Source: Klebsiella phage 150049
Reading direction: 5' to 3' (one strand)
Sequence record: OP045498.1
Length of the DNA: 64,000 nucleotides
This document shows, piece after piece, positions 1 through 64,000 of this stretch. The position numbers and the translations under genes are program-made. Each line of letters starts with the position of its first letter. Within the stretch, counting starts at the first letter, position 1. Under the pieces are notes generated by a model. It was not told the origin of the DNA, ran no database searches, and was given only the letters and a program-made list of their open reading frames with translations.

Positions 1-44
1 TACTATGACTCCGGAGAAAGCAGTACAATTAGCTAAAATTGCAT

Positions 45-85
45 TTGGCAACTGCTCATAATTATTGTATAATATACACATAAAT
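45..85 (+). promoter_or_regulatory. Sigma70-type strong phage promoter, copy 1 of a tandem pair: -35 TTGGCA at 45-50, 17-bp spacer, -10 TATAAT at 68-73, then the conserved ACACATAAATTGAGAG leader
   Basis: Read directly. Same architecture as copy 2 and as at least 6 promoter cassettes on the - strand in the early region. Confidence 0.55.
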
Positions 86-144
86 TTGAGAGAGAAAGTT
101 TCGGATTGATAAGAAAGTCCGAAGCAGAAAAATAAAAATTGTAC

Positions 145-201
145 TTGTCAAATCCTCCCGATTTAATGTATAATATATACATAAATTGATGAGAGACAAA
201 A
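145..201 (+). promoter_or_regulatory. Sigma70-type strong promoter, copy 2: -35 TTGTCA at 145-150, 18-bp spacer, -10 TATAAT at 169-174, conserved leader ATACATAAATTGATGAGAG, then ATG at 202
   Basis: Read directly. The leader is the same TATAATATAYACATAAATTGATGAG consensus seen in the early-region promoters. Confidence 0.6.
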
Positions 202-564
202 ATGAAATTCTTTGATTACGAGAGAATTTACCTCTTAGCTAGAGGAAACTCCGACCTGATTGTCAAGCTATTTAATAGAATGCTTGCAGAGCCTGATGCT
301 CACCAGTTACTGGTCGGTTCTTCATTCATCTTGAATGAATCAACTATTGTTGATAACCCTTACAAATTGTCTAATAGACAACTGGCAGAATATCTAGGAA
401 TTCTAAGTCTACGAAATTATGCCGAATATAAGTTTACAAACGATCCGAGTTTGGACATGCAATATGTTCCCGTATGGATACCACGTTCTGTAATCGACAC
501 TAACCCACTAATTGCAATCAATAAATCGAAGATAATCTTTAAAGAGGAAATAAAATATGGCTAA
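202..564 (+). CDS. Hypothetical protein, 120 aa
   Basis: ORF directly downstream of the promoter. Its stop overlaps the next gene's start (ATGGCTAA context). Confidence 0.5.
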   Translation: MKFFDYERIYLLARGNSDLIVKLFNRMLAEPDAHQLLVGSSFILNESTIVDNPYKLSNRQLAEYLGILSLRNYAEYKFTNDPSLDMQYVPVWIPRSVIDTNPLIAINKSKIIFKEEIKYG

Positions 565-1330
565 GTCTTGGGGCGAAACTACTGGCGGTTCTAACGATAA
601 AATCGACTTCCTGAAATTCAACAACGGTGTAACTCGTGTTCGTATCGTTTCTGGTGTTCTTCCACGTTATGTCTACTGGCTGACTAACAAAGATGGTAAT
701 GCAGCTCCGTTTGAGTGCCTGCGTTTCAACCGTACTAAAGAGAGCTTCGTCCGCGGTAAAGCTGACCCGATTCACGAAATGGGCTTCTTCGAGAAAGAGC
801 TGGACAAAGATGGTAATCGTGTTCCGCTGAAACCGAAGAAAAACTACATCGCTTTCGTTATCGACCGTTCTGATAACAAACTGAAAGTTATGGAAGTTAA
901 AGCTACTATCCTGAAAGGCATCCAGTCTATCATGAAGCAGCTGAAACTGTCCGACCCGTTCGATATCGATATTTCTATCGAGAAGAAAGGTAAAGGCTTC
1001 GATACTGAGTACGATGTACAGCAGATCGCAGCAATGCAGTTCCAGATGGCTCTGAAAGATCCTACTAGCGCAGAAGCTAAACTGCACGCCGCAGATGCCG
1101 ATATTCTCGGTGAAGCTATGTGTGATGATACTGGTGAGTTCATCAAGTTTGAAAAAGTTCCTTCTCTGGAAGAAACCTACCCGGTTCCGTCCTACGAAGA
1201 GCAGAAAGAAGCTATTCTCGCCTTCATGGAAGGTCGTGAGAAGCAAGACGGCGGTGACACTAAGTCTGGTGGTGATGCTGGTTCTCAGAAAGGCATCGAC
1301 GCTGAAGCTGCTAGCGATCTGGACGACTAA
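557..1330 (+). CDS. Replication/recombination-associated protein with acidic C-terminal tail, 257 aa; T5 D11-like position; possible ssDNA-binding-type protein
   Basis: Good SD (AGAGGAAATAAAATATG). C-terminus is ...EAASDLDD, an acidic tail as in SSB-type proteins. Lies immediately upstream of the SbcCD-like pair. A rho-independent terminator follows. Confidence 0.55.
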   Translation: MAKSWGETTGGSNDKIDFLKFNNGVTRVRIVSGVLPRYVYWLTNKDGNAAPFECLRFNRTKESFVRGKADPIHEMGFFEKELDKDGNRVPLKPKKNYIAFVIDRSDNKLKVMEVKATILKGIQSIMKQLKLSDPFDIDISIEKKGKGFDTEYDVQQIAAMQFQMALKDPTSAEAKLHAADADILGEAMCDDTGEFIKFEKVPSLEETYPVPSYEEQKEAILAFMEGREKQDGGDTKSGGDAGSQKGIDAEAASDLDD

Positions 1331-1333
1331 TAA

Positions 1334-1362
1334 ACCAAGGGGAGCTACGGCTCCCTTTCTTT
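1334..1362 (+). terminator. Intrinsic terminator: GGGGAGCTACGGCTCCC hairpin plus T-run
   Basis: Stem-loop followed by TTTCTTTTT, read directly. Confidence 0.6.
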
Positions 1363-1369
1363 TTAATTT

Positions 1370-2347
1370 ATGAGAATACTATTTAGTGCTGATCATCATA
1401 TCAAATTAGGACAAGATAAAGTTCCAAAGGAATGGCAGAAGCGTCGCTTCCTGATGCTAGGAGAACGGTTAAATGACATATTCCATAATCATAACTGTGA
1501 TCTGCATATTGCTGGTGGTGATATTCTTGATGTTGCCGACCCATCGTCGGAAGAAATAGAACTTCTTGAACAGTTCATGTCAAGACTTGACCATTCAGGC
1601 AAGATCTTCACTGGGAACCATGAAATGTTAACTAAAACTATTTCATGTCTGTATCATTATGCAGGAGTTATTAATAAAGTAACAAACGGAAATTGGGAAG
1701 TCATTACTAAACCATATCGTTCTCCTGAATTTGATATTATCCCTTATGATGAAATCCACAAACCAAAGTGGAAACCATCTGAATCAAAACTATGTTTCAC
1801 GCATGTTCGTGGTGAAATCCCTCCACATGTAAAACCAGAGATTGATCTAACGAGGTATAACTGTTATGACACTGTAATTGCTGGCGATTTACATTCTTAT
1901 ACTAATAGTCAAACTGTTGGTTCTACTAGACTTCTTTATCCAGGATCTCCATTAACTACATCGTTCCATAGAGAACGAACAAAAGGTACAAATGGTTGTT
2001 TTATCATTGATACCGACACATTAAAAGTAGAATGGATTGAACTTGGTGACTTACCACAACTGATTCGTAAAACAATCGGAGTTGGTGAGGAAATGGAGCC
2101 TAGTGACTATGACCGTGTAATTTATGAAGTCACTGGTGACGTCGTTCAGTTAAAGTCTATTAAAGATTCCGATCTCTTAGATAAAAAGATTAACCATCGA
2201 GTTACTAAAGATGCTAAGTTAAATCTTGTTGATCTTGATATGTTAGGCGAGCTTGAGCTTTACTTCCGTGAAGTTGAAAAGCTGTCTCAAGACGACATTG
2301 ATAGAATCTTGGCTAGAGCTGCTAAATATGTCAAAGATTATAATTAA
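1370..2347 (+). CDS. D12: SbcD/Mre11-like recombination nuclease subunit (T5 D12-like), 325 aa
   Basis: N-terminal MRILFSADHH...GDILD...GNHE metallophosphoesterase motifs. Partner SbcC-like gene follows immediately. T5 gene order. Confidence 0.8.
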   Translation: MRILFSADHHIKLGQDKVPKEWQKRRFLMLGERLNDIFHNHNCDLHIAGGDILDVADPSSEEIELLEQFMSRLDHSGKIFTGNHEMLTKTISCLYHYAGVINKVTNGNWEVITKPYRSPEFDIIPYDEIHKPKWKPSESKLCFTHVRGEIPPHVKPEIDLTRYNCYDTVIAGDLHSYTNSQTVGSTRLLYPGSPLTTSFHRERTKGTNGCFIIDTDTLKVEWIELGDLPQLIRKTIGVGEEMEPSDYDRVIYEVTGDVVQLKSIKDSDLLDKKINHRVTKDAKLNLVDLDMLGELELYFREVEKLSQDDIDRILARAAKYVKDYN

Positions 2348-4166
2348 GACACTAAAATTCAGCAACGTTATGTCTTACGGTAAGGATATCGTAATTCATT
2401 TCGATAAGAATCCAGTTACTCAGTTAATCGGAGGAAACGGTCTAGGGAAGTCCACTATTGCTACTGTTATCGAGGAATTGTTCTATAACAAGAACTCACG
2501 TGGTATCAAGAAGGACGCCCTATTCTCTTGGGGTTCTCCGAAGAAAGAGTACGATATGCACGCTTACTTCTCGAAAGATGAAGATGAGTATGAGTTGCAT
2601 AAAGTAGTTAAATCAACTGCTAAGGTTACACTGATTAAGAATGGAGAAGATATCAGTGGACACACAGCAACTCAAACGTATAAGATGATTGAAGAGATTA
2701 TGGGTGGTGACTTCCAAACATTCACTAAACTGATCTATCAATCTGTAGGTTCCAATCTAGACTTCCTCAAAGCAACTGATGCGACACGTAAAGCTTTTCT
2801 TGTTAATCTGTTCAATCAGGAACAGTATAAAGAGATGTCAGAAACTATTAAGGCTGATCGTAAAGAAGTGGCAAGTACGTTAAGTAACTTGCAAGGCCAG
2901 ATGGCCGTAATTACGAAGATCCTCAACGGAAAAGGCAATCTCGGAAGTTTACAAGAGCCAGTTGAAGTTCCAGAGTTTGATGAAGAACCATTAGCACAAG
3001 AACTTACTGAATCGAAAATTAAGGCGGCATTAGCCAAGTCACAAGAGGCTAATATTACTAAACTCCGTAATTTGGACAAAGCTGTACAAGTTGCCGAACA
3101 ATCTTTCGAGCCTTTCAAAAGTTTCCCTGCGCCCACTGATCAATCTGAAGAGATCTCAAGTGTTACGCGTGACCTAACGATTGTTACCTCACGTGCAGGA
3201 GAAGTCAAGAAACGTTATCAGAAGTTCAAGCAAGAGGCTTCAAATACTGAATGTCCTACTTGTGGTACTCACCTTGATACAACTGCTGCTCAAAAAGCAA
3301 TGGATATGGCTAGAGCAGAATACGATCCTCTGTTTAAAGAGAAACAATCTCTCGAAGCTACATTGGAGCAGTTAAAGAAAGAACAACTCGAGTACGCTGC
3401 GTATACTAGAGCTAAGGATGCTTTAGATAAGGCAGTAGCAGCTAGAGACGAGTTCAAAAATTCAATGAGTGATGCTTCTTTTGAAGAACTCAATGTGCAG
3501 ATCCTACAGGTGCAAATCCGACAATTAGAACAGGAAATCGCTGATGGCCGTTCTAAAGTTGCAATTGCCAAAGAGCATAATGCAAATGTCGAATTAGCCA
3601 ATGCAAAATATAAAGCGAAACTAGAACAGATTGAAAAAGCTGAGGCAGAAATGTCTGAGATAACGTCCAAACTGGATGGAGTATCAGAAGCTGTTGCTGA
3701 TCTTGATATTCTGATCGCTGCATTGAAAAATCTGGTAGGATATAAACTAGAGCATAGTGTGAAAGTATTTGAGGAATTGATTAATAAATATCTTTCTATT
3801 ATGACTGGTGGTAAGTTCGCACTTGGATTTGAACTTGATGAAACTAAATTACAAGTAGTAATCTTCAATGATGGAAACCGCACCAGTATGGAGAACTGCT
3901 CTACTGGTCAGCAGAGTAGAATTAACCTAGCAACTCTGTTAGCTATTCGAATGCTGTTAACATCTATTAGTAAAGTTAATATTAATCTTCTGTTCCTTGA
4001 CGAAGTTATTAGCTTTATTGATACGAAAGGACTTGATACTCTCGTTGAATTATTAAATGAGGAAGATAGTCTGAATTCTATCATTGTTTCTCATGGGCAT
4101 ACGCATCCATTAGCCCATAAGATTACTGTCAAAAAAGATGCAGAAGGATTTTCCTACTTAGAATAA
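2328..4166 (+). CDS. D13: SbcC/Rad50-like ATPase (T5 D13-like), about 612 aa from the ATG at 2328; the ORF track begins at an upstream in-frame Met at 2253
   Basis: Walker A GGNGLGKST near the N-terminus, long coiled-coil middle, C-terminal signature/ABC region with LFLDEVI (Walker B/D-loop). The start at 2328 is chosen as the first Met after the D12 stop region (MSKIIIKTLKF). Confidence 0.8.
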   Translation: MSKIIIKTLKFSNVMSYGKDIVIHFDKNPVTQLIGGNGLGKSTIATVIEELFYNKNSRGIKKDALFSWGSPKKEYDMHAYFSKDEDEYELHKVVKSTAKVTLIKNGEDISGHTATQTYKMIEEIMGGDFQTFTKLIYQSVGSNLDFLKATDATRKAFLVNLFNQEQYKEMSETIKADRKEVASTLSNLQGQMAVITKILNGKGNLGSLQEPVEVPEFDEEPLAQELTESKIKAALAKSQEANITKLRNLDKAVQVAEQSFEPFKSFPAPTDQSEEISSVTRDLTIVTSRAGEVKKRYQKFKQEASNTECPTCGTHLDTTAAQKAMDMARAEYDPLFKEKQSLEATLEQLKKEQLEYAAYTRAKDALDKAVAARDEFKNSMSDASFEELNVQILQVQIRQLEQEIADGRSKVAIAKEHNANVELANAKYKAKLEQIEKAEAEMSEITSKLDGVSEAVADLDILIAALKNLVGYKLEHSVKVFEELINKYLSIMTGGKFALGFELDETKLQVVIFNDGNRTSMENCSTGQQSRINLATLLAIRMLLTSISKVNINLLFLDEVISFIDTKGLDTLVELLNEEDSLNSIIVSHGHTHPLAHKITVKKDAEGFSYLE

Positions 4167-4169
4167 AAC

Positions 4170-4652
4170 ATGGCCGTAGATAGTAGAGAGAAAGGTAAAC
4201 GTGGTGAATATCAGGTAAGAGATATACTACGTGAACGTACAGGTCTTGAGTGGGAACGTGTTCCAGGTTCTGGTGCTTTTGGCCAGAGCCATGGACTGAA
4301 GGGTGACATCTACCTTCCACCACAAAGCGGACACATTAGTAAATACTGCTTCGAAGTTAAGTGGTATAAAGATGATAACATATCAAGTAATTTATTTAAC
4401 GTTGGTGAATCCACTCTAGAGAAGTGGTGGCAGCAGTGTTCCCGTGAAGGTGAACAGATGAACTCCAAACCAGCCTTAATATTCAAGAAAGACAGAGGAC
4501 AGTGGTTAATTGCTTTGGATAGCTCAGACCCTATGGTCGACAACTTAATGAGTCGTACCCATATGGTGTTAAATAAGAAAGACATGGAAATCGTAATCGG
4601 GTTATTCGAACCGTGGTTACATCACGCATCTGTTGAGGACTTAATTAAATAA
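4170..4652 (+). CDS. D14: Putative Holliday-junction-resolvase-like nuclease (T5 D14-like), 160 aa
   Basis: Size and position between D13 and D15 as in T5. Acidic/basic pattern GEYQVRDILRE...E...K consistent with a small nuclease. The function is an inference. Confidence 0.5.
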   Translation: MAVDSREKGKRGEYQVRDILRERTGLEWERVPGSGAFGQSHGLKGDIYLPPQSGHISKYCFEVKWYKDDNISSNLFNVGESTLEKWWQQCSREGEQMNSKPALIFKKDRGQWLIALDSSDPMVDNLMSRTHMVLNKKDMEIVIGLFEPWLHHASVEDLIK

Positions 4653-5527
4653 TGAGTAAATCCTGGGGAAAATTTATTGAAGAGGAAGAAGCTGAGCTGG
4701 CTTCTCGTCGCAACCTAATGATTGTTGATGGAACTAACTTAGGCTTCCGCTTCAAACATAATAATAGTAAGAAACCCTTCGCTTCAAGTTATGTTTCTAC
4801 AATTCAATCTCTCGCAAAATCCTACTCAGCTAGAACTACAATCGTTCTCGGTGATAAAGGAAAGTCTGTATTCCGTTTAGAGCACCTTCCTGATTATAAG
4901 GGCAACCGTGATGAAAAGTATGCTCAACGTACAGAAGAAGAGAAAGCACTAGATGAACAGTTCTTCGAGTATCTTCGTGATGCTTTCGAGTTGTGTGAAA
5001 CCACATTCCCAACTTTCACTATTCGTGGTGTAGAAGCAGACGATATGGCAGCTTATATTGTTAAGCTCATTGGTCATTTATATGATCACGTTTGGCTGAT
5101 CTCTACTGATGGTGACTGGGATACTCTATTAACTGATCGAGTTTCTCGCTTCTCCTTCACCACACGTCGTGAGTACCATCTTCGTGATATGTATGAACAT
5201 CATAACGTTGACGATGTAGATCAGTTTATCTCTCTGAAAGCAATTATGGGAGATCTTGGTGATAACATCCGTGGTGTTGAAGGCATCGGTGCAAAACGTG
5301 GTTATAATATTATCCGTGAATTTGGTAATGTTCTGGATATTATTGATCAACTCCCTCTGCCTGGGAAACAGAAATATATACAGAATCTGAACGCATCGGA
5401 GGAGTTGCTTTTCCGAAATCTGATTCTGGTTGATTTACCGACCTATTGTGTAGATGCTATTGCTGCTGTGGGTCAAGACGTATTAGATAAGTTTACGAAA
5501 GATATTTTGGAGATCGCAGGACAATGA
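4652..5527 (+). CDS. D15: 5'-3' exonuclease / flap endonuclease (T5 D15 FEN), 291 aa
   Basis: Protein (MSKSWGKFIEEEEAE...IVDGTNLGFRF...GDKGKSVFR...VEADDMAAYIV...) matches T5 D15 flap endonuclease almost residue-for-residue, as I recall it. Start overlaps the D14 stop (TAATG). Confidence 0.95.
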   Translation: MSKSWGKFIEEEEAELASRRNLMIVDGTNLGFRFKHNNSKKPFASSYVSTIQSLAKSYSARTTIVLGDKGKSVFRLEHLPDYKGNRDEKYAQRTEEEKALDEQFFEYLRDAFELCETTFPTFTIRGVEADDMAAYIVKLIGHLYDHVWLISTDGDWDTLLTDRVSRFSFTTRREYHLRDMYEHHNVDDVDQFISLKAIMGDLGDNIRGVEGIGAKRGYNIIREFGNVLDIIDQLPLPGKQKYIQNLNASEELLFRNLILVDLPTYCVDAIAAVGQDVLDKFTKDILEIAGQ

Positions 5528-5970
5528 TTAAAATTAAACTAACTCATCCAGATTGCATGCCGAGGATTGGTTCTGATGATGCCGCAGGTATGGATCTGCG
5601 TGCATTCTTTGGTACTAACCTTGCGGCAGATTTACGTGCTATTGCACCAGGCAAATCCCTTATGATTGACACCGGTGTCGCGGTGGAAATTCCGCGAGGT
5701 TGGTTTGGTTTGGTAGTTCCTCGCAGCTCTTTAGGTAAGCGTAAACTAATGATCGCAAATACCGCAGGAGTGATCGACTCAGACTACCGTGGTACTATTA
5801 AGATGAACCTGTTTAACTACGGTTCTGAAATGCAAACTCTGGAGAATTTCGAGAGACTTTGTCAGCTAGTAGTACTACCACACTACTCAACTCATCATTT
5901 TGAAATCGTTGACGAACTAGAGGAGACTGATCGTGGAGAAGGCGGCTTTGGAAGCTCAGGAAGTAAATAA
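5524..5970 (+). CDS. dut: dUTP diphosphatase (dUTPase), 148 aa
   Basis: dUTPase motifs AAGMDLRA, RSS(L)GK, GVIDSDYRG, and C-terminal RGEGGFGSSG. ATGA overlap with D15. Confidence 0.9.
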   Translation: MIKIKLTHPDCMPRIGSDDAAGMDLRAFFGTNLAADLRAIAPGKSLMIDTGVAVEIPRGWFGLVVPRSSLGKRKLMIANTAGVIDSDYRGTIKMNLFNYGSEMQTLENFERLCQLVVLPHYSTHHFEIVDELEETDRGEGGFGSSGSK

Positions 5971-6199
5971 TTTTGCTGATCCTAATATGATAGGATCATT
6001 TGAACATCCCGCTACGTATCATCATGTTATGGTAGCAGAACCGGATGTGAATAACGTAGTTCTTAAGGTAGATCGTGAAGGCAATGTAATCCAGTGGGAT
6101 GAAGAGGCTTTTGTCGAACTATGTAGCAATTCAGAAGATCCTACTCTTAGAGCTATGTTAGCAGTGTTTAACTTAGGTGTTATTGCTGGCAGCAGATAA
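5933..6199 (+). CDS. Hypothetical protein, 88 aa
   Basis: ORF overlapping the dut 3' end by 38 nt. Followed by a strong bidirectional terminator. Weakly supported. Confidence 0.35.
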   Translation: MEKAALEAQEVNNFADPNMIGSFEHPATYHHVMVAEPDVNNVVLKVDREGNVIQWDEEAFVELCSNSEDPTLRAMLAVFNLGVIAGSR

Positions 6200-6203
6200 T
6201 AAT

Positions 6204-6236
6204 AAACCCCAGTGGAAATCCACTGGGGTTTTCTTT
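6204..6236. terminator. Bidirectional intrinsic terminator between the convergent + strand replication block and the - strand late block
   Basis: 9-bp stem CCCCAGTGG/CCACTGGGG with a T-rich run on both sides. Confidence 0.7.
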
Positions 6237-8221
6237 TACTTATCAAGTAATTGTTTTACCAATTTCTTAAGTTCATCAATTTCTTGCTGCTGCTTTTCAA
6301 CAACTTCATTAAGTTCATTAAAAGCGTTAACTAGGAGAGCGGTAATACCACTATAACTTACACCTAAATACTCACTGTTAGAGATTTTATAAACAGCCTC
6401 CGGCAAAACAGCCTGCACATCCTGAGCTATTACACCCGCTTCCTCAGAATAAATAGAGTGTTCATCTTCATCAAGATTATTACGCTTAAAATAAGTATAA
6501 CCCTTAATCGATTTCACTTTTTCTTTAGCGCTTTCAATCTCTTTTAGATTTGCTTTCAGGCGAATATCGGATGTGTTAACCCACTGAACAGCAGACGCAT
6601 ACCCAGCATCATTAAATGTGTAAGTTGCACCTCTTATATTAAGATGCGCCTCACAACCTCCAGCACCATATCTTATAACATCAAGACCAGCAGCCCAATC
6701 ACCGCCCCACCTAACAGCCTTGAATATGTTTGATGCGGCATCATCACCTGGTAGTTCAACAAGTAGACCAGATGCGCGATCTCGCCAACCATCCCAGCCG
6801 CCGCCAGCAATTTGACCCCCAATTAACGCATTACCGCCACCAGTTCTAGCGCCTGAAACTCTAACCCCATTTGCGTTATTCTCAGTAGGCCATATTGTAA
6901 GTAATCCATTAATATGCATATTGTGCGCTTCATAAGATGCAATATTACTACCATTGCAATGAATTTGAATAATACCATCACCACCCCATTTAAAGCCAGT
7001 GTCAGTATCACCAATAACCAATGAATTATCACCAAGAGCGTTACCAATACCACGACCTACTGTTATAGAGTTATAGTTTAGTGCATTACCATGCTCGTCA
7101 AATTGATAATAGTTATTATCACCACCTTCTCTTGTTACTTGTATTGTTGCTTTAGCGGTCGCTCCTTGAATTTCATTGTAGATCCTGGAATATGAAAGTT
7201 GCACACCTTCTGCGTTCTTGTTTATTAGGTAAAGAATGCCGGAATTAGCACCATTCTTTTCAATAAGATTCACACCCCTAAAAACAGGAATATCAGTTTC
7301 ACCAATTCCAAAATTACTTCTTGCTTGGCTTATGTTTGTTGCACCTGTACCCCCATTAGAGATTTGAACAGTAGTTTGAACATTAAATTGTTCCTGCCAT
7401 CCTCTCCAGTTATCAGTACCATCAAGAACGTTAACCCAGGAACTACCAGACAATCCAACTGCACGAAGTATACCATATTGTGCCACACCATTTATGTCTA
7501 CTCCATGACAGTGGAAGTTATACGTCCACCAACCCTCTTGCTTAGGAGGCCCGTTAACTATTGCGTCACCAGAGGAATAATACCCACTCTGGCCAGCAAC
7601 AGCTACATAGTTCAATACGTTATCTCCATCAGGTACTATCTCAGCCAAGGCACCAACAGGGACATTAAGGCCTTTTCTTGCAGTTTTAGGAGTAGTTCCA
7701 CCCGTACCACCGAAAGCAACTTTCATAGCACTAACTGCTGTACTAGCACTATTAATTAAACCAAAATCTCCACTATTATAGATAAATAAAGAATATTTAC
7801 CGTCAGGAGAGGTAATAAAAGTTCCGTTATCTTGCTGACGTAGGCGTTCTACTTGTAGATTTGCTCTAGCATTTTCTAGCGTTACTGCCCCAGTACCACC
7901 TTGAGAAATTTTAATAGCTTTAGTAAGTGCATTTAATTCTGTAATATCGTTATTGGCACCTTTAGCAGCTTTAGTATCTAAAGTAGTATTAACACCCCCT
8001 AATGCAGTATTAATATTACCAATCGACTCGTTAATATTATTGATAGCTGCATCAGTAGCAGCTTTATCAGTAGTATACTTAGAGATTTGCAGGTATTTGG
8101 AAGTTAGCACAACAGCACCAGCTTCTCCATCAACAGAGAAAACGCCGGCAACTGCGGCGTCTCTATTAACTACAACATATGGGGCCATAGCCCCACTTTT
8201 TGGCATTAAATTACGTGACAT
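6236..8221 (-). CDS. ltfB: L-shaped (lateral) tail fiber protein, second/distal component (LtfB-like), 661 aa, with C-terminal intramolecular chaperone (peptidase S74-like) domain
   Basis: Gly/Asn/Thr-rich beta-fibre composition with repeated NGGTGA motifs. C-terminal approx. 110 aa (...DIRLKANLKEIESAKEKVKSIKGYTYFKRNN...LNEVVEKQQQEIDELKKLVKQL) is the typical autoproteolytic chaperone module of phage fibers and tailspikes. Confidence 0.75.
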   Translation of the reverse strand: MSRNLMPKSGAMAPYVVVNRDAAVAGVFSVDGEAGAVVLTSKYLQISKYTTDKAATDAAINNINESIGNINTALGGVNTTLDTKAAKGANNDITELNALTKAIKISQGGTGAVTLENARANLQVERLRQQDNGTFITSPDGKYSLFIYNSGDFGLINSASTAVSAMKVAFGGTGGTTPKTARKGLNVPVGALAEIVPDGDNVLNYVAVAGQSGYYSSGDAIVNGPPKQEGWWTYNFHCHGVDINGVAQYGILRAVGLSGSSWVNVLDGTDNWRGWQEQFNVQTTVQISNGGTGATNISQARSNFGIGETDIPVFRGVNLIEKNGANSGILYLINKNAEGVQLSYSRIYNEIQGATAKATIQVTREGGDNNYYQFDEHGNALNYNSITVGRGIGNALGDNSLVIGDTDTGFKWGGDGIIQIHCNGSNIASYEAHNMHINGLLTIWPTENNANGVRVSGARTGGGNALIGGQIAGGGWDGWRDRASGLLVELPGDDAASNIFKAVRWGGDWAAGLDVIRYGAGGCEAHLNIRGATYTFNDAGYASAVQWVNTSDIRLKANLKEIESAKEKVKSIKGYTYFKRNNLDEDEHSIYSEEAGVIAQDVQAVLPEAVYKISNSEYLGVSYSGITALLVNAFNELNEVVEKQQQEIDELKKLVKQLLDK

Positions 8222-8263
8222 TAACTAGTACCTTTATAAGGGGCCTAGGCCCCTACTGTATTA

Positions 8264-11200
8264 TCATAGTGATGTTAAAGATGTAATAGCTTGCTTAAGT
8301 TGTTCTAACTCTTGCTCCAGTTTATTCATCTTATTACCCATATAAACCATTGCACACGCCATATCTGTTAGAATAACATTACTATCAAGAGCAAGTGTGT
8401 CATCATTTCTGTCAGTTTCAATCTGGCGATCAATGTATTCCTCACCATTTTCATCAACCCCGATCACATCCTCAAATACTGGTGAACCTGGGACAAGTTT
8501 CACATATTGCGGATCGATTTTTAACAGGTCTTGAGCTATCAGGCCAAAACGCTGAATATCAGATCCATTGTATTTGAACATGGTTGGCAACCATTGCATT
8601 ACTCGATCATAACTTTCCTTTCCGTCTGTATAGTTAATATCGTGCTTCAAGTCACGATCAGATGTTGGGTTTTTTGCAAAGTCATAACCAACCCCCCACA
8701 TATCTCCGGGCGAGTTTGCCCATGTTGAGAAAGTACCATCTACGTTAAACTCAAATCCTCTATGTTTATCGTTATCACCTAGCAGCTTGAGTATTGTCCT
8801 GGACCATCCAGTGGCGCCCGGGGACAACATACCAATTGCGAAACGTATGTTATAACCATTCGGTGTGGACGTACCACCTGCAACCACTGGGCTAAATGAT
8901 CCATTATTATTCTTAGTAGAAACAGAATTGTAAGGTATTCCATTACCTGTACCCCATTCTTCTATTCCCCAACCATGAACATTGGTTTCAGTTCCTGCAT
9001 TAAATGCTCTGGCTTTAAGATTGCCTTGAGGATAGAAGTCATAAGCTTGACCATCAACATCGGGGCTAAATACACTTACTCGATAACATTTAAGTTTATC
9101 AGAACCACTTCTGACAACCCCTGCAAAGGCAGAATCGTTATACCACGCATAATGTATATAGTTTGCCCAATCATCTAAAGGAACATTAGCCCCAGCATAA
9201 AGTTGGAGATTATTGCGTTCACCCCCTTCCATAGTGAGACCGTAGTTAGCACCAAGTCTTATTTTCTGAGTACCAAACTCCCCATTTTCATCAAACTGGT
9301 AAAAACTAGTATTTCCATTTTCCCTTGTTGTTCTAATTGTTGTCTTTGCAATGCTACCCTGCAGCTCATTATAAATAGAGGAATACGAAATTAAGTTTCT
9401 AGAAGCATCGTGGTTCCTCATATAAAACAGCCCAGAATTGAATCCATTATATAGGCTAGCGGCAACCTGAGCAAAGGTAGGTGTATTAACTTCGCCTAAT
9501 TCTATGTTAGCCCTTGCACCTGCTGCATTCGTCGCCCCTGTACCACCATTATTAATAGCTAGAATTCCTTGGGTATCATTATTTAAATCAGGCTTATTTG
9601 CAGAACCGTATAGAATATTAGTATGGATAGTAGGATTTTCACTATCTAATTGATTATCATTTATAGTCCCGACAAAAACAATACCACTAGAGTATTGGGG
9701 GCAAATAAATGAGTGAGTATCCGCAGTTTTAGAATAAAATCCTGCAGAATACGCCGGTAGTCCACCTATTCCTGTGTCATTTCTATAGTAGCCAGAACCA
9801 AAAGCTCTCATAGCTTTAAAAAGAGATACTAAATCAGGCTCATTAAGGATTAAACCAGCACCACCAAGACCAAAAGCACCTCTTAGTAAGACTTCTCCAT
9901 CAGTACCGTTCCAAACGTTTTTGGTTACTACGTTACCTAGTGCTAGATTTCCGTTCTCATCTGGACGAATAGTTCCATTGACCATTGCCACGTAAGGAAG
10001 CTTAATAGCTCCAGTATCATCAGCAGGACCAATTCCATTCACAGTAGTGATATAAGGAATTTGCTCTTTAATTGCGCCAGCATCTTCCTCTCCCTTAGTT
10101 GGAGCGCGGAATGCTTGCCCTTGCATCATATCTGGTAAACGGAAGGTTGTGGAGCCATCACCAGTTGAGAAATAAAGAGTTGCACCGGTCTGCCATTCAG
10201 CTTCTGATACAGAAGGAATTAAGCCAGCCTCAATAGCTTCCCAAGTATCTGGGTAGTCTACACGAAGAACCTCACGGCCATCAGCAGGAAGAACACCAGG
10301 ATAGCCAACACCTGAATCTTTGTCATAAGGGAACCAAGTAACCTCACCCAACCATAGAGAAGGGTTACCACCAGGAAGAGTAATCTGTACGTTACCTGCA
10401 TCATCTGCACGAACGTTGTTGATAGAAACTAGCTTTTGCTCTATCTCTACTAACTCTAGTACTGGAGCCTCAACAGTCCCAGCTACTTTATACCACCCAT
10501 ATTTTGAATCAGTTTGATTCCATACTAGGATTTTCTCCCCTAGCACACGACTTCCAACATCAGCATCAGCTTCTGCTTTAGTCTTATAAACTTTGATGAA
10601 ATCAGATATATCTTCTTTATCCAGCTTGCTATCTACAATCTGAGCTGCGCGATCGGCTTCAGCCTTAGCACGATTTGCCTCAGTAGTAGCATCTACAGCC
10701 TTATCTCCTGCTTCTACAGCAGAACCAGCCGCATTAACTTCGGATTCCTTAGCATTTAATTCAGATTGTTTAGCAGCAGCAGCATGTTCTCCAGCAGTTG
10801 TAGCAGCAGCATCTGCACCTTCTTTAGCGGTCTCAGCCCCTGCTTTTGCAGTCTCTGCCGCTGTTTGAGCTTGTTGAGCCGCAGTTTTAGCTTGTTCAGC
10901 AAGTCTACGACTAGTCTCCGCATTTTGAGCAGCTAATTCAGCAGAATCCCTGAATCCTTTAGATTCTTCCGCAGATGTAGCGGATGCTTCAGCACTCTTT
11001 TGTGACAGACCAGCTTGTCTCTCAGCTTCCGCAGCAGATGCCGCAGATTGAGTTGCAGATGTTTCAGAAGAAGTAGCATAAATTGCAGCTAGGTTCTCCG
11101 AGTCCTTAGCATTTGTTTCAGATTCTTTTGCTGCAATTTCAGAATCTTTTGCTGCCGCAGCAGAAGCAGCGGATGCTTCTACAGCAGCAGTTAATTCACC

Positions 11201-11323
11201 AGCAGTAATAGAACTAATAGAATTACCTAAAACTACTGTATATTTAGGGTACTTACTAGCAGTAGTTGTAGTGTCATCTATGTTCAGAATCTGCTGTACA
11301 ATAATTTTAGTTTTAAGTGCCAT
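8264..11323 (-). CDS. ltfA: L-shaped tail fiber protein, proximal component (LtfA / pb1-like), 1019 aa, with C-terminal intramolecular chaperone domain
   Basis: N-terminal Ala/Glu/Ser-rich coiled-coil repeats as in T5 pb1. C-terminal S74-like chaperone (...DLKHDINYTDGKESYDRVMQWLPTMFKYNGSD...KMNKLEQELEQLKQAITSL). Lies immediately downstream of the collar gene as in T5. Confidence 0.8.
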   Translation of the reverse strand: MALKTKIIVQQILNIDDTTTTASKYPKYTVVLGNSISSITAGELTAAVEASAASAAAAKDSEIAAKESETNAKDSENLAAIYATSSETSATQSAASAAEAERQAGLSQKSAEASATSAEESKGFRDSAELAAQNAETSRRLAEQAKTAAQQAQTAAETAKAGAETAKEGADAAATTAGEHAAAAKQSELNAKESEVNAAGSAVEAGDKAVDATTEANRAKAEADRAAQIVDSKLDKEDISDFIKVYKTKAEADADVGSRVLGEKILVWNQTDSKYGWYKVAGTVEAPVLELVEIEQKLVSINNVRADDAGNVQITLPGGNPSLWLGEVTWFPYDKDSGVGYPGVLPADGREVLRVDYPDTWEAIEAGLIPSVSEAEWQTGATLYFSTGDGSTTFRLPDMMQGQAFRAPTKGEEDAGAIKEQIPYITTVNGIGPADDTGAIKLPYVAMVNGTIRPDENGNLALGNVVTKNVWNGTDGEVLLRGAFGLGGAGLILNEPDLVSLFKAMRAFGSGYYRNDTGIGGLPAYSAGFYSKTADTHSFICPQYSSGIVFVGTINDNQLDSENPTIHTNILYGSANKPDLNNDTQGILAINNGGTGATNAAGARANIELGEVNTPTFAQVAASLYNGFNSGLFYMRNHDASRNLISYSSIYNELQGSIAKTTIRTTRENGNTSFYQFDENGEFGTQKIRLGANYGLTMEGGERNNLQLYAGANVPLDDWANYIHYAWYNDSAFAGVVRSGSDKLKCYRVSVFSPDVDGQAYDFYPQGNLKARAFNAGTETNVHGWGIEEWGTGNGIPYNSVSTKNNNGSFSPVVAGGTSTPNGYNIRFAIGMLSPGATGWSRTILKLLGDNDKHRGFEFNVDGTFSTWANSPGDMWGVGYDFAKNPTSDRDLKHDINYTDGKESYDRVMQWLPTMFKYNGSDIQRFGLIAQDLLKIDPQYVKLVPGSPVFEDVIGVDENGEEYIDRQIETDRNDDTLALDSNVILTDMACAMVYMGNKMNKLEQELEQLKQAITSLTSL

Positions 11324-11745
11324 TATTGAGTTACTCCATCGCTGATGTATACTTTACCTTCCATAATACGGAAAGAACTGACTTCAGAGCCAATTACATC
11401 ACGAGTCATTAGGATATCATAATAACCAGCAAAACGTTGTCTTGGGTTATACTTATCACGTTCTTTAGATGCTTTTTCACCAATATTAGTAACGTCTGCA
11501 ACAGAAAGACTAATTGCAGCAGCACCTTGAGCAGCATCAATAACACGAGTTTTAAAGTTAGCTAGAACCTCGGCGCTCTCGTCTAAGCTAGACTTAATAG
11601 TTCCTCGGAGTGAATATCCGGTTAAATTAACAGGAACTTCTGTTGGAGGATATACACTATCATCAACATCCATAAATTGCATGATAAGACCATAAGGTAC
11701 TTTTTCATCAACAACAATATCAATAACTCGGTTTTCTGTACTCAT
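11323..11745 (-). CDS. Tail collar protein (T5 p132-like), 140 aa
   Basis: Size is the same as T5 p132 (140 aa). Lies between pb4 and ltf. Confidence 0.6.
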
Positions 11746-11750
11746 TATAA

Positions 11751-13808
11751 TTACCTTATATGGATATACCCACTATTTAGGTCTATCTTCATCTTGTAGT
11801 ATGCTTCAGGGTTCCCTGATAACGCAGCATTTCTATCGTAGATTATATTAACACCGATTTGTGATAAGAAGGCATTTCCTGCCACAATCTTATCCGCAGT
11901 AACAGTTCCATTAACAATCATATTGCCATGAAGAACCATTGCAGGGTTAATCCATCCAGCTCCGTTCCATTGACGGGTAAATGCTGTTTGTGGAGCATTA
12001 CTGTTAAATTGTGTTAGAACATCGTATTTAACCGGAGGTTTTCCAAAGTTATTTTGAAAGAATGCGTTAGCTTGTCCATCATCCCAACCGCCTAATCCAG
12101 GAATACCCATGGAGTACATCCCAGGACCACGCTGTCCATCATGTCCTATAGTACCTTCAGTACCACTCCATTGAACTACATCAGACCAGCTAGTACCTTC
12201 AAGAAGTTTGTTAGTAACTGGATCAAGTGTACCTGTAGTCGCATAGATATTTTGTGTCATATCTGTACGGTTAGGTGGAGTTTTTGACCAACCAGGAGGT
12301 GGATAATCTTGTTCTAACGGTTTGGCCGGTAAAGATGTTGCTAACTTATAAACAAATACTGTTTGCTTACCTTGTAAACCAGTTCCAATATCTACGTCAC
12401 CATTTGGTGTTCCAATTACTACACCACTAGAAATACGCAGAGTAGTACCATCATAACGTATCCATTGTGTAGCATTACCAATGTCTAACTTAGCTTTGGC
12501 AGAGGTATTATCCATACCCATCCAAATACCAGAGTTATTATCCCCCCAGGATTTACCTTGAGTGTAAATTGCTGGGTTATCTTTACCAGACAAGTTAGTC
12601 ATGATAAAGTTCGCAGCATTAATATCTCTAGTAATTACTTTACCATCAACGTTAACAACACGGTTTATAGGGTCAAAAGAAATAGGTGCTTTACCTTCTT
12701 CATCTAGCAGACCAATGTTAATAGCACCAGTAGCTGCATCAATTAGGAATGTTTGTCTCCAGATTTCCCCATCTTTCATGCTGCCTTTAATAAAGGCATA
12801 GTTAACATCAATACCCGTCTCATTGACAAAACTGTTATCTAGAGGAGTATCCTCATTCAGAATAAATGTTACAGGAGCTGATTCTGTTATATCTTGCTTA
12901 TTTGGTCCCCAGGCAATTGATGAAACCTTAAAGGTATGTTCAACTTTCCATGGGAATGATATAATCGTTGCAGCTCTAGCAGCCCCCACGTTTATCTTTT
13001 GAGCTTTAGCCCAGCCAGTCTTAGCGTATTCTTCGGAGTTTATATAAGTAACCAAGAACTCACGAACATTAGCACCAGCACCGCGTTCCCAATCCCACTC
13101 AATTCTAACATCATATCGTTCTTTACCATCAGCAATTCGTGCAGCTTTAAAAACAATATCGATAGGTGCAGTAGGAGGAACAAAATTATAAGCTACAGTT
13201 AGAATACTAGGGAACTCATAGTAACCAGAAGAATCAACTGTAACACCATCAGGCATAGTTACTTGACCAGATATTCTGATCTTATAATCTCCGATAGGAA
13301 CTCCACCAAATTTAATAGTAGAACCTAAAGCCCCAATGTAATACTTAGTCCAAGGACTATCTTCCGTGGCTGTACTTTTTAACTCAATAGTACAGTAACT
13401 TGCTTCACCAGTAGTTTCCACAACAACTATCGGTGCGCCCACCCCAACATCCACTGGTTCTGACTCAGATCTTGCTGCAACAATTATTGGCTTCTCTTTT
13501 GTTTTAAAGTTAGTTTCATTAGAGAGGTTAATACCAATTTTTGCATTTAAAAGTTCTGAGTCAATAATTGAGTCATAAAAAGCTCCCTGAACCTGATAGG
13601 TAGTTGAGGGAGTTAAGTTATTGATCATAACAAAGAAAGTGTCGATTCCAGTGAAATCTCTTCTATCCACTTCTTCGCCAAGTTTAAGCCAGAATGATCT
13701 ACCGATAACATCGTAGTCGGTATAGATAGAATGCTGGATATACGCCATAGTATATCCAGTCATAATACTATTTAAGACCATCTTGGCTGGTGCATTATTC
13801 GAAATCAT
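11751..13808 (-). CDS. Baseplate tube / central straight fiber protein (T5 pb4-like), 685 aa
   Basis: Size (T5 pb4 is about 688 aa) and position downstream of pb3. Confidence 0.65.
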
Positions 13809-16658
13809 TTAAATAGATGCCCAATCCACAGATTGCTCGCCATTATCACCTTCTGCTCTTATACGGAAGCGTAACTTCCTATTAATACCTAGAGCATCCT
13901 CGTTATGAAGAGCATAGTCTGCCTTATTGTATATCAGTAGATAATCGTAGACATACTGATCTTCAATTCGTACACTTCTTAATAAACGATCTAGGTTATC
14001 GTAGATTTCGAGAGTGTAGAAGATTCCATCAATGATATCTTCTTCTGGAATTCTATCCCAGGCCAACTTAACGTCTGGTCCTACAAACTCCGATGCATCT
14101 CCTGAAGCTGTGTTAGTAACCCTGAAATTACTAACGACGCTTAAGTTTTTAGCAGAGTTAAGTTCTACCGATAATGTTACAGGAGAACTTCGTCTACCAT
14201 TAATATCTACAGCTCTAATCTCAAAGACTGCTAAACCAGCAGGTTCTCCAATAATTTCTTGGATCATTCGTAGATTTGGATTAGTTTCTAGTTGCTGTAC
14301 TATATAAGGATCAGCATGCCCAGAGTGAACGATGGAGTAATAAACAACGTTATTAGTTAAGCTAGGAAGCCAAGATAGCTCACCATTCTTACCAATAGAT
14401 CCTACTTGTCCACCCGGTGTTGGTGTATACATAAAGTCTCTAGGAGGCAGTACGTTATTACTAACATCAGGGATATCGTTACCACTATTATCAACCTGCT
14501 CGGAGTTAATGAATACATCCTCACCGTACTCTTGCAGTGTAATATTAATCTTACCTTCTCTAGAGTTTTCAACTTCATCAACTAGGAAGTATTTCTTGTC
14601 CCAACCATAACGACCGTATGTAAAAGCAATCGGATCGTTAGGCTCAATGCCTATGAAATGATATGGTAATGAGAATGTGAGAGTTCGTGAGTAACGAGAC
14701 TTTTTCAGTTCTCTATCTGCAAAGCTACGCGCAGTATAGTAGTTAGTGATGTTTGCAAAAGAAAGCTGAAGTTTTTTATCTAACCCTTTATCTTGCTCCT
14801 TAAATATAGAGTTAAAGAATGTAATGGAGTTAGTTTTCCAGCTTAATGCGGGATCTAGTATAGAGGCCTGTACTGAGTTAAACTTATTTCTACCAGTAGT
14901 ATCTGATAGCTCCAGATCACCATAGGTATCTAAGAAGTCAATCTCCAGTGGAGTATTCGAGAACTTCTCAACAGTTATTCTATACTGACCAGATAAGTTG
15001 TTGATAGCACCTCCATAAGACTCTATTAATCCCTGCACGTTTTTAAATACTGACTCAGAGGTATCGAGAATAGTATTCATTTGAACTATTTGTCTATTCT
15101 CTCCTACAGCATCAGTCCATCCAACGTATCTCCAGTAGGGTTGCCAAGAAACCTGATAGGATTCATCAATGATATCCAGGATAGCTGCTTCTTGAATAAG
15201 TTGCTGGAGAGGGAACTGATCAATAGTGATATTAGCACCGTAGCGGTCAGAGGTTAGGTAGTCCAGAGTTTGCCAGATACCATTTAAGCTAGTCTTATCA
15301 GCAGTTACTCTACCATCTGAATGATAGATCTTAATCTTCTTACCTTGAACTTCAGCGCTAACTTCTGGAATTTCTGTTCTGTTTTCATTAATAGTAAAGC
15401 GAACAATAGCATAAGCAGTATCTAACAGTTTATAACGAGAGTCCCAGTATTCCGGTCCATTCTCATTCATGTTCTGTAGATAGAAACCTTTCTCTTTTGC
15501 AATGTTAACTAGAACATCAGCAGCAGATTGATCAGCCTTACCATGATAAGTCCAGATACGGATATCGCCATTACCATCATTATACTTATATTCCTGTCCA
15601 TGAACAGAAGGTTCAGAGCTTGGTTGACCAGAAGCAATACGTTGCATGGTATCACCAGCTACTTTCTTAGTACCAAAGCAAGTACGAGACTTACTATCAT
15701 TAGGATCAATACAGATCATTGGTACATCACCAAAGTAAAAATCTAGGAACCCATCAATCTCACCCTCACAGAAAGCGTATACTACATATACGATATTAGG
15801 ATTATGCAGTTCAGTATCTGCAAATACTGGGATTCCAGGAATTTTCTGAACTCCATATACTACTGGCAGGAATTTAGCAGCTAAGTTAAAATCAAGATCT
15901 ACTTCCTTAGTTACAGTCTCATAATATTTCTTTAGACTATAGCTTCTAGAAAGACCAAATAATTTTTTCTTAGATTGTAACTTATAACGTTCTTCCTGAA
16001 CCTGATACTTAGCAAGAATAGAGATACTCTTGTTAGCGTGGAAGAACCCGTAGTCTTCTTGATATTCAGGTCGCTTAGCACCATTAGACGGAACTAATTG
16101 GCCGGCAACAATCTCAAGCCCTCTATGGTCAGCATCATCTGTGAAACGTCCATTTACTCTATCAAAGTCATAGAATTGGTTTGAACAGTTCCATGTAATA
16201 ACGGATGTACTAACTCCAGAAGTACCAATGTTATCCTTAATACCACCACCAGTAATTTTACCACGGAAGTAAAGTAAAGGACCATTAGTGTCTGGATCTA
16301 CAGGAAGAATGTTACCCTCTTCATCAATAACCGCTTGATGGATTGAAATAGATCTATCTAGGAAGGATACACCATTTTGGACTAGTTTTAATACTTCATC
16401 CTCAGCAGTACCTGTGATAGTAAAAGAAAGGCTACCAATGGAAAGTTTTCTATTTTGTTTATGTGTTGTTATAGACTTAACTTTACCGGATGTGTAAAGA
16501 ATACCATTATAAATTACATCCCTAAAATAGTCTGTAAGATAAATGTACGCAGAACTTGATCCGGTAGAGCTTGGCAATTCAAGAGTAATAAGGCATGCAG
16601 TTTTTATTTTATTATTGGTTCTTAGATACTCTCTTGCACTGTCAAGAATTTTCTTCAT
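13809..16658 (-). CDS. Baseplate hub protein (T5 pb3-like, Tal family), 949 aa
   Basis: Exact size match to T5 pb3 (949 aa). Lies between pb9 and pb4. Stop-start abutment with the pb4 gene. Confidence 0.75.
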   Translation of the reverse strand: MKKILDSAREYLRTNNKIKTACLITLELPSSTGSSSAYIYLTDYFRDVIYNGILYTSGKVKSITTHKQNRKLSIGSLSFTITGTAEDEVLKLVQNGVSFLDRSISIHQAVIDEEGNILPVDPDTNGPLLYFRGKITGGGIKDNIGTSGVSTSVITWNCSNQFYDFDRVNGRFTDDADHRGLEIVAGQLVPSNGAKRPEYQEDYGFFHANKSISILAKYQVQEERYKLQSKKKLFGLSRSYSLKKYYETVTKEVDLDFNLAAKFLPVVYGVQKIPGIPVFADTELHNPNIVYVVYAFCEGEIDGFLDFYFGDVPMICIDPNDSKSRTCFGTKKVAGDTMQRIASGQPSSEPSVHGQEYKYNDGNGDIRIWTYHGKADQSAADVLVNIAKEKGFYLQNMNENGPEYWDSRYKLLDTAYAIVRFTINENRTEIPEVSAEVQGKKIKIYHSDGRVTADKTSLNGIWQTLDYLTSDRYGANITIDQFPLQQLIQEAAILDIIDESYQVSWQPYWRYVGWTDAVGENRQIVQMNTILDTSESVFKNVQGLIESYGGAINNLSGQYRITVEKFSNTPLEIDFLDTYGDLELSDTTGRNKFNSVQASILDPALSWKTNSITFFNSIFKEQDKGLDKKLQLSFANITNYYTARSFADRELKKSRYSRTLTFSLPYHFIGIEPNDPIAFTYGRYGWDKKYFLVDEVENSREGKINITLQEYGEDVFINSEQVDNSGNDIPDVSNNVLPPRDFMYTPTPGGQVGSIGKNGELSWLPSLTNNVVYYSIVHSGHADPYIVQQLETNPNLRMIQEIIGEPAGLAVFEIRAVDINGRRSSPVTLSVELNSAKNLSVVSNFRVTNTASGDASEFVGPDVKLAWDRIPEEDIIDGIFYTLEIYDNLDRLLRSVRIEDQYVYDYLLIYNKADYALHNEDALGINRKLRFRIRAEGDNGEQSVDWASI

Positions 16659-17269
16659 AGACTTTCCCTCAAGGAAAGTGAAATACCAGTATATGTACCA
16701 TTACTATTTAACGTAGAGCCAAAACTGTCTCCGTTCATTAATTTAGTTCTAAACAGAATACCATTAAATACCGGTTTCTCACTACCCGTAGTAGTAATGA
16801 ATAGATCAGGATAAACACTTATATTCCAAGTATTTCCTGCTGTGTTGATAGAAGTGATTTTGTACACTTTTGGATGGTTGGACAATTTAAATAAATCGCC
16901 TGGTTTAGGCAGTCCACGAAGTGTACCTTTAGTGTCCATAATAACTGTTGAACCTTTTTGTCCAGCAGGAATATTTACAGCACTAGTATCACCACGAACT
17001 CGGAAAGCTTCATATTGTGGTAATAACACATCAATATAGCTACCTGTTCTTTTATAATCTAGAATGAATGAGTCTAATTTAGCAAATTCATCTGGGAATA
17101 ATTCTGGATAAGAGATATTAATACCCCAATATTGAGCAGACACCTTAACCTCCCTAACTTTACCATTAGGTAATTCATCACGAATCATAGGGTCATTGTC
17201 TACTAAGTTAACGCTTTCAAAACCTAACCCTGATAGCTCTGGGTTCGTGTATGGGTCTGGTAGTCTCAT
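16655..17269 (-). CDS. Distal tail protein (T5 pb9-like), 204 aa
   Basis: Size match to T5 pb9 (204 aa). Directly follows the tape measure gene. Overlaps the pb3 start by 4 nt. Confidence 0.7.
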   Translation of the reverse strand: MRLPDPYTNPELSGLGFESVNLVDNDPMIRDELPNGKVREVKVSAQYWGINISYPELFPDEFAKLDSFILDYKRTGSYIDVLLPQYEAFRVRGDTSAVNIPAGQKGSTVIMDTKGTLRGLPKPGDLFKLSNHPKVYKITSINTAGNTWNISVYPDLFITTTGSEKPVFNGILFRTKLMNGDSFGSTLNSNGTYTGISLSLRESL

Positions 17270-17377
17270 AGTTAATTTCTCCTCTTAATAACAATATTAT
17301 AATAGGATTGGAAAATTTTATCAAGAAATTTTTATTTTTCCATAAAGAAAAGGAGGACATAAAGTCCTCCTCCAGTA

Positions 17378-20300
17378 TTAAGAATTACCAAGTGATTTCA
17401 GGGTGGTTCCATTCTCATTAAGAGCCTGTTCCACGGCATCCCTGAAAGCAGCACTGTTGCTCGAAGCAAAGTCTCGGAAGCTAGCCGCATCCATCGTACT
17501 GATGTTCAGCACAATAGGTCTACCCGATGTACCCTTTGAAGATCCTTTGAGTTCATCAGTAGGAGTAGCCTTCATCGGAACCATAGGAGTGATTACTTCG
17601 GTACCATGCTCACCCATCTGGTAACTAACTCCAGGGTACATAGTACCACCTTCTGCACGAGGTACGAAAGAGTTAGCATTACCGATCCCTTGATCACCTC
17701 GAATATAAGAAAGTTCACCTGCGTTAGCCGACATAGAAACGTCTACGTTCTTCTGGCGCTCTCCAAGAGTTAAGTAACCAGCCGTCTCAGCACCAGAGTC
17801 CCCAATAGAAGACATACCAGATGCAGAGGATGCTTGAGCAAGAGCCATAGCACCTGCTAAACCAGCCGCAACCATCAGAGGAATAGAGAATGGGTACGGA
17901 ACAGCTGTTGCTGCTTGCATCACCGCTACTGCCGTCTGGATAATGATTTGCTTCTTAGCTGCATCTTGCTGGATCTTGAGCTTTTCAGCCTCTAACTTCT
18001 TGATCTTAGCTTTGGATTGCTCAGATTTACCGTCACGTTTCTGTTCTGCTGCAATAGCTGCATCAATAGCACTTACCTGTTGACCAACACTATACTGAAT
18101 CATTGAAGATACAGTTTGCATACCCGCCGCTACTAGAGAAGTGGTATCCAGAGATCCTTGAGAGAACTGGATCATAGCGTTAGTTAGGTTACCCATGCTT
18201 TGTGCTACAGCAGTTGCTTCGGAGTTCAGCTCAGACAGCTTAGAAATAGCCTGGTCGTAGGATGCCATTCTATTCTGCATATCTGCGAAGTTTTTATCTT
18301 CTCCAGTTAATCCAGTAGTAGGAGTATACGTAGCCCCTACAGCCGCACCTACAGAAGACTGCATTTCTGCATCGCGCTGTACTCTTAAAGCCGCGAGCTG
18401 GGCTCTAGTTTCGGCCAGTTTTTTGTTATACTCTAGCTGAGCAGCAGCATTCCCTAAAGTTTTTTGCTTAAGGTCTTCAAATAGCTGGATTTGCTCCTTG
18501 ATACGTTCCGCAGCTCCCATTAAAGGATTTGCGGTAAACTTCCTTTGTTGCTCCTCCTCCCTGCCAGCAGCCATTTCCCTTTGCTGATCCTGACGGAATT
18601 TCCAGATTTCACGTTCAATTTGTGCCTGAGCACGTCTTGATTGTTCAGCTTCCTTATGCTTATCAACCTGTTTGGAGTACCATTCATACTTTTCTTTCTC
18701 GACAGTCAGTTCAAGGTTCAACTGAGCTAAACGATATTGAGTATCTGTCATAGTACGGTTATTCAGGAGAGCAATTTCACGATCAACACCAAGAATCTTA
18801 TCGGTATAGTCCTTAACCTTCTTCTGAGCTTCCATACCCTGGTTAGTAATCTTGATACGTTCTAACTGAATCTTAGCTATTTCACCTTCGATTGCTTTGT
18901 TACCTTTGTTAGTTTCTAGGACACGCTTAAGAGCTGCTTCCTGTTCTTCTAACTGTTGGATTTCCAGACGTCTACCAGCTTCCTGTGCTTTCTCTTTGTC
19001 CTTAGTCTGGTTGTATACTTCTGCAATCTTCTGCTGAACTTCTAACTGATTCTTAGTCTCATTACCAGTTAATTTTACGTAACCAGCAAGAGCTTGTGAA
19101 GCAGTCTTCATCTCACTAAGAGTATTATACCCTAAGTTCAGGCTCTTAACATACTCATCAGCATTTTTACCAGTACCCGCAGAAAGAGACTCAATAGTCT
19201 TAATCGTATCTGATAGGGATGCACTAGTTTTAGCCGCAGTATTAGTATTCTGAGCGATGTTCTGGATATCGTTAGCTAAGTCACTGGCAATTTTCTTAGC
19301 TTGGTCATACGCTTTCTGCTGTTCTGTCAATCCTTTCAGAGTTGCAGAGTTAAAGTCATAAACCGCATCCGGGTCATTTGCATCTTTCTGTAGGTTAATT
19401 TGCTTCTGGAATGCTGTATTAGATTTGGCTGCGGCAGCACCAGCAGCTTGGTATGCCGATTTCCATGCATTAAGATTGCCAGTTGAATCCTCTACTTCCT
19501 TATCAAGACGCTCTACCTGGAGAGCTAATGCAGCAGTATCTGCAATGAATTTCTGGTTTTCTTCAGAAGATCCTATGCGAACTCCTCCTACTTCAAAACC
19601 TCCTGCAGCTAACCCTACCGGTGCACCTTGAGCAACTAAACGAATAGCCCCTGCTGTAGATGCATCTGCTTGCTGCATACGCTTATCTAGATCAGCTTTT
19701 AACTTATTACGCTTTTCTAGAGATTCTTTGTACATATCAAGAGCTTTATTATATCCTTCCTCAGAAGCGGAAAGACTTAAAGCTACAGCACCAACGTTAG
19801 CTGGGTCAATCTGGCGGTTAGTTTCTTCCTGTGCTCTAGCAGCAGAGGCCGAGATAGATGCTTGAGAAGTATAGAACACTGCGTTGATAGAATCAATTAC
19901 TGGCCCTAAATACTTAGCAGCAGCCTGTTGAACCTTTCTCAGTGCAGCATCAGCATTAGCAGCAAACTGTTCCCAGGGGGTTGCACGAAGTACATCATCA
20001 AGATAGCCGAAACGTTTAGTAGATTCAGCGATAACTGCGTTAGCATATGCTTGTTGCTTCTGGAAAGTAGAGAGACTATTAACGTTATATGTAATACCTG
20101 TGTTAGCAGCATTTAACTGTTTAACGTAGTCTGCGTAAGCATCGTTAAGACGAATAGTAACACCAAGTTCGTCCAGAAGTTCGATTTCTTGTTTAGATAC
20201 GCCCTTGATTACACGGTTAAGTGCATCAGTCATATCAACACCAAGAACAGCAGCAGCACGACGAGCTACTAGACCAAATTTATTAAGTTGTTCAGCATCG

Positions 20301-21085
20301 AATCCATATGCAGAAGCAGAGGATGCCTGTCTCATTGCTTCTTCGAAGGAGATTGCATAACCAGCAGCCTCTTGTAGAGATCTAGCTAGAGTTTGTACAG
20401 GAGTACCTGTTTGAGTACCAACAATAGTACCAAACTTCTCAAGACGGTTTAACTGGTCACCCATCTTAAGTTGTTCGAATGCAGATTGTAGAACGAACAC
20501 GTTAGACGCGATAGCAGCATACATAAGAGGTAAACTACCACCCACTTTAGCCATTGCTGCGAAGTCACGAGTAGCACCACGTGCTGAACCAGAAGTATTA
20601 CCAATTGCACGACTAGCACGTCCTGCGGAGGTAGTTGTATCGTTAAAGCCTCTAGCAGTATTGCCTAGTGCTCGGTTAGTATCATATAATCTATCTTGAA
20701 CTTTTTCGGTTGCAGCAGCTACATCGTTACCCATAGCCTTAACAGATTTACCCACATGTGTAAATCCAGACTCTAGCTTCTCAGATACTTCGATCATAGC
20801 AAGGGCAAGATCATCTAGCTTATCACCAATACCTTCAATGGATTTAGTGATACCAGCCATACCTCTACTAGCCTGCATTTTAGTTAGACTTTTAGCTGCT
20901 CTATCCGCCGCCCTCTCAATGGAGTAAAGAGTTTTGGGCATTTTTCCTAACTGCTCATTAGTCAGTTCGGAAGCGGCAGCAGCATTTTCTAACGCATCGG
21001 AAACGTTCTCAATAGATTTTGCAGTACGGGTTGCCCCCTTCTGCTTTACATCTATAAGTAGTTCTCGTATTAGCTTATCAGTCAT
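17378..21085 (-). CDS. Tape measure protein (T5 pb2-like), 1235 aa
   Basis: Very long Ala/Gln/Glu-rich coiled-coil protein with hydrophobic segments near the C-terminus (AVAVMQAATAVPYPFSIPLMVAAGLAGAMALAQ). Sits in the canonical position after the chaperone ORFs. Confidence 0.85.
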   Translation of the reverse strand: MTDKLIRELLIDVKQKGATRTAKSIENVSDALENAAAASELTNEQLGKMPKTLYSIERAADRAAKSLTKMQASRGMAGITKSIEGIGDKLDDLALAMIEVSEKLESGFTHVGKSVKAMGNDVAAATEKVQDRLYDTNRALGNTARGFNDTTTSAGRASRAIGNTSGSARGATRDFAAMAKVGGSLPLMYAAIASNVFVLQSAFEQLKMGDQLNRLEKFGTIVGTQTGTPVQTLARSLQEAAGYAISFEEAMRQASSASAYGFDAEQLNKFGLVARRAAAVLGVDMTDALNRVIKGVSKQEIELLDELGVTIRLNDAYADYVKQLNAANTGITYNVNSLSTFQKQQAYANAVIAESTKRFGYLDDVLRATPWEQFAANADAALRKVQQAAAKYLGPVIDSINAVFYTSQASISASAARAQEETNRQIDPANVGAVALSLSASEEGYNKALDMYKESLEKRNKLKADLDKRMQQADASTAGAIRLVAQGAPVGLAAGGFEVGGVRIGSSEENQKFIADTAALALQVERLDKEVEDSTGNLNAWKSAYQAAGAAAAKSNTAFQKQINLQKDANDPDAVYDFNSATLKGLTEQQKAYDQAKKIASDLANDIQNIAQNTNTAAKTSASLSDTIKTIESLSAGTGKNADEYVKSLNLGYNTLSEMKTASQALAGYVKLTGNETKNQLEVQQKIAEVYNQTKDKEKAQEAGRRLEIQQLEEQEAALKRVLETNKGNKAIEGEIAKIQLERIKITNQGMEAQKKVKDYTDKILGVDREIALLNNRTMTDTQYRLAQLNLELTVEKEKYEWYSKQVDKHKEAEQSRRAQAQIEREIWKFRQDQQREMAAGREEEQQRKFTANPLMGAAERIKEQIQLFEDLKQKTLGNAAAQLEYNKKLAETRAQLAALRVQRDAEMQSSVGAAVGATYTPTTGLTGEDKNFADMQNRMASYDQAISKLSELNSEATAVAQSMGNLTNAMIQFSQGSLDTTSLVAAGMQTVSSMIQYSVGQQVSAIDAAIAAEQKRDGKSEQSKAKIKKLEAEKLKIQQDAAKKQIIIQTAVAVMQAATAVPYPFSIPLMVAAGLAGAMALAQASSASGMSSIGDSGAETAGYLTLGERQKNVDVSMSANAGELSYIRGDQGIGNANSFVPRAEGGTMYPGVSYQMGEHGTEVITPMVPMKATPTDELKGSSKGTSGRPIVLNISTMDAASFRDFASSNSAAFRDAVEQALNENGTTLKSLGNS

Positions 21086-21165
21086 TTATTTTTCCCAATA
21101 AAAAAGGCTCTGGGCAAATCACCCAGAGCCAAGCCTCATCGTGGAACGCCCATTGGAGGAAACTT

Positions 21166-21534
21166 TTACTGAGCTCGAGATCTAGCATGCGGTTTAATGT
21201 TCGGAGTACGACCATTAGGTTTACTATGCTTCTCGGCTCTCTTACGAGCTGCATCTACAGCTTTCGAATCAAATATATTGATGATGTGTAGAACAAACTC
21301 TTTCTCTATAGGATCAGTAATCCCATAGATATCAAATAAAACACCTAGTGCACTTTTGTCTTTTCCTATAAAGATAGGAAAGTCACCTGGTATGAAACAG
21401 TCAATAAGACTGTTATAAATATTCATACTAGTAGATACAATAGGTGGAAAATCTTCGAGTTCAACAGGCATTGCCTTAGGATCAGGTTCAATACCTAGTG
21501 ACTCACAAAGCATTAAATATTGTTGTTTTGTCAT
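21166..21534 (-). CDS. Tail assembly chaperone, distal ORF (possible frameshift extension partner), 122 aa
   Basis: Second of two small ORFs directly upstream of the tape measure gene. No recognisable SD before its ATG. Its reading frame is open 29 codons further upstream, overlapping the last 8 codons of the preceding ORF. Confidence 0.5.
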   Translation of the reverse strand: MTKQQYLMLCESLGIEPDPKAMPVELEDFPPIVSTSMNIYNSLIDCFIPGDFPIFIGKDKSALGVLFDIYGITDPIEKEFVLHIINIFDSKAVDAARKRAEKHSKPNGRTPNIKPHARSRAQ

Positions 21535-21595
21535 TTTAGATGCTGAGGATTTAATGCATTTATCTGCAAAATCGGCAACAGCATCTAGTAACTGC

Positions 21596-22000
21596 TTACG
21601 CTTTTGAGCTACGAAAAGTGTCTAAGTGGAACACTGTCTGGTTGATCCAAGAATCAAACGCAGCAGAGTTCTGCATAAGCATGATAGCATTATCGCGGCT
21701 AAATGGAACTTCAGCAGTAGGATCAGCTTCAGTTTCGATAAGCATCAGCTTCTCAACATCTCCAATCGTCAAGCCAGTCCAGCCAGCAATTGCAGTATCA
21801 ACGAAAGCTTCAATAAACTTATCATCATCCTGAACCTGAATCATAGTACCGTTAACCCACTCATCACGCTTAGCGGAAGAGATAACACGCTTAGATGCAG
21901 CACGAGACATGTAGTTCAGTTGCAGCTTGAAGTTAGGCATACCTGGGTAAGCCAGCTCAATAGTACGAGTTTCAAGGGTAATATCTTTTAAATTGATCAT
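21596..22000 (-). CDS. Tail assembly chaperone, 134 aa
   Basis: Small ORF with strong SD (GGAGAAATAAAGAATG) in the canonical position between the tail tube/p140 genes and the tape measure gene. Confidence 0.55.
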   Translation of the reverse strand: MINLKDITLETRTIELAYPGMPNFKLQLNYMSRAASKRVISSAKRDEWVNGTMIQVQDDDKFIEAFVDTAIAGWTGLTIGDVEKLMLIETEADPTAEVPFSRDNAIMLMQNSAAFDSWINQTVFHLDTFRSSKA

Positions 22001-22896
22001 TTCTTTATTTCTCCAAAGAAGTCGATTCTTACCGGATCAGAGTCTGCAGTAGGGATTACATCCCATTCAACTCTGTATATATCCGAGAATTGTAGGCGTT
22101 TTGTTATACGTGCTGAAGGAAAATCAATCGAAATATGTTCATTTCTGATGGTTAATGGTATGTCAGTTTCGGGTTCAATATTATAAAATATATCACCAGC
22201 AAATCGCTTGGTGTAGTAAAATGCAATTGTTGCCGAAGCATTCATTTCATTAACATAAGCTCTCTTATTATTATATATTTTGTTTATGTCAAATACGCTT
22301 TTATCTTCTCTCCAAGAACATTGTTGCTGGAATGACATAGAAGCGGATAAAAGAGCTGGTAAAACATTACTGTTGGTAGATACTCTAGGAGGACTATATG
22401 ACATAACTTCACCCTGAACAATAGAACCAGCAGGAGTAAAAGTAGACACCTCAGAGAACTTACCAGATTCAATTCCTACGTTTAGGATAGGAACGCTTTT
22501 ATCTAGAGAAAAGTCTACAGTAGATACATAGCAATTCTCAAAGTATACACAGTTATTATCTTTATTAACTATGTATATATTAAACATTGTTGGCTCAATA
22601 TTTGTACTATAAAGTGGTAGTAAGAATGTGTTACCCTCTCGGTCAAAGCCCATCCATTCAAAGAAGTTAGCTTCAGTAAGGGTATTACTAAAATTTATAG
22701 CCAGTGATATTGAAGATGGAGTTTGTGCATTAATAATAGAGTCAGCATAGTTGGTTCTACGATGGATAGTCCTACGAAGAGTTTTAAATTCCTCATAGGA
22801 CGTATTGATATCGTAATTTGACAGGGCATCAAAATGATAAGCCCTGCCATCGTACTCAACTATAACTTTTGACTCCCCCATTAGAGAGTAGTACAT
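21997..22896 (-). CDS. Tail protein (T5 p140-like), 299 aa
   Basis: Size close to T5 p140 (298 aa). Located between pb6 and the chaperone ORFs. Confidence 0.6.
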   Translation of the reverse strand: MYYSLMGESKVIVEYDGRAYHFDALSNYDINTSYEEFKTLRRTIHRRTNYADSIINAQTPSSISLAINFSNTLTEANFFEWMGFDREGNTFLLPLYSTNIEPTMFNIYIVNKDNNCVYFENCYVSTVDFSLDKSVPILNVGIESGKFSEVSTFTPAGSIVQGEVMSYSPPRVSTNSNVLPALLSASMSFQQQCSWREDKSVFDINKIYNNKRAYVNEMNASATIAFYYTKRFAGDIFYNIEPETDIPLTIRNEHISIDFPSARITKRLQFSDIYRVEWDVIPTADSDPVRIDFFGEIKK

Positions 22897-22900
22897 TTAA

Positions 22901-24310
22901 TTAGCCACCAGAAGCAGTAACTGTAATGCTCTTAGTACCTTCTACACCAGAACCATCTTTAGCTACAGCTTTCACAGTAACTGCACCAGTCTTAGAAGCA
23001 TCAGCGGTTAGTAACCCAGAAGTTGCATCAATAGTGGCAGCAGTACCAGAGGAAATAGACCAAGTTACTTCCTTATTAGTAGCTTCAGCAGGCAAAACAT
23101 CTACAGTCATCTGAAGAGTTGCACTATTATCAACGGAAGCTGCATCACCCGCGGATTTAACAGTAATACCTGTTACCTTAACCGGAGCTGCTTTACCACC
23201 GTCACCAGTTGCAATCAGATTTGCAATAGTAGTTTTGGTGTACTTATTAGAGAAACCAAGATAACCTTCATCACCAGTATCCAGATCAGTAGGAATTGCT
23301 TTGAACTCTACAGAAGTACCAAGTACATCGTCAGTCTCAATAGTTGGGATGTTAACGTGAGCTTGCTTAGCAACTAGAACAGCGGCTGGGCGCTCATCAT
23401 CATATTCACCACCAAGTACTAGAGCGATTTCGAAACGGTTAACTACCTTCAGGGTCTTGATTAGATCTTTGTACAGATCCATAGAACCTAGAGCTTTATC
23501 GTTAAGATAAGCAGTTAGAGAACCAGTTAATTCGAATGCACCAGTAAATGAACCGATTGGGATGTTAACACGGGACATGACGTTCGGAGTCAGATAGGTG
23601 ATGTTGTTGTTGATTGTAAAGCTACCACCAGTGATCGGAATGTCATATGCCTTACCAGTATCCATATCCTTGATCTTGAGAATAGTCAGTTTGTTCTTGA
23701 TGTAAGAACCCTGGATAGTCATGTAAGTTTCATCATCAATACCTACAGTATCAGGATCAAATGGAGCAGCATCCAGAGGGATTAGCTGGTTACCATTACC
23801 TGACCAAGTTACACGACCGATATCTTCGATATCAACGTTTACTTCAGCCTGGTTGATCTGACAGGAATCGATATAACTCCATGCTTTATCAGTAAGGATG
23901 TAAATGTGCAGCATTGCCAGTTCGTGGTATGCGTTATCCTTAAAGTTAACCATGAAGTTAGTTTCGTTAGTGTGAGCACCTGTATCGCCATCTAGGTTGA
24001 TAGGCTTACCACTAGAAAGAGCATGCCACAGCATGTAGTCCGGAACGATCTGCTTACTAGTAGTCTTATCTAAGTAAGGCAGGATGTAAGTAGAGAAACT
24101 CCACTCAGCTGCGTTCAGGGAGTCGTTGAAACGTTTTGAACCACGAGTTGGACGCGGACCAGCTTCGTTAACAGTAATATCGGTTGAGTTACTGTCCTGA
24201 CCCCAAGAAATATCATCTTGAACTAGAATCTCTTGCGTGTTGGTCTTATCGTGACCAGTCTTAACCGTAGACACGAAGATTCGAGTATTACGTAATAGTT
24301 GTAAAGACAT
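22901..24310 (-). CDS. Major tail tube protein (T5 pb6-like), 469 aa, with C-terminal Ig-like (BIG2-type) domain
   Basis: Size close to T5 pb6 (464 aa). C-terminal approx. 90 aa (...VTVKAVAKDGSGVEGTKSITVTASGG) is a typical Ig-like decoration domain. Confidence 0.8.
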   Translation of the reverse strand: MSLQLLRNTRIFVSTVKTGHDKTNTQEILVQDDISWGQDSNSTDITVNEAGPRPTRGSKRFNDSLNAAEWSFSTYILPYLDKTTSKQIVPDYMLWHALSSGKPINLDGDTGAHTNETNFMVNFKDNAYHELAMLHIYILTDKAWSYIDSCQINQAEVNVDIEDIGRVTWSGNGNQLIPLDAAPFDPDTVGIDDETYMTIQGSYIKNKLTILKIKDMDTGKAYDIPITGGSFTINNNITYLTPNVMSRVNIPIGSFTGAFELTGSLTAYLNDKALGSMDLYKDLIKTLKVVNRFEIALVLGGEYDDERPAAVLVAKQAHVNIPTIETDDVLGTSVEFKAIPTDLDTGDEGYLGFSNKYTKTTIANLIATGDGGKAAPVKVTGITVKSAGDAASVDNSATLQMTVDVLPAEATNKEVTWSISSGTAATIDATSGLLTADASKTGAVTVKAVAKDGSGVEGTKSITVTASGG

Positions 24311-24336
24311 TTATTTATATTCTCCTAATCTGTAAC

Positions 24337-24822
24337 TTATCTGCGAAGTGCCCTACGAGGTGGCTGATACCTCACTGTTACATTTATTTCCGCTAAACCA
24401 TATGGGGCCAGTAGACCCTCATCTGTAGCTACTGAGGTGATGCTCATATCAGTTGCCTCACATGGGAAGGTCGATCCATTAGGTTTACTAACAGTATATT
24501 CTAAATTTCCACCTGTGTCAATGACGGTTTTTATGTCAGCTACGAGTTTTTCAAGTTGCTCTTGAATATCTGTTTTCTCTTTGTCATACACGAGGATTGG
24601 AAGTTCTAAAAACATCCACTGTTGGCCTGAGGGAAGATACTGCCCAGTTTCAGTTCCGATATGGACTGCCACATAAGGAAATTCTCGGATTTCCTCGAAT
24701 TTATAAGTTTGACGAGAAACGTTTCCATAAAGGTTATTGAAATACTCGTCAGGTTGTGAACCATCCATTTGTGTGGCGATTCGGTCAACCACTGCTTGTG
24801 CAATACTTGTTCTGTGATCCAT
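24337..24822 (-). CDS. Tail terminator protein (T5 p142-like), 161 aa
   Basis: Size and position upstream of the tail tube gene. Confidence 0.55.
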   Translation of the reverse strand: MDHRTSIAQAVVDRIATQMDGSQPDEYFNNLYGNVSRQTYKFEEIREFPYVAVHIGTETGQYLPSGQQWMFLELPILVYDKEKTDIQEQLEKLVADIKTVIDTGGNLEYTVSKPNGSTFPCEATDMSITSVATDEGLLAPYGLAEINVTVRYQPPRRALRR

Positions 24823-24825
24823 TTA

Positions 24826-25593
24826 CTAGGTTCCTTGATTAACCTTGATTTTATATCTAGAGTGAATCAGGTCTCTTGCAGCTTTTGCGATTGCTTCCCC
24901 AATAAGTTTTTGAGGGTTTCGAGCGCCAGGGTAAGGTCGTAGAGAAAGTCTTCGATATGTAGAAACTGCGGGGTTGAACACAGAGTAAGGACGAACCATA
25001 TAGTTATACGTCACATTCAGCTCTGGAGCACCTTTACTAGTTTCTGCATCACGTAGCATAACGTCTTTAATCTTTAAGGAGTTAGCAAAGCGACCAGTTC
25101 TGAACTTCAATGGTGCCCCTGCTTTTTTCATATCCTTGATTAAGTATTCCTTAGCTACTATCTCAAGAATAGCACGCATGTTACTATTCGATACGAAACG
25201 ACCGGAAGCACCTGTTACTGCACCAGAATAGCCATCTTCAGTATCTCTAGGATCTCCAAAGTTTACCTGAACTCTACCGGTAGAACGTTTTTTACCAACG
25301 GCGGAACGTTTACCTGCGGTTGCTTGAATTAGATTCTCTAGAGCACCTAAATCACCAGAAAGATCTAAGTTAGAAGAAACAGCCTTCAGTATAGATGCTG
25401 TCCTAACATTTAATAAGTCTTGTGATACTGGTTTCGAGAATTTGAAAGATACCTGTGCAACTGTACCATCTCTTGTAGGATCTTTCAAACCTGTCTCAAC
25501 TGTATACACAACAGTATTCTTATTATTCTCAGATCGTCCTGCAGTATCTAGCTGCTCTTTAATAATTTGTCTAGCTAGATCAGAAAGAGCCAT
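24826..25593 (-). CDS. Tail completion protein (T5 p143-like), 255 aa
   Basis: Position and size only. Confidence 0.5.
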   Translation of the reverse strand: MALSDLARQIIKEQLDTAGRSENNKNTVVYTVETGLKDPTRDGTVAQVSFKFSKPVSQDLLNVRTASILKAVSSNLDLSGDLGALENLIQATAGKRSAVGKKRSTGRVQVNFGDPRDTEDGYSGAVTGASGRFVSNSNMRAILEIVAKEYLIKDMKKAGAPLKFRTGRFANSLKIKDVMLRDAETSKGAPELNVTYNYMVRPYSVFNPAVSTYRRLSLRPYPGARNPQKLIGEAIAKAARDLIHSRYKIKVNQGT

Positions 25594-26105
25594 TATACTC
25601 TCCTGTAGACTTCGATGATTGTACGAATATGCTCTGGAATACCAGACTTAGTATTGTTAAACGTAACTGTCTCACCACCAATAGTCTTGGCTTGACGATA
25701 ATCTTGCTTATGCCAGTGATCTACTAACAGACATGCTGCCAGTTTAAGATCTTCAGGCATTGGATTGAAACCACCTTGAGTATACTCTACATCCATATAT
25801 CCTTCAGGAGGATTAAACTTAAGGAGAATAACACCATCAGGATACAGTTTAAACTGTTCCGGGTCTATTTCATTCTCGTTAATAGTCATCTTTGTAATAG
25901 ATGTGGCTGAGGGAGAACTCAGGAAATATTTCCTACGGCTAGGTTTTGTAGTGATTAATTGATCTACCGCATCTGCATCATCCATACCTAGAAGGCTTGT
26001 AATCAGCGTATTGGCAGCTTTAATCATCATCTCAACCTGAGTTTCCATATCAGGTCGCTTTGCATTAGCATATAGTCTGTAGTCTTCAACAGTGATGATT
26101 TGCAT
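25593..26105 (-). CDS. Head completion / head-tail connector protein (T5 p144-like), 170 aa
   Basis: Position downstream of the major capsid gene. Preceded by a terminator hairpin plus the conserved TTTTTTATTGGGAAAAATAAATG leader. Confidence 0.5.
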   Translation of the reverse strand: MQIITVEDYRLYANAKRPDMETQVEMMIKAANTLITSLLGMDDADAVDQLITTKPSRRKYFLSSPSATSITKMTINENEIDPEQFKLYPDGVILLKFNPPEGYMDVEYTQGGFNPMPEDLKLAACLLVDHWHKQDYRQAKTIGGETVTFNNTKSGIPEHIRTIIEVYRRV

Positions 26106-26164
26106 TTATTTTTCCCAATAAAAAAGGAGAGCCGAAGCTCTCCTTATCGGCTGAAAAGCCTGTA

Positions 26165-27541
26165 TTAAGATGCAGCGTAAGCACCAGATACAACGCCGTT
26201 TTCGAAGTAACGTTGCAGGTTAACACGCTGGGTAACGTAGTATGCGTCACGCTGTTTGCCAGCTTGGCGCTCACGTTCAACAGTAACGGCACGCTGACGC
26301 GGCATTACGAAGTTATCTTTATAAACAATAACTGCGAATTCAGCGGAAGCAGCTTTAGCTGGGAAGTACTCAGAAACTACAACCGGCAGACCGTAAATAC
26401 GACCAACCTGACCCTGCAGTTTAACAGCATCGTTACCAACCTGGGCAACATCCTGCCATTCTTCATCTTCCAGCAGATCGTAGTAAGCATCCATAGATAC
26501 GATCAGTACCAGTTTGCTCAGTTTCAGACCGTGACGGCCCAGTTTACGACGCAGCTTGGAGATAGTCTTAGCAGTTACCAGAACAGAACCGTCAGCTTTA
26601 GCTTCGGTAACAACCTTAGCACCATCATCAGCAGCCAGTTTCAGCAGACCCTTAGGCTGACCAGTACCATTACCGGACATGAAAGCTTCTTCGATAGAAA
26701 CAGCGTGTGCTTCGATCAGACGCTTACGCAGCAGAGGCAGTAGGGAGAAGATTGCATCTTCTTCAGTTTCATCAGTGATGAAGGACTTAGCAGCCAGCTT
26801 GTAAGTTTTGAAGCTGATTTCAGTCAGTTGACCTTTAACTTCGTCACCAACAGTTTCGTCAGTACCGAATTTGGAAGCATCTACCCAAGTAGCACGACCA
26901 GCTTCTGGTTCAACGAGCATAGTAAGGATTTTGCTGGACATTGGCAGTTCATCGAACAGTGCACCAACTACCAGTTCCTTCTGCAGGTCACGGATAATAC
27001 GGGTAGAGAAGATAGTTTCGTATGCTTCGCTAGACATGGAAACGGAAGAAGAACCGTTAACAGCTTTAACGTGAGCCTTACCATGTTCAGTTTCGAATAC
27101 GTCTTTCTCCATCATATAAGACAGAAGAACCAGTTTCTCAACTTCATCTTCGAAAGCATCCTGAGTGCCATAAAGAGCTTTAGCTACGCTATCACCAACG
27201 AAGGAACGACCTTCACGAGCTGCCAACAGAGACTTGATTTCGTCCTGAAGACCAACGATGGTTTCCTGTTGCTTTTCTACAGTCTGTGCAAACAGTTCTG
27301 CGCTCTTCTTAGACTTCTCATCCAGGTTCTTAACCAGATCCAGAGCTTCTTCCAGACGCTTACGGTCTTCACCAACAGCTTTAGATACTAGGTCGTTCAT
27401 ACGAGCCAGTTCTTTTTCTTCCTGCTCTTCACGCAGACGCTTAGCTTCCGCAGCTTTCTGAGCAGCAGTCAGACCTTCCAGAGATTTAGCCAGATCACCC
27501 AGACCAAGTTCTTCCTTCAGCTTATTAATATCAATAGTCAT
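26165..27541 (-). CDS. Major capsid protein (T5 pb8-like, HK97 fold with N-terminal scaffolding delta domain), 458 aa
   Basis: Exact size match to T5 pb8 (458 aa). N-terminal about 150 aa is a coiled-coil scaffolding-like segment (MTIDINKLKEELGL...). High-expression codon usage. Followed by a strong GNRA-type terminator hairpin. Confidence 0.85.
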   Translation of the reverse strand: MTIDINKLKEELGLGDLAKSLEGLTAAQKAAEAKRLREEQEEKELARMNDLVSKAVGEDRKRLEEALDLVKNLDEKSKKSAELFAQTVEKQQETIVGLQDEIKSLLAAREGRSFVGDSVAKALYGTQDAFEDEVEKLVLLSYMMEKDVFETEHGKAHVKAVNGSSSVSMSSEAYETIFSTRIIRDLQKELVVGALFDELPMSSKILTMLVEPEAGRATWVDASKFGTDETVGDEVKGQLTEISFKTYKLAAKSFITDETEEDAIFSLLPLLRKRLIEAHAVSIEEAFMSGNGTGQPKGLLKLAADDGAKVVTEAKADGSVLVTAKTISKLRRKLGRHGLKLSKLVLIVSMDAYYDLLEDEEWQDVAQVGNDAVKLQGQVGRIYGLPVVVSEYFPAKAASAEFAVIVYKDNFVMPRQRAVTVERERQAGKQRDAYYVTQRVNLQRYFENGVVSGAYAAS

Positions 27542-27558
27542 TTTTAAATAATTCTCCG

Positions 27559-28191
27559 TTATTCTTTAACGTAGCCTAAAGCTATCGCAAGTTTTTCTAG
27601 TTCAGAAAGATTACGTTCTTGAGCTGGGACAGCCTTAGAACTTGTTGCAGTAAAAGATTTGCGCCATTCAGTGTAATCGTGGCCATTCATACTCTTAGCG
27701 AGGTTGAACGTTGAGTCCTGATTACAGGGTACAGAAACTACCGAAACTTCGTATAGTTCTAAATCTTTAATAATAAATATGTCAGTAGCTTCATCCCATT
27801 CTGCGTCTAGGCAGCGGAATCCGATACTGAAGGTTTTCAGTACACCGTTTTTAATTAGTGAGAAGATAGCTGGATCAGAACTTTCATAAATCTCGCATTC
27901 AATTTCGAGACCCATTTCAGTAGGGTTAAGATCAATACACTTGCCGATTGGACGACGATGGTCGTGGCCGAAAAGAATAATCGGGTTTTTCATGTAGTTA
28001 GCAAGTGCATTAGACGTTTTCCATGCCGAAGCAGGAATTACGTCACCAGCGCGATCTTTACTAATTGTATTAGCGAATCCACGGATTTTTACAACACCCT
28101 CTTTGGATTCGCTATCAATAGACTTAATGTAAGCGTCTAAATGAACCGGTGCTGATTTTAACTTGTTATAGTCAATAGCAGCATTTGTCAT
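27559..28191 (-). CDS. Prohead protease (T5 pb11-like), 210 aa
   Basis: Size match (210 aa). Lies immediately upstream of the capsid gene, after the decoration and portal genes. Confidence 0.7.
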   Translation of the reverse strand: MTNAAIDYNKLKSAPVHLDAYIKSIDSESKEGVVKIRGFANTISKDRAGDVIPASAWKTSNALANYMKNPIILFGHDHRRPIGKCIDLNPTEMGLEIECEIYESSDPAIFSLIKNGVLKTFSIGFRCLDAEWDEATDIFIIKDLELYEVSVVSVPCNQDSTFNLAKSMNGHDYTEWRKSFTATSSKAVPAQERNLSELEKLAIALGYVKE

Positions 28192-28194
28192 TTA

Positions 28195-28677
28195 TTAAGC
28201 CTCCGGCGCAGGGTTGATAGTTGTTACACACTCATTAGAAGTAATGGAAGTAGATTTACTATCCGTTACAACAACTTTGTAAGTACCAGCATCTTCTGCA
28301 GCAGCTGTAGCTTTGTTGAAATTAGGGCCAGTAACACCACTAAGTGGAGAACCGTCTTTAGTCCAAGCATAAGTATATGGTGCAGTACCACCAGTAACTG
28401 TTACGCCCAGATTAATTGCTGCACCAGTATCAACAGCTAGAGTTTTAGCCAGATTCTTCGTGAAAGCTAGAGCCGGAACAACCGGAGCAGTAACTTCGTA
28501 TGCTTCTTTGAACTTATTCCAAACCTTGCGGTTGGTATGTGCAGTGGTCATTCCAAACTCTTTACGTAGAGTAGCGTAGTTTGGAACAAACTTGTGTGCT
28601 GCAACCGTAGCAAAGAAGATATGAGATTCTGGCAGCTTTTCACCAAAAATGGCCTTTAGACCATCATAATCAATCAT
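28195..28677 (-). CDS. Capsid decoration protein (T5 pb10-like) with C-terminal Ig-like domain, 160 aa
   Basis: Size about the same as T5 pb10 (164 aa). C-terminal Ig-like sequence (GVTVTGGTAPYTYAWTKDGSPL...GTYKVVVTD). Confidence 0.7.
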   Translation of the reverse strand: MIDYDGLKAIFGEKLPESHIFFATVAAHKFVPNYATLRKEFGMTTAHTNRKVWNKFKEAYEVTAPVVPALAFTKNLAKTLAVDTGAAINLGVTVTGGTAPYTYAWTKDGSPLSGVTGPNFNKATAAAEDAGTYKVVVTDSKSTSITSNECVTTINPAPEA

Positions 28678-29891
28678 TCTTTATCCCCATCGGCAGTGCC
28701 TTGCGGTCTACCACCTTCTTGACCAGATACACCTGTTGCAGAACCAGCAACGTTAGCAGGAATACGAATCTTATTCATCTGCTCATCATCTAAAGGTTCA
28801 AGGTTAAGCTCTTCACGAGCTTCGTTACCAGTCATGATACCGTTATTAACCAAAGAGGTTAAATGTTTAGCCTCAGCTTCTTTATCTGGCGTCAGTGCAG
28901 CTACTTCCTTAGTGTTAGGAGTAACCTTGTAGCCAAAGAAGAAAGTAAGAGAACTAGTCAGCTTGTTCAGCATAGGAATGATAGTCATGTAATAGAACAA
29001 TTCGATGTTTGGTCGAATGTTAGCATTATTACCACCATCAAGTAGCACTTGCGGAACACCAAAGGCAAGACAGATGGATTTATTAAATCCTTCGATATCT
29101 TCCTTGAAGTCTAGATCTTTAAAAGAGGATATTTGGGAGTACGGTTTTGCTTTCATACCACCATCTAGAATCAGGACAGTAGACTGACCCGTACTAGGAT
29201 TATAATCGAGTTGTAATTCTTCTTGTTTACGCTCACGCAATTTCTTGTTCAGGATTTCATCCGTCTCAAGAATAAGACCAATCACTGTGCCGTTATCGAG
29301 GAACTTCTCTTTAAAGTTAAGCATCTTAGAACGCTTCTCAAGAGAGTCAATAACTGTAGCAACACGAGATTGTCCAGAAATTTGGGAGTTTGTGCCACAC
29401 ACGTAACTGTTATCCTTTATAAAGATAATCTCATCTACGCGATAGTCTATCTGGTTATTAAATATGAATTTTTTGATAAACTTATTGGCATCTGCCTCTA
29501 CTTGCATTAGTGCAGCAGGGACATGATAAAGTGCTGTGCCATCCCAATAGATGTATGCACAACCCTCAAAAAGTAGGTCAGTGACTACAAGTCTACGGAA
29601 TGTGCTTATATCCATGAATGGATTAGGTCGTACATTTAAGAGAGTGTCTAGAGTCTTTGCCTTGACGCCATTAGCGTACGTGACAATATTATATTTATCT
29701 CCGACAGTATAAGAACACTCCGCCGCACTATCGATAACCATGTTAGCAGTTCGGTTGAGAATCTCAATCTTACTGTAGGCTTGTCCAGTGGTAAATGGCT
29801 TACGGTTAGTGCGATGACTAACGGGTTCCATGTCTCTTATAATACGTTGACCCGGATTTAGCTTTTCAGTAATCCAGCTTTTTAAACCCAT
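28674..29891 (-). CDS. Portal protein (T5 pb7-like), 405 aa
   Basis: Size about the same as T5 pb7 (403 aa). Located between the terminase/HNH genes and the head maturation genes. Confidence 0.75.
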   Translation of the reverse strand: MGLKSWITEKLNPGQRIIRDMEPVSHRTNRKPFTTGQAYSKIEILNRTANMVIDSAAECSYTVGDKYNIVTYANGVKAKTLDTLLNVRPNPFMDISTFRRLVVTDLLFEGCAYIYWDGTALYHVPAALMQVEADANKFIKKFIFNNQIDYRVDEIIFIKDNSYVCGTNSQISGQSRVATVIDSLEKRSKMLNFKEKFLDNGTVIGLILETDEILNKKLRERKQEELQLDYNPSTGQSTVLILDGGMKAKPYSQISSFKDLDFKEDIEGFNKSICLAFGVPQVLLDGGNNANIRPNIELFYYMTIIPMLNKLTSSLTFFFGYKVTPNTKEVAALTPDKEAEAKHLTSLVNNGIMTGNEAREELNLEPLDDEQMNKIRIPANVAGSATGVSGQEGGRPQGTADGDKE

Positions 29892-30328
29892 TATAAGAAC
29901 CTTGCGAATCCTGATTTAGTTTCAGTCTTGACTTGTGTCTTTTCTTGAGGATTCTGTAGCTTTTCCTTTTGTTTAAGAACCCATGCCTTCTGCTTATTAG
30001 CAGAGAAAAGGGGAGGTTCTTTAGTGTACACCTTATGTAATAGTTGGTGATGGTGGACACAAAGGGTAACAGTGTCATCTACTAGCTCATGCCTATATCT
30101 TTCATAGAATGCCGTCCTATTTGAGAGGACTGTTTCTTCGTCAGTGAAATCCAATTGGAGTTCTTTAGCAAATTTTTTAACTAGTAGAGACACTGTATGG
30201 TAATGATGAAGCTCTAATTCTTCACCACAACCACAGATTTCGCAGCGATCGGCTTTTTTATATTGACTTTTTATACCGTCTCGCATGAGTGATATAGCAT
30301 CACGTTTATATTTTACATTTCCTGCCAC
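29891..30328 (-). CDS. HNH endonuclease (packaging-associated or homing-type), about 145 aa from the GTG at 30328; the ORF track extends to 30415
   Basis: Paired Cys/His zinc-finger and HNH motifs: CEICGCGEELELHHYH...CVHHHQLLH. Strong SD GAGGAG 8 nt upstream of the GTG at 30328. Sits between the terminase large subunit and portal genes. Confidence 0.75.
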   Translation of the reverse strand: MAGNVKYKRDAISLMRDGIKSQYKKADRCEICGCGEELELHHYHTVSLLVKKFAKELQLDFTDEETVLSNRTAFYERYRHELVDDTVTLCVHHHQLLHKVYTKEPPLFSANKQKAWVLKQKEKLQNPQEKTQVKTETKSGFARFL

Positions 30329-30442
30329 AGTATTCTCCTCAACTGTATGAATATAGTATACATAATCATGTCGAATTTGTAAAGGGGATTTTAAAATGCA
30401 GGAATGGGATACCAACTGAGTAGTATCCCATCCTATACTTAT

Positions 30443-31759
30443 TTATTTCCCACGGGAAATTGAGTAAATTCCATAACGCAGTGCGTCACAAAGGTGAGAG
30501 TTCGCATCATGACGTGGTTTTTCACGTGATAATTTCTCTTCGCCCTCCTGGAAGTCCCACTTGTAGTTCGCTAGGGCGTGGATCAATGAGGTACATGAAG
30601 CATCTACGATGATCTTACCTTGCTGGAACAGTGCTTGTAGGCATGCCAGACCATCTAGGACAGATTTCTTAGCAGGAGCAGAAGCGATTTCATGTTCATA
30701 TGCCAAGTCCTGACGGAACTGAGCAGCAGCGGAGTCTACAAATATACGATCAACGTTATAACGATCTATACAGTGCTGTATGTAAACAGCGTGTTGAGCT
30801 GTAGTCTTTTCAGCCTGCTGATACTCTTCTAGTACGTAATAAACATCAGTATCATAGTGATACTTGATAGTAAGAACTGCTGTAGGGTCACGATAACCAA
30901 CGTCGATACCAAGTAATGTTTCGAAAGCCTCATCATCTTTAAAGAAGTGACGCATACCTTTGAGGTCTTTAACGTGCTCGATAGCATTGAAGGTATCAAA
31001 GATCTGACCTTCGAATACGGAGAAGTCAGCCTCATATTCTTGACGGAAATAGTTTTTACTAACAGTACGACGCGCTTCTTCGATATCGTTCAGGTCAGCA
31101 CGTGGGTTATCACGATATGTACCATGAATAGATACCCAATTAGGTAGCGTTTCGTTAAATCCTTTCTCATAGAACTCTTTGAACCAGTTACCCCCACGAG
31201 GAGTAGAGATAAATAGAGCTTTAGAGTTTGGCTTATCTAGGGTAGGACGTAACTGAATATCGAAAGCTGCACCACCAACATCGGAAATTGCTGCTTCGTC
31301 AAAAATGATGAAGTCATATGAACGACCAACCGCGGAGTCAGCCTGCGCCGCAGAAGCCAGCTTAAAGAGAGAACCATTCGCTAGTTCAATCTCTTTATCT
31401 TTGGCGTTCTCACGTTCAGTCTGTAATCCATACTTCTTAATAAGACCACGAATCTGTGACCAACCAATGTTAGCCAGTGAGTAGTTAGGTGCAACTACCA
31501 GCACCTTCACATTGGGTTCCAGAAGTTTTAAGAACCCAAGTGTATATGCGATGAATGACTTACCTACACGACGTGATACACATGCAGTCACGAAACGGTG
31601 TCTAGGATCTTCCAGCGCGTTAATAATTGCAACCTGAGGGGCATTAGGTGTAATCCCCTCTTGAGCTAGAATGCTAGAGACCGGCAGACGGAAAAATCGT
31701 TTGTCAATACCAAAGTCAATAACATCTGTGGTGTTAATATAGTCTCTAGAGACTTTCAT
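30443..31759 (-). CDS. terL: Terminase large subunit, 438 aa
   Basis: Walker A VSRRVGKS and ATPase/nuclease architecture. Same size as T5 TerL (438 aa). Confidence 0.9.
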   Translation of the reverse strand: MKVSRDYINTTDVIDFGIDKRFFRLPVSSILAQEGITPNAPQVAIINALEDPRHRFVTACVSRRVGKSFIAYTLGFLKLLEPNVKVLVVAPNYSLANIGWSQIRGLIKKYGLQTERENAKDKEIELANGSLFKLASAAQADSAVGRSYDFIIFDEAAISDVGGAAFDIQLRPTLDKPNSKALFISTPRGGNWFKEFYEKGFNETLPNWVSIHGTYRDNPRADLNDIEEARRTVSKNYFRQEYEADFSVFEGQIFDTFNAIEHVKDLKGMRHFFKDDEAFETLLGIDVGYRDPTAVLTIKYHYDTDVYYVLEEYQQAEKTTAQHAVYIQHCIDRYNVDRIFVDSAAAQFRQDLAYEHEIASAPAKKSVLDGLACLQALFQQGKIIVDASCTSLIHALANYKWDFQEGEEKLSREKPRHDANSHLCDALRYGIYSISRGK

Positions 31760-32241
31760 TATCTCTTACCTCCTCCTGCTAGAGCGGTAATAAGATTCAT
31801 ATAGTTTTCGTCACCACTTCCAGCAATAATATTATTCTGAATGTTAGTCTGGTTAGCCGGAGTACGAGCTGCTGCCTTCACTTTCTCCAGTTCTACCATC
31901 ATTTTCATTTCTTCCATCTTCATCTTGTGCGCCTTCCAGAGAATATCCATGATATCCTGGTCAGAACCCATGCCAGTTTCTTCGAGTTCTTCCAACTTGC
32001 GCTTGATAACTTCATCAAGAACTCCGAATAAGCGGTCACGATTACGGAAGCCACTTTCCATAAAGATATCGTTGAGATAGTTTTTAACTTCCCCACGATT
32101 CATTATATCACGGAATGCAATCTCGGACATTCCAAGACTACGAGCGGCGGCAGGAACATCACTACCGCACTGTAAATAGGCTTCAATAACATCCATGCCT
32201 TCGGGAGACATGAGATCGGGAACTAATACATCATTTGCCAT
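31759..32241 (-). CDS. terS: Putative terminase small subunit / DNA-binding protein, 160 aa
   Basis: Directly upstream of terL with ATGA overlap. N-terminal HTH-like segment ([19 protein letters not shown]). Confidence 0.6.
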
Positions 32242-32251
32242 ATATCCTCCT

Positions 32252-34033
32252 TTAGGTTAGGCGTTGAACTGTTACACGTAGTCTTGGCAAGAAAACAGCT
32301 GCCGCTTCTGCAGCGTGAATGATAACACCCAACTCAACGTTGCCATTACCAAGGTTTTTAATAGTATAAATATATCCGTTCCTACGGAAAGCAAACTCAT
32401 CAGGCCTACTAGCCCAAGTTTGTGTATAACTATAGGAAGTTGTACTGTGATAAGGTACTAGATATCCAGGTGGCAGAGTAAGAATCTGGTGGAATACACC
32501 ATCACCAGCTGTATAACTTTGTTGACGTCTACCTTGTACCTGCCAAGCGCTACCGCCGTAAGTACGCACAGGCATTCCAGCAGTATTAAGATTACCCATA
32601 ATAACTTCAGTAGTTAATATAACAGTAGAGTGAGCATTTGGTAATCCCAACCAAACTGTGGCCAAAGGTGTGTAGAAGTCACCAGCACCAGGGTAGGATG
32701 GAGTTATATCGTCCCCTACATAAGTACTTGCAACGTTGCCTGGGAATAACCTGAGGGGTACAGTACTAGGACTCCACACAGGTCCATGTTCATTACCAAT
32801 GGAGTTGGTATTAGTATCTACATACCATTGTTTACCTACACCAAATTTATATAAGCTAATTTGAGAAGCTGCACCCCCATAGTTAACAGGAGACCACAAC
32901 CCGCCATTACTAGAGCCGATAAATTCACATCGTGCAGTATTATCACCAAAAACTCCGGTATACGCAGCGTTATTACCAACATACTCCATATCAGGGCGAT
33001 AGCCTAAGTTTCCGAAAGCATTCTGGTTAATAAATTTATAGCCTGTATTTGGTAGGCTAACACCTTTAATAGTAAAGTTAGATGGAGATATTAGGATATC
33101 TGAACCGGTAAATGGATTACCAGAAACTCCCATACTACCATTAGAATAGCGCAGATTTAGCACATACCAAATAACCTTAGTTGGCGTAACGTTATACCAG
33201 TCCTGTACATATACCTTTCTAGCAGACTGAGCAGCCATATTAGAAGTAGAACCTCTACAAACATATATTTTTTCTGGGTATGCAGGAGATTGGTAAAGAA
33301 CGTTTACGTTATCTGGTAGTACGCCTTTTTTACCTGCGAAGCCACGAATATTAGAACTACAAACATAAAACCAATCATGGCCTCTACCAGCAGAACCAAT
33401 AGGCGCCTGCCAGTTAGGTTCCCAATAATCTGCGTTACCACCATCTAAAGGAACAGTAGAGACACCGGTTGGAAAACCCATAAGACTCCAGGCTCTGGCA
33501 ATGGCTTCACCAGCAGAAACACCACCAGGTCTAAAGATCTGGAAACCAGAGGACTGTAGTAAACTGCCTCCAGAACCTTGCCGAGCAATAGATTCCTCAT
33601 GACCAAGACCACCATTATAGATATAGGTACCATGAGCTAAACTATCACCGATCGCAAAAGCAGATGTTACAGATAATTCAGCACCAGCACGTGGTGGGTC
33701 TTCAAAGAATGATAAGAACTGGCCAACCTGAGATTGAGTACCATTGAGGAATCCTCTATGGGTACCATTAATCTCAATAGCAGTTAATATAACTCTACCC
33801 GGATCATTGGATTTAATATTTATAATATCCCAAGGCATCTGAGTAACAAAGTATCCATTACCTGCATTACCTAGAGCCGCTTCATAAGTCCCATCAACCA
33901 GGACGAAAGGCATATCTGAGTGAAAGATACTATTAGTATTTGGAGAGTAGTGTTCACCAGTATCACCACCATTAGCAGCGTTTAGCGATAATACAGTTTT
34001 ACCATCACTAAATTTTCCTGCGAAAAAACTCAT
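32252..34033 (-). CDS. Receptor-binding tail tip protein (pb5/Oad-like), 593 aa
   Basis: Gly/Asn/Ser/Tyr-rich composition. Divergently paired with a small Llp-like lipoprotein gene, exactly as T5 oad-llp. Last gene of the late block. Confidence 0.6.
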
Positions 34034-34116
34034 ACAATCTCCTTCTTTAAAAATGTATTTGCTTAGATCCCTCTATTTTGCTATAATATATTTATAAATT
34101 AAACAGAGGAACGATT

Positions 34117-34383
34117 ATGAAAAAGTTACTAGCTATCGTAGTTGCAGCAGTAGTGTTGACGGGTTGTGTACCAGCTCCCGAGCCATTTTGTAAGGCATAT
34201 GTGAAGTCTTATGGTCATGTTGGTGAAGAACACTATGCTTTAGATATTCGAGAAGCACGTACTGTAGGCTACCGATTCCCTAAAACTCAGTTACGCACTA
34301 AGTTTGGGTGGTGGGATTTGTCACAGTTTGATCTCAAATATGGCGATTGCAAATTTAAACTAGAACAATCTGGTCACTTGTAA
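34117..34383 (+). CDS. llp: Lytic-conversion lipoprotein (Llp-like receptor-blocking superinfection-exclusion lipoprotein), 88 aa
   Basis: Signal peptide plus lipobox LTGC (MKKLLAIVVAAVVLTGC). Divergent from the RBP gene with its own sigma70 promoter (TTGCTT, 17 bp, TATAAT at 34084-34089). Confidence 0.75.
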   Translation: MKKLLAIVVAAVVLTGCVPAPEPFCKAYVKSYGHVGEEHYALDIREARTVGYRFPKTQLRTKFGWWDLSQFDLKYGDCKFKLEQSGHL

Positions 34384-34457
34384 TTAGTATAAAGTAAAAA
34401 GATCTCGAAGTAAACAAAAATTTTTATTTCTGGGATGAGGTACAGGTAGCAAACACA

Positions 34458-34772
34458 ATGCAAGATGTAGAAAAGTCCTTTCAGGAACCTGTTAACTTTG
34501 AAATAGATCCCAGGACTAAAGCAATACATGATGCGATTAACGAAATCATTCAAGACGTCATAGAAGATACAATAGAAGACGTGATGGGAACATCCTTCTT
34601 ACTAGAAGAGTCCGGCTTCGATGAAGTAATGGATCTTATCGGGACAGTCATAATGGTTCGTGCAATTGCTAGGATATTCCAAATACCAGGACTACAGGAG
34701 AAGCAAAGAGATGTCAGACGACAACAGAAGAAAGAACAGACGCGGGGAAGTGTACGAAAGTTGGATAAATAG
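34458..34772 (+). CDS. Hypothetical acidic protein, 104 aa
   Basis: ORF with plausible start. Partly overlaps the next small ORF. Confidence 0.4.
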   Translation: MQDVEKSFQEPVNFEIDPRTKAIHDAINEIIQDVIEDTIEDVMGTSFLLEESGFDEVMDLIGTVIMVRAIARIFQIPGLQEKQRDVRRQQKKEQTRGSVRKLDK

Positions 34773-34948
34773 TTTCGGATTCGGAACTGTATTATTCTTT
34801 ATCTTTGTACTCTTTTGGTTAGCAGCTATGGCGGGGTGGTTATAATGGAAGTAGTAATTATTGCTTTACTAGTTGTGGTAATTATCGGGCAGTGCATTCT
34901 AGATAACCACTTAGCTCGTATCGAACGTAAGCTGCGGGGAGATAAATA

Positions 34949-35194
34949 ATGTTTAGCTTTGTAGCTATCTTCATTATCGGGGTGCTTGCGGGAATCTTCG
35001 GAACACTCGGGGCTATTAACAAGCATCGGGAATATGTTGCGGGAGTATCGCGGGAGCTTTCGGAAAGGGAGCGGAGGTTTGCGGAGAAACGTGCGGAGTT
35101 TGAGCGGGAGTGGTCGGATGGATCTCGGGCATCGCGGAGGAGATTTCGTATGTCAGAATCGGGGGATAAGCCAGTAGATAGGAGAAGCTCATGA
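34949..35194 (+). CDS. Hypothetical small membrane protein (N-terminal TM helix, Arg/Glu-rich tail), 81 aa
   Basis: TM segment FSFVAIFIIGVLAGIFGTLGAI, then charged repeats. Lies in an unusual CGGGAG-rich island. Confidence 0.4.
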   Translation: MFSFVAIFIIGVLAGIFGTLGAINKHREYVAGVSRELSERERRFAEKRAEFEREWSDGSRASRRRFRMSESGDKPVDRRSS

Positions 35195-35406
35195 AAGAAT
35201 TCGGGCGGTTTTTCGGGGAGTTTGAGATAACTCAAGAAGAACTAGAAAAGATGGGCATCACTCAGGAGTTGCTACAGGTTCTTCCTAAGTCTTCGGAAAT
35301 TCCAGAAGGATTTATGAGATTTGATGAAGCTATTGAGTATATCAATAATCTTGTTAAGACTGACCCTCTATGGCAGTCCATTCTCAAGCAGTCAGTCCAT
35401 AAATAG
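35191..35406 (+). CDS. Hypothetical protein, 71 aa
   Basis: ATGA-coupled to the previous ORF. Confidence 0.4.
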   Translation: MKEFGRFFGEFEITQEELEKMGITQELLQVLPKSSEIPEGFMRFDEAIEYINNLVKTDPLWQSILKQSVHK

Positions 35407-35564
35407 CGCTAATTTGACTTTTGCCAAATCTCATAAGATTACACATGAAGGTGTGCCCAGAGGTTCCCTAGATGAGAATGAGTCTCATTACCGCCCCGGT
35501 ACTTAGCAAGCTAATAGTCACACCATGTTATCGTTACACAGTGTGACTATTTTATTTTTAATTG

Positions 35565-36299
35565 TTAGGCAACTTTTAATTTATCAATGAATTGTTGCGG
35601 AGTGGTACTATATTCCGCGCGTTCTTCCTCGGTCATACCTTCCCAACACATTTTTAAACGTTCGGCTAGGAATTGATAATCGTTATCATCATCTAACGAT
35701 TCATCAATAAAGGTTTCACCGATCAATGTTACCCCGATTGATAGGATATCATTAACGGCTTGAGCGTCCAGCGTTTTAAATCCAGCACTTGCCGCCGCTG
35801 ATAATACACCTTTATGATCATCAATCATCGTAAAATCAGCGTTAGGATATAGCTGTTTAAACAGTTCAAAGTAATAAGACTTATATACAGCGTCTTTGCT
35901 GTGATATATTTCGCTAACCTTACCCGCTTCAAAGTATTTATGTAATGTATCGCGGGAAAATACGCGAATATTACTATTTCCGCGCCCTCTTAGACTTTGT
36001 TTACGCAAGAAATAATAATCAGATTTACCCATTAAGCGAGCGGTACAAATAAGGTTTAAGGTATTGGGATCATTCATACATTGGCGCATATATTCAACCA
36101 ATGGCAATAAAGAATCCTGCATAATTAAATCATGCTTGCAGGCTTCGCGGGAATATTTATTTAAATCTAAATTCCCATTATCATCAAAACAAGGCCCGAC
36201 ACGGTGCATTGAGTTAATGATTGTACCGTCTAAATCCCAAATCATAACGCGGGAAATATGCGGGAAAGTGCGGGTAATATTCATGTTGACTTGATTCAT
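35565..36299 (-). CDS. dmp: 5'-deoxyribonucleotidase (T5 pre-early Dmp-like, HAD family), 244 aa
   Basis: HAD motif I (MIWDLDGTIIN). Size is the same as T5 Dmp (244 aa). Position near the inferred left terminus, as in T5. Confidence 0.8.
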   Translation of the reverse strand: MNQVNMNITRTFPHISRVMIWDLDGTIINSMHRVGPCFDDNGNLDLNKYSREACKHDLIMQDSLLPLVEYMRQCMNDPNTLNLICTARLMGKSDYYFLRKQSLRGRGNSNIRVFSRDTLHKYFEAGKVSEIYHSKDAVYKSYYFELFKQLYPNADFTMIDDHKGVLSAAASAGFKTLDAQAVNDILSIGVTLIGETFIDESLDDDNDYQFLAERLKMCWEGMTEEERAEYSTTPQQFIDKLKVA

Positions 36300-36386
36300 T
36301 TGTTACATTCTCCATTTAAGGGATTTAGGTTAATTCAATCTTGCCAGCTAATTATATTGGATTAGCTGGCAATGTTCAATTAACTA

Positions 36387-36779
36387 TTAGTTAGTGAGGC
36401 CATACGCTAGCGCGTCACCGATAAAGCTAAGATCTTCACCATGTACGCTAGAGCGAATCCCCGCGCAAGTGTAAACCATCGCGCTAGCTTCGGGATTGCA
36501 GACCGGACACGGCTTAACAACTGCAAACGCTAGACCGGATTTAAGCGCATCAATAATAATTGTTTGCACTGTCAAAGTATCAGCGTAAACGCCTTTTGCT
36601 TTTGTATGGCTTGCCACTTTGCCGGTATCATAAGCAAAGGTAGTAACCTGCAAAGCGTCGTTATAATTCAGCAAATCAAAATTAACTTGCCCCGCCTCGA
36701 CGTGATAACGTTCACCATTAGAATAAACTAAAACGATGGAAGAAGTAGCACGATCAAAAGGAATGTTTTGGTTTTTCAT
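36387..36779 (-). CDS. Hypothetical pre-early protein, 130 aa
   Basis: ORF between A1 and dmp, same strand. Confidence 0.5.
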   Translation of the reverse strand: MKNQNIPFDRATSSIVLVYSNGERYHVEAGQVNFDLLNYNDALQVTTFAYDTGKVASHTKAKGVYADTLTVQTIIIDALKSGLAFAVVKPCPVCNPEASAMVYTCAGIRSSVHGEDLSFIGDALAYGLTN

Positions 36780-36815
36780 GTTTATGACTCCAGATTATTT
36801 AATTACGGGATTAAT

Positions 36816-37073
36816 TTATTTAATTGCAATTGTTAATTGATACGGCGTTAATTCGCCGTTATTAGTAATACTTTGATCATCTAACCATTCCATAAAGTCA
36901 GAATAATCATTAAACGTTAATACGTCATTATCACGGGTATCAACTGCAATAATACAACCTGTATTCGTCGGACTAGCCAACATATAATCGAATTGGTATA
37001 CCTTGCCGCATTCCATATCATCCGGCGTTATATACTGCTTTTTATCCAGTGTTTTAGGTAATACAATATTCAT
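36816..37073 (-). CDS. Hypothetical pre-early protein, 85 aa
   Basis: ORF downstream of A1, same strand. Confidence 0.45.
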   Translation of the reverse strand: MNIVLPKTLDKKQYITPDDMECGKVYQFDYMLASPTNTGCIIAVDTRDNDVLTFNDYSDFMEWLDDQSITNNGELTPYQLTIAIK

Positions 37074-37125
37074 TTAATAAACCTTTTATTAATGGCGGTA
37101 TATTTCAACCGCCGATTAAATTTAA

Positions 37126-38790
37126 TTATGCAAAGAATTTACCGTTCTTAAAGTCAATCAATGTTCTTTGACCGTTTGCATAGGTAATTAAATGCGTTTG
37201 CGTCCAGCTTGACGCGCCCACGTTGTAGCCCATATCAAGGGAACCAGCAACGCCAGCGGTATAAACGCCGCCGTAAATGCTAGCCGTGTGAGTGTGACCA
37301 GTGTTAAGGCGTCCAAGTTTCTTAAACTGCTTAGGATTGCCCCGACTGCCGTTAATGCCATTGTGACCATGTACGCCGCATTCAATGCCAGCGATTTTAA
37401 ACGACTGGTCAGTAGTCAGGAAAATAGCGTTAAATTCGCATCCTGCGACGTTCCGCAAGGCGTAATCTAGCACGTTAAAGGTATCATCCTTTTCAGCAAT
37501 AGCGGCGTAAATCGCAGCGTTTAGACGGTGATACAATTCCGCGTTTGCGGGATCGTCTTTGATGTTAGCATTACGATCATCCAGCCAACGAGATAACGCT
37601 AGATCATGGTTAGATTCAACAATGATTGTTTGAGAGAAATCACGCTCCATAGATTCCAACACGCGACCGGTATCGATAAGATCATCTAGAACTTTGTCAC
37701 GTCCGGCGGCGTATTGTTTAGCAAGGAATACACCACTAGCGCGGTTATGATGATTGCGGGATGTAAAATCGTGCACGTCATGGACAAACTGATATTTAGG
37801 CTTGAGAATATCAAGCAAGCTGTTTTCACTAGCCCATGACGCAACGGCGCATTCATCATCTAATTTTTCGGCGTGAATATCACCATATTGCAAGCCTAAA
37901 ACGTGTCCAGACGTTTCATAACATCCGGCAGGAGTAGCGCAAATATTCAAATCATAAAACATTCCGCTTTCGTCCATTGTTTCAAGCTGGCGCACAAAAA
38001 ATTCGCCGTCGTCGTCAAACTCCACCAGCAAAGCGCCGAAATTATGCAGCGCCTCGGCTTTTTGACCTGCTTTCTGCTGAATGTAGTTTTTAAGCGTAGC
38101 CGTTCCGGTTGAATACATACGGCGCACTACTTCACCTTTTAACGCTGGCACACTTTCAGCGGTAATTTTAGCGTGACCAATTGCCAGACCTTCAATATTT
38201 AAAGCCGTGGCGGTTTCTGCGAATCCTGAAAGCGGATAGTCTGCCGTTGGTAACACGTTAATTTCAGCCATGAAAGCAAAACGGCGATTATTTAAAAATA
38301 CGTTTTTCTCGCAAATATATTTATTAAATGCGGGATCGTATTTAATGCCTTCGTTACCTTCTCCATTCTGGAAGCCGTTTTTATTGTAAATGAATTTACT
38401 AACCAGCAATTCACCGCCGATATATTCAGCGAATTTTTCCAGACTTGCTAAAAAGTTTTTATGCGGGAAAGTATTATTTTGAATCGACGTTAGAATAAAA
38501 CGGCGACCGGATTTAACTTCCCACTGTTCCACGGTACTAGAAACAATTCCCGCCGCTTCGGGGCGATCATCATTTTTAATCGCCTTTTCAGCTTTTGCCG
38601 CTTTCGGTTTTGCTGGCTTATTTGCTTCCAACCAGTCGCAAATTGCGGTTGAATGTTTCGTTGTATCGTAAACAGCTTTTGATATATCGTCGCAAACTTC
38701 CAGCTTAGTAGCGCGTAAACGTTTACCGTAGAAATTAAAATCAGCGGCAAGTTTAACGATCTGGGCTTGTTTTTCTGCGGAAATATTCAT
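37126..38790 (-). CDS. A1: Pre-early protein A1-like (host DNA degradation / second-step transfer factor) with calcineurin-like metallophosphoesterase motifs, 554 aa
   Basis: Size about the same as T5 A1 (556 aa). Motifs GDIHAE...D, ...GNHD-like ESNHD..., GHTHTAS. Order dmp - A1 - A2 as in the T5 terminal repeat. Confidence 0.8.
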   Translation of the reverse strand: MNISAEKQAQIVKLAADFNFYGKRLRATKLEVCDDISKAVYDTTKHSTAICDWLEANKPAKPKAAKAEKAIKNDDRPEAAGIVSSTVEQWEVKSGRRFILTSIQNNTFPHKNFLASLEKFAEYIGGELLVSKFIYNKNGFQNGEGNEGIKYDPAFNKYICEKNVFLNNRRFAFMAEINVLPTADYPLSGFAETATALNIEGLAIGHAKITAESVPALKGEVVRRMYSTGTATLKNYIQQKAGQKAEALHNFGALLVEFDDDGEFFVRQLETMDESGMFYDLNICATPAGCYETSGHVLGLQYGDIHAEKLDDECAVASWASENSLLDILKPKYQFVHDVHDFTSRNHHNRASGVFLAKQYAAGRDKVLDDLIDTGRVLESMERDFSQTIIVESNHDLALSRWLDDRNANIKDDPANAELYHRLNAAIYAAIAEKDDTFNVLDYALRNVAGCEFNAIFLTTDQSFKIAGIECGVHGHNGINGSRGNPKQFKKLGRLNTGHTHTASIYGGVYTAGVAGSLDMGYNVGASSWTQTHLITYANGQRTLIDFKNGKFFA

Positions 38791-38899
38791 AACTAATTCA
38801 ACTCCTATAAAGGGATAAAGATTAAAGCTGGCAATATTGCCAAATATAACGCCTTGCCTGAAGTGAGGACAATTTAAAAGGCGTTATAATTTGCAACAT

Positions 38900-39124
38900 T
38901 TAATTAAGCGGCATTAAACTAGAACAAAAGCCAAATACAATGCCAATTGTAAGAAAGATAATTGACAGATATTTTTGAATGTTCGCGTTTTTGCGGAAAT
39001 TATTTGCGGCGTAAACGTTATTAATTCCGATTATTGCTAGAATTGACCGCGTATAATTCAGAATAAAAGCGGCGGCAATAATAAATAAACCTAAAATAAA
39101 CGCTTCGCTAGGATAAAAGATCAA
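38900..39124 (-). CDS. Hypothetical small membrane protein, 74 aa (two TM helices)
   Basis: Hydrophobic ORF between A2 and A1. Confidence 0.4.
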   Translation of the reverse strand: MIFYPSEAFILGLFIIAAAFILNYTRSILAIIGINNVYAANNFRKNANIQKYLSIIFLTIGIVFGFCSSLMPLN

Positions 39125-39174
39125 GATTATTCTCCTTTAAGGGATAGCGGGGAATATTCCCCGCTAATTAAAAT

Positions 39175-39591
39175 TTATTCACCTGCGGCCTGTTTTACTT
39201 CCTCCGCTACGCCTAACAATTGCGCTACAGCGTCCAGAGTTTCAAGTTTAGCACTTTCAAGGCTTGCCAGATCGTCGGCATCTTTTACGATACCTGAATC
39301 AATGGCGTGTTTAGCGATGACGCGCACATAGTGAGCTTTACGGACACTAGACCCGCCGCCAACTTTACGCGGTTTATCGCTTTTCTGGTAGGCTTTTGCG
39401 CTTGTCAGTTTAGAACGTACAGAAACAGGACTTGCAGCGCCAACGGCGGCGGCAATTTCTTTTAAGCCGTCACTATTCGCAAACTCAATCCCGCTTTTAG
39501 CGACCATTTCAGAATACATAGAAACAGCCTTTTCGGTGTTTTCTTCGTTCCAAGAGAATTTTGCGGTTTTTTCGGTTTTAACGTTAGACAT
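39175..39591 (-). CDS. A2: Pre-early protein A2-like (DNA-binding partner of A1), 138 aa
   Basis: Size and position immediately upstream of A1. Confidence 0.55.
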   Translation of the reverse strand: MSNVKTEKTAKFSWNEENTEKAVSMYSEMVAKSGIEFANSDGLKEIAAAVGAASPVSVRSKLTSAKAYQKSDKPRKVGGGSSVRKAHYVRVIAKHAIDSGIVKDADDLASLESAKLETLDAVAQLLGVAEEVKQAAGE

Positions 39592-39691
39592 AATTTAATA
39601 CTCCATTCAATTATTAATTAAGGGATTATGATTAACTAATGTTAATCCATATATTCCCCATATTTCAGGGGAATATAAAAGTAACACTAAT

Positions 39692-39943
39692 TTATGCTAT
39701 AGCTTGCCATTTATCATCTTTCTGAATGATCTTTACAACGTCGCCAGATTTAACGCGAACATTATAAATAGGCTTGCCGTTGTTACTGCGTTCCGTTTCC
39801 GCATAGACCGCTTCAATCTTATCAAAGGGATCAAGCGCCGCACCTTTGATACGTTCGGCTTTTCCGGTTAATTCATCAGTTTTAGTTACAAAAGGAATGA
39901 AAACAGATTGACCTACTTTCGGCGCGGTAATAACGTTTTGCAT
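39692..39943 (-). CDS. Hypothetical pre-early protein, 83 aa
   Basis: ORF with SD, upstream of A2. Confidence 0.45.
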   Translation of the reverse strand: MQNVITAPKVGQSVFIPFVTKTDELTGKAERIKGAALDPFDKIEAVYAETERSNNGKPIYNVRVKSGDVVKIIQKDDKWQAIA

Positions 39944-40107
39944 TTTTAATACTCCGGTTTATTGGGGATTATTCCACAATAGCGCCTCGATACTTTGAAA
40001 CGCTATTAGATTATAATCCGCTAGGAGTTAGCCTAAACATTACCGTTATCCAAATTTTTAAAGAGCAGTTACTACGGGGAACATCTTAAAACCTATCGGC
40101 TAGCGTG

Positions 40108-40326
40108 TCAAGCGTTTTTTAAACTTTTTTCGATTTGATGTGAGTTATATAAATCAATCATTATATTACGCCACACCATTTCCAGACCTTGCTGCTTACC
40201 TTTCTTGTATTGCTTGAATCTGTATTTTACAGATCGTTGCGCTACTGTCAACAAATTTTTTGTTCTGCTATCTAATGCGCTAGCAGGTTTTGCACTAATC
40301 ACTAAAGCGTTTTTTGATTTGATCAT
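40108..40326 (-). CDS. Hypothetical small basic protein, 72 aa, flanked by a 25-bp inverted repeat
   Basis: Lys/Arg-rich (pI likely above 10). Flanked by IR arms at 40077-40101 and 40358-40382. Confidence 0.45.
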   Translation of the reverse strand: MIKSKNALVISAKPASALDSRTKNLLTVAQRSVKYRFKQYKKGKQQGLEMVWRNIMIDLYNSHQIEKSLKNA

Positions 40327-40787
40327 ATCTGCGATTCCTTATAATGTATAAGTTTACCGCCGATAGGCTTTAAGATGTTCCCTAATTTTTAAAGAGCGTG
40401 GCGGTAAACTTCCCCGCCGTTGTAATCTGGCCTTTCGTTTCCGTCTTGCCGTCCTACGAGATAAATAATAGCAAATTAAGCGAAAGAGACAAGCGTATTT
40501 TTGTAAAGAAGTGTAAAGACAAACGCCACCGCACCACGTCCAGCGGCGCACTAAATTTAATGAAACGGGCGCGCGAATAACACCAAAACAACCATTTTAG
40601 CAAGTAATTTTTTCATTTATATCTGCTCTAGGGTACTTGACAAAATCTAAAATCCTCGTGGTGACGATAACGGCTAGTAGGCAATGCACTTGCCTAGCTT
40701 TTCCTTTGATGCGCTTAGAATCGCTTACAGAGCGTTTTAGACCCTGTTAATAACTTATACAAAAAGCAAAAATGAAATTTAATGAGT

Positions 40788-41165
40788 TATCCACTTGATT
40801 TTTCAAAAAAGTATTTTCTGCTGTTATTTTTCATTGACAAATAAGTTTAGACGTGCATTGATTGGTTAGCAGACTAATAATCCCTAGGATGATAATCACG
40901 CTGGTGGATTGTAACAGCCGAAATAGTTAGCAGACTATTAATACTCTAAAAACCTATTAGCCAACTAACTATTTCATATTATATAATATACTTATAAATT
41001 AAAGAGAAATAATAACTATAAGAAACTATCGGCTAAGTAAGAACCACTATCATTTAGGTTATTCACAAAGTTATCCACAGCACAAAATAACTTGACGCAA
41101 TAGGCGACGTTTTGGTGACTTATCCACAGACTTATATACAGGTTATCCTACTGTATAAATATACA
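40788..41165 (+). promoter_or_regulatory. Cluster of DnaA-box-like sequences, all in the same orientation: TTATCCACT 40788-40796, TTATTCACA 41059-41067, TTATCCACA 41071-41079, TTATCCACA 41120-41128, TTATCCTAC 41142-41150; plus the 16-mer CTGTATAAATATACAG at 41150-41165
   Basis: Read directly. Sits in the non-coding region 40600-41415. Confidence 0.6.
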
Positions 41166-41415
41166 GGGTAAAAGGGTAGCAGTAACAACCGCAATCAAAT
41201 TTAAGCGGCCTAGAACGCATTCTAAGCGGTTTTCTCACTGCTACCCTTATTATAATAAAGCCTTGTGTACGCTTACAGAGAGCTAGAAATAGAAAACGCG
41301 CGGTTATCATAAAAACAGGCAGTAAGCAAGAAATAAAAAACCTTTTCTTTTTTCTTGCCCCTAGCGAACAATTATCTATATCATTCACTCACCGATTAAC
41401 GAGGGAGACAAAGAA

Positions 41416-42411
41416 ATGTCTACTGTAAGAATTGCAGTACCAGCAAACGCCACTATTATTAAGGGTAGTTTGCGCAACCTGCTAGACGGATCAAGTCCAG
41501 CAAGCCTACAACATACGGCGGCAATGGTTGAAAAGATTCACGATGATATTTTAGATAATAATGATACTCATTATTGTTTAAGTGATTTCACACAACTACT
41601 AGACCCTACCCGCGTTCTAGTGCTTTACAACCGTGACTATCACATCATGCGAAATCAGCGGGGAAGCGATATTGATTTTATCATTGTAGGTCACGACGAA
41701 AAAAGCTATATTGCCCGTGGTTACAATGTACAAGAAAAGGAAATGGTTTTCGCTACTCGCGTAAATGGTATTAATTCCAGCGATGTAGAAGATTTACTAT
41801 CTAGTATTTGGGGCGAATTGACAAGCGCCATTAAACGTGCTGATAGTGACGCAATCGAAACAACTGGCGTATTGTGTTTTGAACGCGCTAGCGGTAACAT
41901 GTTGATCCCTAACGATTATTTAGGGTATGGGAATGAATCAAACATTGCAAACGCTGGATTTACACTAAAACCAGTTGACAACGTAGCAAAACAGGCTGTA
42001 AACTCTCAAACTTCAAGCGCAAATGCGCAAACTACTGAAAATAAAGGAAATATTATGTCTAAAGTATCTTCTATCGTTGCTGCTAACAAATCCGCCGTTG
42101 TAAACGCTGCTAAACTGGAAGCGGGTAAAATTGCATTGACTCAAATTACAAAAGTAGCGGCTAAAAAAGCGCCGTTTATGATTAAAGGTTATATTGATAC
42201 TCCGATTGGTCGCGTAGTGATCGCTAACCTGTTAAGCGTAGCGGTTGACCAGTACGCCCCGACTAACGCAAAAGCTAAAGCGGTAGCAGGCGCGGCAATG
42301 GAAGCGGCAATGTTGGAAATGGTGCAGAGTTTCAATATTGCTGAAATGATCGATGAAATGGTAAAAGGTATTGACATTTCTACCTTTACCCAAAGCGCCG
42401 AAACAGAATAA
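41416..42411 (+). CDS. Hypothetical protein, 331 aa (opposite-strand cluster in the terminal-repeat region)
   Basis: Good SD (GAGGGAGACAAAGAAATG). Followed by an intrinsic terminator at 42420-42447. C-terminal half is Ala/Lys-rich. Confidence 0.6.
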   Translation: MSTVRIAVPANATIIKGSLRNLLDGSSPASLQHTAAMVEKIHDDILDNNDTHYCLSDFTQLLDPTRVLVLYNRDYHIMRNQRGSDIDFIIVGHDEKSYIARGYNVQEKEMVFATRVNGINSSDVEDLLSSIWGELTSAIKRADSDAIETTGVLCFERASGNMLIPNDYLGYGNESNIANAGFTLKPVDNVAKQAVNSQTSSANAQTTENKGNIMSKVSSIVAANKSAVVNAAKLEAGKIALTQITKVAAKKAPFMIKGYIDTPIGRVVIANLLSVAVDQYAPTNAKAKAVAGAAMEAAMLEMVQSFNIAEMIDEMVKGIDISTFTQSAETE

Positions 42412-42475
42412 TAATTACTAGCGGGGATTATTTCCCCGCTTTACTATTTCCCTGTTAATTGTTAGGAGACTAATT

Positions 42476-42970
42476 ATGTCAGAAGAAAAATATGGCTTTT
42501 CGCTAGAAAGTGTGAATGAAGCTAAACACGATATGATCGTTTTAGTTGATTGTCATACTGGCTATTGCGGGGAGGGCTGGACGGAGGAACATTTTGTTCC
42601 CGCTGGCTGTGATCTGGACGCTTTCGCAAACGAACACGCATATGATAATGCTTCTCGTTTCGGTAGCGATGGGGAAGAAGATGAAGAAACAGGGGAATGG
42701 ATTGAAAATGATAATGTATATGCGAGTCTTTATCATTATCAATTGAGTAAGTCCGGTACTTATGTAAATGGCGGCGATCCTATTAATACCGTTATGAAAC
42801 TAATTATTAAACACGGTGGCGCGGAAATAATTGGTAACAAGGCGTTATTATACGCAAATCGATTAAAACAGCTTGTTTATATTCCTGATAATTCCCGTTG
42901 GGATGAATATGCCGTTTTACAGAAAGAATTAAAACGCTGTTTCAACATTGAAGCGTTAGAAATAGTCTAA
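42476..42970 (+). CDS. Hypothetical acidic protein, 164 aa
   Basis: SD AGGAGACTAATTATG. Followed by a terminator hairpin GGTCGCCTATGTTGGCGGCC plus T-run at 42981-43011. Confidence 0.55.
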   Translation: MSEEKYGFSLESVNEAKHDMIVLVDCHTGYCGEGWTEEHFVPAGCDLDAFANEHAYDNASRFGSDGEEDEETGEWIENDNVYASLYHYQLSKSGTYVNGGDPINTVMKLIIKHGGAEIIGNKALLYANRLKQLVYIPDNSRWDEYAVLQKELKRCFNIEALEIV

Positions 42971-43076
42971 TGTAAAGTTTTGTAAAGGTCGCCTATGTTG
43001 GCGGCCTTTTTTGTTATAATGCCTTTACACCGAAACGGTGGATTGAAAATTTCCCTGATTTCTAGGAGGCGTTAAA

Positions 43077-43307
43077 ATGGTTGCTTTCTCTTCTTCTGAC
43101 TCTCTTTTCACTGGTAAAGGTTGGGTGTCTAATCGCTGGATTATTGATCAGATGGTTTCTGAATTTGGGATTGGTAAAACTTATGTTACCATTCAGGCGC
43201 TTTATGATAATGATAAGATTGACCAGCAAACCGCCGGATTTTTGCTGGACACGTTGAAATCAGAACATTGCACCAAAAAGCAAGCGGCGAAAATTGTTTT
43301 AATGTAA
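43077..43307 (+). CDS. Hypothetical protein, 76 aa
   Basis: SD AGGAGGCGTTAAAATG. Terminator at 43308-43338 (ACGGGGCGTTACTTTCGCCCC). Confidence 0.5.
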   Translation: MVAFSSSDSLFTGKGWVSNRWIIDQMVSEFGIGKTYVTIQALYDNDKIDQQTAGFLLDTLKSEHCTKKQAAKIVLM

Positions 43308-43354
43308 ATAATAACGGGGCGTTACTTTCGCCCCTCATTCCCTTACTAGGAGTC

Positions 43355-43573
43355 ATGCAAATGTTAAAGAATGTTTCCCTTGCCCGTTCTAAAGGTTTTA
43401 AGCTGGTGGATGTTAACACGTTTGAGCGTCCAGATTGTAAAATCGAATATGTAGCACGCAACAAAAACGCGTTTCGTGTTACTGAAAAGAAATTTGACAA
43501 GCGCGGAAATTTGGTAGCCGAAACGGTTAAACACTTTGCCACCTTTTACGCTGCTTTTCGTGGGGTATTATGA
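43355..43573 (+). CDS. Hypothetical basic protein, about 72 aa (the start at 43355 or 43361 is preferred over the track's 43268)
   Basis: SD TAGGAGTCATGCAAATG. The track ORF starting at 43268 overlaps the terminator of the previous gene, so the later start was chosen. Confidence 0.45.
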   Translation: MQMLKNVSLARSKGFKLVDVNTFERPDCKIEYVARNKNAFRVTEKKFDKRGNLVAETVKHFATFYAAFRGVL

Positions 43574-43682
43574 GATCCTTATATATTGCTCTAGCGTTTG
43601 CTACCGTTGGCGTTGTTTGCTCATTCGCTGCATTTGTTTTAAAAATGTACCTGATATTTTCCCAGCTTTAGGAGCTTGACAA

Positions 43683-44027
43683 ATGGTTATATACGAGGGT
43701 AATCGTTTTGTTACTAATTGCCGTCCGGCATTATTAGCAAGCTATTTAAATCAGCTTTCACCAGTTTATAAAGGCGTGGTTAATATCTATGAAGGCAAAG
43801 CACATTATAAGATTAATGCCGTTGTTGCTCGCGAGCTTGCCTTCCAGTTTCTTACTTTTGGCGCATGTGATGTACAGGTTATGGGTGAGCCATTAGTAGC
43901 AGAAAATGAAAATGAATTTATTGACATTTTCCGCAAAGTATGTACAGAGCGCCTGATTATGAAAGGCGCATATATTCAATCAACCGCTGAAAGTATCGAA
44001 ACAGCGTTTCGAAAGGTGGCGCAATGA
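43683..44027 (+). CDS. Hypothetical protein, 114 aa
   Basis: SD AGGAGCTTGACAAATG. ATGA-coupled to the next ORF. Confidence 0.5.
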   Translation: MVIYEGNRFVTNCRPALLASYLNQLSPVYKGVVNIYEGKAHYKINAVVARELAFQFLTFGACDVQVMGEPLVAENENEFIDIFRKVCTERLIMKGAYIQSTAESIETAFRKVAQ

Positions 44028-44224
44028 CTAAAGATGAAGCGTTAGAAAAAATGAAACAAGGTTTCAAAGTTAGTAATCAATATTTTACTAGCGATGAATT
44101 TTTGTACATGAAAGAAAACGGCGTGATCATGTCGGAAGATGGTTACAATTTTAATGATTGGTTTTTCAATATTCGCAAGGGGGAGGAATGGAAGCTAGAC
44201 GGTTGGAGCGTTTACCGTGAATAG
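44024..44224 (+). CDS. Hypothetical protein, 66 aa
   Basis: Translationally coupled to the previous ORF. Confidence 0.45.
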   Translation: MTKDEALEKMKQGFKVSNQYFTSDEFLYMKENGVIMSEDGYNFNDWFFNIRKGEEWKLDGWSVYRE

Positions 44225-44347
44225 CTGGTGGCGAAAAACACAAAGCCATAAATCTAATAATACCGCTGGGAAACATTCCCAGCGTTTACGATTTGGTAAT
44301 GGCTTTACAATGATATTGATAATCATTCTCATTCTAGGAGCAATGGC

Positions 44348-44587
44348 ATGGCTGTAAGAATTTTACGATATGTAGAACGTAAAGAAACCGATATTATGCA
44401 ACATCATTTAACTGATGGGCAATACGCGCAATTTTTAGAAATGCGGAAAAGCGGAGCTAGTACGGCGGCGCTAGGGGCGTGGATCAATTCAGTCTCAACG
44501 TGTACGCATTTTGACTCATATGGATATACGCCAGCCGAAACCGTCCAGATCTTTGACGACTACGAGAAGGAATACATAGCAGACTAA
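44348..44587 (+). CDS. Hypothetical protein, 79 aa
   Basis: SD TAGGAGCAATGGCATG. Terminator at 44588-44622 (ACGGGGCGCAACTACCGGCCCCGCC plus T-run). Confidence 0.5.
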   Translation: MAVRILRYVERKETDIMQHHLTDGQYAQFLEMRKSGASTAALGAWINSVSTCTHFDSYGYTPAETVQIFDDYEKEYIAD

Positions 44588-44734
44588 TAATAACGGGGCG
44601 CAACTACCGGCCCCGCCTTTTCTGCCTGCAAACAAATTTCCCCTTATTAAAATACCTCCTCCAAAAATAAACGCGTTAGGATGCGTTACAGAGCGTTTTA
44701 GAGCTATATTAGAGTTATTCACTACGCAGGAATA

Positions 44735-44842
44735 CTGTATAAATATACAGTAGAATAACCTGTTGATAAGTCTGTTGATAACGCCTCAAAATCGCTAGGA
44801 TTTTGTCAAGTCAAATCGTGCTGTTAATAAACCTGTGGATAA
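44735..44842 (-). promoter_or_regulatory. Second DnaA-box cluster, in the opposite orientation to the first: TGTTGATAA 44761-44769, TGTTGATAA 44773-44781, TGTGGATAA 44834-44842 (reverse complements of TTATCAACA/TTATCCACA); plus CTGTATAAATATACAG at 44735-44750
   Basis: Read directly. Mirror image of the cluster at 40788-41165. Confidence 0.6.
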
Positions 44843-44870
44843 CTTAAATAACAGTGTTTCTCACTTCGCT

Positions 44871-45015
44871 TTCTAAATGCAAATCATTCTCATTATGCGA
44901 CTCATTCGCATTCCGCCAATCAAATGATAACCATTCTCATTCCTCTTTCTAAACGCGAATCATTCTCATTCGCATTCAACTTCTCAAATGCGAATCAATC
45001 TCATTATCATTCGCA
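44871..45015 (+). repeat. Three degenerate tandem repeats of about 35-45 bp (TTCTMAAYGCRAATCAWTCTCATT...CATTCGCATT)
   Basis: Unit starts near 44871, 44947 and 44980, read directly. Contains the TGCRAATC core shared with the downstream 13-mer array. Confidence 0.6.
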
Positions 45016-45056
45016 TTTCGGCAGGCAGGGCATTTTCATTTTTGCCCTGCGCTTTT

Positions 45057-45794
45057 GTGCAAATCCGACATTTGCCCCCACGGATTACGTGCCAGCGTGC
45101 ATGTGCGAATCCGACAATTTTTGGTAGTGTGCAAATCCGATGGGAAATATTTTTATAGTGTGCAAATACGACAATGAATTTTCCTAAAAACTCGGGCAGA
45201 CTCGTGCTGCGCACAAATCCAGCCGTATATGTGCAAATACGACATGAAATTTCTAGGAATGAGATGTGCAGATCCTACAAGATTTTTGTGACTTCGATGA
45301 TAGGGTGTGTGATTGTGTGGGTTTGGGGAGAAGTGCGAATCCGATGAGATTTTGGGAGGAACTACGGGAGGAGCAGCGGTGATGGTGCTTTAGCACCGGT
45401 TTGCTGCGTTTTTGGGGGTAATGCGGGATGTTTTGGCTAGAATTGAGATTAGGGGAGATTATGCGAAATTTTATTAGCAAAATAGGGCAAAATAGCTTGA
45501 CAAGTGAAAATTCCTGTGGCTCTAAAAACTCAGGCAATCATGGGCCTTCGGCCCGAAATAATGCTGCTATTTTCAGTGTTCCTAAAAACTTTGGAGACTC
45601 CTATCAATGTGCAAATCCGACCATAAATTTCTAGAAACACAGTGTGCAAATCCGATAGTAATTTCCAGAAATGTGTTTTGGAAAAATGTCTACTAGAAAT
45701 AACCGCCCTGTATTAAACCGCCCTGTATTAAACCGCCTATTGCTGGAGTTTTTAGGAACAGGAGAAACTGCCCTATAACATGTGCAAATACGAC
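45057..45794 (+). repeat. Dispersed direct-repeat array of a 13-bp motif GTGC(A/G)AAT(C/A)CGA(C/T): 9 good copies (45057, 45103, 45129, 45160, 45231, 45333, 45609, 45644, 45782) plus 2 degenerate (45209, 45266). Interspersed are 4 copies of CCTARAAACTYRGGNRNNC and a tandem AACCGCCCTGTATT x2
   Basis: Read directly. All copies are on the same strand. No ORF longer than 70 codons. Candidate injection-stop signal / terminal-repeat boundary / protein-binding array. Confidence 0.7.
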
Positions 45795-46148
45795 AGGATT
45801 TTCCTAGAAACTTAGGAGTCTACTAGAAAGTGTTGTGCCATCCTAGGAAGAGCGGCGGCAACAAGTGTATCATCTTGAATGTAAATTATGTGGACAAAAG
45901 TTTTACCTTTTATTTAAATATAAGATCCCCCAATCTCGTAAGTCTGCTGCTCTAGGCGTTCAAGATCTGTATGCTAATCCCGTGATAACTGCTGCAGAAT
46001 ACATCCTAACGCCAGAGGCGCTGGTGTACTCTTCGAGTTGGGATAGCAATAATCTTGTTGCCTAGAGCTAAAAACAGAAGTTGTTTTTAATCTATGAGAT
46101 TATTATAACATGTGCCTTAATGAGTTGTCAAGAAGATTTTGTTAACGT

Positions 46149-46880
46149 TTATTCCTTCCGCTTGTATTTGAGAACGATACCCTTCGAGACCATGAAGAGG
46201 AAAGTTGCAAGATAGGAATGTGGGGATTTTAGCGCATCATAATCTACAGTCCCGAAAGAACCTTCGCCAAAAACTTCGGAGTTCTCAAAGGTTGGTAGTA
46301 AACGTGCTAATCCGACAGCTCCTAGAATCTTAAAGAATTGATCCCAGTCATTTAACATTGCTTTATGTGCAGACTGTAAGATTAACGGCATCTCTATTTT
46401 CTTTTCGAGACATAGATGAACCTGCGCAATCGTAGAAGCAATCCCTAGCAATACTTCATCTTTTGTATAAGGGAAGCCTTCTTCTTTTCTTTGGAGTCTA
46501 GGAAGATGATCATATTCACAACGTTTAGGTGGAATAAACTTTTCATCAGGATAGAGTTCTAATGCAACCTTAACATTCCCTTCTCTAAATGTAGGAAGTT
46601 CCTGATCCGCAAATACATGGTATGAATTTGCTTTGAACCCTACAATATTATCACCAACAGAATTGATGATCTTTCTCATTGCAATATAAGCGGGAGATAA
46701 TGTTACGAAATTTTCTTCTTTATTATATTTAACAATTCCAGCTTCTGTGTAAGCTGCGGGATGAAACTCAGAACAGAATGCTACTGCGTGAGCTTCATCT
46801 GGAGTTAGCTCAGAAACACATTTACCATCTGCATTTCTAGCTAACTTAATAATAGTCTTTAAGTTCTCACTAATACTCAT
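46149..46880 (-). CDS. Hypothetical early protein, 243 aa
   Basis: First gene of the - strand early block. Abuts the next gene (ATGA overlap). Confidence 0.55.
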   Translation of the reverse strand: MSISENLKTIIKLARNADGKCVSELTPDEAHAVAFCSEFHPAAYTEAGIVKYNKEENFVTLSPAYIAMRKIINSVGDNIVGFKANSYHVFADQELPTFREGNVKVALELYPDEKFIPPKRCEYDHLPRLQRKEEGFPYTKDEVLLGIASTIAQVHLCLEKKIEMPLILQSAHKAMLNDWDQFFKILGAVGLARLLPTFENSEVFGEGSFGTVDYDALKSPHSYLATFLFMVSKGIVLKYKRKE

Positions 46881-47227
46881 ATATCCCAGGCCTGATCTCC
46901 AGTGGACTTTTTAACTGGTCTTTCTTTTAATGTTATGACTCTATCTATAGCGGGATCTAATTTAATCCATATTAGATTTAGTTGAGCAACAATATGGGAC
47001 ATGTTTCTAGCTGTGAAAGGTATATCTTTTGGCAGCCTAAATACTAGCTCTTTGAGATCATTCATTAAATGAGCATCAGCAAAGAATAAGTACGATAGCC
47101 TTTCCACACGTTCATATTCATCCTCTTTAATTTCAAAGATCCCAATAGTTTCTTCGTTATTAAAAGACTTTTCATTGAGAAAAGCCACCTTGCAGTGGCC
47201 TATAGTAAATTCAGTAACTAGTTCCAT
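46877..47227 (-). CDS. Hypothetical early protein, 116 aa
   Basis: Coupled ORF. Confidence 0.5.
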   Translation of the reverse strand: MELVTEFTIGHCKVAFLNEKSFNNEETIGIFEIKEDEYERVERLSYLFFADAHLMNDLKELVFRLPKDIPFTARNMSHIVAQLNLIWIKLDPAIDRVITLKERPVKKSTGDQAWDI

Positions 47228-47883
47228 TAATTAAAACCCTTACTATTAGTCAGATCAACAAGAGCTTCCATAACAGCATCAGCTAAGCTCTCATTCCTAC
47301 TAGATGGTGTACTCAAATGAATAGTGTATGAGTTCCTAGAAACTCCAGAGTCCTCGAACTGTTTCTGTGCTATCTCTTGGAACTTCTCGGTAGATCCCGT
47401 ACCACCATCTGCAATCTTTAGAGCATCAATTTTAGTACCGATTACCATTCCATTAGCTAGAATGGGTTCTCCACTAGCTTCCCCAAACTTATATGATTGC
47501 GTATTACTTACCACGCCACCACAAGGAACATTGTGCATATCCGACATTAATCTTTTATCAGAATTAGTCAGTGCAGTAATATGCCAAGGGTCATTACGAG
47601 GAATAGTTGTAGTACTCGGGCGATTCACTTCAGTCTTCACGAGTTTGTATCCTGCATCGATCAGTGCATTAATCAGATTATCAGCCGGGATGCGAGCTGT
47701 GCCAAAGATCTTACGAGCATTCATGAGCTTAGCCTGAAACTCTTTGCAAGCCTGAAGATCAATGTGCAAAAACGACAGTTGCATAGATTTAAACTGTACT
47801 GTAGCAGTCAGATCTTTAAAGCTGTAATCCCATGTGTCGAGTTCATGATCTGCAACTACTTTAATGGTTTGTTGTGTAAACAT
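47227..47883 (-). CDS. Hypothetical early protein, 218 aa
   Basis: Coupled ORF. Confidence 0.5.
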   Translation of the reverse strand: MFTQQTIKVVADHELDTWDYSFKDLTATVQFKSMQLSFLHIDLQACKEFQAKLMNARKIFGTARIPADNLINALIDAGYKLVKTEVNRPSTTTIPRNDPWHITALTNSDKRLMSDMHNVPCGGVVSNTQSYKFGEASGEPILANGMVIGTKIDALKIADGGTGSTEKFQEIAQKQFEDSGVSRNSYTIHLSTPSSRNESLADAVMEALVDLTNSKGFN

Positions 47884-48068
47884 TATCTATTCTCCAGTTT
47901 ATCTAACAGCTTACGAGCTGCGATATTATGTTGTTTAATTTCTCGGTTAAGAATCTGATTCTCACTATCTAATTCTAGATTCTTAACATTGAGGCGACTA
48001 CATACAATTATCAAGCCTAGAATAGTTAAGAGTGAGCCGCCTAGTAGTACAAGAAGTAATGTTTCCAT
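47883..48068 (-). CDS. Small membrane protein, 61 aa
   Basis: Single TM (LLLVLLGGSLLTILGLIIV) plus coiled-coil tail. Confidence 0.45.
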   Translation of the reverse strand: METLLLVLLGGSLLTILGLIIVCSRLNVKNLELDSENQILNREIKQHNIAARKLLDKLENR

Positions 48069-48301
48069 TATTTGATTCCCATGTAACGTTTAAGATATAC
48101 TATGAAGTCTTCTGCTGTATGTTCTAGGCTACCTTGGGCCACGAATAGCTTGAGAGATTCACGTTGTAATTTAAGAGTAGCCACCTCTCCACGTAACTTT
48201 GTTAGATCCTCTGCTAATTCTCTGGCTCTACGCATAATAACGAAAGATACGAGTATTACTATGAATAACATAACTACTAAGACGCTTGCTACAATTTCCA
48301 T
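48068..48301 (-). CDS. Small membrane protein, 77 aa
   Basis: Single TM (VLVVMLFIVILVSFVIM) plus coiled-coil tail. A paralogous architecture to the preceding ORF. Confidence 0.45.
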   Translation of the reverse strand: MEIVASVLVVMLFIVILVSFVIMRRARELAEDLTKLRGEVATLKLQRESLKLFVAQGSLEHTAEDFIVYLKRYMGIK

Positions 48302-48588
48302 TAGTTACTCCAAATTAACATCCAACTCTTATCAAAATTAGATGCTCTATTAATTAATTCGCCCATAGAAACATTATTGTCGTCTATGGCTTCTTGTACA
48401 AACTCTTTACCAAAATCATCTAATAAGTATTCTGTATCATTTATAATAATCTTATAGAGGGTTGGGACTAAAGGATGTTGATGATTAAGTGGATTCTCAT
48501 TAACAGTTATCTCATGCCTTCCCCACGTCGTCTTGAACAGTTTGTGGGATAGTAGAGCTAAGGGGTTTGACCAGACTACGTACTCCAT
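48301..48588 (-). CDS. Hypothetical early protein, 95 aa
   Basis: ORF. Confidence 0.4.
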   Translation of the reverse strand: MEYVVWSNPLALLSHKLFKTTWGRHEITVNENPLNHQHPLVPTLYKIIINDTEYLLDDFGKEFVQEAIDDNNVSMGELINRASNFDKSWMLIWSN

Positions 48589-49054
48589 CTTTCTTTAACT
48601 CCTGTTTTAACTTTTGATCTTTATTATACCAAATTATATGCTCACCGTCAACTACAAATTTGTGGAAAGGTGCTGGTACGGTGTACACTCCATATTCTGT
48701 TAAGCGTGTCACAACTTTATGAGCACATAATCGGCAACCGTGTCCTTCTAAGTGAGACCGTGCAGTTTGCAAGAAGTAGCCATCATGATCTGGGCAATAG
48801 ATCTCAACCTGCTGCTGCATAGTTCTATACTTAACTCTTTCATATCCAAAGAACTTACCATGTGCTTCTACAGCTCTCCTGATAAAGATAAGATTAAGTG
48901 CATCTTGCTGGAAGTCTGGATGAAGTTGTTTGAGCTTAGTTCTATTAATAGATCCATCTGATTTAGTGAATCTATTTATGGGGAATTGTAATGCTTCCTC
49001 ATAAAGTAATTCGTTTATTTTATCTCTCATAGTATACACGAAAGGCCAGAACAA
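48512..49054 (-). CDS. Hypothetical early protein, 180 aa, with Cys/His cluster (CPDHDGY...HGCRLCAH)
   Basis: ORF. Possible zinc-binding motif. Confidence 0.45.
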   Translation of the reverse strand: MFWPFVYTMRDKINELLYEEALQFPINRFTKSDGSINRTKLKQLHPDFQQDALNLIFIRRAVEAHGKFFGYERVKYRTMQQQVEIYCPDHDGYFLQTARSHLEGHGCRLCAHKVVTRLTEYGVYTVPAPFHKFVVDGEHIIWYNKDQKLKQELKKDGVRSLVKPLSSTIPQTVQDDVGKA

Positions 49055-49074
49055 TTAAGTCCTGGCCTCTAGGA

Positions 49075-49524
49075 TTAGTGAAGTTGCTTGCCGTTTAAGG
49101 CCATATCAGCAGTTTCCAGAAGAGATTCAGTAATCTCACGAGAAACTAGATATTCATCAATTGAGTGGCGGCGTTTATAGGCATAAGCATTAACAATCAG
49201 ATCTAGAGCACCGAGAACATCATGAACAGTTACTTCTTCATCATTATCTAGCTCTTCTTGGGTAATCTCGATTAACTGGCCAACTGCCATTAAAAGCCCA
49301 AGAATATCTGCTGTTTCACCTGCCACCAGCGGATTAGCACATCCTACTGTAAGATCGAAAGCATGATTGACAATTGACTGCCCATCAACGCTTCCTTCCT
49401 CAATCTGCTTCTCCAACTGCTTCATCTGCTCTAGCACTGGATTTTTCTTTTGTGTCATGGTAAAGATTTCCTGTATCAGTTGGAAGGAATGCCGACTGTG
49501 CTTTCGGCGGATGTTGTTTAGCAA
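49075..49524 (-). CDS. Hypothetical early protein, 149 aa
   Basis: ORF. Overlaps the upstream ORF, so the true start may be internal. Confidence 0.4.
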   Translation of the reverse strand: MLNNIRRKHSRHSFQLIQEIFTMTQKKNPVLEQMKQLEKQIEEGSVDGQSIVNHAFDLTVGCANPLVAGETADILGLLMAVGQLIEITQEELDNDEEVTVHDVLGALDLIVNAYAYKRRHSIDEYLVSREITESLLETADMALNGKQLH

Positions 49525-49867
49525 TCCAGTTGAGGATCAGTACACGGCTAGGAACGATATCGGTGTTATACCAGAAGTCATGAATCCAATGTCGTGCATC
49601 TTCGAACTTACCGAACTTATACGCTTTCTTAAACAGTTCAAAACCAAAACAATCAGGTGCAAAATCTACATCACGATAAGGAATTACCTTAGAACCGGTG
49701 AGATCTTGAATCGCTGCATTAATCTCTGTATGCGAGAACTTCGTCTCATGGAAAGTATTAAAGAAGCGGTAATTAAAACGTCCGTTCGTTTCGACAAACA
49801 ACTGGATGAATAGATCATTAAATTGGCCATCAAACCAGTAATTCTGTAATCTTTGCAGTGCTGTCAT
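49400..49867 (-). CDS. Hypothetical early protein, 155 aa
   Basis: ORF. Confidence 0.4.
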   Translation of the reverse strand: MTALQRLQNYWFDGQFNDLFIQLFVETNGRFNYRFFNTFHETKFSHTEINAAIQDLTGSKVIPYRDVDFAPDCFGFELFKKAYKFGKFEDARHWIHDFWYNTDIVPSRVLILNWIAKQHPPKAQSAFLPTDTGNLYHDTKEKSSARADEAVGEAD

Positions 49868-50064
49868 TTACGAACTCCATTTATTGCTGCGATAACGCCT
49901 TCATACATGAAAGGAAGAACTTGTGAAATGTGGAAATCTTGAACTGTCCAACCAGCTTCTTGATACATAATGTTAATGATTGCACAACTTAACATAAAAG
50001 CTGGTAAAATTATAAAATACTCCCAAATGGATTGGGAGAGCTTAGAACTAAGAAGTCTTAGCAT
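49864..50064 (-). CDS. Small membrane protein, 66 aa
   Basis: Hydrophobic ORF. Confidence 0.4.
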   Translation of the reverse strand: MLRLLSSKLSQSIWEYFIILPAFMLSCAIINIMYQEAGWTVQDFHISQVLPFMYEGVIAAINGVRK

Positions 50065-50163
50065 TGTTTTTAAGTCTCCGTATTACTTTGGCCTGCTCAA
50101 CGATTATGAAAACGGCAACCACTAAACCGAAGATTAGGATTGCCGTAACAGTTGTTAAATCAA

Positions 50164-50496
50164 TCAAGGTAGACGCCAAACGTAATGGGCTGTCCAAAGT
50201 GTTTCTGGTTCATCGTCATGATGCATCACTAAGGACTCTGGAGAATAACTATTAGCTAGTTCTTTACGAACCATCTCACGTTCTTCACCAGTTTCAATAT
50301 TTTTAACAATCACTTTCATATTAAGAGGAGTTAACTCAGAAAGCGGTCGCCATAAGTCTTCCAGATCTGTTTTAGTTTTATTCTGGATAGATTGAAGGAC
50401 TTCTAGTGTCTGGGGGTCTACGTTAATAAACCCACGTTCAGTAACAAAACCTAGAAACTCGTCCAGCAGGGTTAATTCACTAAAATTAAGCTTCAT
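50164..50496 (-). CDS. Hypothetical early protein, 110 aa
   Basis: ORF. Confidence 0.4.
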   Translation of the reverse strand: MKLNFSELTLLDEFLGFVTERGFINVDPQTLEVLQSIQNKTKTDLEDLWRPLSELTPLNMKVIVKNIETGEEREMVRKELANSYSPESLVMHHDDEPETLWTAHYVWRLP

Positions 50497-50731
50497 CTTT
50501 CAGAATGTCCTCGATCAGGTCAGAAGATTGCTGTAGTTCGTCTACAATGCGTTTTACGTCAGTTTTTGTCACTTTACCTGCCAACATCGTGAACAACATA
50601 GCAACAATGATGATAGGAACTGGCAGAACAAATAGTGCTACTTTACCAACGTTCTTTGGAGTCCAGGTGTGATACTTAGTAACCAGAACACCAATAATAA
50701 CCAGATAAAAAGCTAAGATAATTAACATCAT
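50486..50731 (-). CDS. Small membrane protein, 81 aa (2 TM)
   Basis: Hydrophobic ORF. Confidence 0.45.
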   Translation of the reverse strand: MMLIILAFYLVIIGVLVTKYHTWTPKNVGKVALFVLPVPIIIVAMLFTMLAGKVTKTDVKRIVDELQQSSDLIEDILKDEA

Positions 50732-51009
50732 TTCTTAATCTCCGTGATTACCTGAGCGCGCAGGACTTTAATAGGAAGTTTAGTGTTACCAACAAGAGCT
50801 TCAACATTCTTTAGCTTTTCTTTAAGAAGATCTGAACGTCTTTGCGTGTCTTCGATATCTTTTTCAGCAGCTATATATTTTTCCCAAAGCGCATTATTGG
50901 TGGCCTTCATTGCTTCCATATTTTTATTAGCATTAAGAATGCCAATGATTCCACCAATTGCTGCTAAAGTCGTGAGAACCAGCAATCCAATTAAAATTTC
51001 TGTAATCAT
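50728..51009 (-). CDS. Small membrane-anchored coiled-coil protein, 93 aa
   Basis: N-terminal TM plus coiled coil. Confidence 0.45.
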   Translation of the reverse strand: MITEILIGLLVLTTLAAIGGIIGILNANKNMEAMKATNNALWEKYIAAEKDIEDTQRRSDLLKEKLKNVEALVGNTKLPIKVLRAQVITEIKK

Positions 51010-51404
51010 TTAAATACTCCGTTGCCACATTCAATATATGGGCTTATAGTTCTATAAAACGTGATTTTTTCTAAAGATTGGTCTATTGATTTACAAAATC
51101 TTTTGGCCTCTTCAATTTGATGCTTTATTTCTTCCAAGTCTTTCATAACGTGTGCATCTTTTACTTCAGCACCGGAATATTTTGAGAGAGCTATATCAAA
51201 CTCTGCTTGATTAAGCACAAGGTTTGCTTCTGCGAGCATTTTATTACGTTTTGCTTGTTCTTTGATTTCCGGGCTAATGTACACTTGTTCAAGAGCTTCT
51301 TTCTTCTCATGCTGATTAAGCATGAAGTCACTAACACCGAGTGTGATAGCTAGAGAGACTAGGGCATTCAGCCCTAGTACAAGTAAGAATTTTCCATTAG
51401 TCAT
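51006..51404 (-). CDS. Membrane-anchored protein, 132 aa
   Basis: N-terminal TM (FLLVLGLNALVSLAITLGV). Confidence 0.45.
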   Translation of the reverse strand: MTNGKFLLVLGLNALVSLAITLGVSDFMLNQHEKKEALEQVYISPEIKEQAKRNKMLAEANLVLNQAEFDIALSKYSGAEVKDAHVMKDLEEIKHQIEEAKRFCKSIDQSLEKITFYRTISPYIECGNGVFK

Positions 51405-51673
51405 TATTTCTTACCTTTCAGTTGCTTAACTTCACGCTCAAAAGATGCTGCACGACGTTCGGCAGTTGCTTGATGCTCTTTCGCAAAACGTGCTTCCTGT
51501 TTTGCGAGGTTGAATGCCATAGCATTCTTGTTCAGAGAATCGTACATCTTTTTCATTGCCGGAATAGACATCTTCATGAGCTGACCTTCAAAACCCTGCA
51601 TATCGAGGAGAATTGCCAGAACGTTAGCCATTTCAGTTTTAGTCATGTTTTCCATTAGAATTTCCTCTCTCAT
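51404..51673 (-). CDS. Hypothetical early protein, 89 aa
   Basis: ORF immediately downstream of an early promoter cassette (-10 at 51688-51693). Confidence 0.5.
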   Translation of the reverse strand: MREEILMENMTKTEMANVLAILLDMQGFEGQLMKMSIPAMKKMYDSLNKNAMAFNLAKQEARFAKEHQATAERRAASFEREVKQLKGKK

Positions 51674-51733
51674 TAATTTATGAACTTATTATACAGAATT
51701 TTAAAGCTAAAAGCAACTGAATTTTTTATTTAC

Positions 51734-52165
51734 TTACCAATCGTTAACGAAACCTGAGAACTCAGAAGCAAATACTAACTCAAATTTCTCAGCAATTTCA
51801 GGATGATCCTTACAGATCAGTTCAATGCACTTCTCAGGTTCCATACCATCTTCTTCAGGATCACCGTAATACTTGTCCCAAAGATCATCAGGAATAACTT
51901 GCTCAGCTAGATCTTGGAAGTTCACTAACTGATAGCGTGGAGTATCCTCATTAATAAAGATCTCATGCAATTCCTCAGATACTTCTCCTTTATAATCGGA
52001 AATTAGCAGAGCATTGCAAGCAAAACATTCCCACATCATCAAACGCTCAGAAATCGGGTTCGATTTGTCTTGAACATAGGACTGAAAGACTGCCTTAAAA
52101 GTAGCTTTAACTTGCTCAAACTTATCTGCTGTTGCGATTAAAAGTGCTTTATCAATCTTTTGCAT
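51734..52165 (-). CDS. Hypothetical acidic early protein, 143 aa
   Basis: ORF downstream of an early promoter cassette (-10 at 52196-52201). Confidence 0.5.
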   Translation of the reverse strand: MQKIDKALLIATADKFEQVKATFKAVFQSYVQDKSNPISERLMMWECFACNALLISDYKGEVSEELHEIFINEDTPRYQLVNFQDLAEQVIPDDLWDKYYGDPEEDGMEPEKCIELICKDHPEIAEKFELVFASEFSGFVNDW

Positions 52166-52326
52166 TTTGATTCCTTCTCATCAATTTATAAAGTAATTAT
52201 ACAGAAAACTAAGCATTTTAGCAACTGAATTTTTATAATAAAAGGCCTAAGCCTAGGCCTATAAAGAAAGAGATAAGAACTACTATCCCTATTGCTATAA
52301 ATATCTCACGAGCCATGCCATCAAAA

Positions 52327-52917
52327 TCAAACATTGATATCTCCCCTCAATACCGCTACCACATCTTCATCGATTTGGAGTACTTCACCAGTAGTGCAGT
52401 TAACCACTTTATCATAGCTTGTGAACTTGCCAGACACAATATCCTCTAAAGGAATAGGAGTCTTGCTCATCTCAAAAGAGACGTTGATATAACGTGGGTC
52501 ACGCACAGAATTGGTGTGCACATGTCCGTGAATGTTCAGCTTACCACGAAGTTCCTCTGGGTGTAAAGGACAGTGAGACAGCCAGAACTTCTTGCCACCA
52601 CCTGTTTGCTTACCTAGAGCCTGAATATCGTCATAAACGTCTACAAGATCTTTAATACGTAGACCCTGACGCTCTGCATCGTGGTTTCCCATAATTAGCT
52701 GGTTAGGCACGTTGTGGATAACCGACTTCAACTTGGCCAACCCTTCTCGCCCCACGGCACTATCTCCTAGCAGCACAAGTTTTGTACGCTTGCCAATGTG
52801 CTTGGACAAAGTATCTAGGATATACTCATCGTGCTCTTTCATGTTCTTAAACCAGGGGCGAAAACGAAGAATCCCTGGGTGGTCTAAGTGGAGTTCACTC
52901 CAGAATTTAACTTTCAT
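52327..52917 (-). CDS. Calcineurin-like metallophosphoesterase, 196 aa
   Basis: Motifs GDSAVG...GNHD...GHVH. Confidence 0.7.
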   Translation of the reverse strand: MKVKFWSELHLDHPGILRFRPWFKNMKEHDEYILDTLSKHIGKRTKLVLLGDSAVGREGLAKLKSVIHNVPNQLIMGNHDAERQGLRIKDLVDVYDDIQALGKQTGGGKKFWLSHCPLHPEELRGKLNIHGHVHTNSVRDPRYINVSFEMSKTPIPLEDIVSGKFTSYDKVVNCTTGEVLQIDEDVVAVLRGDINV

Positions 52918-53123
52918 TATTTATCCCTTACACATGTGGATGTAATAGTATAACTATCGTAGAATATACCTTTTGTGAGTCCAATTTGAATACTGGAATA
53001 ATCTAGCTCACCTCCAGCTACATCACATAAGTGTTTTGTATCTTCTGCAGTAAATCTCATATTATCATCGTAGGAATCACATCCAGCTAGTATTAGTACT
53101 GATAATAGTAGTAATCTCTTCAT
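52917..53123 (-). CDS. Small lipoprotein, 68 aa
   Basis: Signal peptide plus lipobox LAGC (MKRLLLLSVLILAGCDS). Confidence 0.55.
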   Translation of the reverse strand: MKRLLLLSVLILAGCDSYDDNMRFTAEDTKHLCDVAGGELDYSSIQIGLTKGIFYDSYTITSTCVRDK

Positions 53124-53491
53124 TACAGAACTTCCTCCGCATATTTATTCCAACCCTGACAATAACTACTAATACCACGAAGTTTGAATATTTCATCATA
53201 AACCTCATGGTGCTCTTTCGCTTCTTGATATCCTTTGTCAAGTTCTTCCTGTCGTGCTTGCTCAAAACCAACACGATTCTCTAGCATTTTCCAGACTTCT
53301 TCGTACTCTGGCCAATCATGCTCTACCACGACGGTTTTGAGATCTTCTTTACCACGTTGTGCTCGACTATACCATAGTTTGGACAAGATATGTTCCAAAG
53401 TGGTAAAGTTACTTTGAGTGATATGCCCTAATTCTAGGGCTTTCTCAATATCAGACAGCTTTATAACTACATAACGTTCTTCACGTTCCAT
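53123..53491 (-). CDS. Hypothetical early protein, 122 aa
   Basis: ORF. Confidence 0.45.
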   Translation of the reverse strand: MEREERYVVIKLSDIEKALELGHITQSNFTTLEHILSKLWYSRAQRGKEDLKTVVVEHDWPEYEEVWKMLENRVGFEQARQEELDKGYQEAKEHHEVYDEIFKLRGISSYCQGWNKYAEEVL

Positions 53492-54369
53492 TATAGAATC
53501 CTCTGTACACCACAGCTATCATCTTTGTCAGTGGTAAATGTCATAATCTTACCAGCTTCATCATTAACTTGCGCAACCGTCAACTGCCCGTTGAAAACAC
53601 CGCCAGTATCGAGATAAACACGGTTCTTGTACAGAATTGGGTAAGGAACACCAGTGTGTCCGTGGAATACGAAATCCACACTCTCAACTTCTGGTACTTC
53701 CACAGTCAATTCATCTTTAAATCCTGCATAACGCTGGAAGTATGGATGCTCCGCACCTTGTTTAGACAGATGAAAACCAATTTCTTGAATTACATCACGA
53801 TCCCATAGATACGGCTCAATGTAATAGCTAGGATGATCATTAGGATCATTTTCACTTGCAGCGATATGATCAATAATATCATCCCAATTAGGTGTATGTA
53901 CATCGAATCCAGCATCTTTATACTGAAACGGTATTCCGCCATGAACAACACCGTATTTCTTGCCACGATGGAGTACGGTCATGAATACAGGCATTTTAGC
54001 TGCCATATCTTCTGCGATACCTTTAATTGTATCGGTATCCAGATCATTCATTGCCCACATTCCACCATTATACATCCAGTTGGTATAATCCCCGGCAATC
54101 ATAAACTGATCATGGTTGCCACGAACGCTACGGAAGCGTGGGTTATATAAGAATTTGGCTAGAACCTGTAAGTTCTGCGGGCCACGGTCAATTAAGTCGC
54201 CAACACAGACAACATAGTCACGCTTTTCTTTATATCCTGCTAGTTTAAGAGCATCTTCCAGCATATCATTACAGCCGTGAATATCTCCTACGAAGAACAG
54301 GTTAACATCGTCTGGTACTACTAACATTTCGTGCAGGTTAAATTCTTTTTTCATTATCGAGTCATCCAA
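53491..54369 (-). CDS. Ser/Thr protein phosphatase (PPP family, lambda-PPase-like), 292 aa
   Basis: Motifs GDIHGC, GDLIDRG, GNHD, HGG. Confidence 0.85.
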   Translation of the reverse strand: MDDSIMKKEFNLHEMLVVPDDVNLFFVGDIHGCNDMLEDALKLAGYKEKRDYVVCVGDLIDRGPQNLQVLAKFLYNPRFRSVRGNHDQFMIAGDYTNWMYNGGMWAMNDLDTDTIKGIAEDMAAKMPVFMTVLHRGKKYGVVHGGIPFQYKDAGFDVHTPNWDDIIDHIAASENDPNDHPSYYIEPYLWDRDVIQEIGFHLSKQGAEHPYFQRYAGFKDELTVEVPEVESVDFVFHGHTGVPYPILYKNRVYLDTGGVFNGQLTVAQVNDEAGKIMTFTTDKDDSCGVQRIL

Positions 54370-54734
54370 TTAGTGTGTTTTTCAGCTTCTGTATCATTTG
54401 GCTCAAAGACAACGTGACAGTCTACTACTTCCCAGAAAGATTGACGGATGATAGCATTTTGTTCTGCAATATCCAATCCTTCCCATTCTTCAAGTGTTTC
54501 TAGATCTGTATCAACTTCGGTATCACAGCCCACCAGCCCCAAAGTAACAACAATAGTAACACGGCCTTCACGTTCTTCGGGATAAACTTCAGCATATTCC
54601 CAAGCAGCCTGTTCAACATAGTATTCTTGCTCCGATTTAGACAAAGAGTTATACTTTTCTTCTGTGATTCCCATCTCTACAGCACGAGTACCACAGACCA
54701 CGTTGTTATGTATTATAAGATATGCGTAATTCAA
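54354..54734 (-). CDS. Hypothetical acidic early protein, 126 aa (TTG start)
   Basis: Downstream of an early promoter cassette (-10 at 54766-54771, -35 at 54789-54794). SD GAGGGGAG. Confidence 0.45.
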   Translation of the reverse strand: MNYAYLIIHNNVVCGTRAVEMGITEEKYNSLSKSEQEYYVEQAAWEYAEVYPEEREGRVTIVVTLGLVGCDTEVDTDLETLEEWEGLDIAEQNAIIRQSFWEVVDCHVVFEPNDTEAEKHTNWMTR

Positions 54735-54836
54735 TGTGATACTCCCCTCATCAATTTATACATATATTATATCAAAATTTTTAGCAGAAAGCAAGTAATA
54801 AAAAACCCAGATCAGCTAAGATCTGGGTTAGATTTA

Positions 54837-55127
54837 TTAATCTTCTGGATTATCTTCCAGGAAGTTTTTGATTGCGTCATGCATAGTTTCTTTACGAAGT
54901 TGACGACCAATCAGAATGTGGTTGGCTTCCACACGACCATTAGGGAGACGATCTGCTAGAACTACTACAGGAACCTGACGAACGCCAAATTTCTGCATAA
55001 GTTCTGTGTTATCAGTCTCTTTATGAACTTCTAGACTGTAGTCCTGTACTACTTTATCGAATACAGGCTCGAAAAGTTTACAAGGATTGCAGGTAGATCC
55101 CTTCAGTAGATATACTAATTTACTCAT
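54837..55127 (-). CDS. Thioredoxin/glutaredoxin-like protein, 96 aa (CNPC active site)
   Basis: CxxC motif (TCNPC) and thioredoxin-fold spacing with VPVVV beta strand. Confidence 0.6.
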   Translation of the reverse strand: MSKLVYLLKGSTCNPCKLFEPVFDKVVQDYSLEVHKETDNTELMQKFGVRQVPVVVLADRLPNGRVEANHILIGRQLRKETMHDAIKNFLEDNPED

Positions 55128-55530
55128 GTTTATTAATGGCCTCCAAAAATGCCTTCATCACTTTAACAGTTGCAGTGCTAAGATCTAAGGTAGCACCTAA
55201 GCACTCAGATACAGCAGCCTGATAAGGGGCTTTTAGCCTGCCTTCCGGTACTTGTACTTTCTTATAGGTTTTCTTCTTGACTTTATCCAGCATCGTTTCA
55301 AGAACATTGAGAGGCAACTTCTGACCTTCAATATTCACGCCAAGCTCTTCCATTAGCATGGTATTTAAGTCAATACGAGTAAGTTTCTTGCCCTTGCTAG
55401 ACATACGAATTCCCGCCTTTTTCTCAAGTTTTGCACGCTCTGGTGAATCGAGGTCACGTAATGCGATGTTCAATTCATACGGAGCCATATTGTAATGGTT
55501 AGCCATCTGAGTATAGTAACGATCTGACAT
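55120..55530 (-). CDS. Hypothetical early protein, 136 aa
   Basis: Downstream of an early promoter cassette (-10 at 55564-55569). Confidence 0.5.
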   Translation of the reverse strand: MSDRYYTQMANHYNMAPYELNIALRDLDSPERAKLEKKAGIRMSSKGKKLTRIDLNTMLMEELGVNIEGQKLPLNVLETMLDKVKKKTYKKVQVPEGRLKAPYQAAVSECLGATLDLSTATVKVMKAFLEAINKHE

Positions 55531-55605
55531 TTGTGAAACTCCTCTGATTCAATTTATACAAATATTATATAAAAATTTCAGCGGAAAGTCAACTACTTTT
55601 TTATA

Positions 55606-56022
55606 TTAATGTGCTTGATGTGGGAATCTCTTCCTAACTAAGTACATAGTTATTGGATATATTGAATACATAAGTATAGGGGAGAAAAGGGTGAAATAAG
55701 CCGTGACTCCCCCAGCTAACATCAGTGGTATCAATGCTAGAGTAAGGGCCATAAGAATCATACCGAATGAGACAGCCAGGGCTACTGTGATGCAGTTCTC
55801 TAACTCCATCCAAAGCCAACAATATTTCGTATTCCTCTGGCAGTTGCATTTGCAAACGCCGAATGTGCCCATAATTATATACTCTAGCCCATGAACGACT
55901 TTCTTTAATGTATCATTTTGGGTAACTAGTGCGACAACAGTGAGAATTATCATTAATATGAAAACTACTAGGCTTATTTTCCATATTCCTAGTAATATCA
56001 TGGTGAATAGTTCTGCAAACAT
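55606..56022 (-). CDS. Polytopic membrane protein, 138 aa
   Basis: 3-4 predicted TM helices. Confidence 0.5.
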   Translation of the reverse strand: MFAELFTMILLGIWKISLVVFILMIILTVVALVTQNDTLKKVVHGLEYIIMGTFGVCKCNCQRNTKYCWLWMELENCITVALAVSFGMILMALTLALIPLMLAGGVTAYFTLFSPILMYSIYPITMYLVRKRFPHQAH

Positions 56023-56097
56023 GGCTTTCTCCTATCATTAAGTTTTTAAAGCCCCCTTTGCTTTAAAAGGCGGGAATTACCCCGCCTTGATTTATTA

Positions 56098-56511
56098 TCA
56101 GACTAATTCTACGTGACCACCGTCGTAAGTACCACGATCGATCTCATCATGATAATCACCAGAACTATTCCAGTCGGCACCAAAACGAAGTTTGACACCA
56201 AGTTCCTTACCAGCTTGTTCAAAAGCCTTCTTAACAGCCCAAAATGCTTCCAGATCTTTCCAATCAATCTTACCATTAATATATGGTGCAAAATCGATAG
56301 CGTCTCCCGTTACATGTTTACTCTTGCTAGGGTCTTTCAAAAATGAAGTACCATTAGCAATGTTTTGGGCACTTTGTGCTACTGTACGAATACCTTGTAC
56401 GATTGTGAAATCATACGGAGATAGTTCTAAAGCCCTACGAGCTACCTTTTGTAGCTCGGGCTTAACAGTTGCTAATTGTTTTTCGCTATTTTTACCAAAT
56501 TTAAAACTCAT
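56098..56511 (-). CDS. lys: Endolysin, L-alanyl-D-glutamate peptidase (T5 Lys-like), 137 aa
   Basis: 137 aa like T5 endolysin. Sequence MSFKFGKNSEKQLATVKPELQKV...HVTGDAIDF...GGHVELV matches my recollection of the T5 Lys sequence. Confidence 0.85.
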   Translation of the reverse strand: MSFKFGKNSEKQLATVKPELQKVARRALELSPYDFTIVQGIRTVAQSAQNIANGTSFLKDPSKSKHVTGDAIDFAPYINGKIDWKDLEAFWAVKKAFEQAGKELGVKLRFGADWNSSGDYHDEIDRGTYDGGHVELV

Positions 56512-57164
56512 ATAGATCTACCTAATGATCTTTGCTGCGGTGAGCAAAGCTTTGTTAAGTACTCATTAAATTGTTCCGAGTCAGCTGTATCTACGGGTTT
56601 ATCCTTCCAGGCAATACCTATGTATCCAGCATAGATATTATTTAGATTGAAATACGGACAAGTGTAGACGTAATTAAAAGTAACGTTCTTAAACGCGGGT
56701 ATATTTGACCCCATATATTTATTTACTTTTACACTTAAATCCGAAGCGTAGTTAAAGCCTTCCAGGTGACGTCTATAAAGTTCAGACGTCTTGTTTACTG
56801 CTTTATCGGCCAAGTCAGCCCTATCCAATTGCGCATTGCTTTCCCATGCAATAATGTTCGAATAATCGTTTATAGCATCGGGTTTATACTTGACTACAAA
56901 AACAGCATCCGCACCCGTCTGAGAGAAAAGGACCATGCTCTTTTCTCGTGCTACATTAGGAAAGTTATCTATCCTTTGGGTTTGAACATCCTGTAAAACC
57001 GCAGACGTGGAGAAAGTCTTTAAAAATGACATCACCTCGCTAGTGTTACTTACAAACAAGAAAATAATGACAGCAACTAAGATAGTTAGCAGACGTTTTA
57101 GTAGCGAAGCTGGATCTTTCGCTTCTTGGAGCAGTACCGTTAATAGTTGTAGAAACTTTTCCAC
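56508..57164 (-). CDS. hol: Putative holin (T5 Hol-like), 218 aa
   Basis: ATGA-coupled upstream of the endolysin. N-terminal TM (LLTILVAVIIFLFV). Same size as T5 holin (218 aa). Confidence 0.6.
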   Translation of the reverse strand: MEKFLQLLTVLLQEAKDPASLLKRLLTILVAVIIFLFVSNTSEVMSFLKTFSTSAVLQDVQTQRIDNFPNVAREKSMVLFSQTGADAVFVVKYKPDAINDYSNIIAWESNAQLDRADLADKAVNKTSELYRRHLEGFNYASDLSVKVNKYMGSNIPAFKNVTFNYVYTCPYFNLNNIYAGYIGIAWKDKPVDTADSEQFNEYLTKLCSPQQRSLGRSI

Positions 57165-57320
57165 TTGTAACCTCCTCTAACCATTACCATTATACTAATT
57201 CTAGAGGAAAATTACAACGTGTTTTTAAAGATCACTTCTGGAGCATAATTTTTTGTCGTTGTCAAGAAGAATTTTAGGCAAAAGAAAAGCCAGAGTCGTT
57301 AAACTCTGGCTTAAAACTAC

Positions 57321-57920
57321 TTACACTTCTCCATGTTCTTCTGGATGCGGAGCTTGAGCTTTACTATATTGCTCTTTGCGATAATTCGCCAAAATTTCAA
57401 TACGCTTATTGATTTCTTTGCTGTTGAGGTAGATATTCTTATTCTCTTTTACCATATCCTCGATCTCGTCAATAGAGAAGAACGGAAAGTAAACATCGAG
57501 CATCATATCTTCTACAAACTGGTTGTAAGATTCATAGGCTTTCTTGATTTCTTGACCTTTCTCACAGAATCCGCCAGAGAACGTATGTCCCATAAGCGTA
57601 GCATGTGGATGTACAACCCAACCATGGCAAGACAGGAAGATTGTGCAGTAAGCAGAAGCACTAGGACCGAGCAGGTGTCCAATAACCGTTCCACGACAGT
57701 TAGCGATTAGGTTAGATAGTTGTGCAGCAGTATCAACGTAACCACCAGGCCCATTAATCATCAGATTAATTTCATCATCTTCACCAGCCTGCATCAGTAT
57801 CATGGATAGGTCACGATACTCATCTGGTGAACCTAATTCTTCGTCAAAGAAAAAGGTATATTCGTTAGATTGGCGAACAGTGTGAAACAGGTTAGTCTTT
57901 TCTTCTTTCTTGTTAGTCAT
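57321..57920 (-). CDS. ClpP-like serine protease subunit, 199 aa
   Basis: ClpP-family core (INGPGGYV...SAS...H...). The Ser/His/Asp positions are plausible but not verified. Confidence 0.55.
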   Translation of the reverse strand: MTNKKEEKTNLFHTVRQSNEYTFFFDEELGSPDEYRDLSMILMQAGEDDEINLMINGPGGYVDTAAQLSNLIANCRGTVIGHLLGPSASAYCTIFLSCHGWVVHPHATLMGHTFSGGFCEKGQEIKKAYESYNQFVEDMMLDVYFPFFSIDEIEDMVKENKNIYLNSKEINKRIEILANYRKEQYSKAQAPHPEEHGEV

Positions 57921-57932
57921 AGTGATCCTTAA

Positions 57933-58685
57933 TTATCCAACTAGTGGTTCTAGCTCTAAGTCACAGAAGTGGTACACGTCGGTACGAAGTGCATCAAGTC
58001 CGTTGAAGGTATTCTCAAATTTATGAGAAATGTATTTTTCAGGAATACCGCTTTCAGACGGATGATCTGTCTCGATGCGATACTTATTAGTAATACCAGA
58101 TTCAACCTTAATAAGCATGGAATCCATATCTAGAGTATTGGTTTCCATGATTAGCTCTCCCTCATTGGGGAAACGCACATCGGTAACGATTGCGACGTCT
58201 GGGTCGTCTTTATCGATGGATTGCTCCAGAATTATGAGCCAAATGCGTTCATGCACCAGCTGCCTTCCTAACTCAGTACCTACAAGCTGTAGCATTTTTC
58301 TTGGGGAGATAAATACGCTATACAGCGCATCATCAGCTTGCCCAATTAACTGCTGAGGATCAAGGTATTTTCCTTCAAAAATCGGCCAAACGTACGAGAA
58401 GTCCTCAAACTTATCGATACCATACTTAAACCATACGTCTCTAGCTCGCTCCAATTGAGATTGTGTGACCGTAAACCATTGGTCAATCTCTTTTCCCCTG
58501 CGCTCTCCCAGAAACTCTGGAGTTACCCCGAGGATTACGGATGCAAGTTCGTAAACGGGTTTAGCAAAACTGTAACGACGGGATAAACACGTTGGGAACG
58601 TGTCATTACACCAGTCAATCATTAATTCTGCAACGGTATCTTTTCCCGCACCAGCCTCACCATGTAAACCGACTAATACTGACAT
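57933..58685 (-). CDS. dnk: Deoxynucleoside monophosphate kinase, 250 aa
   Basis: P-loop GLHGEAGAGKDT. T5-like dNMP kinase size and position. Confidence 0.75.
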   Translation of the reverse strand: MSVLVGLHGEAGAGKDTVAELMIDWCNDTFPTCLSRRYSFAKPVYELASVILGVTPEFLGERRGKEIDQWFTVTQSQLERARDVWFKYGIDKFEDFSYVWPIFEGKYLDPQQLIGQADDALYSVFISPRKMLQLVGTELGRQLVHERIWLIILEQSIDKDDPDVAIVTDVRFPNEGELIMETNTLDMDSMLIKVESGITNKYRIETDHPSESGIPEKYISHKFENTFNGLDALRTDVYHFCDLELEPLVG

Positions 58686-59038
58686 TAATCTTTCCTATTT
58701 GTAATGGGTGGATAGTAAACTAAGCAACGTTTTTCTTGTAAATCTTGACGATAGAAGCAAACCATACCGGTCAGTCGTGAAATGTAAGAGTAAACTGCTT
58801 CCTCGCATTTTGCTTTTGCATTCCAATCTTTGTAAGGTACAACAACTACTACGCCATCTTCACCATTTGTAGCTAATTTCTTTTCGAATTTGAAATCAAA
58901 GCTACACGGCTGAAGTCCTTTAGGCCAGTCAACATGAGCTTGCTTTAACTCATGAGATGGCTCTGGTTTTATTTCTTCTGCACAGCCTGTGATTGTGATT
59001 GCGGCTGCGAGCAGTACTCCAAGTTTCCAGTTAAACAT
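58685..59038 (-). CDS. Outer-membrane lipoprotein, candidate o-spanin, 117 aa
   Basis: Lipobox ITGC (MFNWKLGVLLAAAITITGC). Start overlaps the 3' end of the upstream TM/coiled-coil ORF by 70 nt in a different frame. Confidence 0.55.
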   Translation of the reverse strand: MFNWKLGVLLAAAITITGCAEEIKPEPSHELKQAHVDWPKGLQPCSFDFKFEKKLATNGEDGVVVVVPYKDWNAKAKCEEAVYSYISRLTGMVCFYRQDLQEKRCLVYYPPITNRKD

Positions 59039-59418
59039 GCTAATCTTTCCTCGAACTCTTTATTCTGCTTTTTAGCAATTAATGTTACCAATCCAGGCTT
59101 TGCAGCGATAACATCCTGACGACTAAGAGCTTTATCTAACTGCTTAATCTTTTTGTCTAGATCTGCTTGCGAAATATTATTCATTGTGAAGTACTGATTC
59201 ATTAGAGTCTCACGAAGTTCACTCTCAGTTTTCACTTTATTAAGAGAAGTCTCTAGAGTGGAGATCTTTTTAGTCGCAACTGCAAGATCTCCCGCTAAAG
59301 TTTCAACCTTATTTACTAAATGATAAGCACCGAATCCGATACCTATCGCAAGACCAGCTCCCAGGATATACCACTTACCTTGCCATATTCCTGAAAGAAG
59401 TTTTTGTATCAAATCCAT
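58969..59418 (-). CDS. Membrane-anchored coiled-coil protein, candidate i-spanin, 149 aa
   Basis: N-terminal TM (WYILGAGLAIGIGFGAY) then a long coiled coil. Overlapped lipoprotein partner. Confidence 0.55.
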   Translation of the reverse strand: MDLIQKLLSGIWQGKWYILGAGLAIGIGFGAYHLVNKVETLAGDLAVATKKISTLETSLNKVKTESELRETLMNQYFTMNNISQADLDKKIKQLDKALSRQDVIAAKPGLVTLIAKKQNKEFEERLACLTGNLEYCSQPQSQSQAVQKK

Positions 59419-60073
59419 GTGCTGCTAACCTGTCTTTATCTGATACGGTAATCATATCAGGCTCACCAGTTCCTAGTACACCGAAGATATACTGTTCGAG
59501 AACTTGGTGTAAACGGTATAAGTTACTTTCAATTTCCTGCCACGGAATACCTGACTGGTGGAAACGAATGTTTGTCTGAATTACGAAGTTACGAACATCA
59601 TCGTTATCGTTCTTCTTAATACCTTTCACATACGCAATTGGTACGCGCAGTTCAGATAAGATACGTTCTGCTTTAGGTTTTGCTTCAACCAACATATCTC
59701 GCATGGTTTCACGAACATCACCACGATTCTTATCTAGTAAGTAAGAACGGGCATGTAATCCCATTTCTTCCATTTTATCAAATACAGCATCGATGTTGAA
59801 CGTTTTGAAACTGAATGCCGGATGCCAGCAGGACAGCTCATGTAACCAGTAAACTTCACCTGCAATAAATAGCGGATTTACTGAGTATTCGAAATCACCA
59901 CGGAAGGATAAGGAACCCTCACGAAACACCTGACGATTATGAACAATATTCTTTTCTACATCGTCAGTTACTTTTACCAGCAGCTCTTCAGTTTTACGCT
60001 CCCAGACACGATCTGGATCAAATAAACTATTCTGCAAATCGTATACATCATTGAACTTTGAAATGATTCTCAT
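59375..60073 (-). CDS. Hypothetical early protein, 232 aa
   Basis: Downstream of an early promoter cassette (-10 at 60105-60110). Confidence 0.5.
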   Translation of the reverse strand: MRIISKFNDVYDLQNSLFDPDRVWERKTEELLVKVTDDVEKNIVHNRQVFREGSLSFRGDFEYSVNPLFIAGEVYWLHELSCWHPAFSFKTFNIDAVFDKMEEMGLHARSYLLDKNRGDVRETMRDMLVEAKPKAERILSELRVPIAYVKGIKKNDNDDVRNFVIQTNIRFHQSGIPWQEIESNLYRLHQVLEQYIFGVLGTGEPDMITVSDKDRLAAHGFDTKTSFRNMAR

Positions 60074-60218
60074 AAATTATCCTTTTGCCTCAATCTATAA
60101 ACATATTATACAATACTTGTGGCATCTGAGCAACTGAAATTTTATTACAAAAATAGCCCAGTCGCAAAATTGCAGGCTGGGCTTTGTCATTATTATTCTT
60201 GCTAGGAGGTGATTATCA

Positions 60219-60608
60219 TCACTCTTGTTTACTTAATTCTCTAGCACGACGTAGCGATCCAGCGGTTCTCCATAATTTAATGTCGTCAACAACTTCTTTG
60301 TAGGGAGCAATAGTAAGACCTAGCGGCCCCGCTACCAACAGTCCAAAGAAACCAATTACACGCATGTAAAGCAAGCATTCTTTGGGAGTCATTGACTGGA
60401 CAGCCTGTCTTTCCTCAGCACTGTCGAACTCGTGTTCTTGATCGTCTAAACGTAGGTACTTAATAAACCATTCAGCAGAATATTCATCCAGATGACGAAT
60501 AACTGCAATAGCATAGCCTAAACCAATAATAAACCATGCTGCTACAATGAATAAAATAAAGCTCATGATATCTCCAATTAAAGTTGAGGTCAGCGACCAA
60601 CTCACCAC
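60219..60608 (-). CDS. Membrane protein, 129 aa
   Basis: 2-3 TM segments. Confidence 0.45.
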   Translation of the reverse strand: MVSWSLTSTLIGDIMSFILFIVAAWFIIGLGYAIAVIRHLDEYSAEWFIKYLRLDDQEHEFDSAEERQAVQSMTPKECLLYMRVIGFFGLLVAGPLGLTIAPYKEVVDDIKLWRTAGSLRRARELSKQE

Positions 60609-60682
60609 TTACCGCACTAAGGGGCACGACTCCCTTATCCGTAACAGTTGCAGGTGACGCAACTCGGTCCTACGCGAGTTCT

Positions 60683-60967
60683 TTACTTGCTCTGCATTTC
60701 AGCACGGAACTTTTTCATCTTACGAGTTTTACGGAAGAAGAAATAAGTAGCTACTGGCCCGAACAAGGTGTCCATGATAAGCATACCTGACATAATGAAT
60801 TTGAACATCTTTTCATCGTCAAATTCTGCTAATTCTGGTGGACGATATTTGTTTATAACATAAAGAATAACATCTTTATTTTTAGAGATATACAGATCAT
60901 CAATCAGACTGTAAATCGCGACAACCGCACCAATAACAAACCACAAAGCAAATGGAGAGATAATCAT
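60683..60967 (-). CDS. Membrane protein, 94 aa
   Basis: 2 TM segments. Confidence 0.45.
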   Translation of the reverse strand: MIISPFALWFVIGAVVAIYSLIDDLYISKNKDVILYVINKYRPPELAEFDDEKMFKFIMSGMLIMDTLFGPVATYFFFRKTRKMKKFRAEMQSK

Positions 60968-61257
60968 TTAAGATCCTTTTCGTCAATTAAAATAGTAACA
61001 AATAATGGTACACAACCTGGGCATAAATCTTTGCCAAACTTTTCCATTACATCCCAAAGTGGTAAAGTAATCATACCATTCTTAACTCTAGGATCTGTAT
61101 ACTCAGCTATTCGTTTATTTGCAAAATCGGTAGCTAAATCTGAATTATGCTCATAGCTATAATCAGTCCAGAATTTAGTGTGATCCTTTCTAAGATACTC
61201 TAGTACAGCATCAGTTGCTGGAATCTGTACTAGACTGTTGAGATTTAGCTCTTTCAC
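60964..61257 (-). CDS. Hypothetical protein, 97 aa
   Basis: ORF. Confidence 0.4.
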   Translation of the reverse strand: MKELNLNSLVQIPATDAVLEYLRKDHTKFWTDYSYEHNSDLATDFANKRIAEYTDPRVKNGMITLPLWDVMEKFGKDLCPGCVPLFVTILIDEKDLK

Positions 61258-61708
61258 GTTCTTCTCTCCGACGTTTGCGTTCTTTCATCATGTAAGCTGC
61301 TACAACCTCATGGTAGTAGTCGTTAATGTTGCCTTCTGGCAAGAAATGTTTAATTGTTTCTAGCTGGCAGATAACACGGTAAAGATGTTTATTTGGTAGA
61401 CATAATTTCATGCCCATAACAAATCCAGAGAAGCCTGGAACACTGAACATGGGTTGGGCTTCTACGTTACCCTCGGGATTGATACTAAGTTCAATCGAGA
61501 TACCCATTTTCATACTATAAAGCTGGCAACCTTCACCATTACCAAATCTTGACCAAACAGTGAAGTCCTCATCAATTTGATCTTGGATTTCTTCGACTGC
61601 ATGTTTAATTCTAGGGTCTAAATTACTCATCTTCACCTTCAAAGCCGCAGTCATAACGGCAAGTAAAAGAATCAGAACTATTAGTACGTTGAGTAGTGAT
61701 TTCACCAC
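61211..61708 (-). CDS. Hypothetical protein with N-terminal TM and basic C-terminal tail, 165 aa
   Basis: ORF. Confidence 0.4.
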   Translation of the reverse strand: MVKSLLNVLIVLILLLAVMTAALKVKMSNLDPRIKHAVEEIQDQIDEDFTVWSRFGNGEGCQLYSMKMGISIELSINPEGNVEAQPMFSVPGFSGFVMGMKLCLPNKHLYRVICQLETIKHFLPEGNINDYYHEVVAAYMMKERKRRREERERAKSQQSSTDSSN

Positions 61709-62033
61709 GTTTGCTAACAGTAACAGCCGGAGTAGAGAAGTTTTTATTAGTATAGATTTCTACTTTACCATTACGTTCTTTAACATCACGTACTTTACCA
61801 TATTCGGTGGTAATGCCGTTCTGTTGAACTTTAACATTACCATTTTTCATAGAAACTTTGGTAGATGCCAGAGAACCGAAACTAACTGCTGAAATTACCA
61901 GAGCAATAATAAACTTATTCATCAGGATCTTCCTCATTACAGTCACGGCATACATCATAATCGTTGTAAGAATGTTCGTGCGCTTCACACCACCAGCCAC
62001 ATTCGTCACACAGAAAGATTTCGGTCTTTTCAA
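61623..62033 (-). CDS. Secreted/periplasmic protein, 136 aa (signal peptide probably from the internal Met MNKFIIALVISAVSFGSLAS)
   Basis: Signal-peptide-like segment. Overlaps the neighbouring ORF, so the start is uncertain. Confidence 0.4.
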   Translation of the reverse strand: MKRPKSFCVTNVAGGVKRTNILTTIMMYAVTVMRKILMNKFIIALVISAVSFGSLASTKVSMKNGNVKVQQNGITTEYGKVRDVKERNGKVEIYTNKNFSTPAVTVSKRGEITTQRTNSSDSFTCRYDCGFEGEDE

Positions 62034-62196
62034 TGGCTTGGCCTAGTAATTCGTCGGCTTCGTCATGTGTAATCTTCAGGCTACAAACATCAGCTACTTG
62101 TTGAACAATCAGACTCCCTACTTTGTGGTAGGACATGCAGGTTCCCTGTGCATCATGCTCAAGGACGTGGATAGCACAGTCTAAGCGATTTTTCAT
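61915..62196 (-). CDS. Cys-rich zinc-finger-like protein, 93 aa
   Basis: CDECGWWC...CRDC motifs. Downstream of an early promoter cassette (-10 at 62227-62232). Confidence 0.45.
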   Translation of the reverse strand: MKNRLDCAIHVLEHDAQGTCMSYHKVGSLIVQQVADVCSLKITHDEADELLGQAIEKTEIFLCDECGWWCEAHEHSYNDYDVCRDCNEEDPDE

Positions 62197-62272
62197 TTCA
62201 AAGCCCTCTCATCAATTTATATAAATATTATATCAAAAGGAGAGGGTTTTAGCAAATGAATTATTTACGAAA

Positions 62273-62626
62273 TTAGTCGTAGCACCACCATAACCCGCGC
62301 TTACGCAGGTCATGATCGCGATTATAGTCGTAATTTTCTGGATCTTTCATCACATGGTGAAGTTCGTAACGGTTTCCCTGACGAACCATTTTGTTAGAAT
62401 GCCACTTAACATTCCTACTAACAGAATCCCAATTGTACCCATCCTTTTTCTCATATTTAATGATATCGTCTTGTAATTCCTTTTCAATTTCTTCTCTAGT
62501 GTACGGGACTGCCGGTTCTTTCAAGGCGAAGAAACGACGATTGTACCCAAGAGTAAAGTTGAATTTAGAACGATGTGCATCACGCCAGTGACGATCACCA
62601 GATTGTTTACGATATGTACGGCTCAT
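62273..62626 (-). CDS. Hypothetical basic protein, 117 aa
   Basis: ORF. Confidence 0.4.
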   Translation of the reverse strand: MSRTYRKQSGDRHWRDAHRSKFNFTLGYNRRFFALKEPAVPYTREEIEKELQDDIIKYEKKDGYNWDSVSRNVKWHSNKMVRQGNRYELHHVMKDPENYDYNRDHDLRKRGLWWCYD

Positions 62627-62684
62627 ATTACCTCCATTAAGTCTTTTAAATTAACTTAATGTGGGCGAACTTCAAAATATAACA

Positions 62685-62870
62685 TCAGTAATCTCCGTTG
62701 TCGTTGTATACTACCCCACTGCTCGGGAGTTCTTCTACTGTCACATCCTCGAATTCTATAGAACTTCTATGGTTTCTAGCCAGTTCGATTGCTTCTTCTG
62801 CAGTTTCTGCAACGACAATAGCTGTACCACCTAACCACAGGCCGCTATAGTTCACTTTAAAAATTTTCAT
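62685..62870 (-). CDS. Hypothetical protein, 61 aa
   Basis: ORF. Confidence 0.35.
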   Translation of the reverse strand: MKIFKVNYSGLWLGGTAIVVAETAEEAIELARNHRSSIEFEDVTVEELPSSGVVYNDNGDY

Positions 62871-62934
62871 TTCGAAAATCCTACATACAAGAAAACCCCA
62901 GACTACTTATTCAATAGCTGGGGTTTATTATTAA

Positions 62935-63234
62935 TTAGATAATTTCGACAATATCCTGAGTTACAAAACCGTCGAATTCATCAGAGATACCACCTGTAAA
63001 GGTGATGCCCATAATCATTGCATCCATCTTTTTAATCTCCGAGATTTTCATACCTGCTTTACTATTCTTATAGTATTTGCGAGGATTCCCACACATCCAA
63101 CAAGAACAGATGCAAGGAGTGGTAGTGATAATGCCTAACCGCTTAGGACTTTCTTCATGTGGGAAGACTGTCCAATACTTTTTGCGATTGTTTTTCACAC
63201 GTTGCCGGTGATGGCGTCTTAATGCTCGATCCAC
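62935..63234 (-). CDS. Hypothetical Cys-rich protein, 99 aa
   Basis: CICSCWMCGNPRKYY motif. Confidence 0.4.
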   Translation of the reverse strand: MDRALRRHHRQRVKNNRKKYWTVFPHEESPKRLGIITTTPCICSCWMCGNPRKYYKNSKAGMKISEIKKMDAMIMGITFTGGISDEFDGFVTQDIVEII

Positions 63235-63315
63235 ACATTTCTCCTAAAACTTGGGAGATAAATGGAGTTTGCTCGACTACCTTGCGTAGCTGGGAGAAAT
63301 CGTATCCAAACCCCA

Positions 63316-63684
63316 TTATATCGCCTGAGTAAATGTACGACTAATAACGTCGTTCTGTTGTTCACGCGTCAATGCGTTAAATCGAACAGCATAGCCAGAG
63401 ACACGGATGGTCAACTGAGGATATTTTTCAGGATGTTTCTGTGCATCCAAAAGCTGATCACGGCTTAACACATTGACATTTAGGTGCTGACCACCCTCGA
63501 CTTGAGGAACCACTTCCACATCTACAATGCGAAAGGCCTCAGGGTCAAAGTGAGGTGTGATACCTTCTAGATCTTCGACTAGAACTTTCTGTTTAAGTTC
63601 ACCATCTTTAGAATATAGTTGAATGATCTGATTGTTATGAACAATGTTAATTACGCCAGACTTAAGACTTTGATATGCTTTCAT
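63316..63684 (-). CDS. grcA: Autonomous glycyl-radical cofactor (GrcA/YfiD-like), 122 aa
   Basis: C-terminal glycyl-radical signature ...[32 protein letters not shown], very close to E. coli GrcA (...[29 protein letters not shown]) as I recall it. Confidence 0.8.
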
Positions 63685-63867
63685 TAGATCTCCCTGATGT
63701 TAGAATTTGGCTCAGCTTTTTGTTAACCCAGAAGCAAGATAAAAACTGGGAGGCAGGCTGTTTATTAAGTGAATACCCGATAATCGCTCGTAGTCCGGCT
63801 TGTGGATTGATAGTCCCATTCAGTTTAATAAACACAGAGATCTGGCACAAAGGCCTGATCTTATCTT

Positions 63868-63943
63868 TGGTAGTTAGTAGTGGATTTGAACCACTGTAGT
63901 CGCTCCGTATGAAGGAGGTGCATAACCGCTCTGCCAACTAACT
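63868..63943 (-). tRNA. tRNA with CAT anticodon (Met or Ile2-type), 76 nt, with encoded CCA
   Basis: Reverse complement folds by hand into a cloverleaf: 7-bp acceptor stem AGTTAGT/ACTAACT, T-arm AGTGG-TTCAAAT-CCACT, anticodon loop TTCATAC. Not checked with software. Confidence 0.6.
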
Positions 63944-63949
63944 ATAATT

Positions 63950-64000
63950 TGGTACTCCGACTTGGGATCGAACCAAGATTTGACGATTATCGGTCGCCTG
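63950..64000 (-). tRNA. Partial tRNA (3' portion; 5' part beyond window end), anticodon GAT (Ile) by hand folding
   Basis: Reverse complement ends ...GGCGACCGATAATCGTCAAATCTTGGTTCGATCCCAAGTCGGAGTACCA, which gives T-arm CTTGG-TTCGATC-CCAAG and an acceptor 3' strand plus CCA. Confidence 0.5.

What the first reader, a model, noticed from the sequence alone, without database searches (positions are those of the whole stretch)
41416..44622. Opposite-strand seven-ORF cluster inside the pre-early (terminal-repeat) region, every gene followed by its own intrinsic terminator
Everything around it (dmp, A1, A2, small pre-early ORFs, and all early genes) is on the - strand. Yet 41416-44587 carries seven + strand ORFs (331, 164, 76, about 72, 114, 66 and 79 aa) with strong SDs, and four clean rho-independent terminators (42420-42447, 42981-43011, 43308-43338, 44588-44622) split them into separate transcription units. 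I recognise none of the products; the set includes an Ala/Lys-rich 331-aa protein and an acidic 164-aa protein. In T5, this part of the first-step-transfer DNA encodes host-takeover and anti-defence functions, most still uncharacterised. A differently oriented, insulated module here is a prime candidate for an undescribed host-shutoff or anti-immunity system.
Basis: partly seen in the sequence, partly recalled or inferred. Interest (0 to 1): 0.8.

Follow-up and report, generated by a model that had tools for sequence, protein, structure and literature searches.

The report
Known T5 pre-early right-arm genes
The opposite-strand gene cluster is the already described second transcription arm of the first-injected DNA of T5-like phages; it carries a known host-DNA nickase, a known toxic protein and several swappable small genes, one of which has the fold of a phage protein that soaks up bacterial immune signals.

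Summary
The + strand block at 41416-44622 is real, but it is neither unusual nor undescribed. The window is an Epseptimavirus (T5-like) phage. The block is the known second, inversely oriented pre-early transcription unit of the terminal repeat. T5 has T5.011-T5.017 in the same place and orientation, and the papers on T5 and BF23 say so explicitly.

Four window ORFs are syntenic orthologues of T5.011 (toxic, DUF7566), T5.012, T5.014 and T5.015. T5.015 is the Ung-dependent abasic-site nickase (86% identity). Three ORFs (164, 66 and 79 aa) are cassettes absent from T5 but common in relatives. Two small membrane-peptide genes (33 and 46 aa) were missed, so there are nine genes, all under purifying selection.

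"Every gene followed by its own terminator" is overstated. One has no T-tract, and one folds no better than shuffled sequence. ORFs 4 to 7 are packed with overlapping start and stop codons.

The parts
41355..41384 (+). Sigma-70-type promoter for the + strand arm: -35 TTGCCC, 18-nt spacer, -10 TATCAT, preceded by an A-rich stretch.
   Evidence: Found by the scan. It aligns with the promoter annotated at T5 6411-6489 upstream of T5.011. Both hexamers and the downstream leader are conserved in 8 phages while the spacer varies. Annor et al. state that the promoter upstream of gene 011 was characterised experimentally.
41416..42411 (+). ORF1, 331 aa: orthologue of T5.011, Pfam DUF7566. It has an N-terminal domain and an Ala/Lys-rich C-terminal part.
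   Evidence: PF24450, E 2.6e-135, full length. 56% identity to T5.011 in the same position. pN/pS 0.23-0.48. T5.011 is toxic and disorganises the nucleoid. No solved-structure relative by sequence.
42420..42440 (+). Hairpin T1 after ORF1: 8-bp stem with an interrupted T-tract (TTTACTATTT). Probably a partial terminator.
   Evidence: -15.7 kcal/mol, z -4.7. The stem is kept and the loop varies in relatives.
42476..42970 (+). ORF2, 164 aa, acidic (pI 4.55, net charge -17). A cassette gene absent from T5. Function unknown.
42984..43020 (+). Terminator T2 (stem 42984-43009 plus T-tract), overlapping an extended -10 motif TGTTATAAT (43012-43020) that could restart transcription for ORF3 onward.
   Evidence: -17 kcal/mol, z -5.05. 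The equivalent hairpin is the terminator annotated after T5.011 in T5 (7534-7559). The TGTTATAAT motif is read directly from the sequence and is conserved in all relatives including T5. Promoter activity is inferred, not shown.
43077..43307 (+). ORF3, 76 aa: orthologue of T5.012. Function unknown; not toxic in T5.
   Evidence: 88% identity to T5.012. phrog_5145. pN/pS 0.03-0.34. Not among the toxic genes in either T5 expression screen.
43316..43334 (+). Hairpin T3 after ORF3: GGGGCG/CGCCCC stem with no T-tract on the + strand. An RNA hairpin, not a canonical terminator.
   Evidence: z -3.5. Faergetype and Shin27 have GGGGAT/ATCCCC at the same place, with both sides changed and pairing kept.
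43361..43573 (+). ORF4, 70 aa, basic (pI 10.1): orthologue of T5.014. It is the most conserved gene of the arm. Function unknown. RefSeq and PHROGs label it as the Ung-dependent endonuclease, apparently by a numbering slip.
   Evidence: 93% identity to T5.014. pN/pS 0-0.11. phrog_4227 label. For the labelling evidence. T5.014 was cloned and was not toxic.
43570..43671 (+). Missed gene: a 33-aa hydrophobic peptide with one predicted membrane span. Its start overlaps the ORF4 stop (ATGA).
   Evidence: Annotated as bas28_0189 in IrmaTschudi. Conserved in 4 relatives with mostly synonymous changes. Kyte-Doolittle 19-residue maximum 2.47. SIY1lw has an unrelated 35-aa hydrophobic peptide in the same slot.
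43683..44027 (+). ORF5, 114 aa: orthologue of T5.015, the Ung-dependent nickase of abasic sites.
   Evidence: 86% identity over the full length to locus tag T5.015 (AAS77062.1). UniRef names that protein 'DNA-(apurinic or apyrimidinic site) endonuclease'. Function is from Mahata et al. 2021. pN/pS 0.07-0.26.
44024..44224 (+). ORF6, 66 aa, acidic: a shortened protein with the Tad2/AcrIIA7 (DUF2829) fold. A cassette gene absent from T5 and EscoHU1.
44217..44357 (+). Missed gene: a 46-aa protein with a basic N-terminus and a C-terminal hydrophobic span. It overlaps the ORF6 stop and the ORF7 start, and contains hairpin 44264-44284.
   Evidence: Annotated as bas28_0186. Substitutions are mostly synonymous, including an AGC-to-TCC serine change in Shin27. 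Hairpin z -4.1.
44348..44587 (+). ORF7, 79 aa, acidic (pI 5.0). A cassette gene absent from T5. Function unknown.
   Evidence: No T5 match; 96-100% identical in 6 relatives. phrog_12351, unknown function. pN/pS 0-0.17. No PDB relative.
44594..44622 (+). Hairpin T4 at the end of the arm: 6-bp stem, 10-nt loop, tail CCTTTTCTG. A weak terminator candidate.
   Evidence: z -1.1; 35 of 200 shuffles fold as well. Conserved in relatives. T5 has a different, stronger terminator at the equivalent end (annotated 9275-9296).
41032..41166 (.). Left arm of the 135-nt inverted repeat that brackets the block. It contains DnaA boxes (TTATCCACA at 41071 and 41120) and equals Davison's IRC-spacer-IRD in Repeat Region 2.
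44735..44869 (.). Right arm of the inverted repeat. It equals IRD'-spacer-IRC' at the start of Repeat Region 3, the injection-stop region, and has DnaA and DnaA-like boxes at 44761, 44773 and 44834.

Best explanation
The block is the Epseptimavirus version of the known 'right arm' of the T5-type pre-early region. This is the second, inversely oriented transcription unit of the first-step-transfer DNA.

[quoted passage not shown] It probably also re-initiates at an extended -10 element just after terminator T2.

The products are individually acting, non-essential accessory proteins for host takeover:
- a T5.011-type toxic protein that disorganises the nucleoid;
- the T5.015-type nickase, which uses host Ung to find and cut abasic sites in uracil-containing host DNA;
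- the conserved small proteins T5.012 and T5.014;
- two small membrane peptides;
- three exchangeable cassette genes, one of which has a Tad2/AcrIIA7 fold.

Shown here: identity, synteny, orientation, promoter conservation, purifying selection and the fold of ORF6. Taken from the literature on T5: timing of expression, toxicity, the nickase mechanism and dispensability. Inferred: that the orthologues in this phage do the same, the restart promoter, and any function for ORF2, ORF6 and ORF7.
For: Same layout in T5 and EscoHU1, inside the annotated left terminal repeats.

Orthology and order of T5.011.012.014 and .015.

The block is found in 525 phage records, 129 of which cover at least 80% of the 4-kb query.

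Orientation relative to A2 is colinear wherever one match spans both arms: 155 records cover at least 80% of the query in one place, and so do all such rows of the listed sample.

The promoter is conserved with the T5 promoter annotated upstream of T5.011.

pN/pS is below 0.5 for all nine ORFs.

Literature:
- opposite-strand transcription and high variability of this region;
- 'two inversely oriented transcriptional units' in BF23;
- 011, 013 and 015 are toxic, and the hegG-017 deletion is viable;
- T5.015 mechanism;
- pre-early transcripts and 10 pre-early proteins detected in the Tequintavirus Bas33.

The bracketing inverted repeat equals the described IRC-spacer-IRD / IRD'-spacer-IRC'.
Against: There are no expression data for this particular phage.

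Three of the nine genes have no T5 counterpart, so their pre-early role is inferred from position alone.

The toxic two-span membrane protein T5.013 is absent here.

Epseptimaviruses differ from Tequintaviruses in sensitivity to restriction, so functions need not transfer one to one.
Confidence: 0.9

Rival explanations
1. One reading: the block is a single, insulated, previously undescribed multi-gene system for host shut-off or anti-immunity, whose components work together.
For: The genes are clustered and co-oriented, lie in early-injected DNA, and are mostly of unknown function. Hairpins follow ORF1, ORF2 and ORF3.
Against: The arm is described in T5 and BF23.

Gene content is mosaic. ORF2, ORF6 and ORF7 are absent from T5. 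ORF6 is absent from EscoHU1 and Shin27. Extra genes are present in IrmaTschudi, Shin27 and faergetype.

T5.011 and T5.015 are each toxic when expressed alone.

ORF6 homologues occur alone in unrelated phage groups.

The whole arm is dispensable in T5.
Confidence: 0.05
2. The arm is mainly a counter-defence island: a hot-spot where T5-like phages collect small inhibitors of bacterial immunity that must be made before the rest of the genome enters. ORF6 would be an immune-signal sponge, and the acidic ORF2 and ORF7 would be protein or DNA mimics.
For: Cassette-like gain and loss at fixed slots.

ORF6 has a Tad2/AcrIIA7 fold, and its family is spread across T4-like, Vi1-like and FelixO1-like phages.

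ORF2, ORF6 and ORF7 are acidic.

The Tad2 authors argue that sponges must be made early in infection (Discussion passage).

Tad2-family members inhibit Thoeris, CBASS and Pycsar.
Against: The characterised members of the arm (011, 013, 015) act on host DNA or the membrane, not on defence systems.

ORF6 lacks the 23-residue segment that carries most SPO1 Tad2 ligand contacts and fails the Pfam cut-off.

ORF2 has no structural analogue at all.

Epseptimaviruses are reported to be sensitive to restriction-modification.
Confidence: 0.3
3. The block is an invertible or mobile segment: the flanking 135-nt inverted repeats mediate inversion, which would explain the opposite orientation.
For: A 135-nt inverted repeat, 74% complementary, brackets the block exactly.
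Against: Relative orientation to A2 is the same wherever a match spans both arms: 155 records cover at least 80% of the query in one colinear place, and so do all such rows of the listed sample. It is also the same in all 8 loci examined.

The repeat is only 74% matched and carries paired DnaA boxes at fixed positions. The literature interprets it as part of the injection-stop apparatus.

No recombinase gene is present in the block.
Confidence: 0.03

Closest known systems
Bacteriophage T5 pre-early genes T5.011-T5.017 (right arm of the first-step-transfer DNA, left terminal repeat 6495-9157 of AY543070/NC_005859)
   Same: [quoted passage not shown] Orientation opposite to dmp-A1-A2. Conserved promoter upstream of the first gene. 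Orthologues of T5.011, T5.012, T5.014 and T5.015 in the same order. A terminator after the first part of the arm.
   Different: The window lacks T5.013, T5.016 and T5.017. It has instead a 164-aa acidic protein with its own hairpin inserted exactly between the T5.011 stop and the T5 terminator. It also has a 33-aa and a 46-aa membrane peptide, a 66-aa Tad2-fold protein and a 79-aa acidic protein. The T5.011 orthologue is only 56% identical.
Pre-early right arm of Epseptimavirus phages such as IrmaTschudi (Bas28), EscoHU1, JNwz02, SIY1lw and faergetype
   Same: Nearly the same gene set at 92-97% nucleotide identity. IrmaTschudi annotates all nine genes found here.
   Different: There are single-cassette differences. 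An extra 102-aa gene lies between ORF1 and ORF2 in IrmaTschudi and Shin27. A T5.013-like 49-aa membrane protein is present in faergetype and Shin27. ORF6 is absent from EscoHU1 and Shin27. SIY1lw has a different 35-aa peptide in place of the 33-aa one.
T5.015, Ung-dependent AP-site nickase (Mahata et al. 2021, PMC8201957)
   Same: ORF5 is 86% identical over all 114 residues and occupies the same slot.
   Different: Activity was not tested here. Public RefSeq and PHROG labels attach this function to the neighbouring 70-aa protein instead.
Tad2 / DUF2829 family (SPO1 Gp34.65, ModTad2, HgmTad2, AcrIIA7)
   Different: 66 aa against 86-104 aa. It lacks the segment equivalent to SPO1 Tad2 residues about 59-81, which carries I63, T65, D67, H71, W73, S76, T78 and D79. 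It scores below the Pfam gathering score. The wide family profile no longer finds Tad2 by sequence. Oligomeric state and ligand are unknown.

Membership tests
T5-type pre-early right arm (inversely oriented FST transcription unit) | Lies inside the long terminal repeat, between Repeat Region 2 (IRC-spacer-IRD) and Repeat Region 3 (IRD'-spacer-IRC', the injection-stop region). | tested here: met
   The EscoHU1 LTR (1-9914) maps to window about 35455-45500. The inverted-repeat arms with DnaA boxes flank the block as described by Davison.
T5-type pre-early right arm (inversely oriented FST transcription unit) | Transcribed from the strand opposite to dmp, A1 and A2. | tested here: met
   ORF strands. 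Same arrangement in T5, EscoHU1, IrmaTschudi and SIY1lw. Colinear with A2 in the 155 records that cover at least 80% of the query in one place.
T5-type pre-early right arm (inversely oriented FST transcription unit) | Syntenic orthologues of T5.011, T5.012, T5.014 and T5.015. | tested here: met
   56%, 88%, 93% and 86% identity, in the same order.
T5-type pre-early right arm (inversely oriented FST transcription unit) | Sigma-70 promoter upstream of the T5.011 orthologue. | tested here: met
   TTGCCC-18-TATCAT at 41355-41384 aligns with the annotated T5 promoter. The hexamers are conserved in 8 phages. Sequence level only.
T5-type pre-early right arm (inversely oriented FST transcription unit) | Expressed during the pause after first-step transfer. 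| not testable with these tools
   Shown for T5 and Bas33 in the literature, not for this phage.
T5.015 Ung-dependent AP-site nickase | Full-length sequence orthology to T5.015 (AAS77062.1). | tested here: met
   86% identity over 114 aa. Locus-tag identity checked in AY543070 and in UniRef naming.
T5.015 Ung-dependent AP-site nickase | Binds Ung, nicks abasic sites, and is toxic only in ung+ cells. | not testable with these tools
   Biochemistry from PMC8201957.
Pfam DUF7566 (PF24450) | Full-length match above the gathering score. | tested here: met
   ORF1: 451.8 bits against a cut-off of 27, covering positions 1-331 of the protein and 1-336 of the model.
DNA N6-adenine methyltransferase (the label some databases give ORF1 homologues) | A methyltransferase domain and the (D/N/S)PP(Y/F/W) catalytic motif. 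| tested here: not met
   ORF1 matches only DUF7566 in Pfam. All 120 listed homologues carry only PF24450. There is no PP dipeptide anywhere in ORF1 (sequence).
Tad2 / DUF2829 (PF11195) | Pfam Tad2-like match above the gathering score. | tested here: not met
   17.8 bits against a cut-off of 25, E 0.005. 22 of 111 family members give weak hits, the best at E 9.8e-6.
Tad2 / DUF2829 (PF11195) | Tad2 fold: an N-terminal helix packed on a small antiparallel sheet. | tested here: met
Tad2 / DUF2829 (PF11195) | Ligand-contact residues of SPO1 Tad2 (W25, N26, I63, T65, D67, H71, W73, S76, T78, D79). | tested here: not met
   Only W25 is kept as an aromatic residue (F21). N26 is T22. The segment carrying I63-D79 has no alignable counterpart, and ORF6 is 23 residues shorter. 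Other Tad2 homologues use other pockets, so this does not exclude ligand binding.
Tad2 / DUF2829 (PF11195) | Homotetramer that sequesters an immune signalling nucleotide and inhibits Thoeris, CBASS or Pycsar. | not testable with these tools
   Needs protein biochemistry and plaque assays.
Intrinsic (rho-independent) terminator | A GC-rich hairpin followed directly by a T-tract on the transcribed strand. | tested here: inconclusive
   T2 meets it fully. T1 and the 44264-44284 hairpin have interrupted tracts. T3 has none. T4 has a weak stem (z -1.1) and a short tract.

The most novel reading that the evidence does not exclude
ORF6 (44024-44224) would define a minimal, 66-residue branch of the Tad2/AcrIIA7 fold. 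T5-like phages would deliver it in their first-injected DNA, and many T4-like, Vi1-like and FelixO1-like phages also carry it, as a sponge or inhibitor of a signalling-based defence. It would use a pocket different from that of SPO1 Tad2. The right arm as a whole would then be a pre-early counter-defence cassette site, with the acidic, fold-orphan ORF2 as a second inhibitor of unknown target.
Probability: 0.25. Interest if true: 0.55.

Novelty: already known. Interest (0 to 1): 0.25.

Why it matters
As a genome feature it does not change anything. The two-armed layout of the T5 pre-early region, its promoter, its flanking DnaA-box inverted repeats and its variability are all in the literature. 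This phage's version is 92-97% identical to deposited genomes.

The value of the check lies in four by-products.

1. It gives a corrected gene map of nine genes, with a realistic picture of transcription: one strong terminator followed by a probable restart, then a translationally coupled six-gene run.
2. It flags two database labels that look wrong: the Ung-nickase label on the 70-aa T5.014 family, and 'DNA N-6-adenine methyltransferase' on the DUF7566 family. Both are spreading through RefSeq, PHROGs or UniRef.
3. It gives a concrete, cheap hypothesis for one of the many unknown pre-early genes. ORF6 has a Tad2/AcrIIA7 fold and can be tested against Thoeris, CBASS and Pycsar panels.
4. It identifies ORF2 as a well-folded acidic protein with no structural relative among solved structures.

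The functions of most first-step-transfer genes remain an acknowledged open question in T5 biology.

Tried and rejected
- Pfam, PHROGs, NCBIfam and PADLOC scans of all ORFs gave only DUF7566, function-less PHROGs and the weak Tad2-like hit.
- Sequence searches of solved structures found nothing for ORF1, ORF2, ORF4, ORF5 or ORF7. ORF3 gave a chance-level match (E 0.0096, 20 residues) to an engineered I-CreI chain, which I disregard.
- The AlphaFold-database Foldseek library was not available.
- The wide ORF6 family profile (111 sequences) lost the Tad2 match in the PDB sequence search and in hhalign. Homology to Tad2 therefore rests on the fold and on the narrow profile.
- Rfam found nothing in 40300-46200.
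- DnaA boxes are not enriched in the window as a whole (20 found against 18.3 expected). Only their paired placement in the inverted repeat is meaningful, and that is already published.
- The inversion hypothesis was rejected.
- T5.016 and T5.017 are not Tad2-like and are not related to ORF6 or ORF7.
- The supplement of Mahata et al. (lysine mutants, primers) is not held, and Davison 2015 is not held.
Annor et al. report that 011 'resists functional predictions'.

Full report
**What the window is.** The 4-kb stretch around the finding matches 525 phage records, nearly all T5-like phages of Salmonella, Escherichia and Klebsiella. The best match is Escherichia phage IrmaTschudi (Epseptimavirus, Demerecviridae) at 96.8% identity. 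The annotated left terminal repeat of phage EscoHU1 (1-9914) maps to window positions about 35455-45500. To the left of 35455 the window continues into the receptor-binding-protein region, and to the right into early genes, exactly as in the IrmaTschudi record. The window therefore comes from an assembly in which the two terminal repeats are collapsed into one copy. The finding (41416-44622) lies inside the terminal-repeat equivalent, that is, in first-step-transfer (FST) DNA.

**Check of the observation: ORFs.** All seven + strand ORFs exist. Each stand-alone start has a (C/T)TAGGAG-type Shine-Dalgarno sequence, and GC skew turns positive over 41-46 kb, against negative skew in the flanking - strand regions. 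The fourth ORF most likely starts at ATG 43361 (70 aa). The SD lies 8 nt upstream of that codon, and T5 has no upstream ATG.

Two more genes were missed. One is a 33-aa hydrophobic peptide (43570-43671) whose ATG overlaps the ORF4 stop as ATGA. The other is a 46-aa protein with a C-terminal hydrophobic span (44217-44357) that overlaps both ORF6 and ORF7. Both are annotated in IrmaTschudi. Against seven relatives, all nine ORFs show an excess of synonymous change (pN/pS 0-0.48). This includes an AGC-to-TCC serine-to-serine change in the 46-aa ORF of Shin27. They are real genes.

**Check of the observation: terminators.** The claim holds only in part.
- T2 (42984-43009 plus TTTTTTGTT) is a textbook terminator (-17 kcal/mol, z -5.05).
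- T3 (43316-43334, z -3.5) has no T-tract on the + strand. It is nevertheless maintained by changes on both sides of the stem in faergetype and Shin27.
- T4 (44594-44615) has a 6-bp stem and a 10-nt loop. It folds no better than shuffled sequence (z -1.1; 35 of 200 shuffles fold as well).

The generic scan finds 10 terminator-like sites in 39-47 kb, against 7.2 +/- 2.8 in shuffles. From ORF4 to ORF7 the six genes are tightly packed, all junctions but one being overlapping start/stop codons, with no terminator between them. The arm is therefore better described as follows:
- promoter, then ORF1, then T1;
- ORF2, then T2;
- ORF3, then a hairpin;
- a translationally coupled six-gene run, then a weak end signal.

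Directly after T2 there is an extended -10 motif, TGTTATAAT (43012-43020), conserved in all relatives including T5. I infer that it restarts transcription. This is not shown.

**What it is.** T5 itself has the same architecture: T5.001-T5.010 (dmp, A1, A2, hdi, hegG) on one strand and T5.011-T5.017 on the other. T5 has an annotated promoter upstream of T5.011 and a terminator after it. The window ORFs map onto T5 as follows:

| Window ORF | T5 counterpart | Identity |
|---|---|---|
| ORF1 (331 aa) | T5.011 | 56% |
| ORF2 (164 aa) | none | - |
| ORF3 (76 aa) | T5.012 | 88% |
| ORF4 (70 aa) | T5.014 | 93% |
| ORF5 (114 aa) | T5.015 | 86% |
| ORF6 (66 aa) | none | - |
| ORF7 (79 aa) | none | - |

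The orthologues are in the same order and orientation as in T5, and ORF1 matches Pfam DUF7566 at E 2.6e-135. ORF2 and ORF7 are conserved in all six Epseptimavirus relatives examined, ORF6 in four of them. The promoter TTGCCC-18-TATCAT at 41355-41384 aligns with the T5 promoter. Both hexamers and the leader are conserved while the spacer varies.

The literature describes this arm explicitly. [quoted passage not shown] Annor et al. show the promoter upstream of 011 as experimentally characterised.

The 135-nt inverted repeat that I found bracketing the block (41032-41166 and 44735-44869) carries paired DnaA boxes. It is Davison's IRC-spacer-IRD / IRD'-spacer-IRC', which he proposes as part of the injection-stop signal.

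I tested whether this repeat ever inverts the block. With a query running from A2 to ORF7, 155 records cover at least 80% of it in one colinear place. Every row of the listed sample that spans both arms is colinear. The orientation is fixed.

**How it works.** Identity, position, orientation and conservation are shown here. The rest comes from work on T5. After the first 8% of the genome enters, host RNA polymerase expresses the pre-early genes during a pause of 3-5 min. In the Tequintavirus Bas33, pre-early transcripts and ten pre-early proteins were detected when infection was arrested at this stage.

T5.011, T5.013 and T5.015 are toxic when expressed alone. T5.011 disturbs nucleoid organisation and 'resists functional predictions'. 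T5.013 causes lysis. T5.015 binds host uracil-DNA glycosylase and nicks the abasic sites it makes, stopping replication and division. A T5 mutant lacking hegG through 017 is viable with smaller plaques, so the arm is accessory.

I therefore read the block as a set of individually acting host-takeover and accessory genes, not as one system. Gene content supports this reading:
- ORF2 with its hairpin T1 sits as an insertion exactly between the T5.011 stop and the T5 terminator.
- IrmaTschudi and Shin27 carry an extra 102-aa gene there.
- Faergetype and Shin27 carry a T5.013-like 49-aa membrane protein.
- EscoHU1 and Shin27 lack ORF6.
- SIY1lw has an unrelated 35-aa hydrophobic peptide where this phage has the 33-aa one.

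**A labelling problem.** RefSeq NC_005859 and PHROG 4227 attach 'endonuclease nicking abasic sites generated by host uracil glycosylase Ung' to the 70-aa T5.014. In the primary record AY543070, locus tag T5.015 is the 114-aa protein. Mahata et al. cloned T5.014 and T5.015 separately and found only 015 toxic. UniRef names the 114-aa protein the AP endonuclease, whereas the 70-aa protein is 'ORF015' only in another T5 record's numbering. The nickase in this window is therefore ORF5 (43683-44027), not ORF4.

Likewise, the UniRef label 'DNA N-6-adenine methyltransferase' on ORF1 homologues has no support. The only Pfam domain is DUF7566, and ORF1 has no PP dipeptide, so it cannot carry the (D/N/S)PP(Y/F/W) catalytic motif.

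**ORF6.** This was the one lead beyond the literature. Sequence evidence:
- Pfam gives a sub-threshold Tad2-like hit (E 0.005, 17.8 bits against a cut-off of 25).
- The best solved-structure sequence match is SPO1 Gp34.65, the Thoeris anti-defence protein Tad2 (E 0.02).

An exhaustive profile search finds 584 clusters, mostly proteins of 60-70 aa. In the phage collection the family occurs in 442 records: about 70 T5-like, the rest T4-like, Vi1-like, FelixO1-like and others.

Against canonical function: ORF6 is 23 residues shorter than SPO1 Tad2 (89 aa). It has no counterpart for the segment carrying I63, T65, D67, H71, W73, S76, T78 and D79. Only W25 is kept, as F21. Tad2 homologues are known to use different pockets for His-ADPR, cyclic nucleotides and N7-cADPR, so a sponge function is possible but unproven. 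I put it at about one in four.

**Verdict.** These are pre-early genes of mostly unknown function, but the opposite-strand arrangement is the normal, published architecture of T5-like phages. Four of the seven ORFs are syntenic orthologues of annotated T5 genes, one of them with a known mechanism. Novelty: already known. Interest is low to moderate. It rests on the Tad2-fold assignment for ORF6, the fold-orphan ORF2, the corrected gene map and the two database labels that look wrong.

Noticed in passing
window 43361-43573 and 43683-44027; L002 (T5) 8086-8298 and 8300-8644: RefSeq NC_005859 and PHROG 4227 put the 'endonuclease nicking abasic sites generated by host Ung' label on the 70-aa T5.014 family. 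By locus tag (AY543070), by UniRef naming and by the cloning list of Mahata et al., the characterised T5.015 is the neighbouring 114-aa protein. The 70-aa protein is 'ORF015' only in another T5 record's numbering. The label has spread to many RefSeq phage records.
   Followed up: yes
window 41416-42411; L008 1917-2918: Many UniRef entries and some GenBank records call the DUF7566 (T5.011-like) protein 'DNA N-6-adenine methyltransferase'. No methyltransferase domain or (D/N/S)PP(Y/F/W) motif is present, so the label looks like a propagated error.
   Followed up: partly
Both are under purifying selection. The slot between the T5.014 and T5.015 orthologues holds unrelated small membrane peptides in different phages.
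   Followed up: yes
window 41032-41166 and 44735-44869: A 135-nt inverted repeat (74% complementary) with paired DnaA boxes and an exact 18-nt element, TACTGTATAAATATACAG, in both arms brackets the whole + strand arm. It corresponds to the published IRC-spacer-IRD / IRD'-spacer-IRC'. No inverted variant of the block was found in relatives.
   Followed up: yes
window 43012-43020: An extended -10 motif, TGTTATAAT, overlaps the T-tract of terminator T2. It is conserved in all seven relatives examined, including T5, which suggests terminate-and-restart between ORF2 and ORF3.
   Followed up: partly
window 44850-45800: The non-coding injection-stop region carries arrays of direct repeats: 7-9 copies of TGTGCAAATCCGAC-type units and 5 copies of a CATTCTCATT-type unit. 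This matches the DRD and DRE repeats described for T5.
   Followed up: no
window 33132-35455 and 45500-47500: The terminal-repeat equivalent is flanked on the left by the receptor-binding-protein region and on the right by early genes. The window therefore comes from an assembly with the two terminal repeats collapsed, not from a physical genome end.
   Followed up: partly
alignment A3 (ORF2 homologues P0193, P0196, P0197, P0199, P0200): Some homologues of the 164-aa acidic protein carry a 17-20-residue insertion with CPEC...C(E/P)DC, a zinc-ribbon-like motif, in the acidic loop where the window protein has DEETGE.
   Followed up: no
window 41143-41388 (- strand): An 81-aa GTG-started ORF on the - strand overlaps the promoter region of the + strand arm. 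It is annotated as a gene in EscoHU1 (EscoHU1_009). It is Cys- and Arg-rich and sits in the conserved non-coding repeat region, so it is probably not a real gene.
   Followed up: no

What the first reader, a model, noticed from the sequence alone, without database searches (positions are those of the whole stretch)
44871..45800. 1.5-kb gene-free region packed with a TGCRAATC-family repeat array (9-11 copies of GTGCRAATMCGAY plus 3 longer tandem units) at the terminal-repeat / early-region junction
Between the last pre-early terminator (44622) and the first early gene (46149) there is no credible ORF. Instead it holds three tandem units of about 40 bp (44871-45015), then 9 good and 2 degenerate copies of a 13-mer all in one orientation at irregular 25-275 bp spacing. 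Interspersed are 4 copies of CCTARAAACTYRGG..., a tandem AACCGCCCTGTATT x2 (45710-45737), and GCGC-containing contexts (TGCGC directly before two 13-mers; GCGC is the reported T5 nick-site core). This is not CRISPR-like: the repeats are short and the spacers irregular. Given the genome map, this is where the terminal repeat ends. It is therefore a candidate for the injection-stop signal, the terminase cut / end-definition site, or a partition-like binding array for a phage protein such as A2 or TerS.
Basis: partly seen in the sequence, partly recalled or inferred. Interest (0 to 1): 0.75.

Follow-up and report, generated by a model that had tools for sequence, protein, structure and literature searches.

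The report
Known T5 terminal-repeat-end repeat array
The repeat-packed gene-free stretch is real, but it is the already described "Repeat Region 3 / injection-stop region" at the right end of the terminal repeat of T5-like phages; what its 13-base repeats do is still unknown.

Summary
GTGCRAATMCGAY occurs 9 times exactly in 45057-45794, all on the + strand (0.01 expected by chance). The ~35-bp tandem units, the AACCGCCCTGTATTA tandem and the CCTARAAACTYNGG copies are also present, and the region is non-coding.

It is not new. The window is a T5-like phage, and 44600-45930 is collinear with T5 "Repeat Region 3". GenBank AY587007 already annotates these elements as direct repeats D and C, palindromes and major nick 1. 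Davison (bioRxiv 10.1101/866236) discusses the region as the injection-stop candidate.

By homology, the terminal repeat ends inside the array at 45522-45527. CCCTGCGC at 45045-45052 is the 7.9 % nick site, 4 bp before copy 1.

What I add:
- In 23 T5-like genomes, 204 copies are forward and none reverse.
- Four lineages show a left and a right cluster bracketing the most conserved block, which carries the repeat end.
- The left end of the terminal repeat has no such array.
- A conserved consensus promoter fires leftward into the array.

My best guess, at low confidence, is that the repeats are one-directional binding sites for a phage protein that marks the terminal-repeat end for concatemer processing. 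A role in the injection pause or restart is the main rival.

The parts
44594..44623 (+). GC-rich hairpin followed by a T-run. It ends the rightward pre-early genes and sits at the position of T5 palindrome C, annotated there as a putative terminator.
   Evidence: Sequence read; T5 annotation; collinearity. The consensus scan did not flag it as a terminator.
44733..44752 (.). Perfect 20-bp palindrome TACTGTATAAATATACAGTA, equivalent to T5 palindrome D. It is conserved even in Vibrio phage VCPH.
44735..44865 (.). The IRD'-spacer-IRC' inverted-repeat element. It carries two pairs of DnaA(-like) boxes, each pair separated by 3 bp: TGTTGATAA at 44761-44769 and 44773-44781, TGTTAATAA at 44822-44830, and the consensus TGTGGATAA at 44834-44842. 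Its inverted partner lies at 41035-41166.
   Evidence: sequence; T5 6022-6152 matches window 44865-44735; T5 9332-9463 matches window 41166-41035; Davison preprint.
44858..45040 (+). Five ~35-37-nt tandem units equivalent to T5 direct repeat C / DRE. Each holds an internal palindrome of the AATGCGAAT...ATTCGCATT type.
   Evidence: family D2; period 35; hairpins as single-stranded DNA, z = -4.7; T5 annotation.
45025..45052 (+). Hairpin GCAGGGCA/TGCCCTGC, equivalent to T5 palindrome J. It overlaps CCCTGCGC (45045-45052), the homologue of T5 'major single-stranded nick 1, 7.9%'. RTTAC follows 31 nt downstream.
   Evidence: PhageTerm 'repeat ends' of Seabear and Seafire fall at CCCTGCG(C)|.
45057..45345 (+). 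Left cluster of the 13-mer (T5 direct repeat D). Copies at 45057, 45103, 45129, 45160, 45231, 45266 (2 mismatches) and 45333. All lie inside the terminal repeat.
45281..45500 (+). G-run segment with nine G3+ runs and no C3+ runs. It has the strongest positive GC skew of the 64-kb window (+0.59) and corresponds to T5 direct repeat A copies 2-3. The equivalent segments of IME260 and VCPH contain G-quadruplex-type motifs.
   Evidence: T5 annotation; My1 sequence.
45497..45534 (+). The best-conserved block of the region: TTGACA-N11-CTGTGGCTCTAAAAACTCAGG. By homology the terminal repeat ends at 45522 (T5 position) to 45527 (Stitch position). The end falls within one copy of the CCTARAAACTYNGG motif.
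45542..45554 (.). Invariant hairpin GGGCC-TTC-GGCCC, 20 bp right of the repeat end. By eye, IME260 and VCPH have a hairpin of different sequence at the same place.
45609..45794 (+). Right cluster of the 13-mer, with copies at 45609, 45644 and 45782. It lies outside the terminal repeat, so it is single-copy in virion DNA.
45701..45737 (+). AACCGCCCTGTATTA in 2.5 tandem copies. The AACCGCCCT core is repeated at the same place in T5, IME260 and My1.
45183..45816 (+). CCTARAAACTYNGG family, with copies at 45183, 45521, 45581 and 45803 on + and 45743 on -. In several units it follows a 13-mer after about 9-10 nt (13-mer, then aNNNAWTTT, then the motif).
46102..46131 (-). Consensus sigma-70 promoter (TTGACA-18-TGT-TATAAT, 12 of 12) immediately after the stop codon of the first early gene. 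It points leftward into the repeat array. A promoter match at the same relative position occurs in T5, Stitch, IME260, My1 and VCPH.
46304..47776 (+). Three outlying 13-mer copies with one mismatch each (46304, 47533, 47764), inside early genes that are coded on the - strand. They have the same orientation as the array and are conserved in Stitch.
3495..3522 (+). A pair of 13-mers (GTGCAGATCCTAC and GTGCAAATCCGAC) inside the SbcC-like D13 gene. T5 annotates the equivalent pair as direct repeat D copies 11-12. A Klebsiella T5-like phage lacks it.
35455..35455 (+). Inferred left boundary of the terminal repeat, from ...ATTACACATGAAGGTG|TG aligned to T5 position 1 / 111614. The window therefore holds one collapsed repeat copy, about 35455-45525. 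There is no 13-mer array at this boundary.

Best explanation
Identity (near certain): this is the orthologue, in an Epseptimavirus-like phage, of T5 'Repeat Region 3'. That is the non-coding right end of the ~10-kb terminal repeat. From left to right it carries paired DnaA boxes, 35-bp palindromic units, the 7.9 % nick site, the direct repeat D array and the terminal-repeat boundary.

Mechanism (inferred, low confidence): the 15-16-bp element (A)T-GTGCRAATCCGAC-A is an asymmetric binding site for a sequence-specific DNA-binding protein. That protein is more likely phage-encoded than a universally conserved host protein. The copies form a one-directional landing pad in two clusters: seven copies inside the repeat and three or more outside it. 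The clusters bracket a highly conserved ~90-bp block (TTGACA...CTGTGGCTC|TAAAAACTCAGG plus a GC hairpin), and the terminal repeat ends in that block.

I propose that the bound array marks this block as the site where concatemers are cut to form the right genome end. This would resemble the TerS-binding boxes that flank the cut in SPP1 pac, or that lie beside cosN in lambda. Only the right boundary needs such a pad.

The left cluster starts 4 bp after the nick and about 55 bp after the calculated first-step-transfer shear point. In the left terminal repeat, the same protein-DNA complex or sequence could therefore also take part in the pause or restart of injection.

Shown: sequence, homology, orientation, bracket architecture and conservation. 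Inferred: protein binding, the identity of the binder and any role in cutting.
For: - Collinearity with T5 9194-10409 and its annotated features.
- The motif is far above chance: 10 exact matches against 0.01 expected.
- In T5, all 12 copies with at most 1 mismatch in 112 kb are on +.
- In 23 T5-like genomes, 204 copies are forward and 0 reverse within -1500..+3000 of the end block. Their positions are nearly fixed at -463, -417, -391, -360, -289/-279, -254 and (-187) on the left, and +89, +124 and (+261) on the right.
- The same left-cluster / G-run / end-block / right-cluster layout recurs in Klebsiella phage IME260, where the spacers have diverged beyond BLAST detection, and in Pectobacterium phage My1.
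- The annotated repeat end of T5 lies 20 nt after the conserved TTGACA, that of My1 22 nt, Stitch 24 nt and IME260 40 nt.
- 45480-45570 is the most conserved stretch of the region, at 0.96-0.99.
- Information content rises sharply at position -1 and falls after +13, which indicates a discrete 15-16-bp site.
- The left boundary of the repeat has no array.
- In Vibrio phage VCPH the DnaA boxes stay consensus, but the 13-mer changes to GTGCGRAWNCKAC. This argues for a co-evolving, probably phage-encoded, binder.
- The region is non-coding, has no Rfam match, and the 13-mers are not promoter-like.
Against: - No binding or cutting data exist for any protein.
- The T5 family TerS (window 31759-32241; 95 % identical to T5 'SciB') is genetically linked by name to nicking, and nick sites share CCCTGCGC-N29-31-RTTAC rather than the 13-mer. 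TerS may therefore read a different sequence.
- Copies inside genes, at 3495/3510 and 46304-47764 here and at 12074 in T5, are hard to reconcile with a pure end-definition signal. They fit better with a process that runs along the genome.
- A ~0.5-kb HNH gene sits inside the left cluster in some relatives, so precise geometry is not required.
- Vibrio phage VCPH shows no obvious right cluster.
- The polarity of T5 packaging is not settled in what I could read. PMC3517423 states that the left end is packed first, while general last-in-first-out reasoning suggests the right end.
- Two records place the repeat end elsewhere: cott162 about 200 bp upstream, and Seabear/Seafire at the nick.
Confidence: 0.35

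Rival explanations
1. The array is part of the injection-stop or restart signal. In the left terminal repeat, the 13-mers begin where first-step transfer halts. They could hold the DNA in the particle or channel. Alternatively they could be oriented loading sites for the pre-early A1/A2 proteins, which pull in the rest of the genome.
For: - The literature treats the whole non-coding region as the injection-stop region.
- The array starts at T5 9672, just right of the calculated shear point at 9618 and 4 bp from the 7.9 % nick.
- Strict co-orientation, together with outlying copies in the first ~2.3 kb of second-step DNA and in D13, suits a directional process that runs along the genome.
- A2 is described as a DNA-binding protein required for second-step transfer.
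Against: [quoted passage not shown]
- If the shear estimate is correct, the 13-mers have not yet entered the cell at the pause, so cytoplasmic proteins cannot reach them.
- This model does not need a right cluster beyond the repeat end, or a highly conserved block at that end.
- A 0.5-kb insertion inside the left cluster is tolerated.
- A2 has no recognisable DNA-binding domain in Pfam.
Confidence: 0.28
2. The region is a replication-origin-like module. DnaA boxes plus iteron-like 13-mers, and transcription from the flanking leftward promoter, would recruit host DnaA and a phage initiator.
For: - Two pairs of DnaA(-like) boxes are conserved from Escherichia phages to Vibrio phages.
- There is a one-directional repeat array.
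- A conserved consensus promoter reads into the region.
- A G-run segment with extreme GC skew lies next to the array.
Against: - The spacing of the 13-mers is irregular (26-276 bp) and not helically phased, unlike iterons.
- No initiator gene is recognisable next to the array.
- Cumulative GC skew shows no switch here.
- Published electron microscopy places T5 origins near the genome centre, as cited by Davison.
Confidence: 0.1
3. The function lies in RNA. The conserved leftward promoter at 46131-46102 would make a non-coding transcript of roughly 0.5 kb or more, containing reverse-complement 13-mers (UGUCGGAUUUGCACA) as repeated protein-binding or regulatory motifs.
For: - A perfect promoter is conserved in five lineages and has no ORF of 30 aa or more downstream.
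- A hairpin conserved in position lies at the repeat end.
Against: - There is no Rfam match.
- T5 and this phage differ in sequence between the promoter and the array (T5 alignment stops at 45932).
- The left cluster lies beyond the possible stop hairpin.
- The D13 pair would appear in the opposite sense in mRNA.
- All 13-15 positions are conserved, which suits duplex DNA recognition better.
Confidence: 0.07

Closest known systems
Bacteriophage T5 left-terminal-repeat 'Repeat Region 3', the injection-stop-signal region (direct repeats D, C and A, palindromes C-J, IRD'-spacer-IRC'). Annotated in GenBank AY587007; discussed in Davison, bioRxiv 10.1101/866236.
   Same: - The order of all elements is collinear at ~77 % identity.
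- The 13-mer, its orientation and nearly the same copy positions are shared.
- The nick motif lies 4 bp before copy 1.
- The repeat end lies between the two clusters.
- Extra copies occur in D13 and in an early gene.
   Different: - Copy-level variation only: three copies here read GTGCAAATACGAC.
- There is an extra copy at 45333.
- T5 has longer DRE units and a different insert right of the array.
Terminase recognition sites with repeated boxes next to the cut: SPP1 pacL-pacC-pacR, and lambda cosB R-sites beside cosN (recalled from established knowledge, not tested here).
   Same: Short repeated asymmetric boxes lie on one or both sides of a sequence-defined end-forming site. Only one of the two genome ends has them.
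   Different: - No TerS binding has been shown.
- The clusters span ~300 bp each and lie 90-460 bp from the end.
- Outlying copies occur elsewhere in the genome.
- T5 has 10-kb exact terminal repeats rather than cos or headful ends.
T7 arrays of short repeats (SRL/SRR) flanking the 160-bp terminal repetition, and the transcription-dependent concatemer-junction signal (recalled from memory as a lead only).
   Same: Short-repeat arrays sit at the borders of an exact terminal repeat, and a promoter reads toward the junction.
   Different: The motif, scale and polymerase differ. The role of the T7 arrays is itself unclear. None of this was tested here.
Iteron plus DnaA-box plasmid-type replication origins.
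   Same: DnaA boxes lie next to a one-directional array of short direct repeats.
   Different: The spacing is irregular and not phased, there is no adjacent initiator gene, and T5 origins are reported elsewhere.

Membership tests
T5-type terminal-repeat Repeat Region 3 (injection-stop region) of Demerecviridae | Collinear sequence homology with T5 9194-10409 | tested here: met
   BLAST aligns T5 9208-10581 to window 44611-45932 at 76.9 %. A four-way alignment agrees. In total, 540 phage records match.
T5-type terminal-repeat Repeat Region 3 (injection-stop region) of Demerecviridae | Series of direct repeat D copies (GTGCRAATCCGAY), all in one orientation | tested here: met
   There are 9 exact copies here and 9 in the homologous T5 segment, where they are annotated as DR-D 1-9. 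Across 23 genomes, 204 are forward and 0 reverse.
T5-type terminal-repeat Repeat Region 3 (injection-stop region) of Demerecviridae | IRD'-spacer-IRC' with DnaA-box pairs separated by 3 bp, and an inverted partner upstream in the repeat | tested here: met
   The boxes lie at 44761-44781 and 44822-44842. The partner lies at 41035-41166.
T5-type terminal-repeat Repeat Region 3 (injection-stop region) of Demerecviridae | Lies at, and overruns, the right boundary of the long terminal repeat | tested here: met
   This is met by homology only. The ends of T5, Stitch, IME260 and My1 map to the block at 45497-45534. The physical ends of this phage cannot be tested here.
T5-type terminal-repeat Repeat Region 3 (injection-stop region) of Demerecviridae | Cis-acting arrest of DNA transfer at ~8 % | not testable with these tools
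   This needs infection experiments.
Terminase recognition (pac/cos-type) site | Repeated boxes adjacent to a sequence-defined end-forming site | tested here: met
   The clusters lie at -463..-187 and +89..+261 around the conserved end block, and three more lineages show the same layout.
Terminase recognition (pac/cos-type) site | Specific binding by the small terminase subunit | not testable with these tools
Iteron-type replication origin | Iterons of 17-22 bp in regular, helically phased spacing | tested here: not met
   Spacings are 46, 26, 31, 71, 35, 67, 276, 35 and 138 bp.
Iteron-type replication origin | Adjacent gene for the iteron-binding initiator | tested here: inconclusive
   The one flanking gene tested, the early gene at 46149-46880, has unknown function (phrog_8993, no Pfam match).
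CRISPR array | Repeats of 23-55 bp separated by unique spacers of similar length | tested here: not met
   The repeat is 13-16 bp, the spacing is irregular, and the spacers are conserved between phages.

The most novel reading that the evidence does not exclude
The direct repeat D array, together with the highly conserved TTGACA...CTGTGGCTC|TAAAAACTCAGG-hairpin block, is the long-sought end-definition (pac-like) site of T5-like phages. A specific phage protein would read it. The same nucleoprotein pad in the left repeat would set where first-step transfer pauses, linking packaging-end formation and two-step injection through one cis element.
Probability: 0.2. Interest if true: 0.6.

Novelty: already known. 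Interest (0 to 1): 0.27.

Why it matters
The injection-stop signal of T5 has been an open problem since the 1960s. How T5-like phages define and duplicate 10-kb terminal repeats is also unresolved. This locus is where both questions meet, but it has already been recognised and named.

The value added here is modest and consists of four points:
- The 13-mer array is strictly one-directional across the family.
- It brackets the conserved repeat-end block in four lineages.
- It is absent from the other repeat boundary.
- It is flanked by a conserved inward-facing promoter.

These points turn 'a jumble of repeats' into a few separable elements that can be mutated one at a time.

There is also a practical point. 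PhageTerm-derived 'terminal repeat' ends in some deposited T5-like genomes coincide with the nick site and are probably about 470 bp short of the true end.

Tried and rejected
- Coding potential: rejected. There is no codon-phase signal, and frameshifting indels occur in relatives.
- Known RNA family: no credible hit. Only three chance-level Rfam matches appeared at E up to 1 (E 0.45-0.8, well below gathering scores).
- 13-mers as promoters: the consensus scan finds none in 45057-45800.
- A second array at the left boundary of the repeat: none found. The G-run cluster at 35009-35230 lies in a coding ORF.
- Conservation of the D13 internal pair as a test of function: it is present in T5 but absent from a Klebsiella T5-like phage, so this is uninformative.
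- The motif outside the family: pairs of 13-mers in IMG/VR occur almost entirely on contigs of about 100-123 kb, the size of T5-like genomes, plus three shorter contigs (47, 86 and 96 kb) that I did not classify. No independent co-occurrence with a protein family could be used.
- Origin-like skew switch: none.
- Host-factor consensus comparisons by eye (CRP, Fis, IHF, MatP, Chi, KOPS): no convincing match. This rests on memory and is not a test.
- Pfam on A2 and A1: no DNA-binding domain recognised.
- Davison 2015 (PMC4743489), Wang 2005 and Heusterspreute 1987 could not be read in the held library. Their content is cited only through the GenBank record and the 2020 preprint.
Full report
**What the window is.** The 1.55-kb stretch 44600-46150 matches 523 phage records. 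Almost all are T5-like Demerecviridae; the best are Salmonella phages Stitch and Seabear at about 91.6 %. BLAST of T5 (AY587007.1) against the window shows collinearity. T5 105-6481 maps to window 35546-41489, and T5 9208-10581 maps to 44611-45932. The junction between the unique region and the right terminal repeat (T5 111614) maps to about 35454. The window therefore carries one collapsed copy of the long terminal repeat, about 35455 to about 45525. Late genes lie to its left and early genes to its right.

**Check of the observation.** GTGCRAATMCGAY has 10 exact matches in 64 kb, against 0.01 expected. Nine lie at 45057-45794 on the + strand. With mismatches allowed, a degenerate copy appears at 45266. 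Three one-mismatch copies appear at 46304, 47533 and 47764, and a pair appears at 3495/3510; all are on +.
- The tandem units have a 35-nt period, with five copies at 44858-45040. They form hairpins when folded as single-stranded DNA (z = -4.7).
- AACCGCCCTGTATTA is present in 2.5 copies at 45701-45737.
- CCTARAAACTYNGG is enriched, with 8 matches against 0.33 expected, five of them in the region.
- The ORFs in the region show no codon-position bias in their variable sites. Four of the six carry frameshifting indels in 13 relatives. Rfam finds nothing credible.

The description is therefore accurate apart from details.

**It is already described.** The T5 GenBank record annotates, in the homologous segment:
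- palindromes C-J;
- inverted repeats D' and C';
- direct repeat C copies 1-4;
- 'major single-stranded nick 1, 7.9%' at 9661-9668;
- direct repeat D copies 1-9 at 9672-10409;
- direct repeat A copies 2-3;
- the end of the left terminal repeat at 10139.

It also annotates DR-D copy 10 at 12073 and copies 11-12 inside exo2/D13. Davison's preprint calls this 'Repeat Region 3' and lists 'nine DRD repeats'. It notes that the region overruns the repeat by 270 bp, documents the paired DnaA boxes in 25 T5-like phages, and treats the region as the probable injection-stop signal. It states that the function of the repeats cannot be guessed. [quoted passage not shown]

**Anatomy in window coordinates.** From left to right:
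- a terminator-like hairpin at 44594-44623;
- palindrome D at 44733-44752;
- IRD'-spacer-IRC' at 44735-44865, with two pairs of DnaA(-like) boxes 3 bp apart and an inverted partner at 41035-41166;
- 35-nt units at 44858-45040;
- a hairpin overlapping CCCTGCGC at 45045-45052;
- the left 13-mer cluster at 45057-45345;
- a G-run segment at 45281-45500, which has the strongest positive GC skew in the window;
- a block at 45497-45534 that contains the inferred repeat end;
- a GC hairpin at 45542-45554;
- the right 13-mer cluster at 45609-45794, with the AACCGCCCT tandem;
- a perfect sigma-70 promoter on the - strand at 46131-46102, directed into the array.

**Where the repeat ends.**
- The T5 end falls after CTGTGGATC.
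- The Stitch end falls 4 nt further on.
- The IME260 end falls 20 nt further on.
- For Pectobacterium phage My1, I derived the end by comparing the two repeat copies of its 122-kb contig. It falls 22 nt after the same conserved TTGACA.

In the window this corresponds to 45522-45527. The 'repeat ends' that PhageTerm gave for Seabear and Seafire fall exactly at CCCTGCG(C)|, the nick site. That is indirect experimental support for a strong discontinuity there. It also suggests that those records under-call the repeat by about 470 bp.

**The nick signature.** The four annotated T5 major nick sites share CCC(T)GCGC followed 29-31 nt later by RTTAC. The window has this full signature at 3125, 45045 and 58496, all on +.

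**Comparative results that go a little beyond the literature I could read.**
- In 23 T5-like genomes, all 204 13-mers within -1500..+3000 of the end block are in the forward orientation. Their positions are almost fixed.
- Klebsiella phage IME260 (Sugarlandvirus) has spacers that have diverged beyond BLAST detection. It keeps the same 13-mer in a left cluster of 5 and a right cluster of 5-6 around the same end block. My1 does the same.
- In Vibrio phage VCPH the DnaA boxes remain consensus, but the repeat has changed to GTGCGRAWNCKAC. A binder that co-evolves with the phage fits this better than a universally conserved host protein.
- Information content defines a discrete element of 15-16 bp, (A)T-GTGCRAATCCGAC-A, followed by a weak T-tract.
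- 45480-45570 is the most conserved stretch of the region.
- The left boundary of the repeat has no array.
- The inward-facing promoter is matched at the same relative place in T5, Stitch, IME260, My1 and VCPH.
- Some relatives carry an HNH gene of about 0.5 kb inside the left cluster, so exact spacing is dispensable.
- Pairs of 13-mers in IMG/VR occur almost entirely on contigs the size of T5-like genomes.

**Mechanism.** Nothing here shows function. The bracket layout around a conserved end-forming block, and the presence of an array at only one of the two repeat boundaries, resemble terminase recognition sites with repeated boxes. This is my preferred reading, at a confidence of about 0.35.

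Several things count against it:
- The family's TerS (31759-32241; phrog_3802; 95 % identical to the T5 gene annotated 'SciB') is linked by name to nicking. Nick sites share a different sequence.
- There are outlying copies inside genes.
- Packaging polarity is unsettled.

The main rival, at about 0.28, is a role in the injection pause or restart. It is favoured by the array starting right at the 7.9 % point and by its genome-wide co-orientation. It is disfavoured because the 13-mers lie just beyond the calculated shear point, and because the right cluster and the end block are not needed in that model. Origin-like and RNA-level readings are less likely. The confidences do not add up to 1; the remainder is for functions not considered here.

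**Verdict.** This is a correct and careful observation of a feature that is already annotated and discussed for T5. Its function remains open, and the comparative points above make it easier to dissect experimentally.

Noticed in passing
window 46102-46131 (- strand): A perfect consensus sigma-70 promoter (TTGACA-18-TGT-TATAAT) lies directly after the stop codon of the first early gene. It points into the gene-free repeat region, and no ORF of 30 aa or more lies downstream. A promoter match sits at the same relative position in T5, Stitch, IME260, My1 and Vibrio phage VCPH. The part of the T5 record I read (8000-12000) annotates no promoter there.
   Followed up: partly
window 45281-45500: This segment has the strongest positive GC skew of the whole 64-kb window (+0.59), with nine G3+ runs and no C3+ run. 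The adjacent 44811-45040 is among the most negative (-0.44). The equivalent segment just inside the repeat end contains G-quadruplex-type motifs in IME260 and VCPH and is G-run-rich in My1. The conservation is of composition rather than sequence.
   Followed up: partly
window 3125, 45045, 58496 (+ strand): There are three sites with the bipartite signature shared by the four annotated T5 major nicks (CCCTGCGC, then RTTAC 29-31 nt later). They appear to correspond to T5 nicks 4, 1 and 2. The T5 nick 2 site and its homologue at 58496 are followed by a CCTAGAAACTCTGG-type motif, the family that also carries the repeat end.
   Followed up: partly
L002 3453 (Seabear 8522) and L014 921 (Seafire 9592): The 'terminal repeat' ends that PhageTerm predicted in these deposited genomes fall exactly at the nick motif CCCTGCG(C)|. 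That is about 470 bp left of the repeat end seen in T5, Stitch, IME260 and My1. The nick probably mimics a terminus in read-start statistics.
   Followed up: yes
window 31759-32241 (- strand): The 160-aa protein directly upstream of the large terminase matches PHROG 'terminase small subunit'. It is 95 % identical to the T5 gene annotated 'SciB'. One paper says that sciA and sciB are the genes responsible for nicking. This suggests that the terminase itself may make the T5 nicks.
   Followed up: partly
window 3495-3522: Two adjacent 13-mers lie inside the SbcC-like D13 gene, where they encode VQILQVQIRQ. They lie about 370 bp downstream of the nick-4-type site. T5 has the equivalent pair (annotated DR-D 11-12), but a Klebsiella T5-like phage does not.
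   Followed up: yes
window 35400-35455: The inferred left end of the terminal repeat is preceded by a nick-like arrangement, (A)GCGC-N28-ATTACACATGAAGGTG|. It is conserved between T5 and this phage, which hints that end formation and nicking use related signals.
   Followed up: no
L062 683-1222 and L063 702-1241: Salmonella phages SE3 and FGS017 carry an HNH homing-endonuclease gene inside the left 13-mer cluster, after copy 3. It roughly doubles the distance from the nick to the repeat end.
   Followed up: yes
window 3250-3750 versus 44730-45830: The record labelled 'Campylobacter phage A148' (MG065642.1) is 100 % identical over the D13 segment but only 88 % over the repeat region. This suggests mosaicism among close relatives. 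The host label is also odd for a T5-like genome.
   Followed up: no
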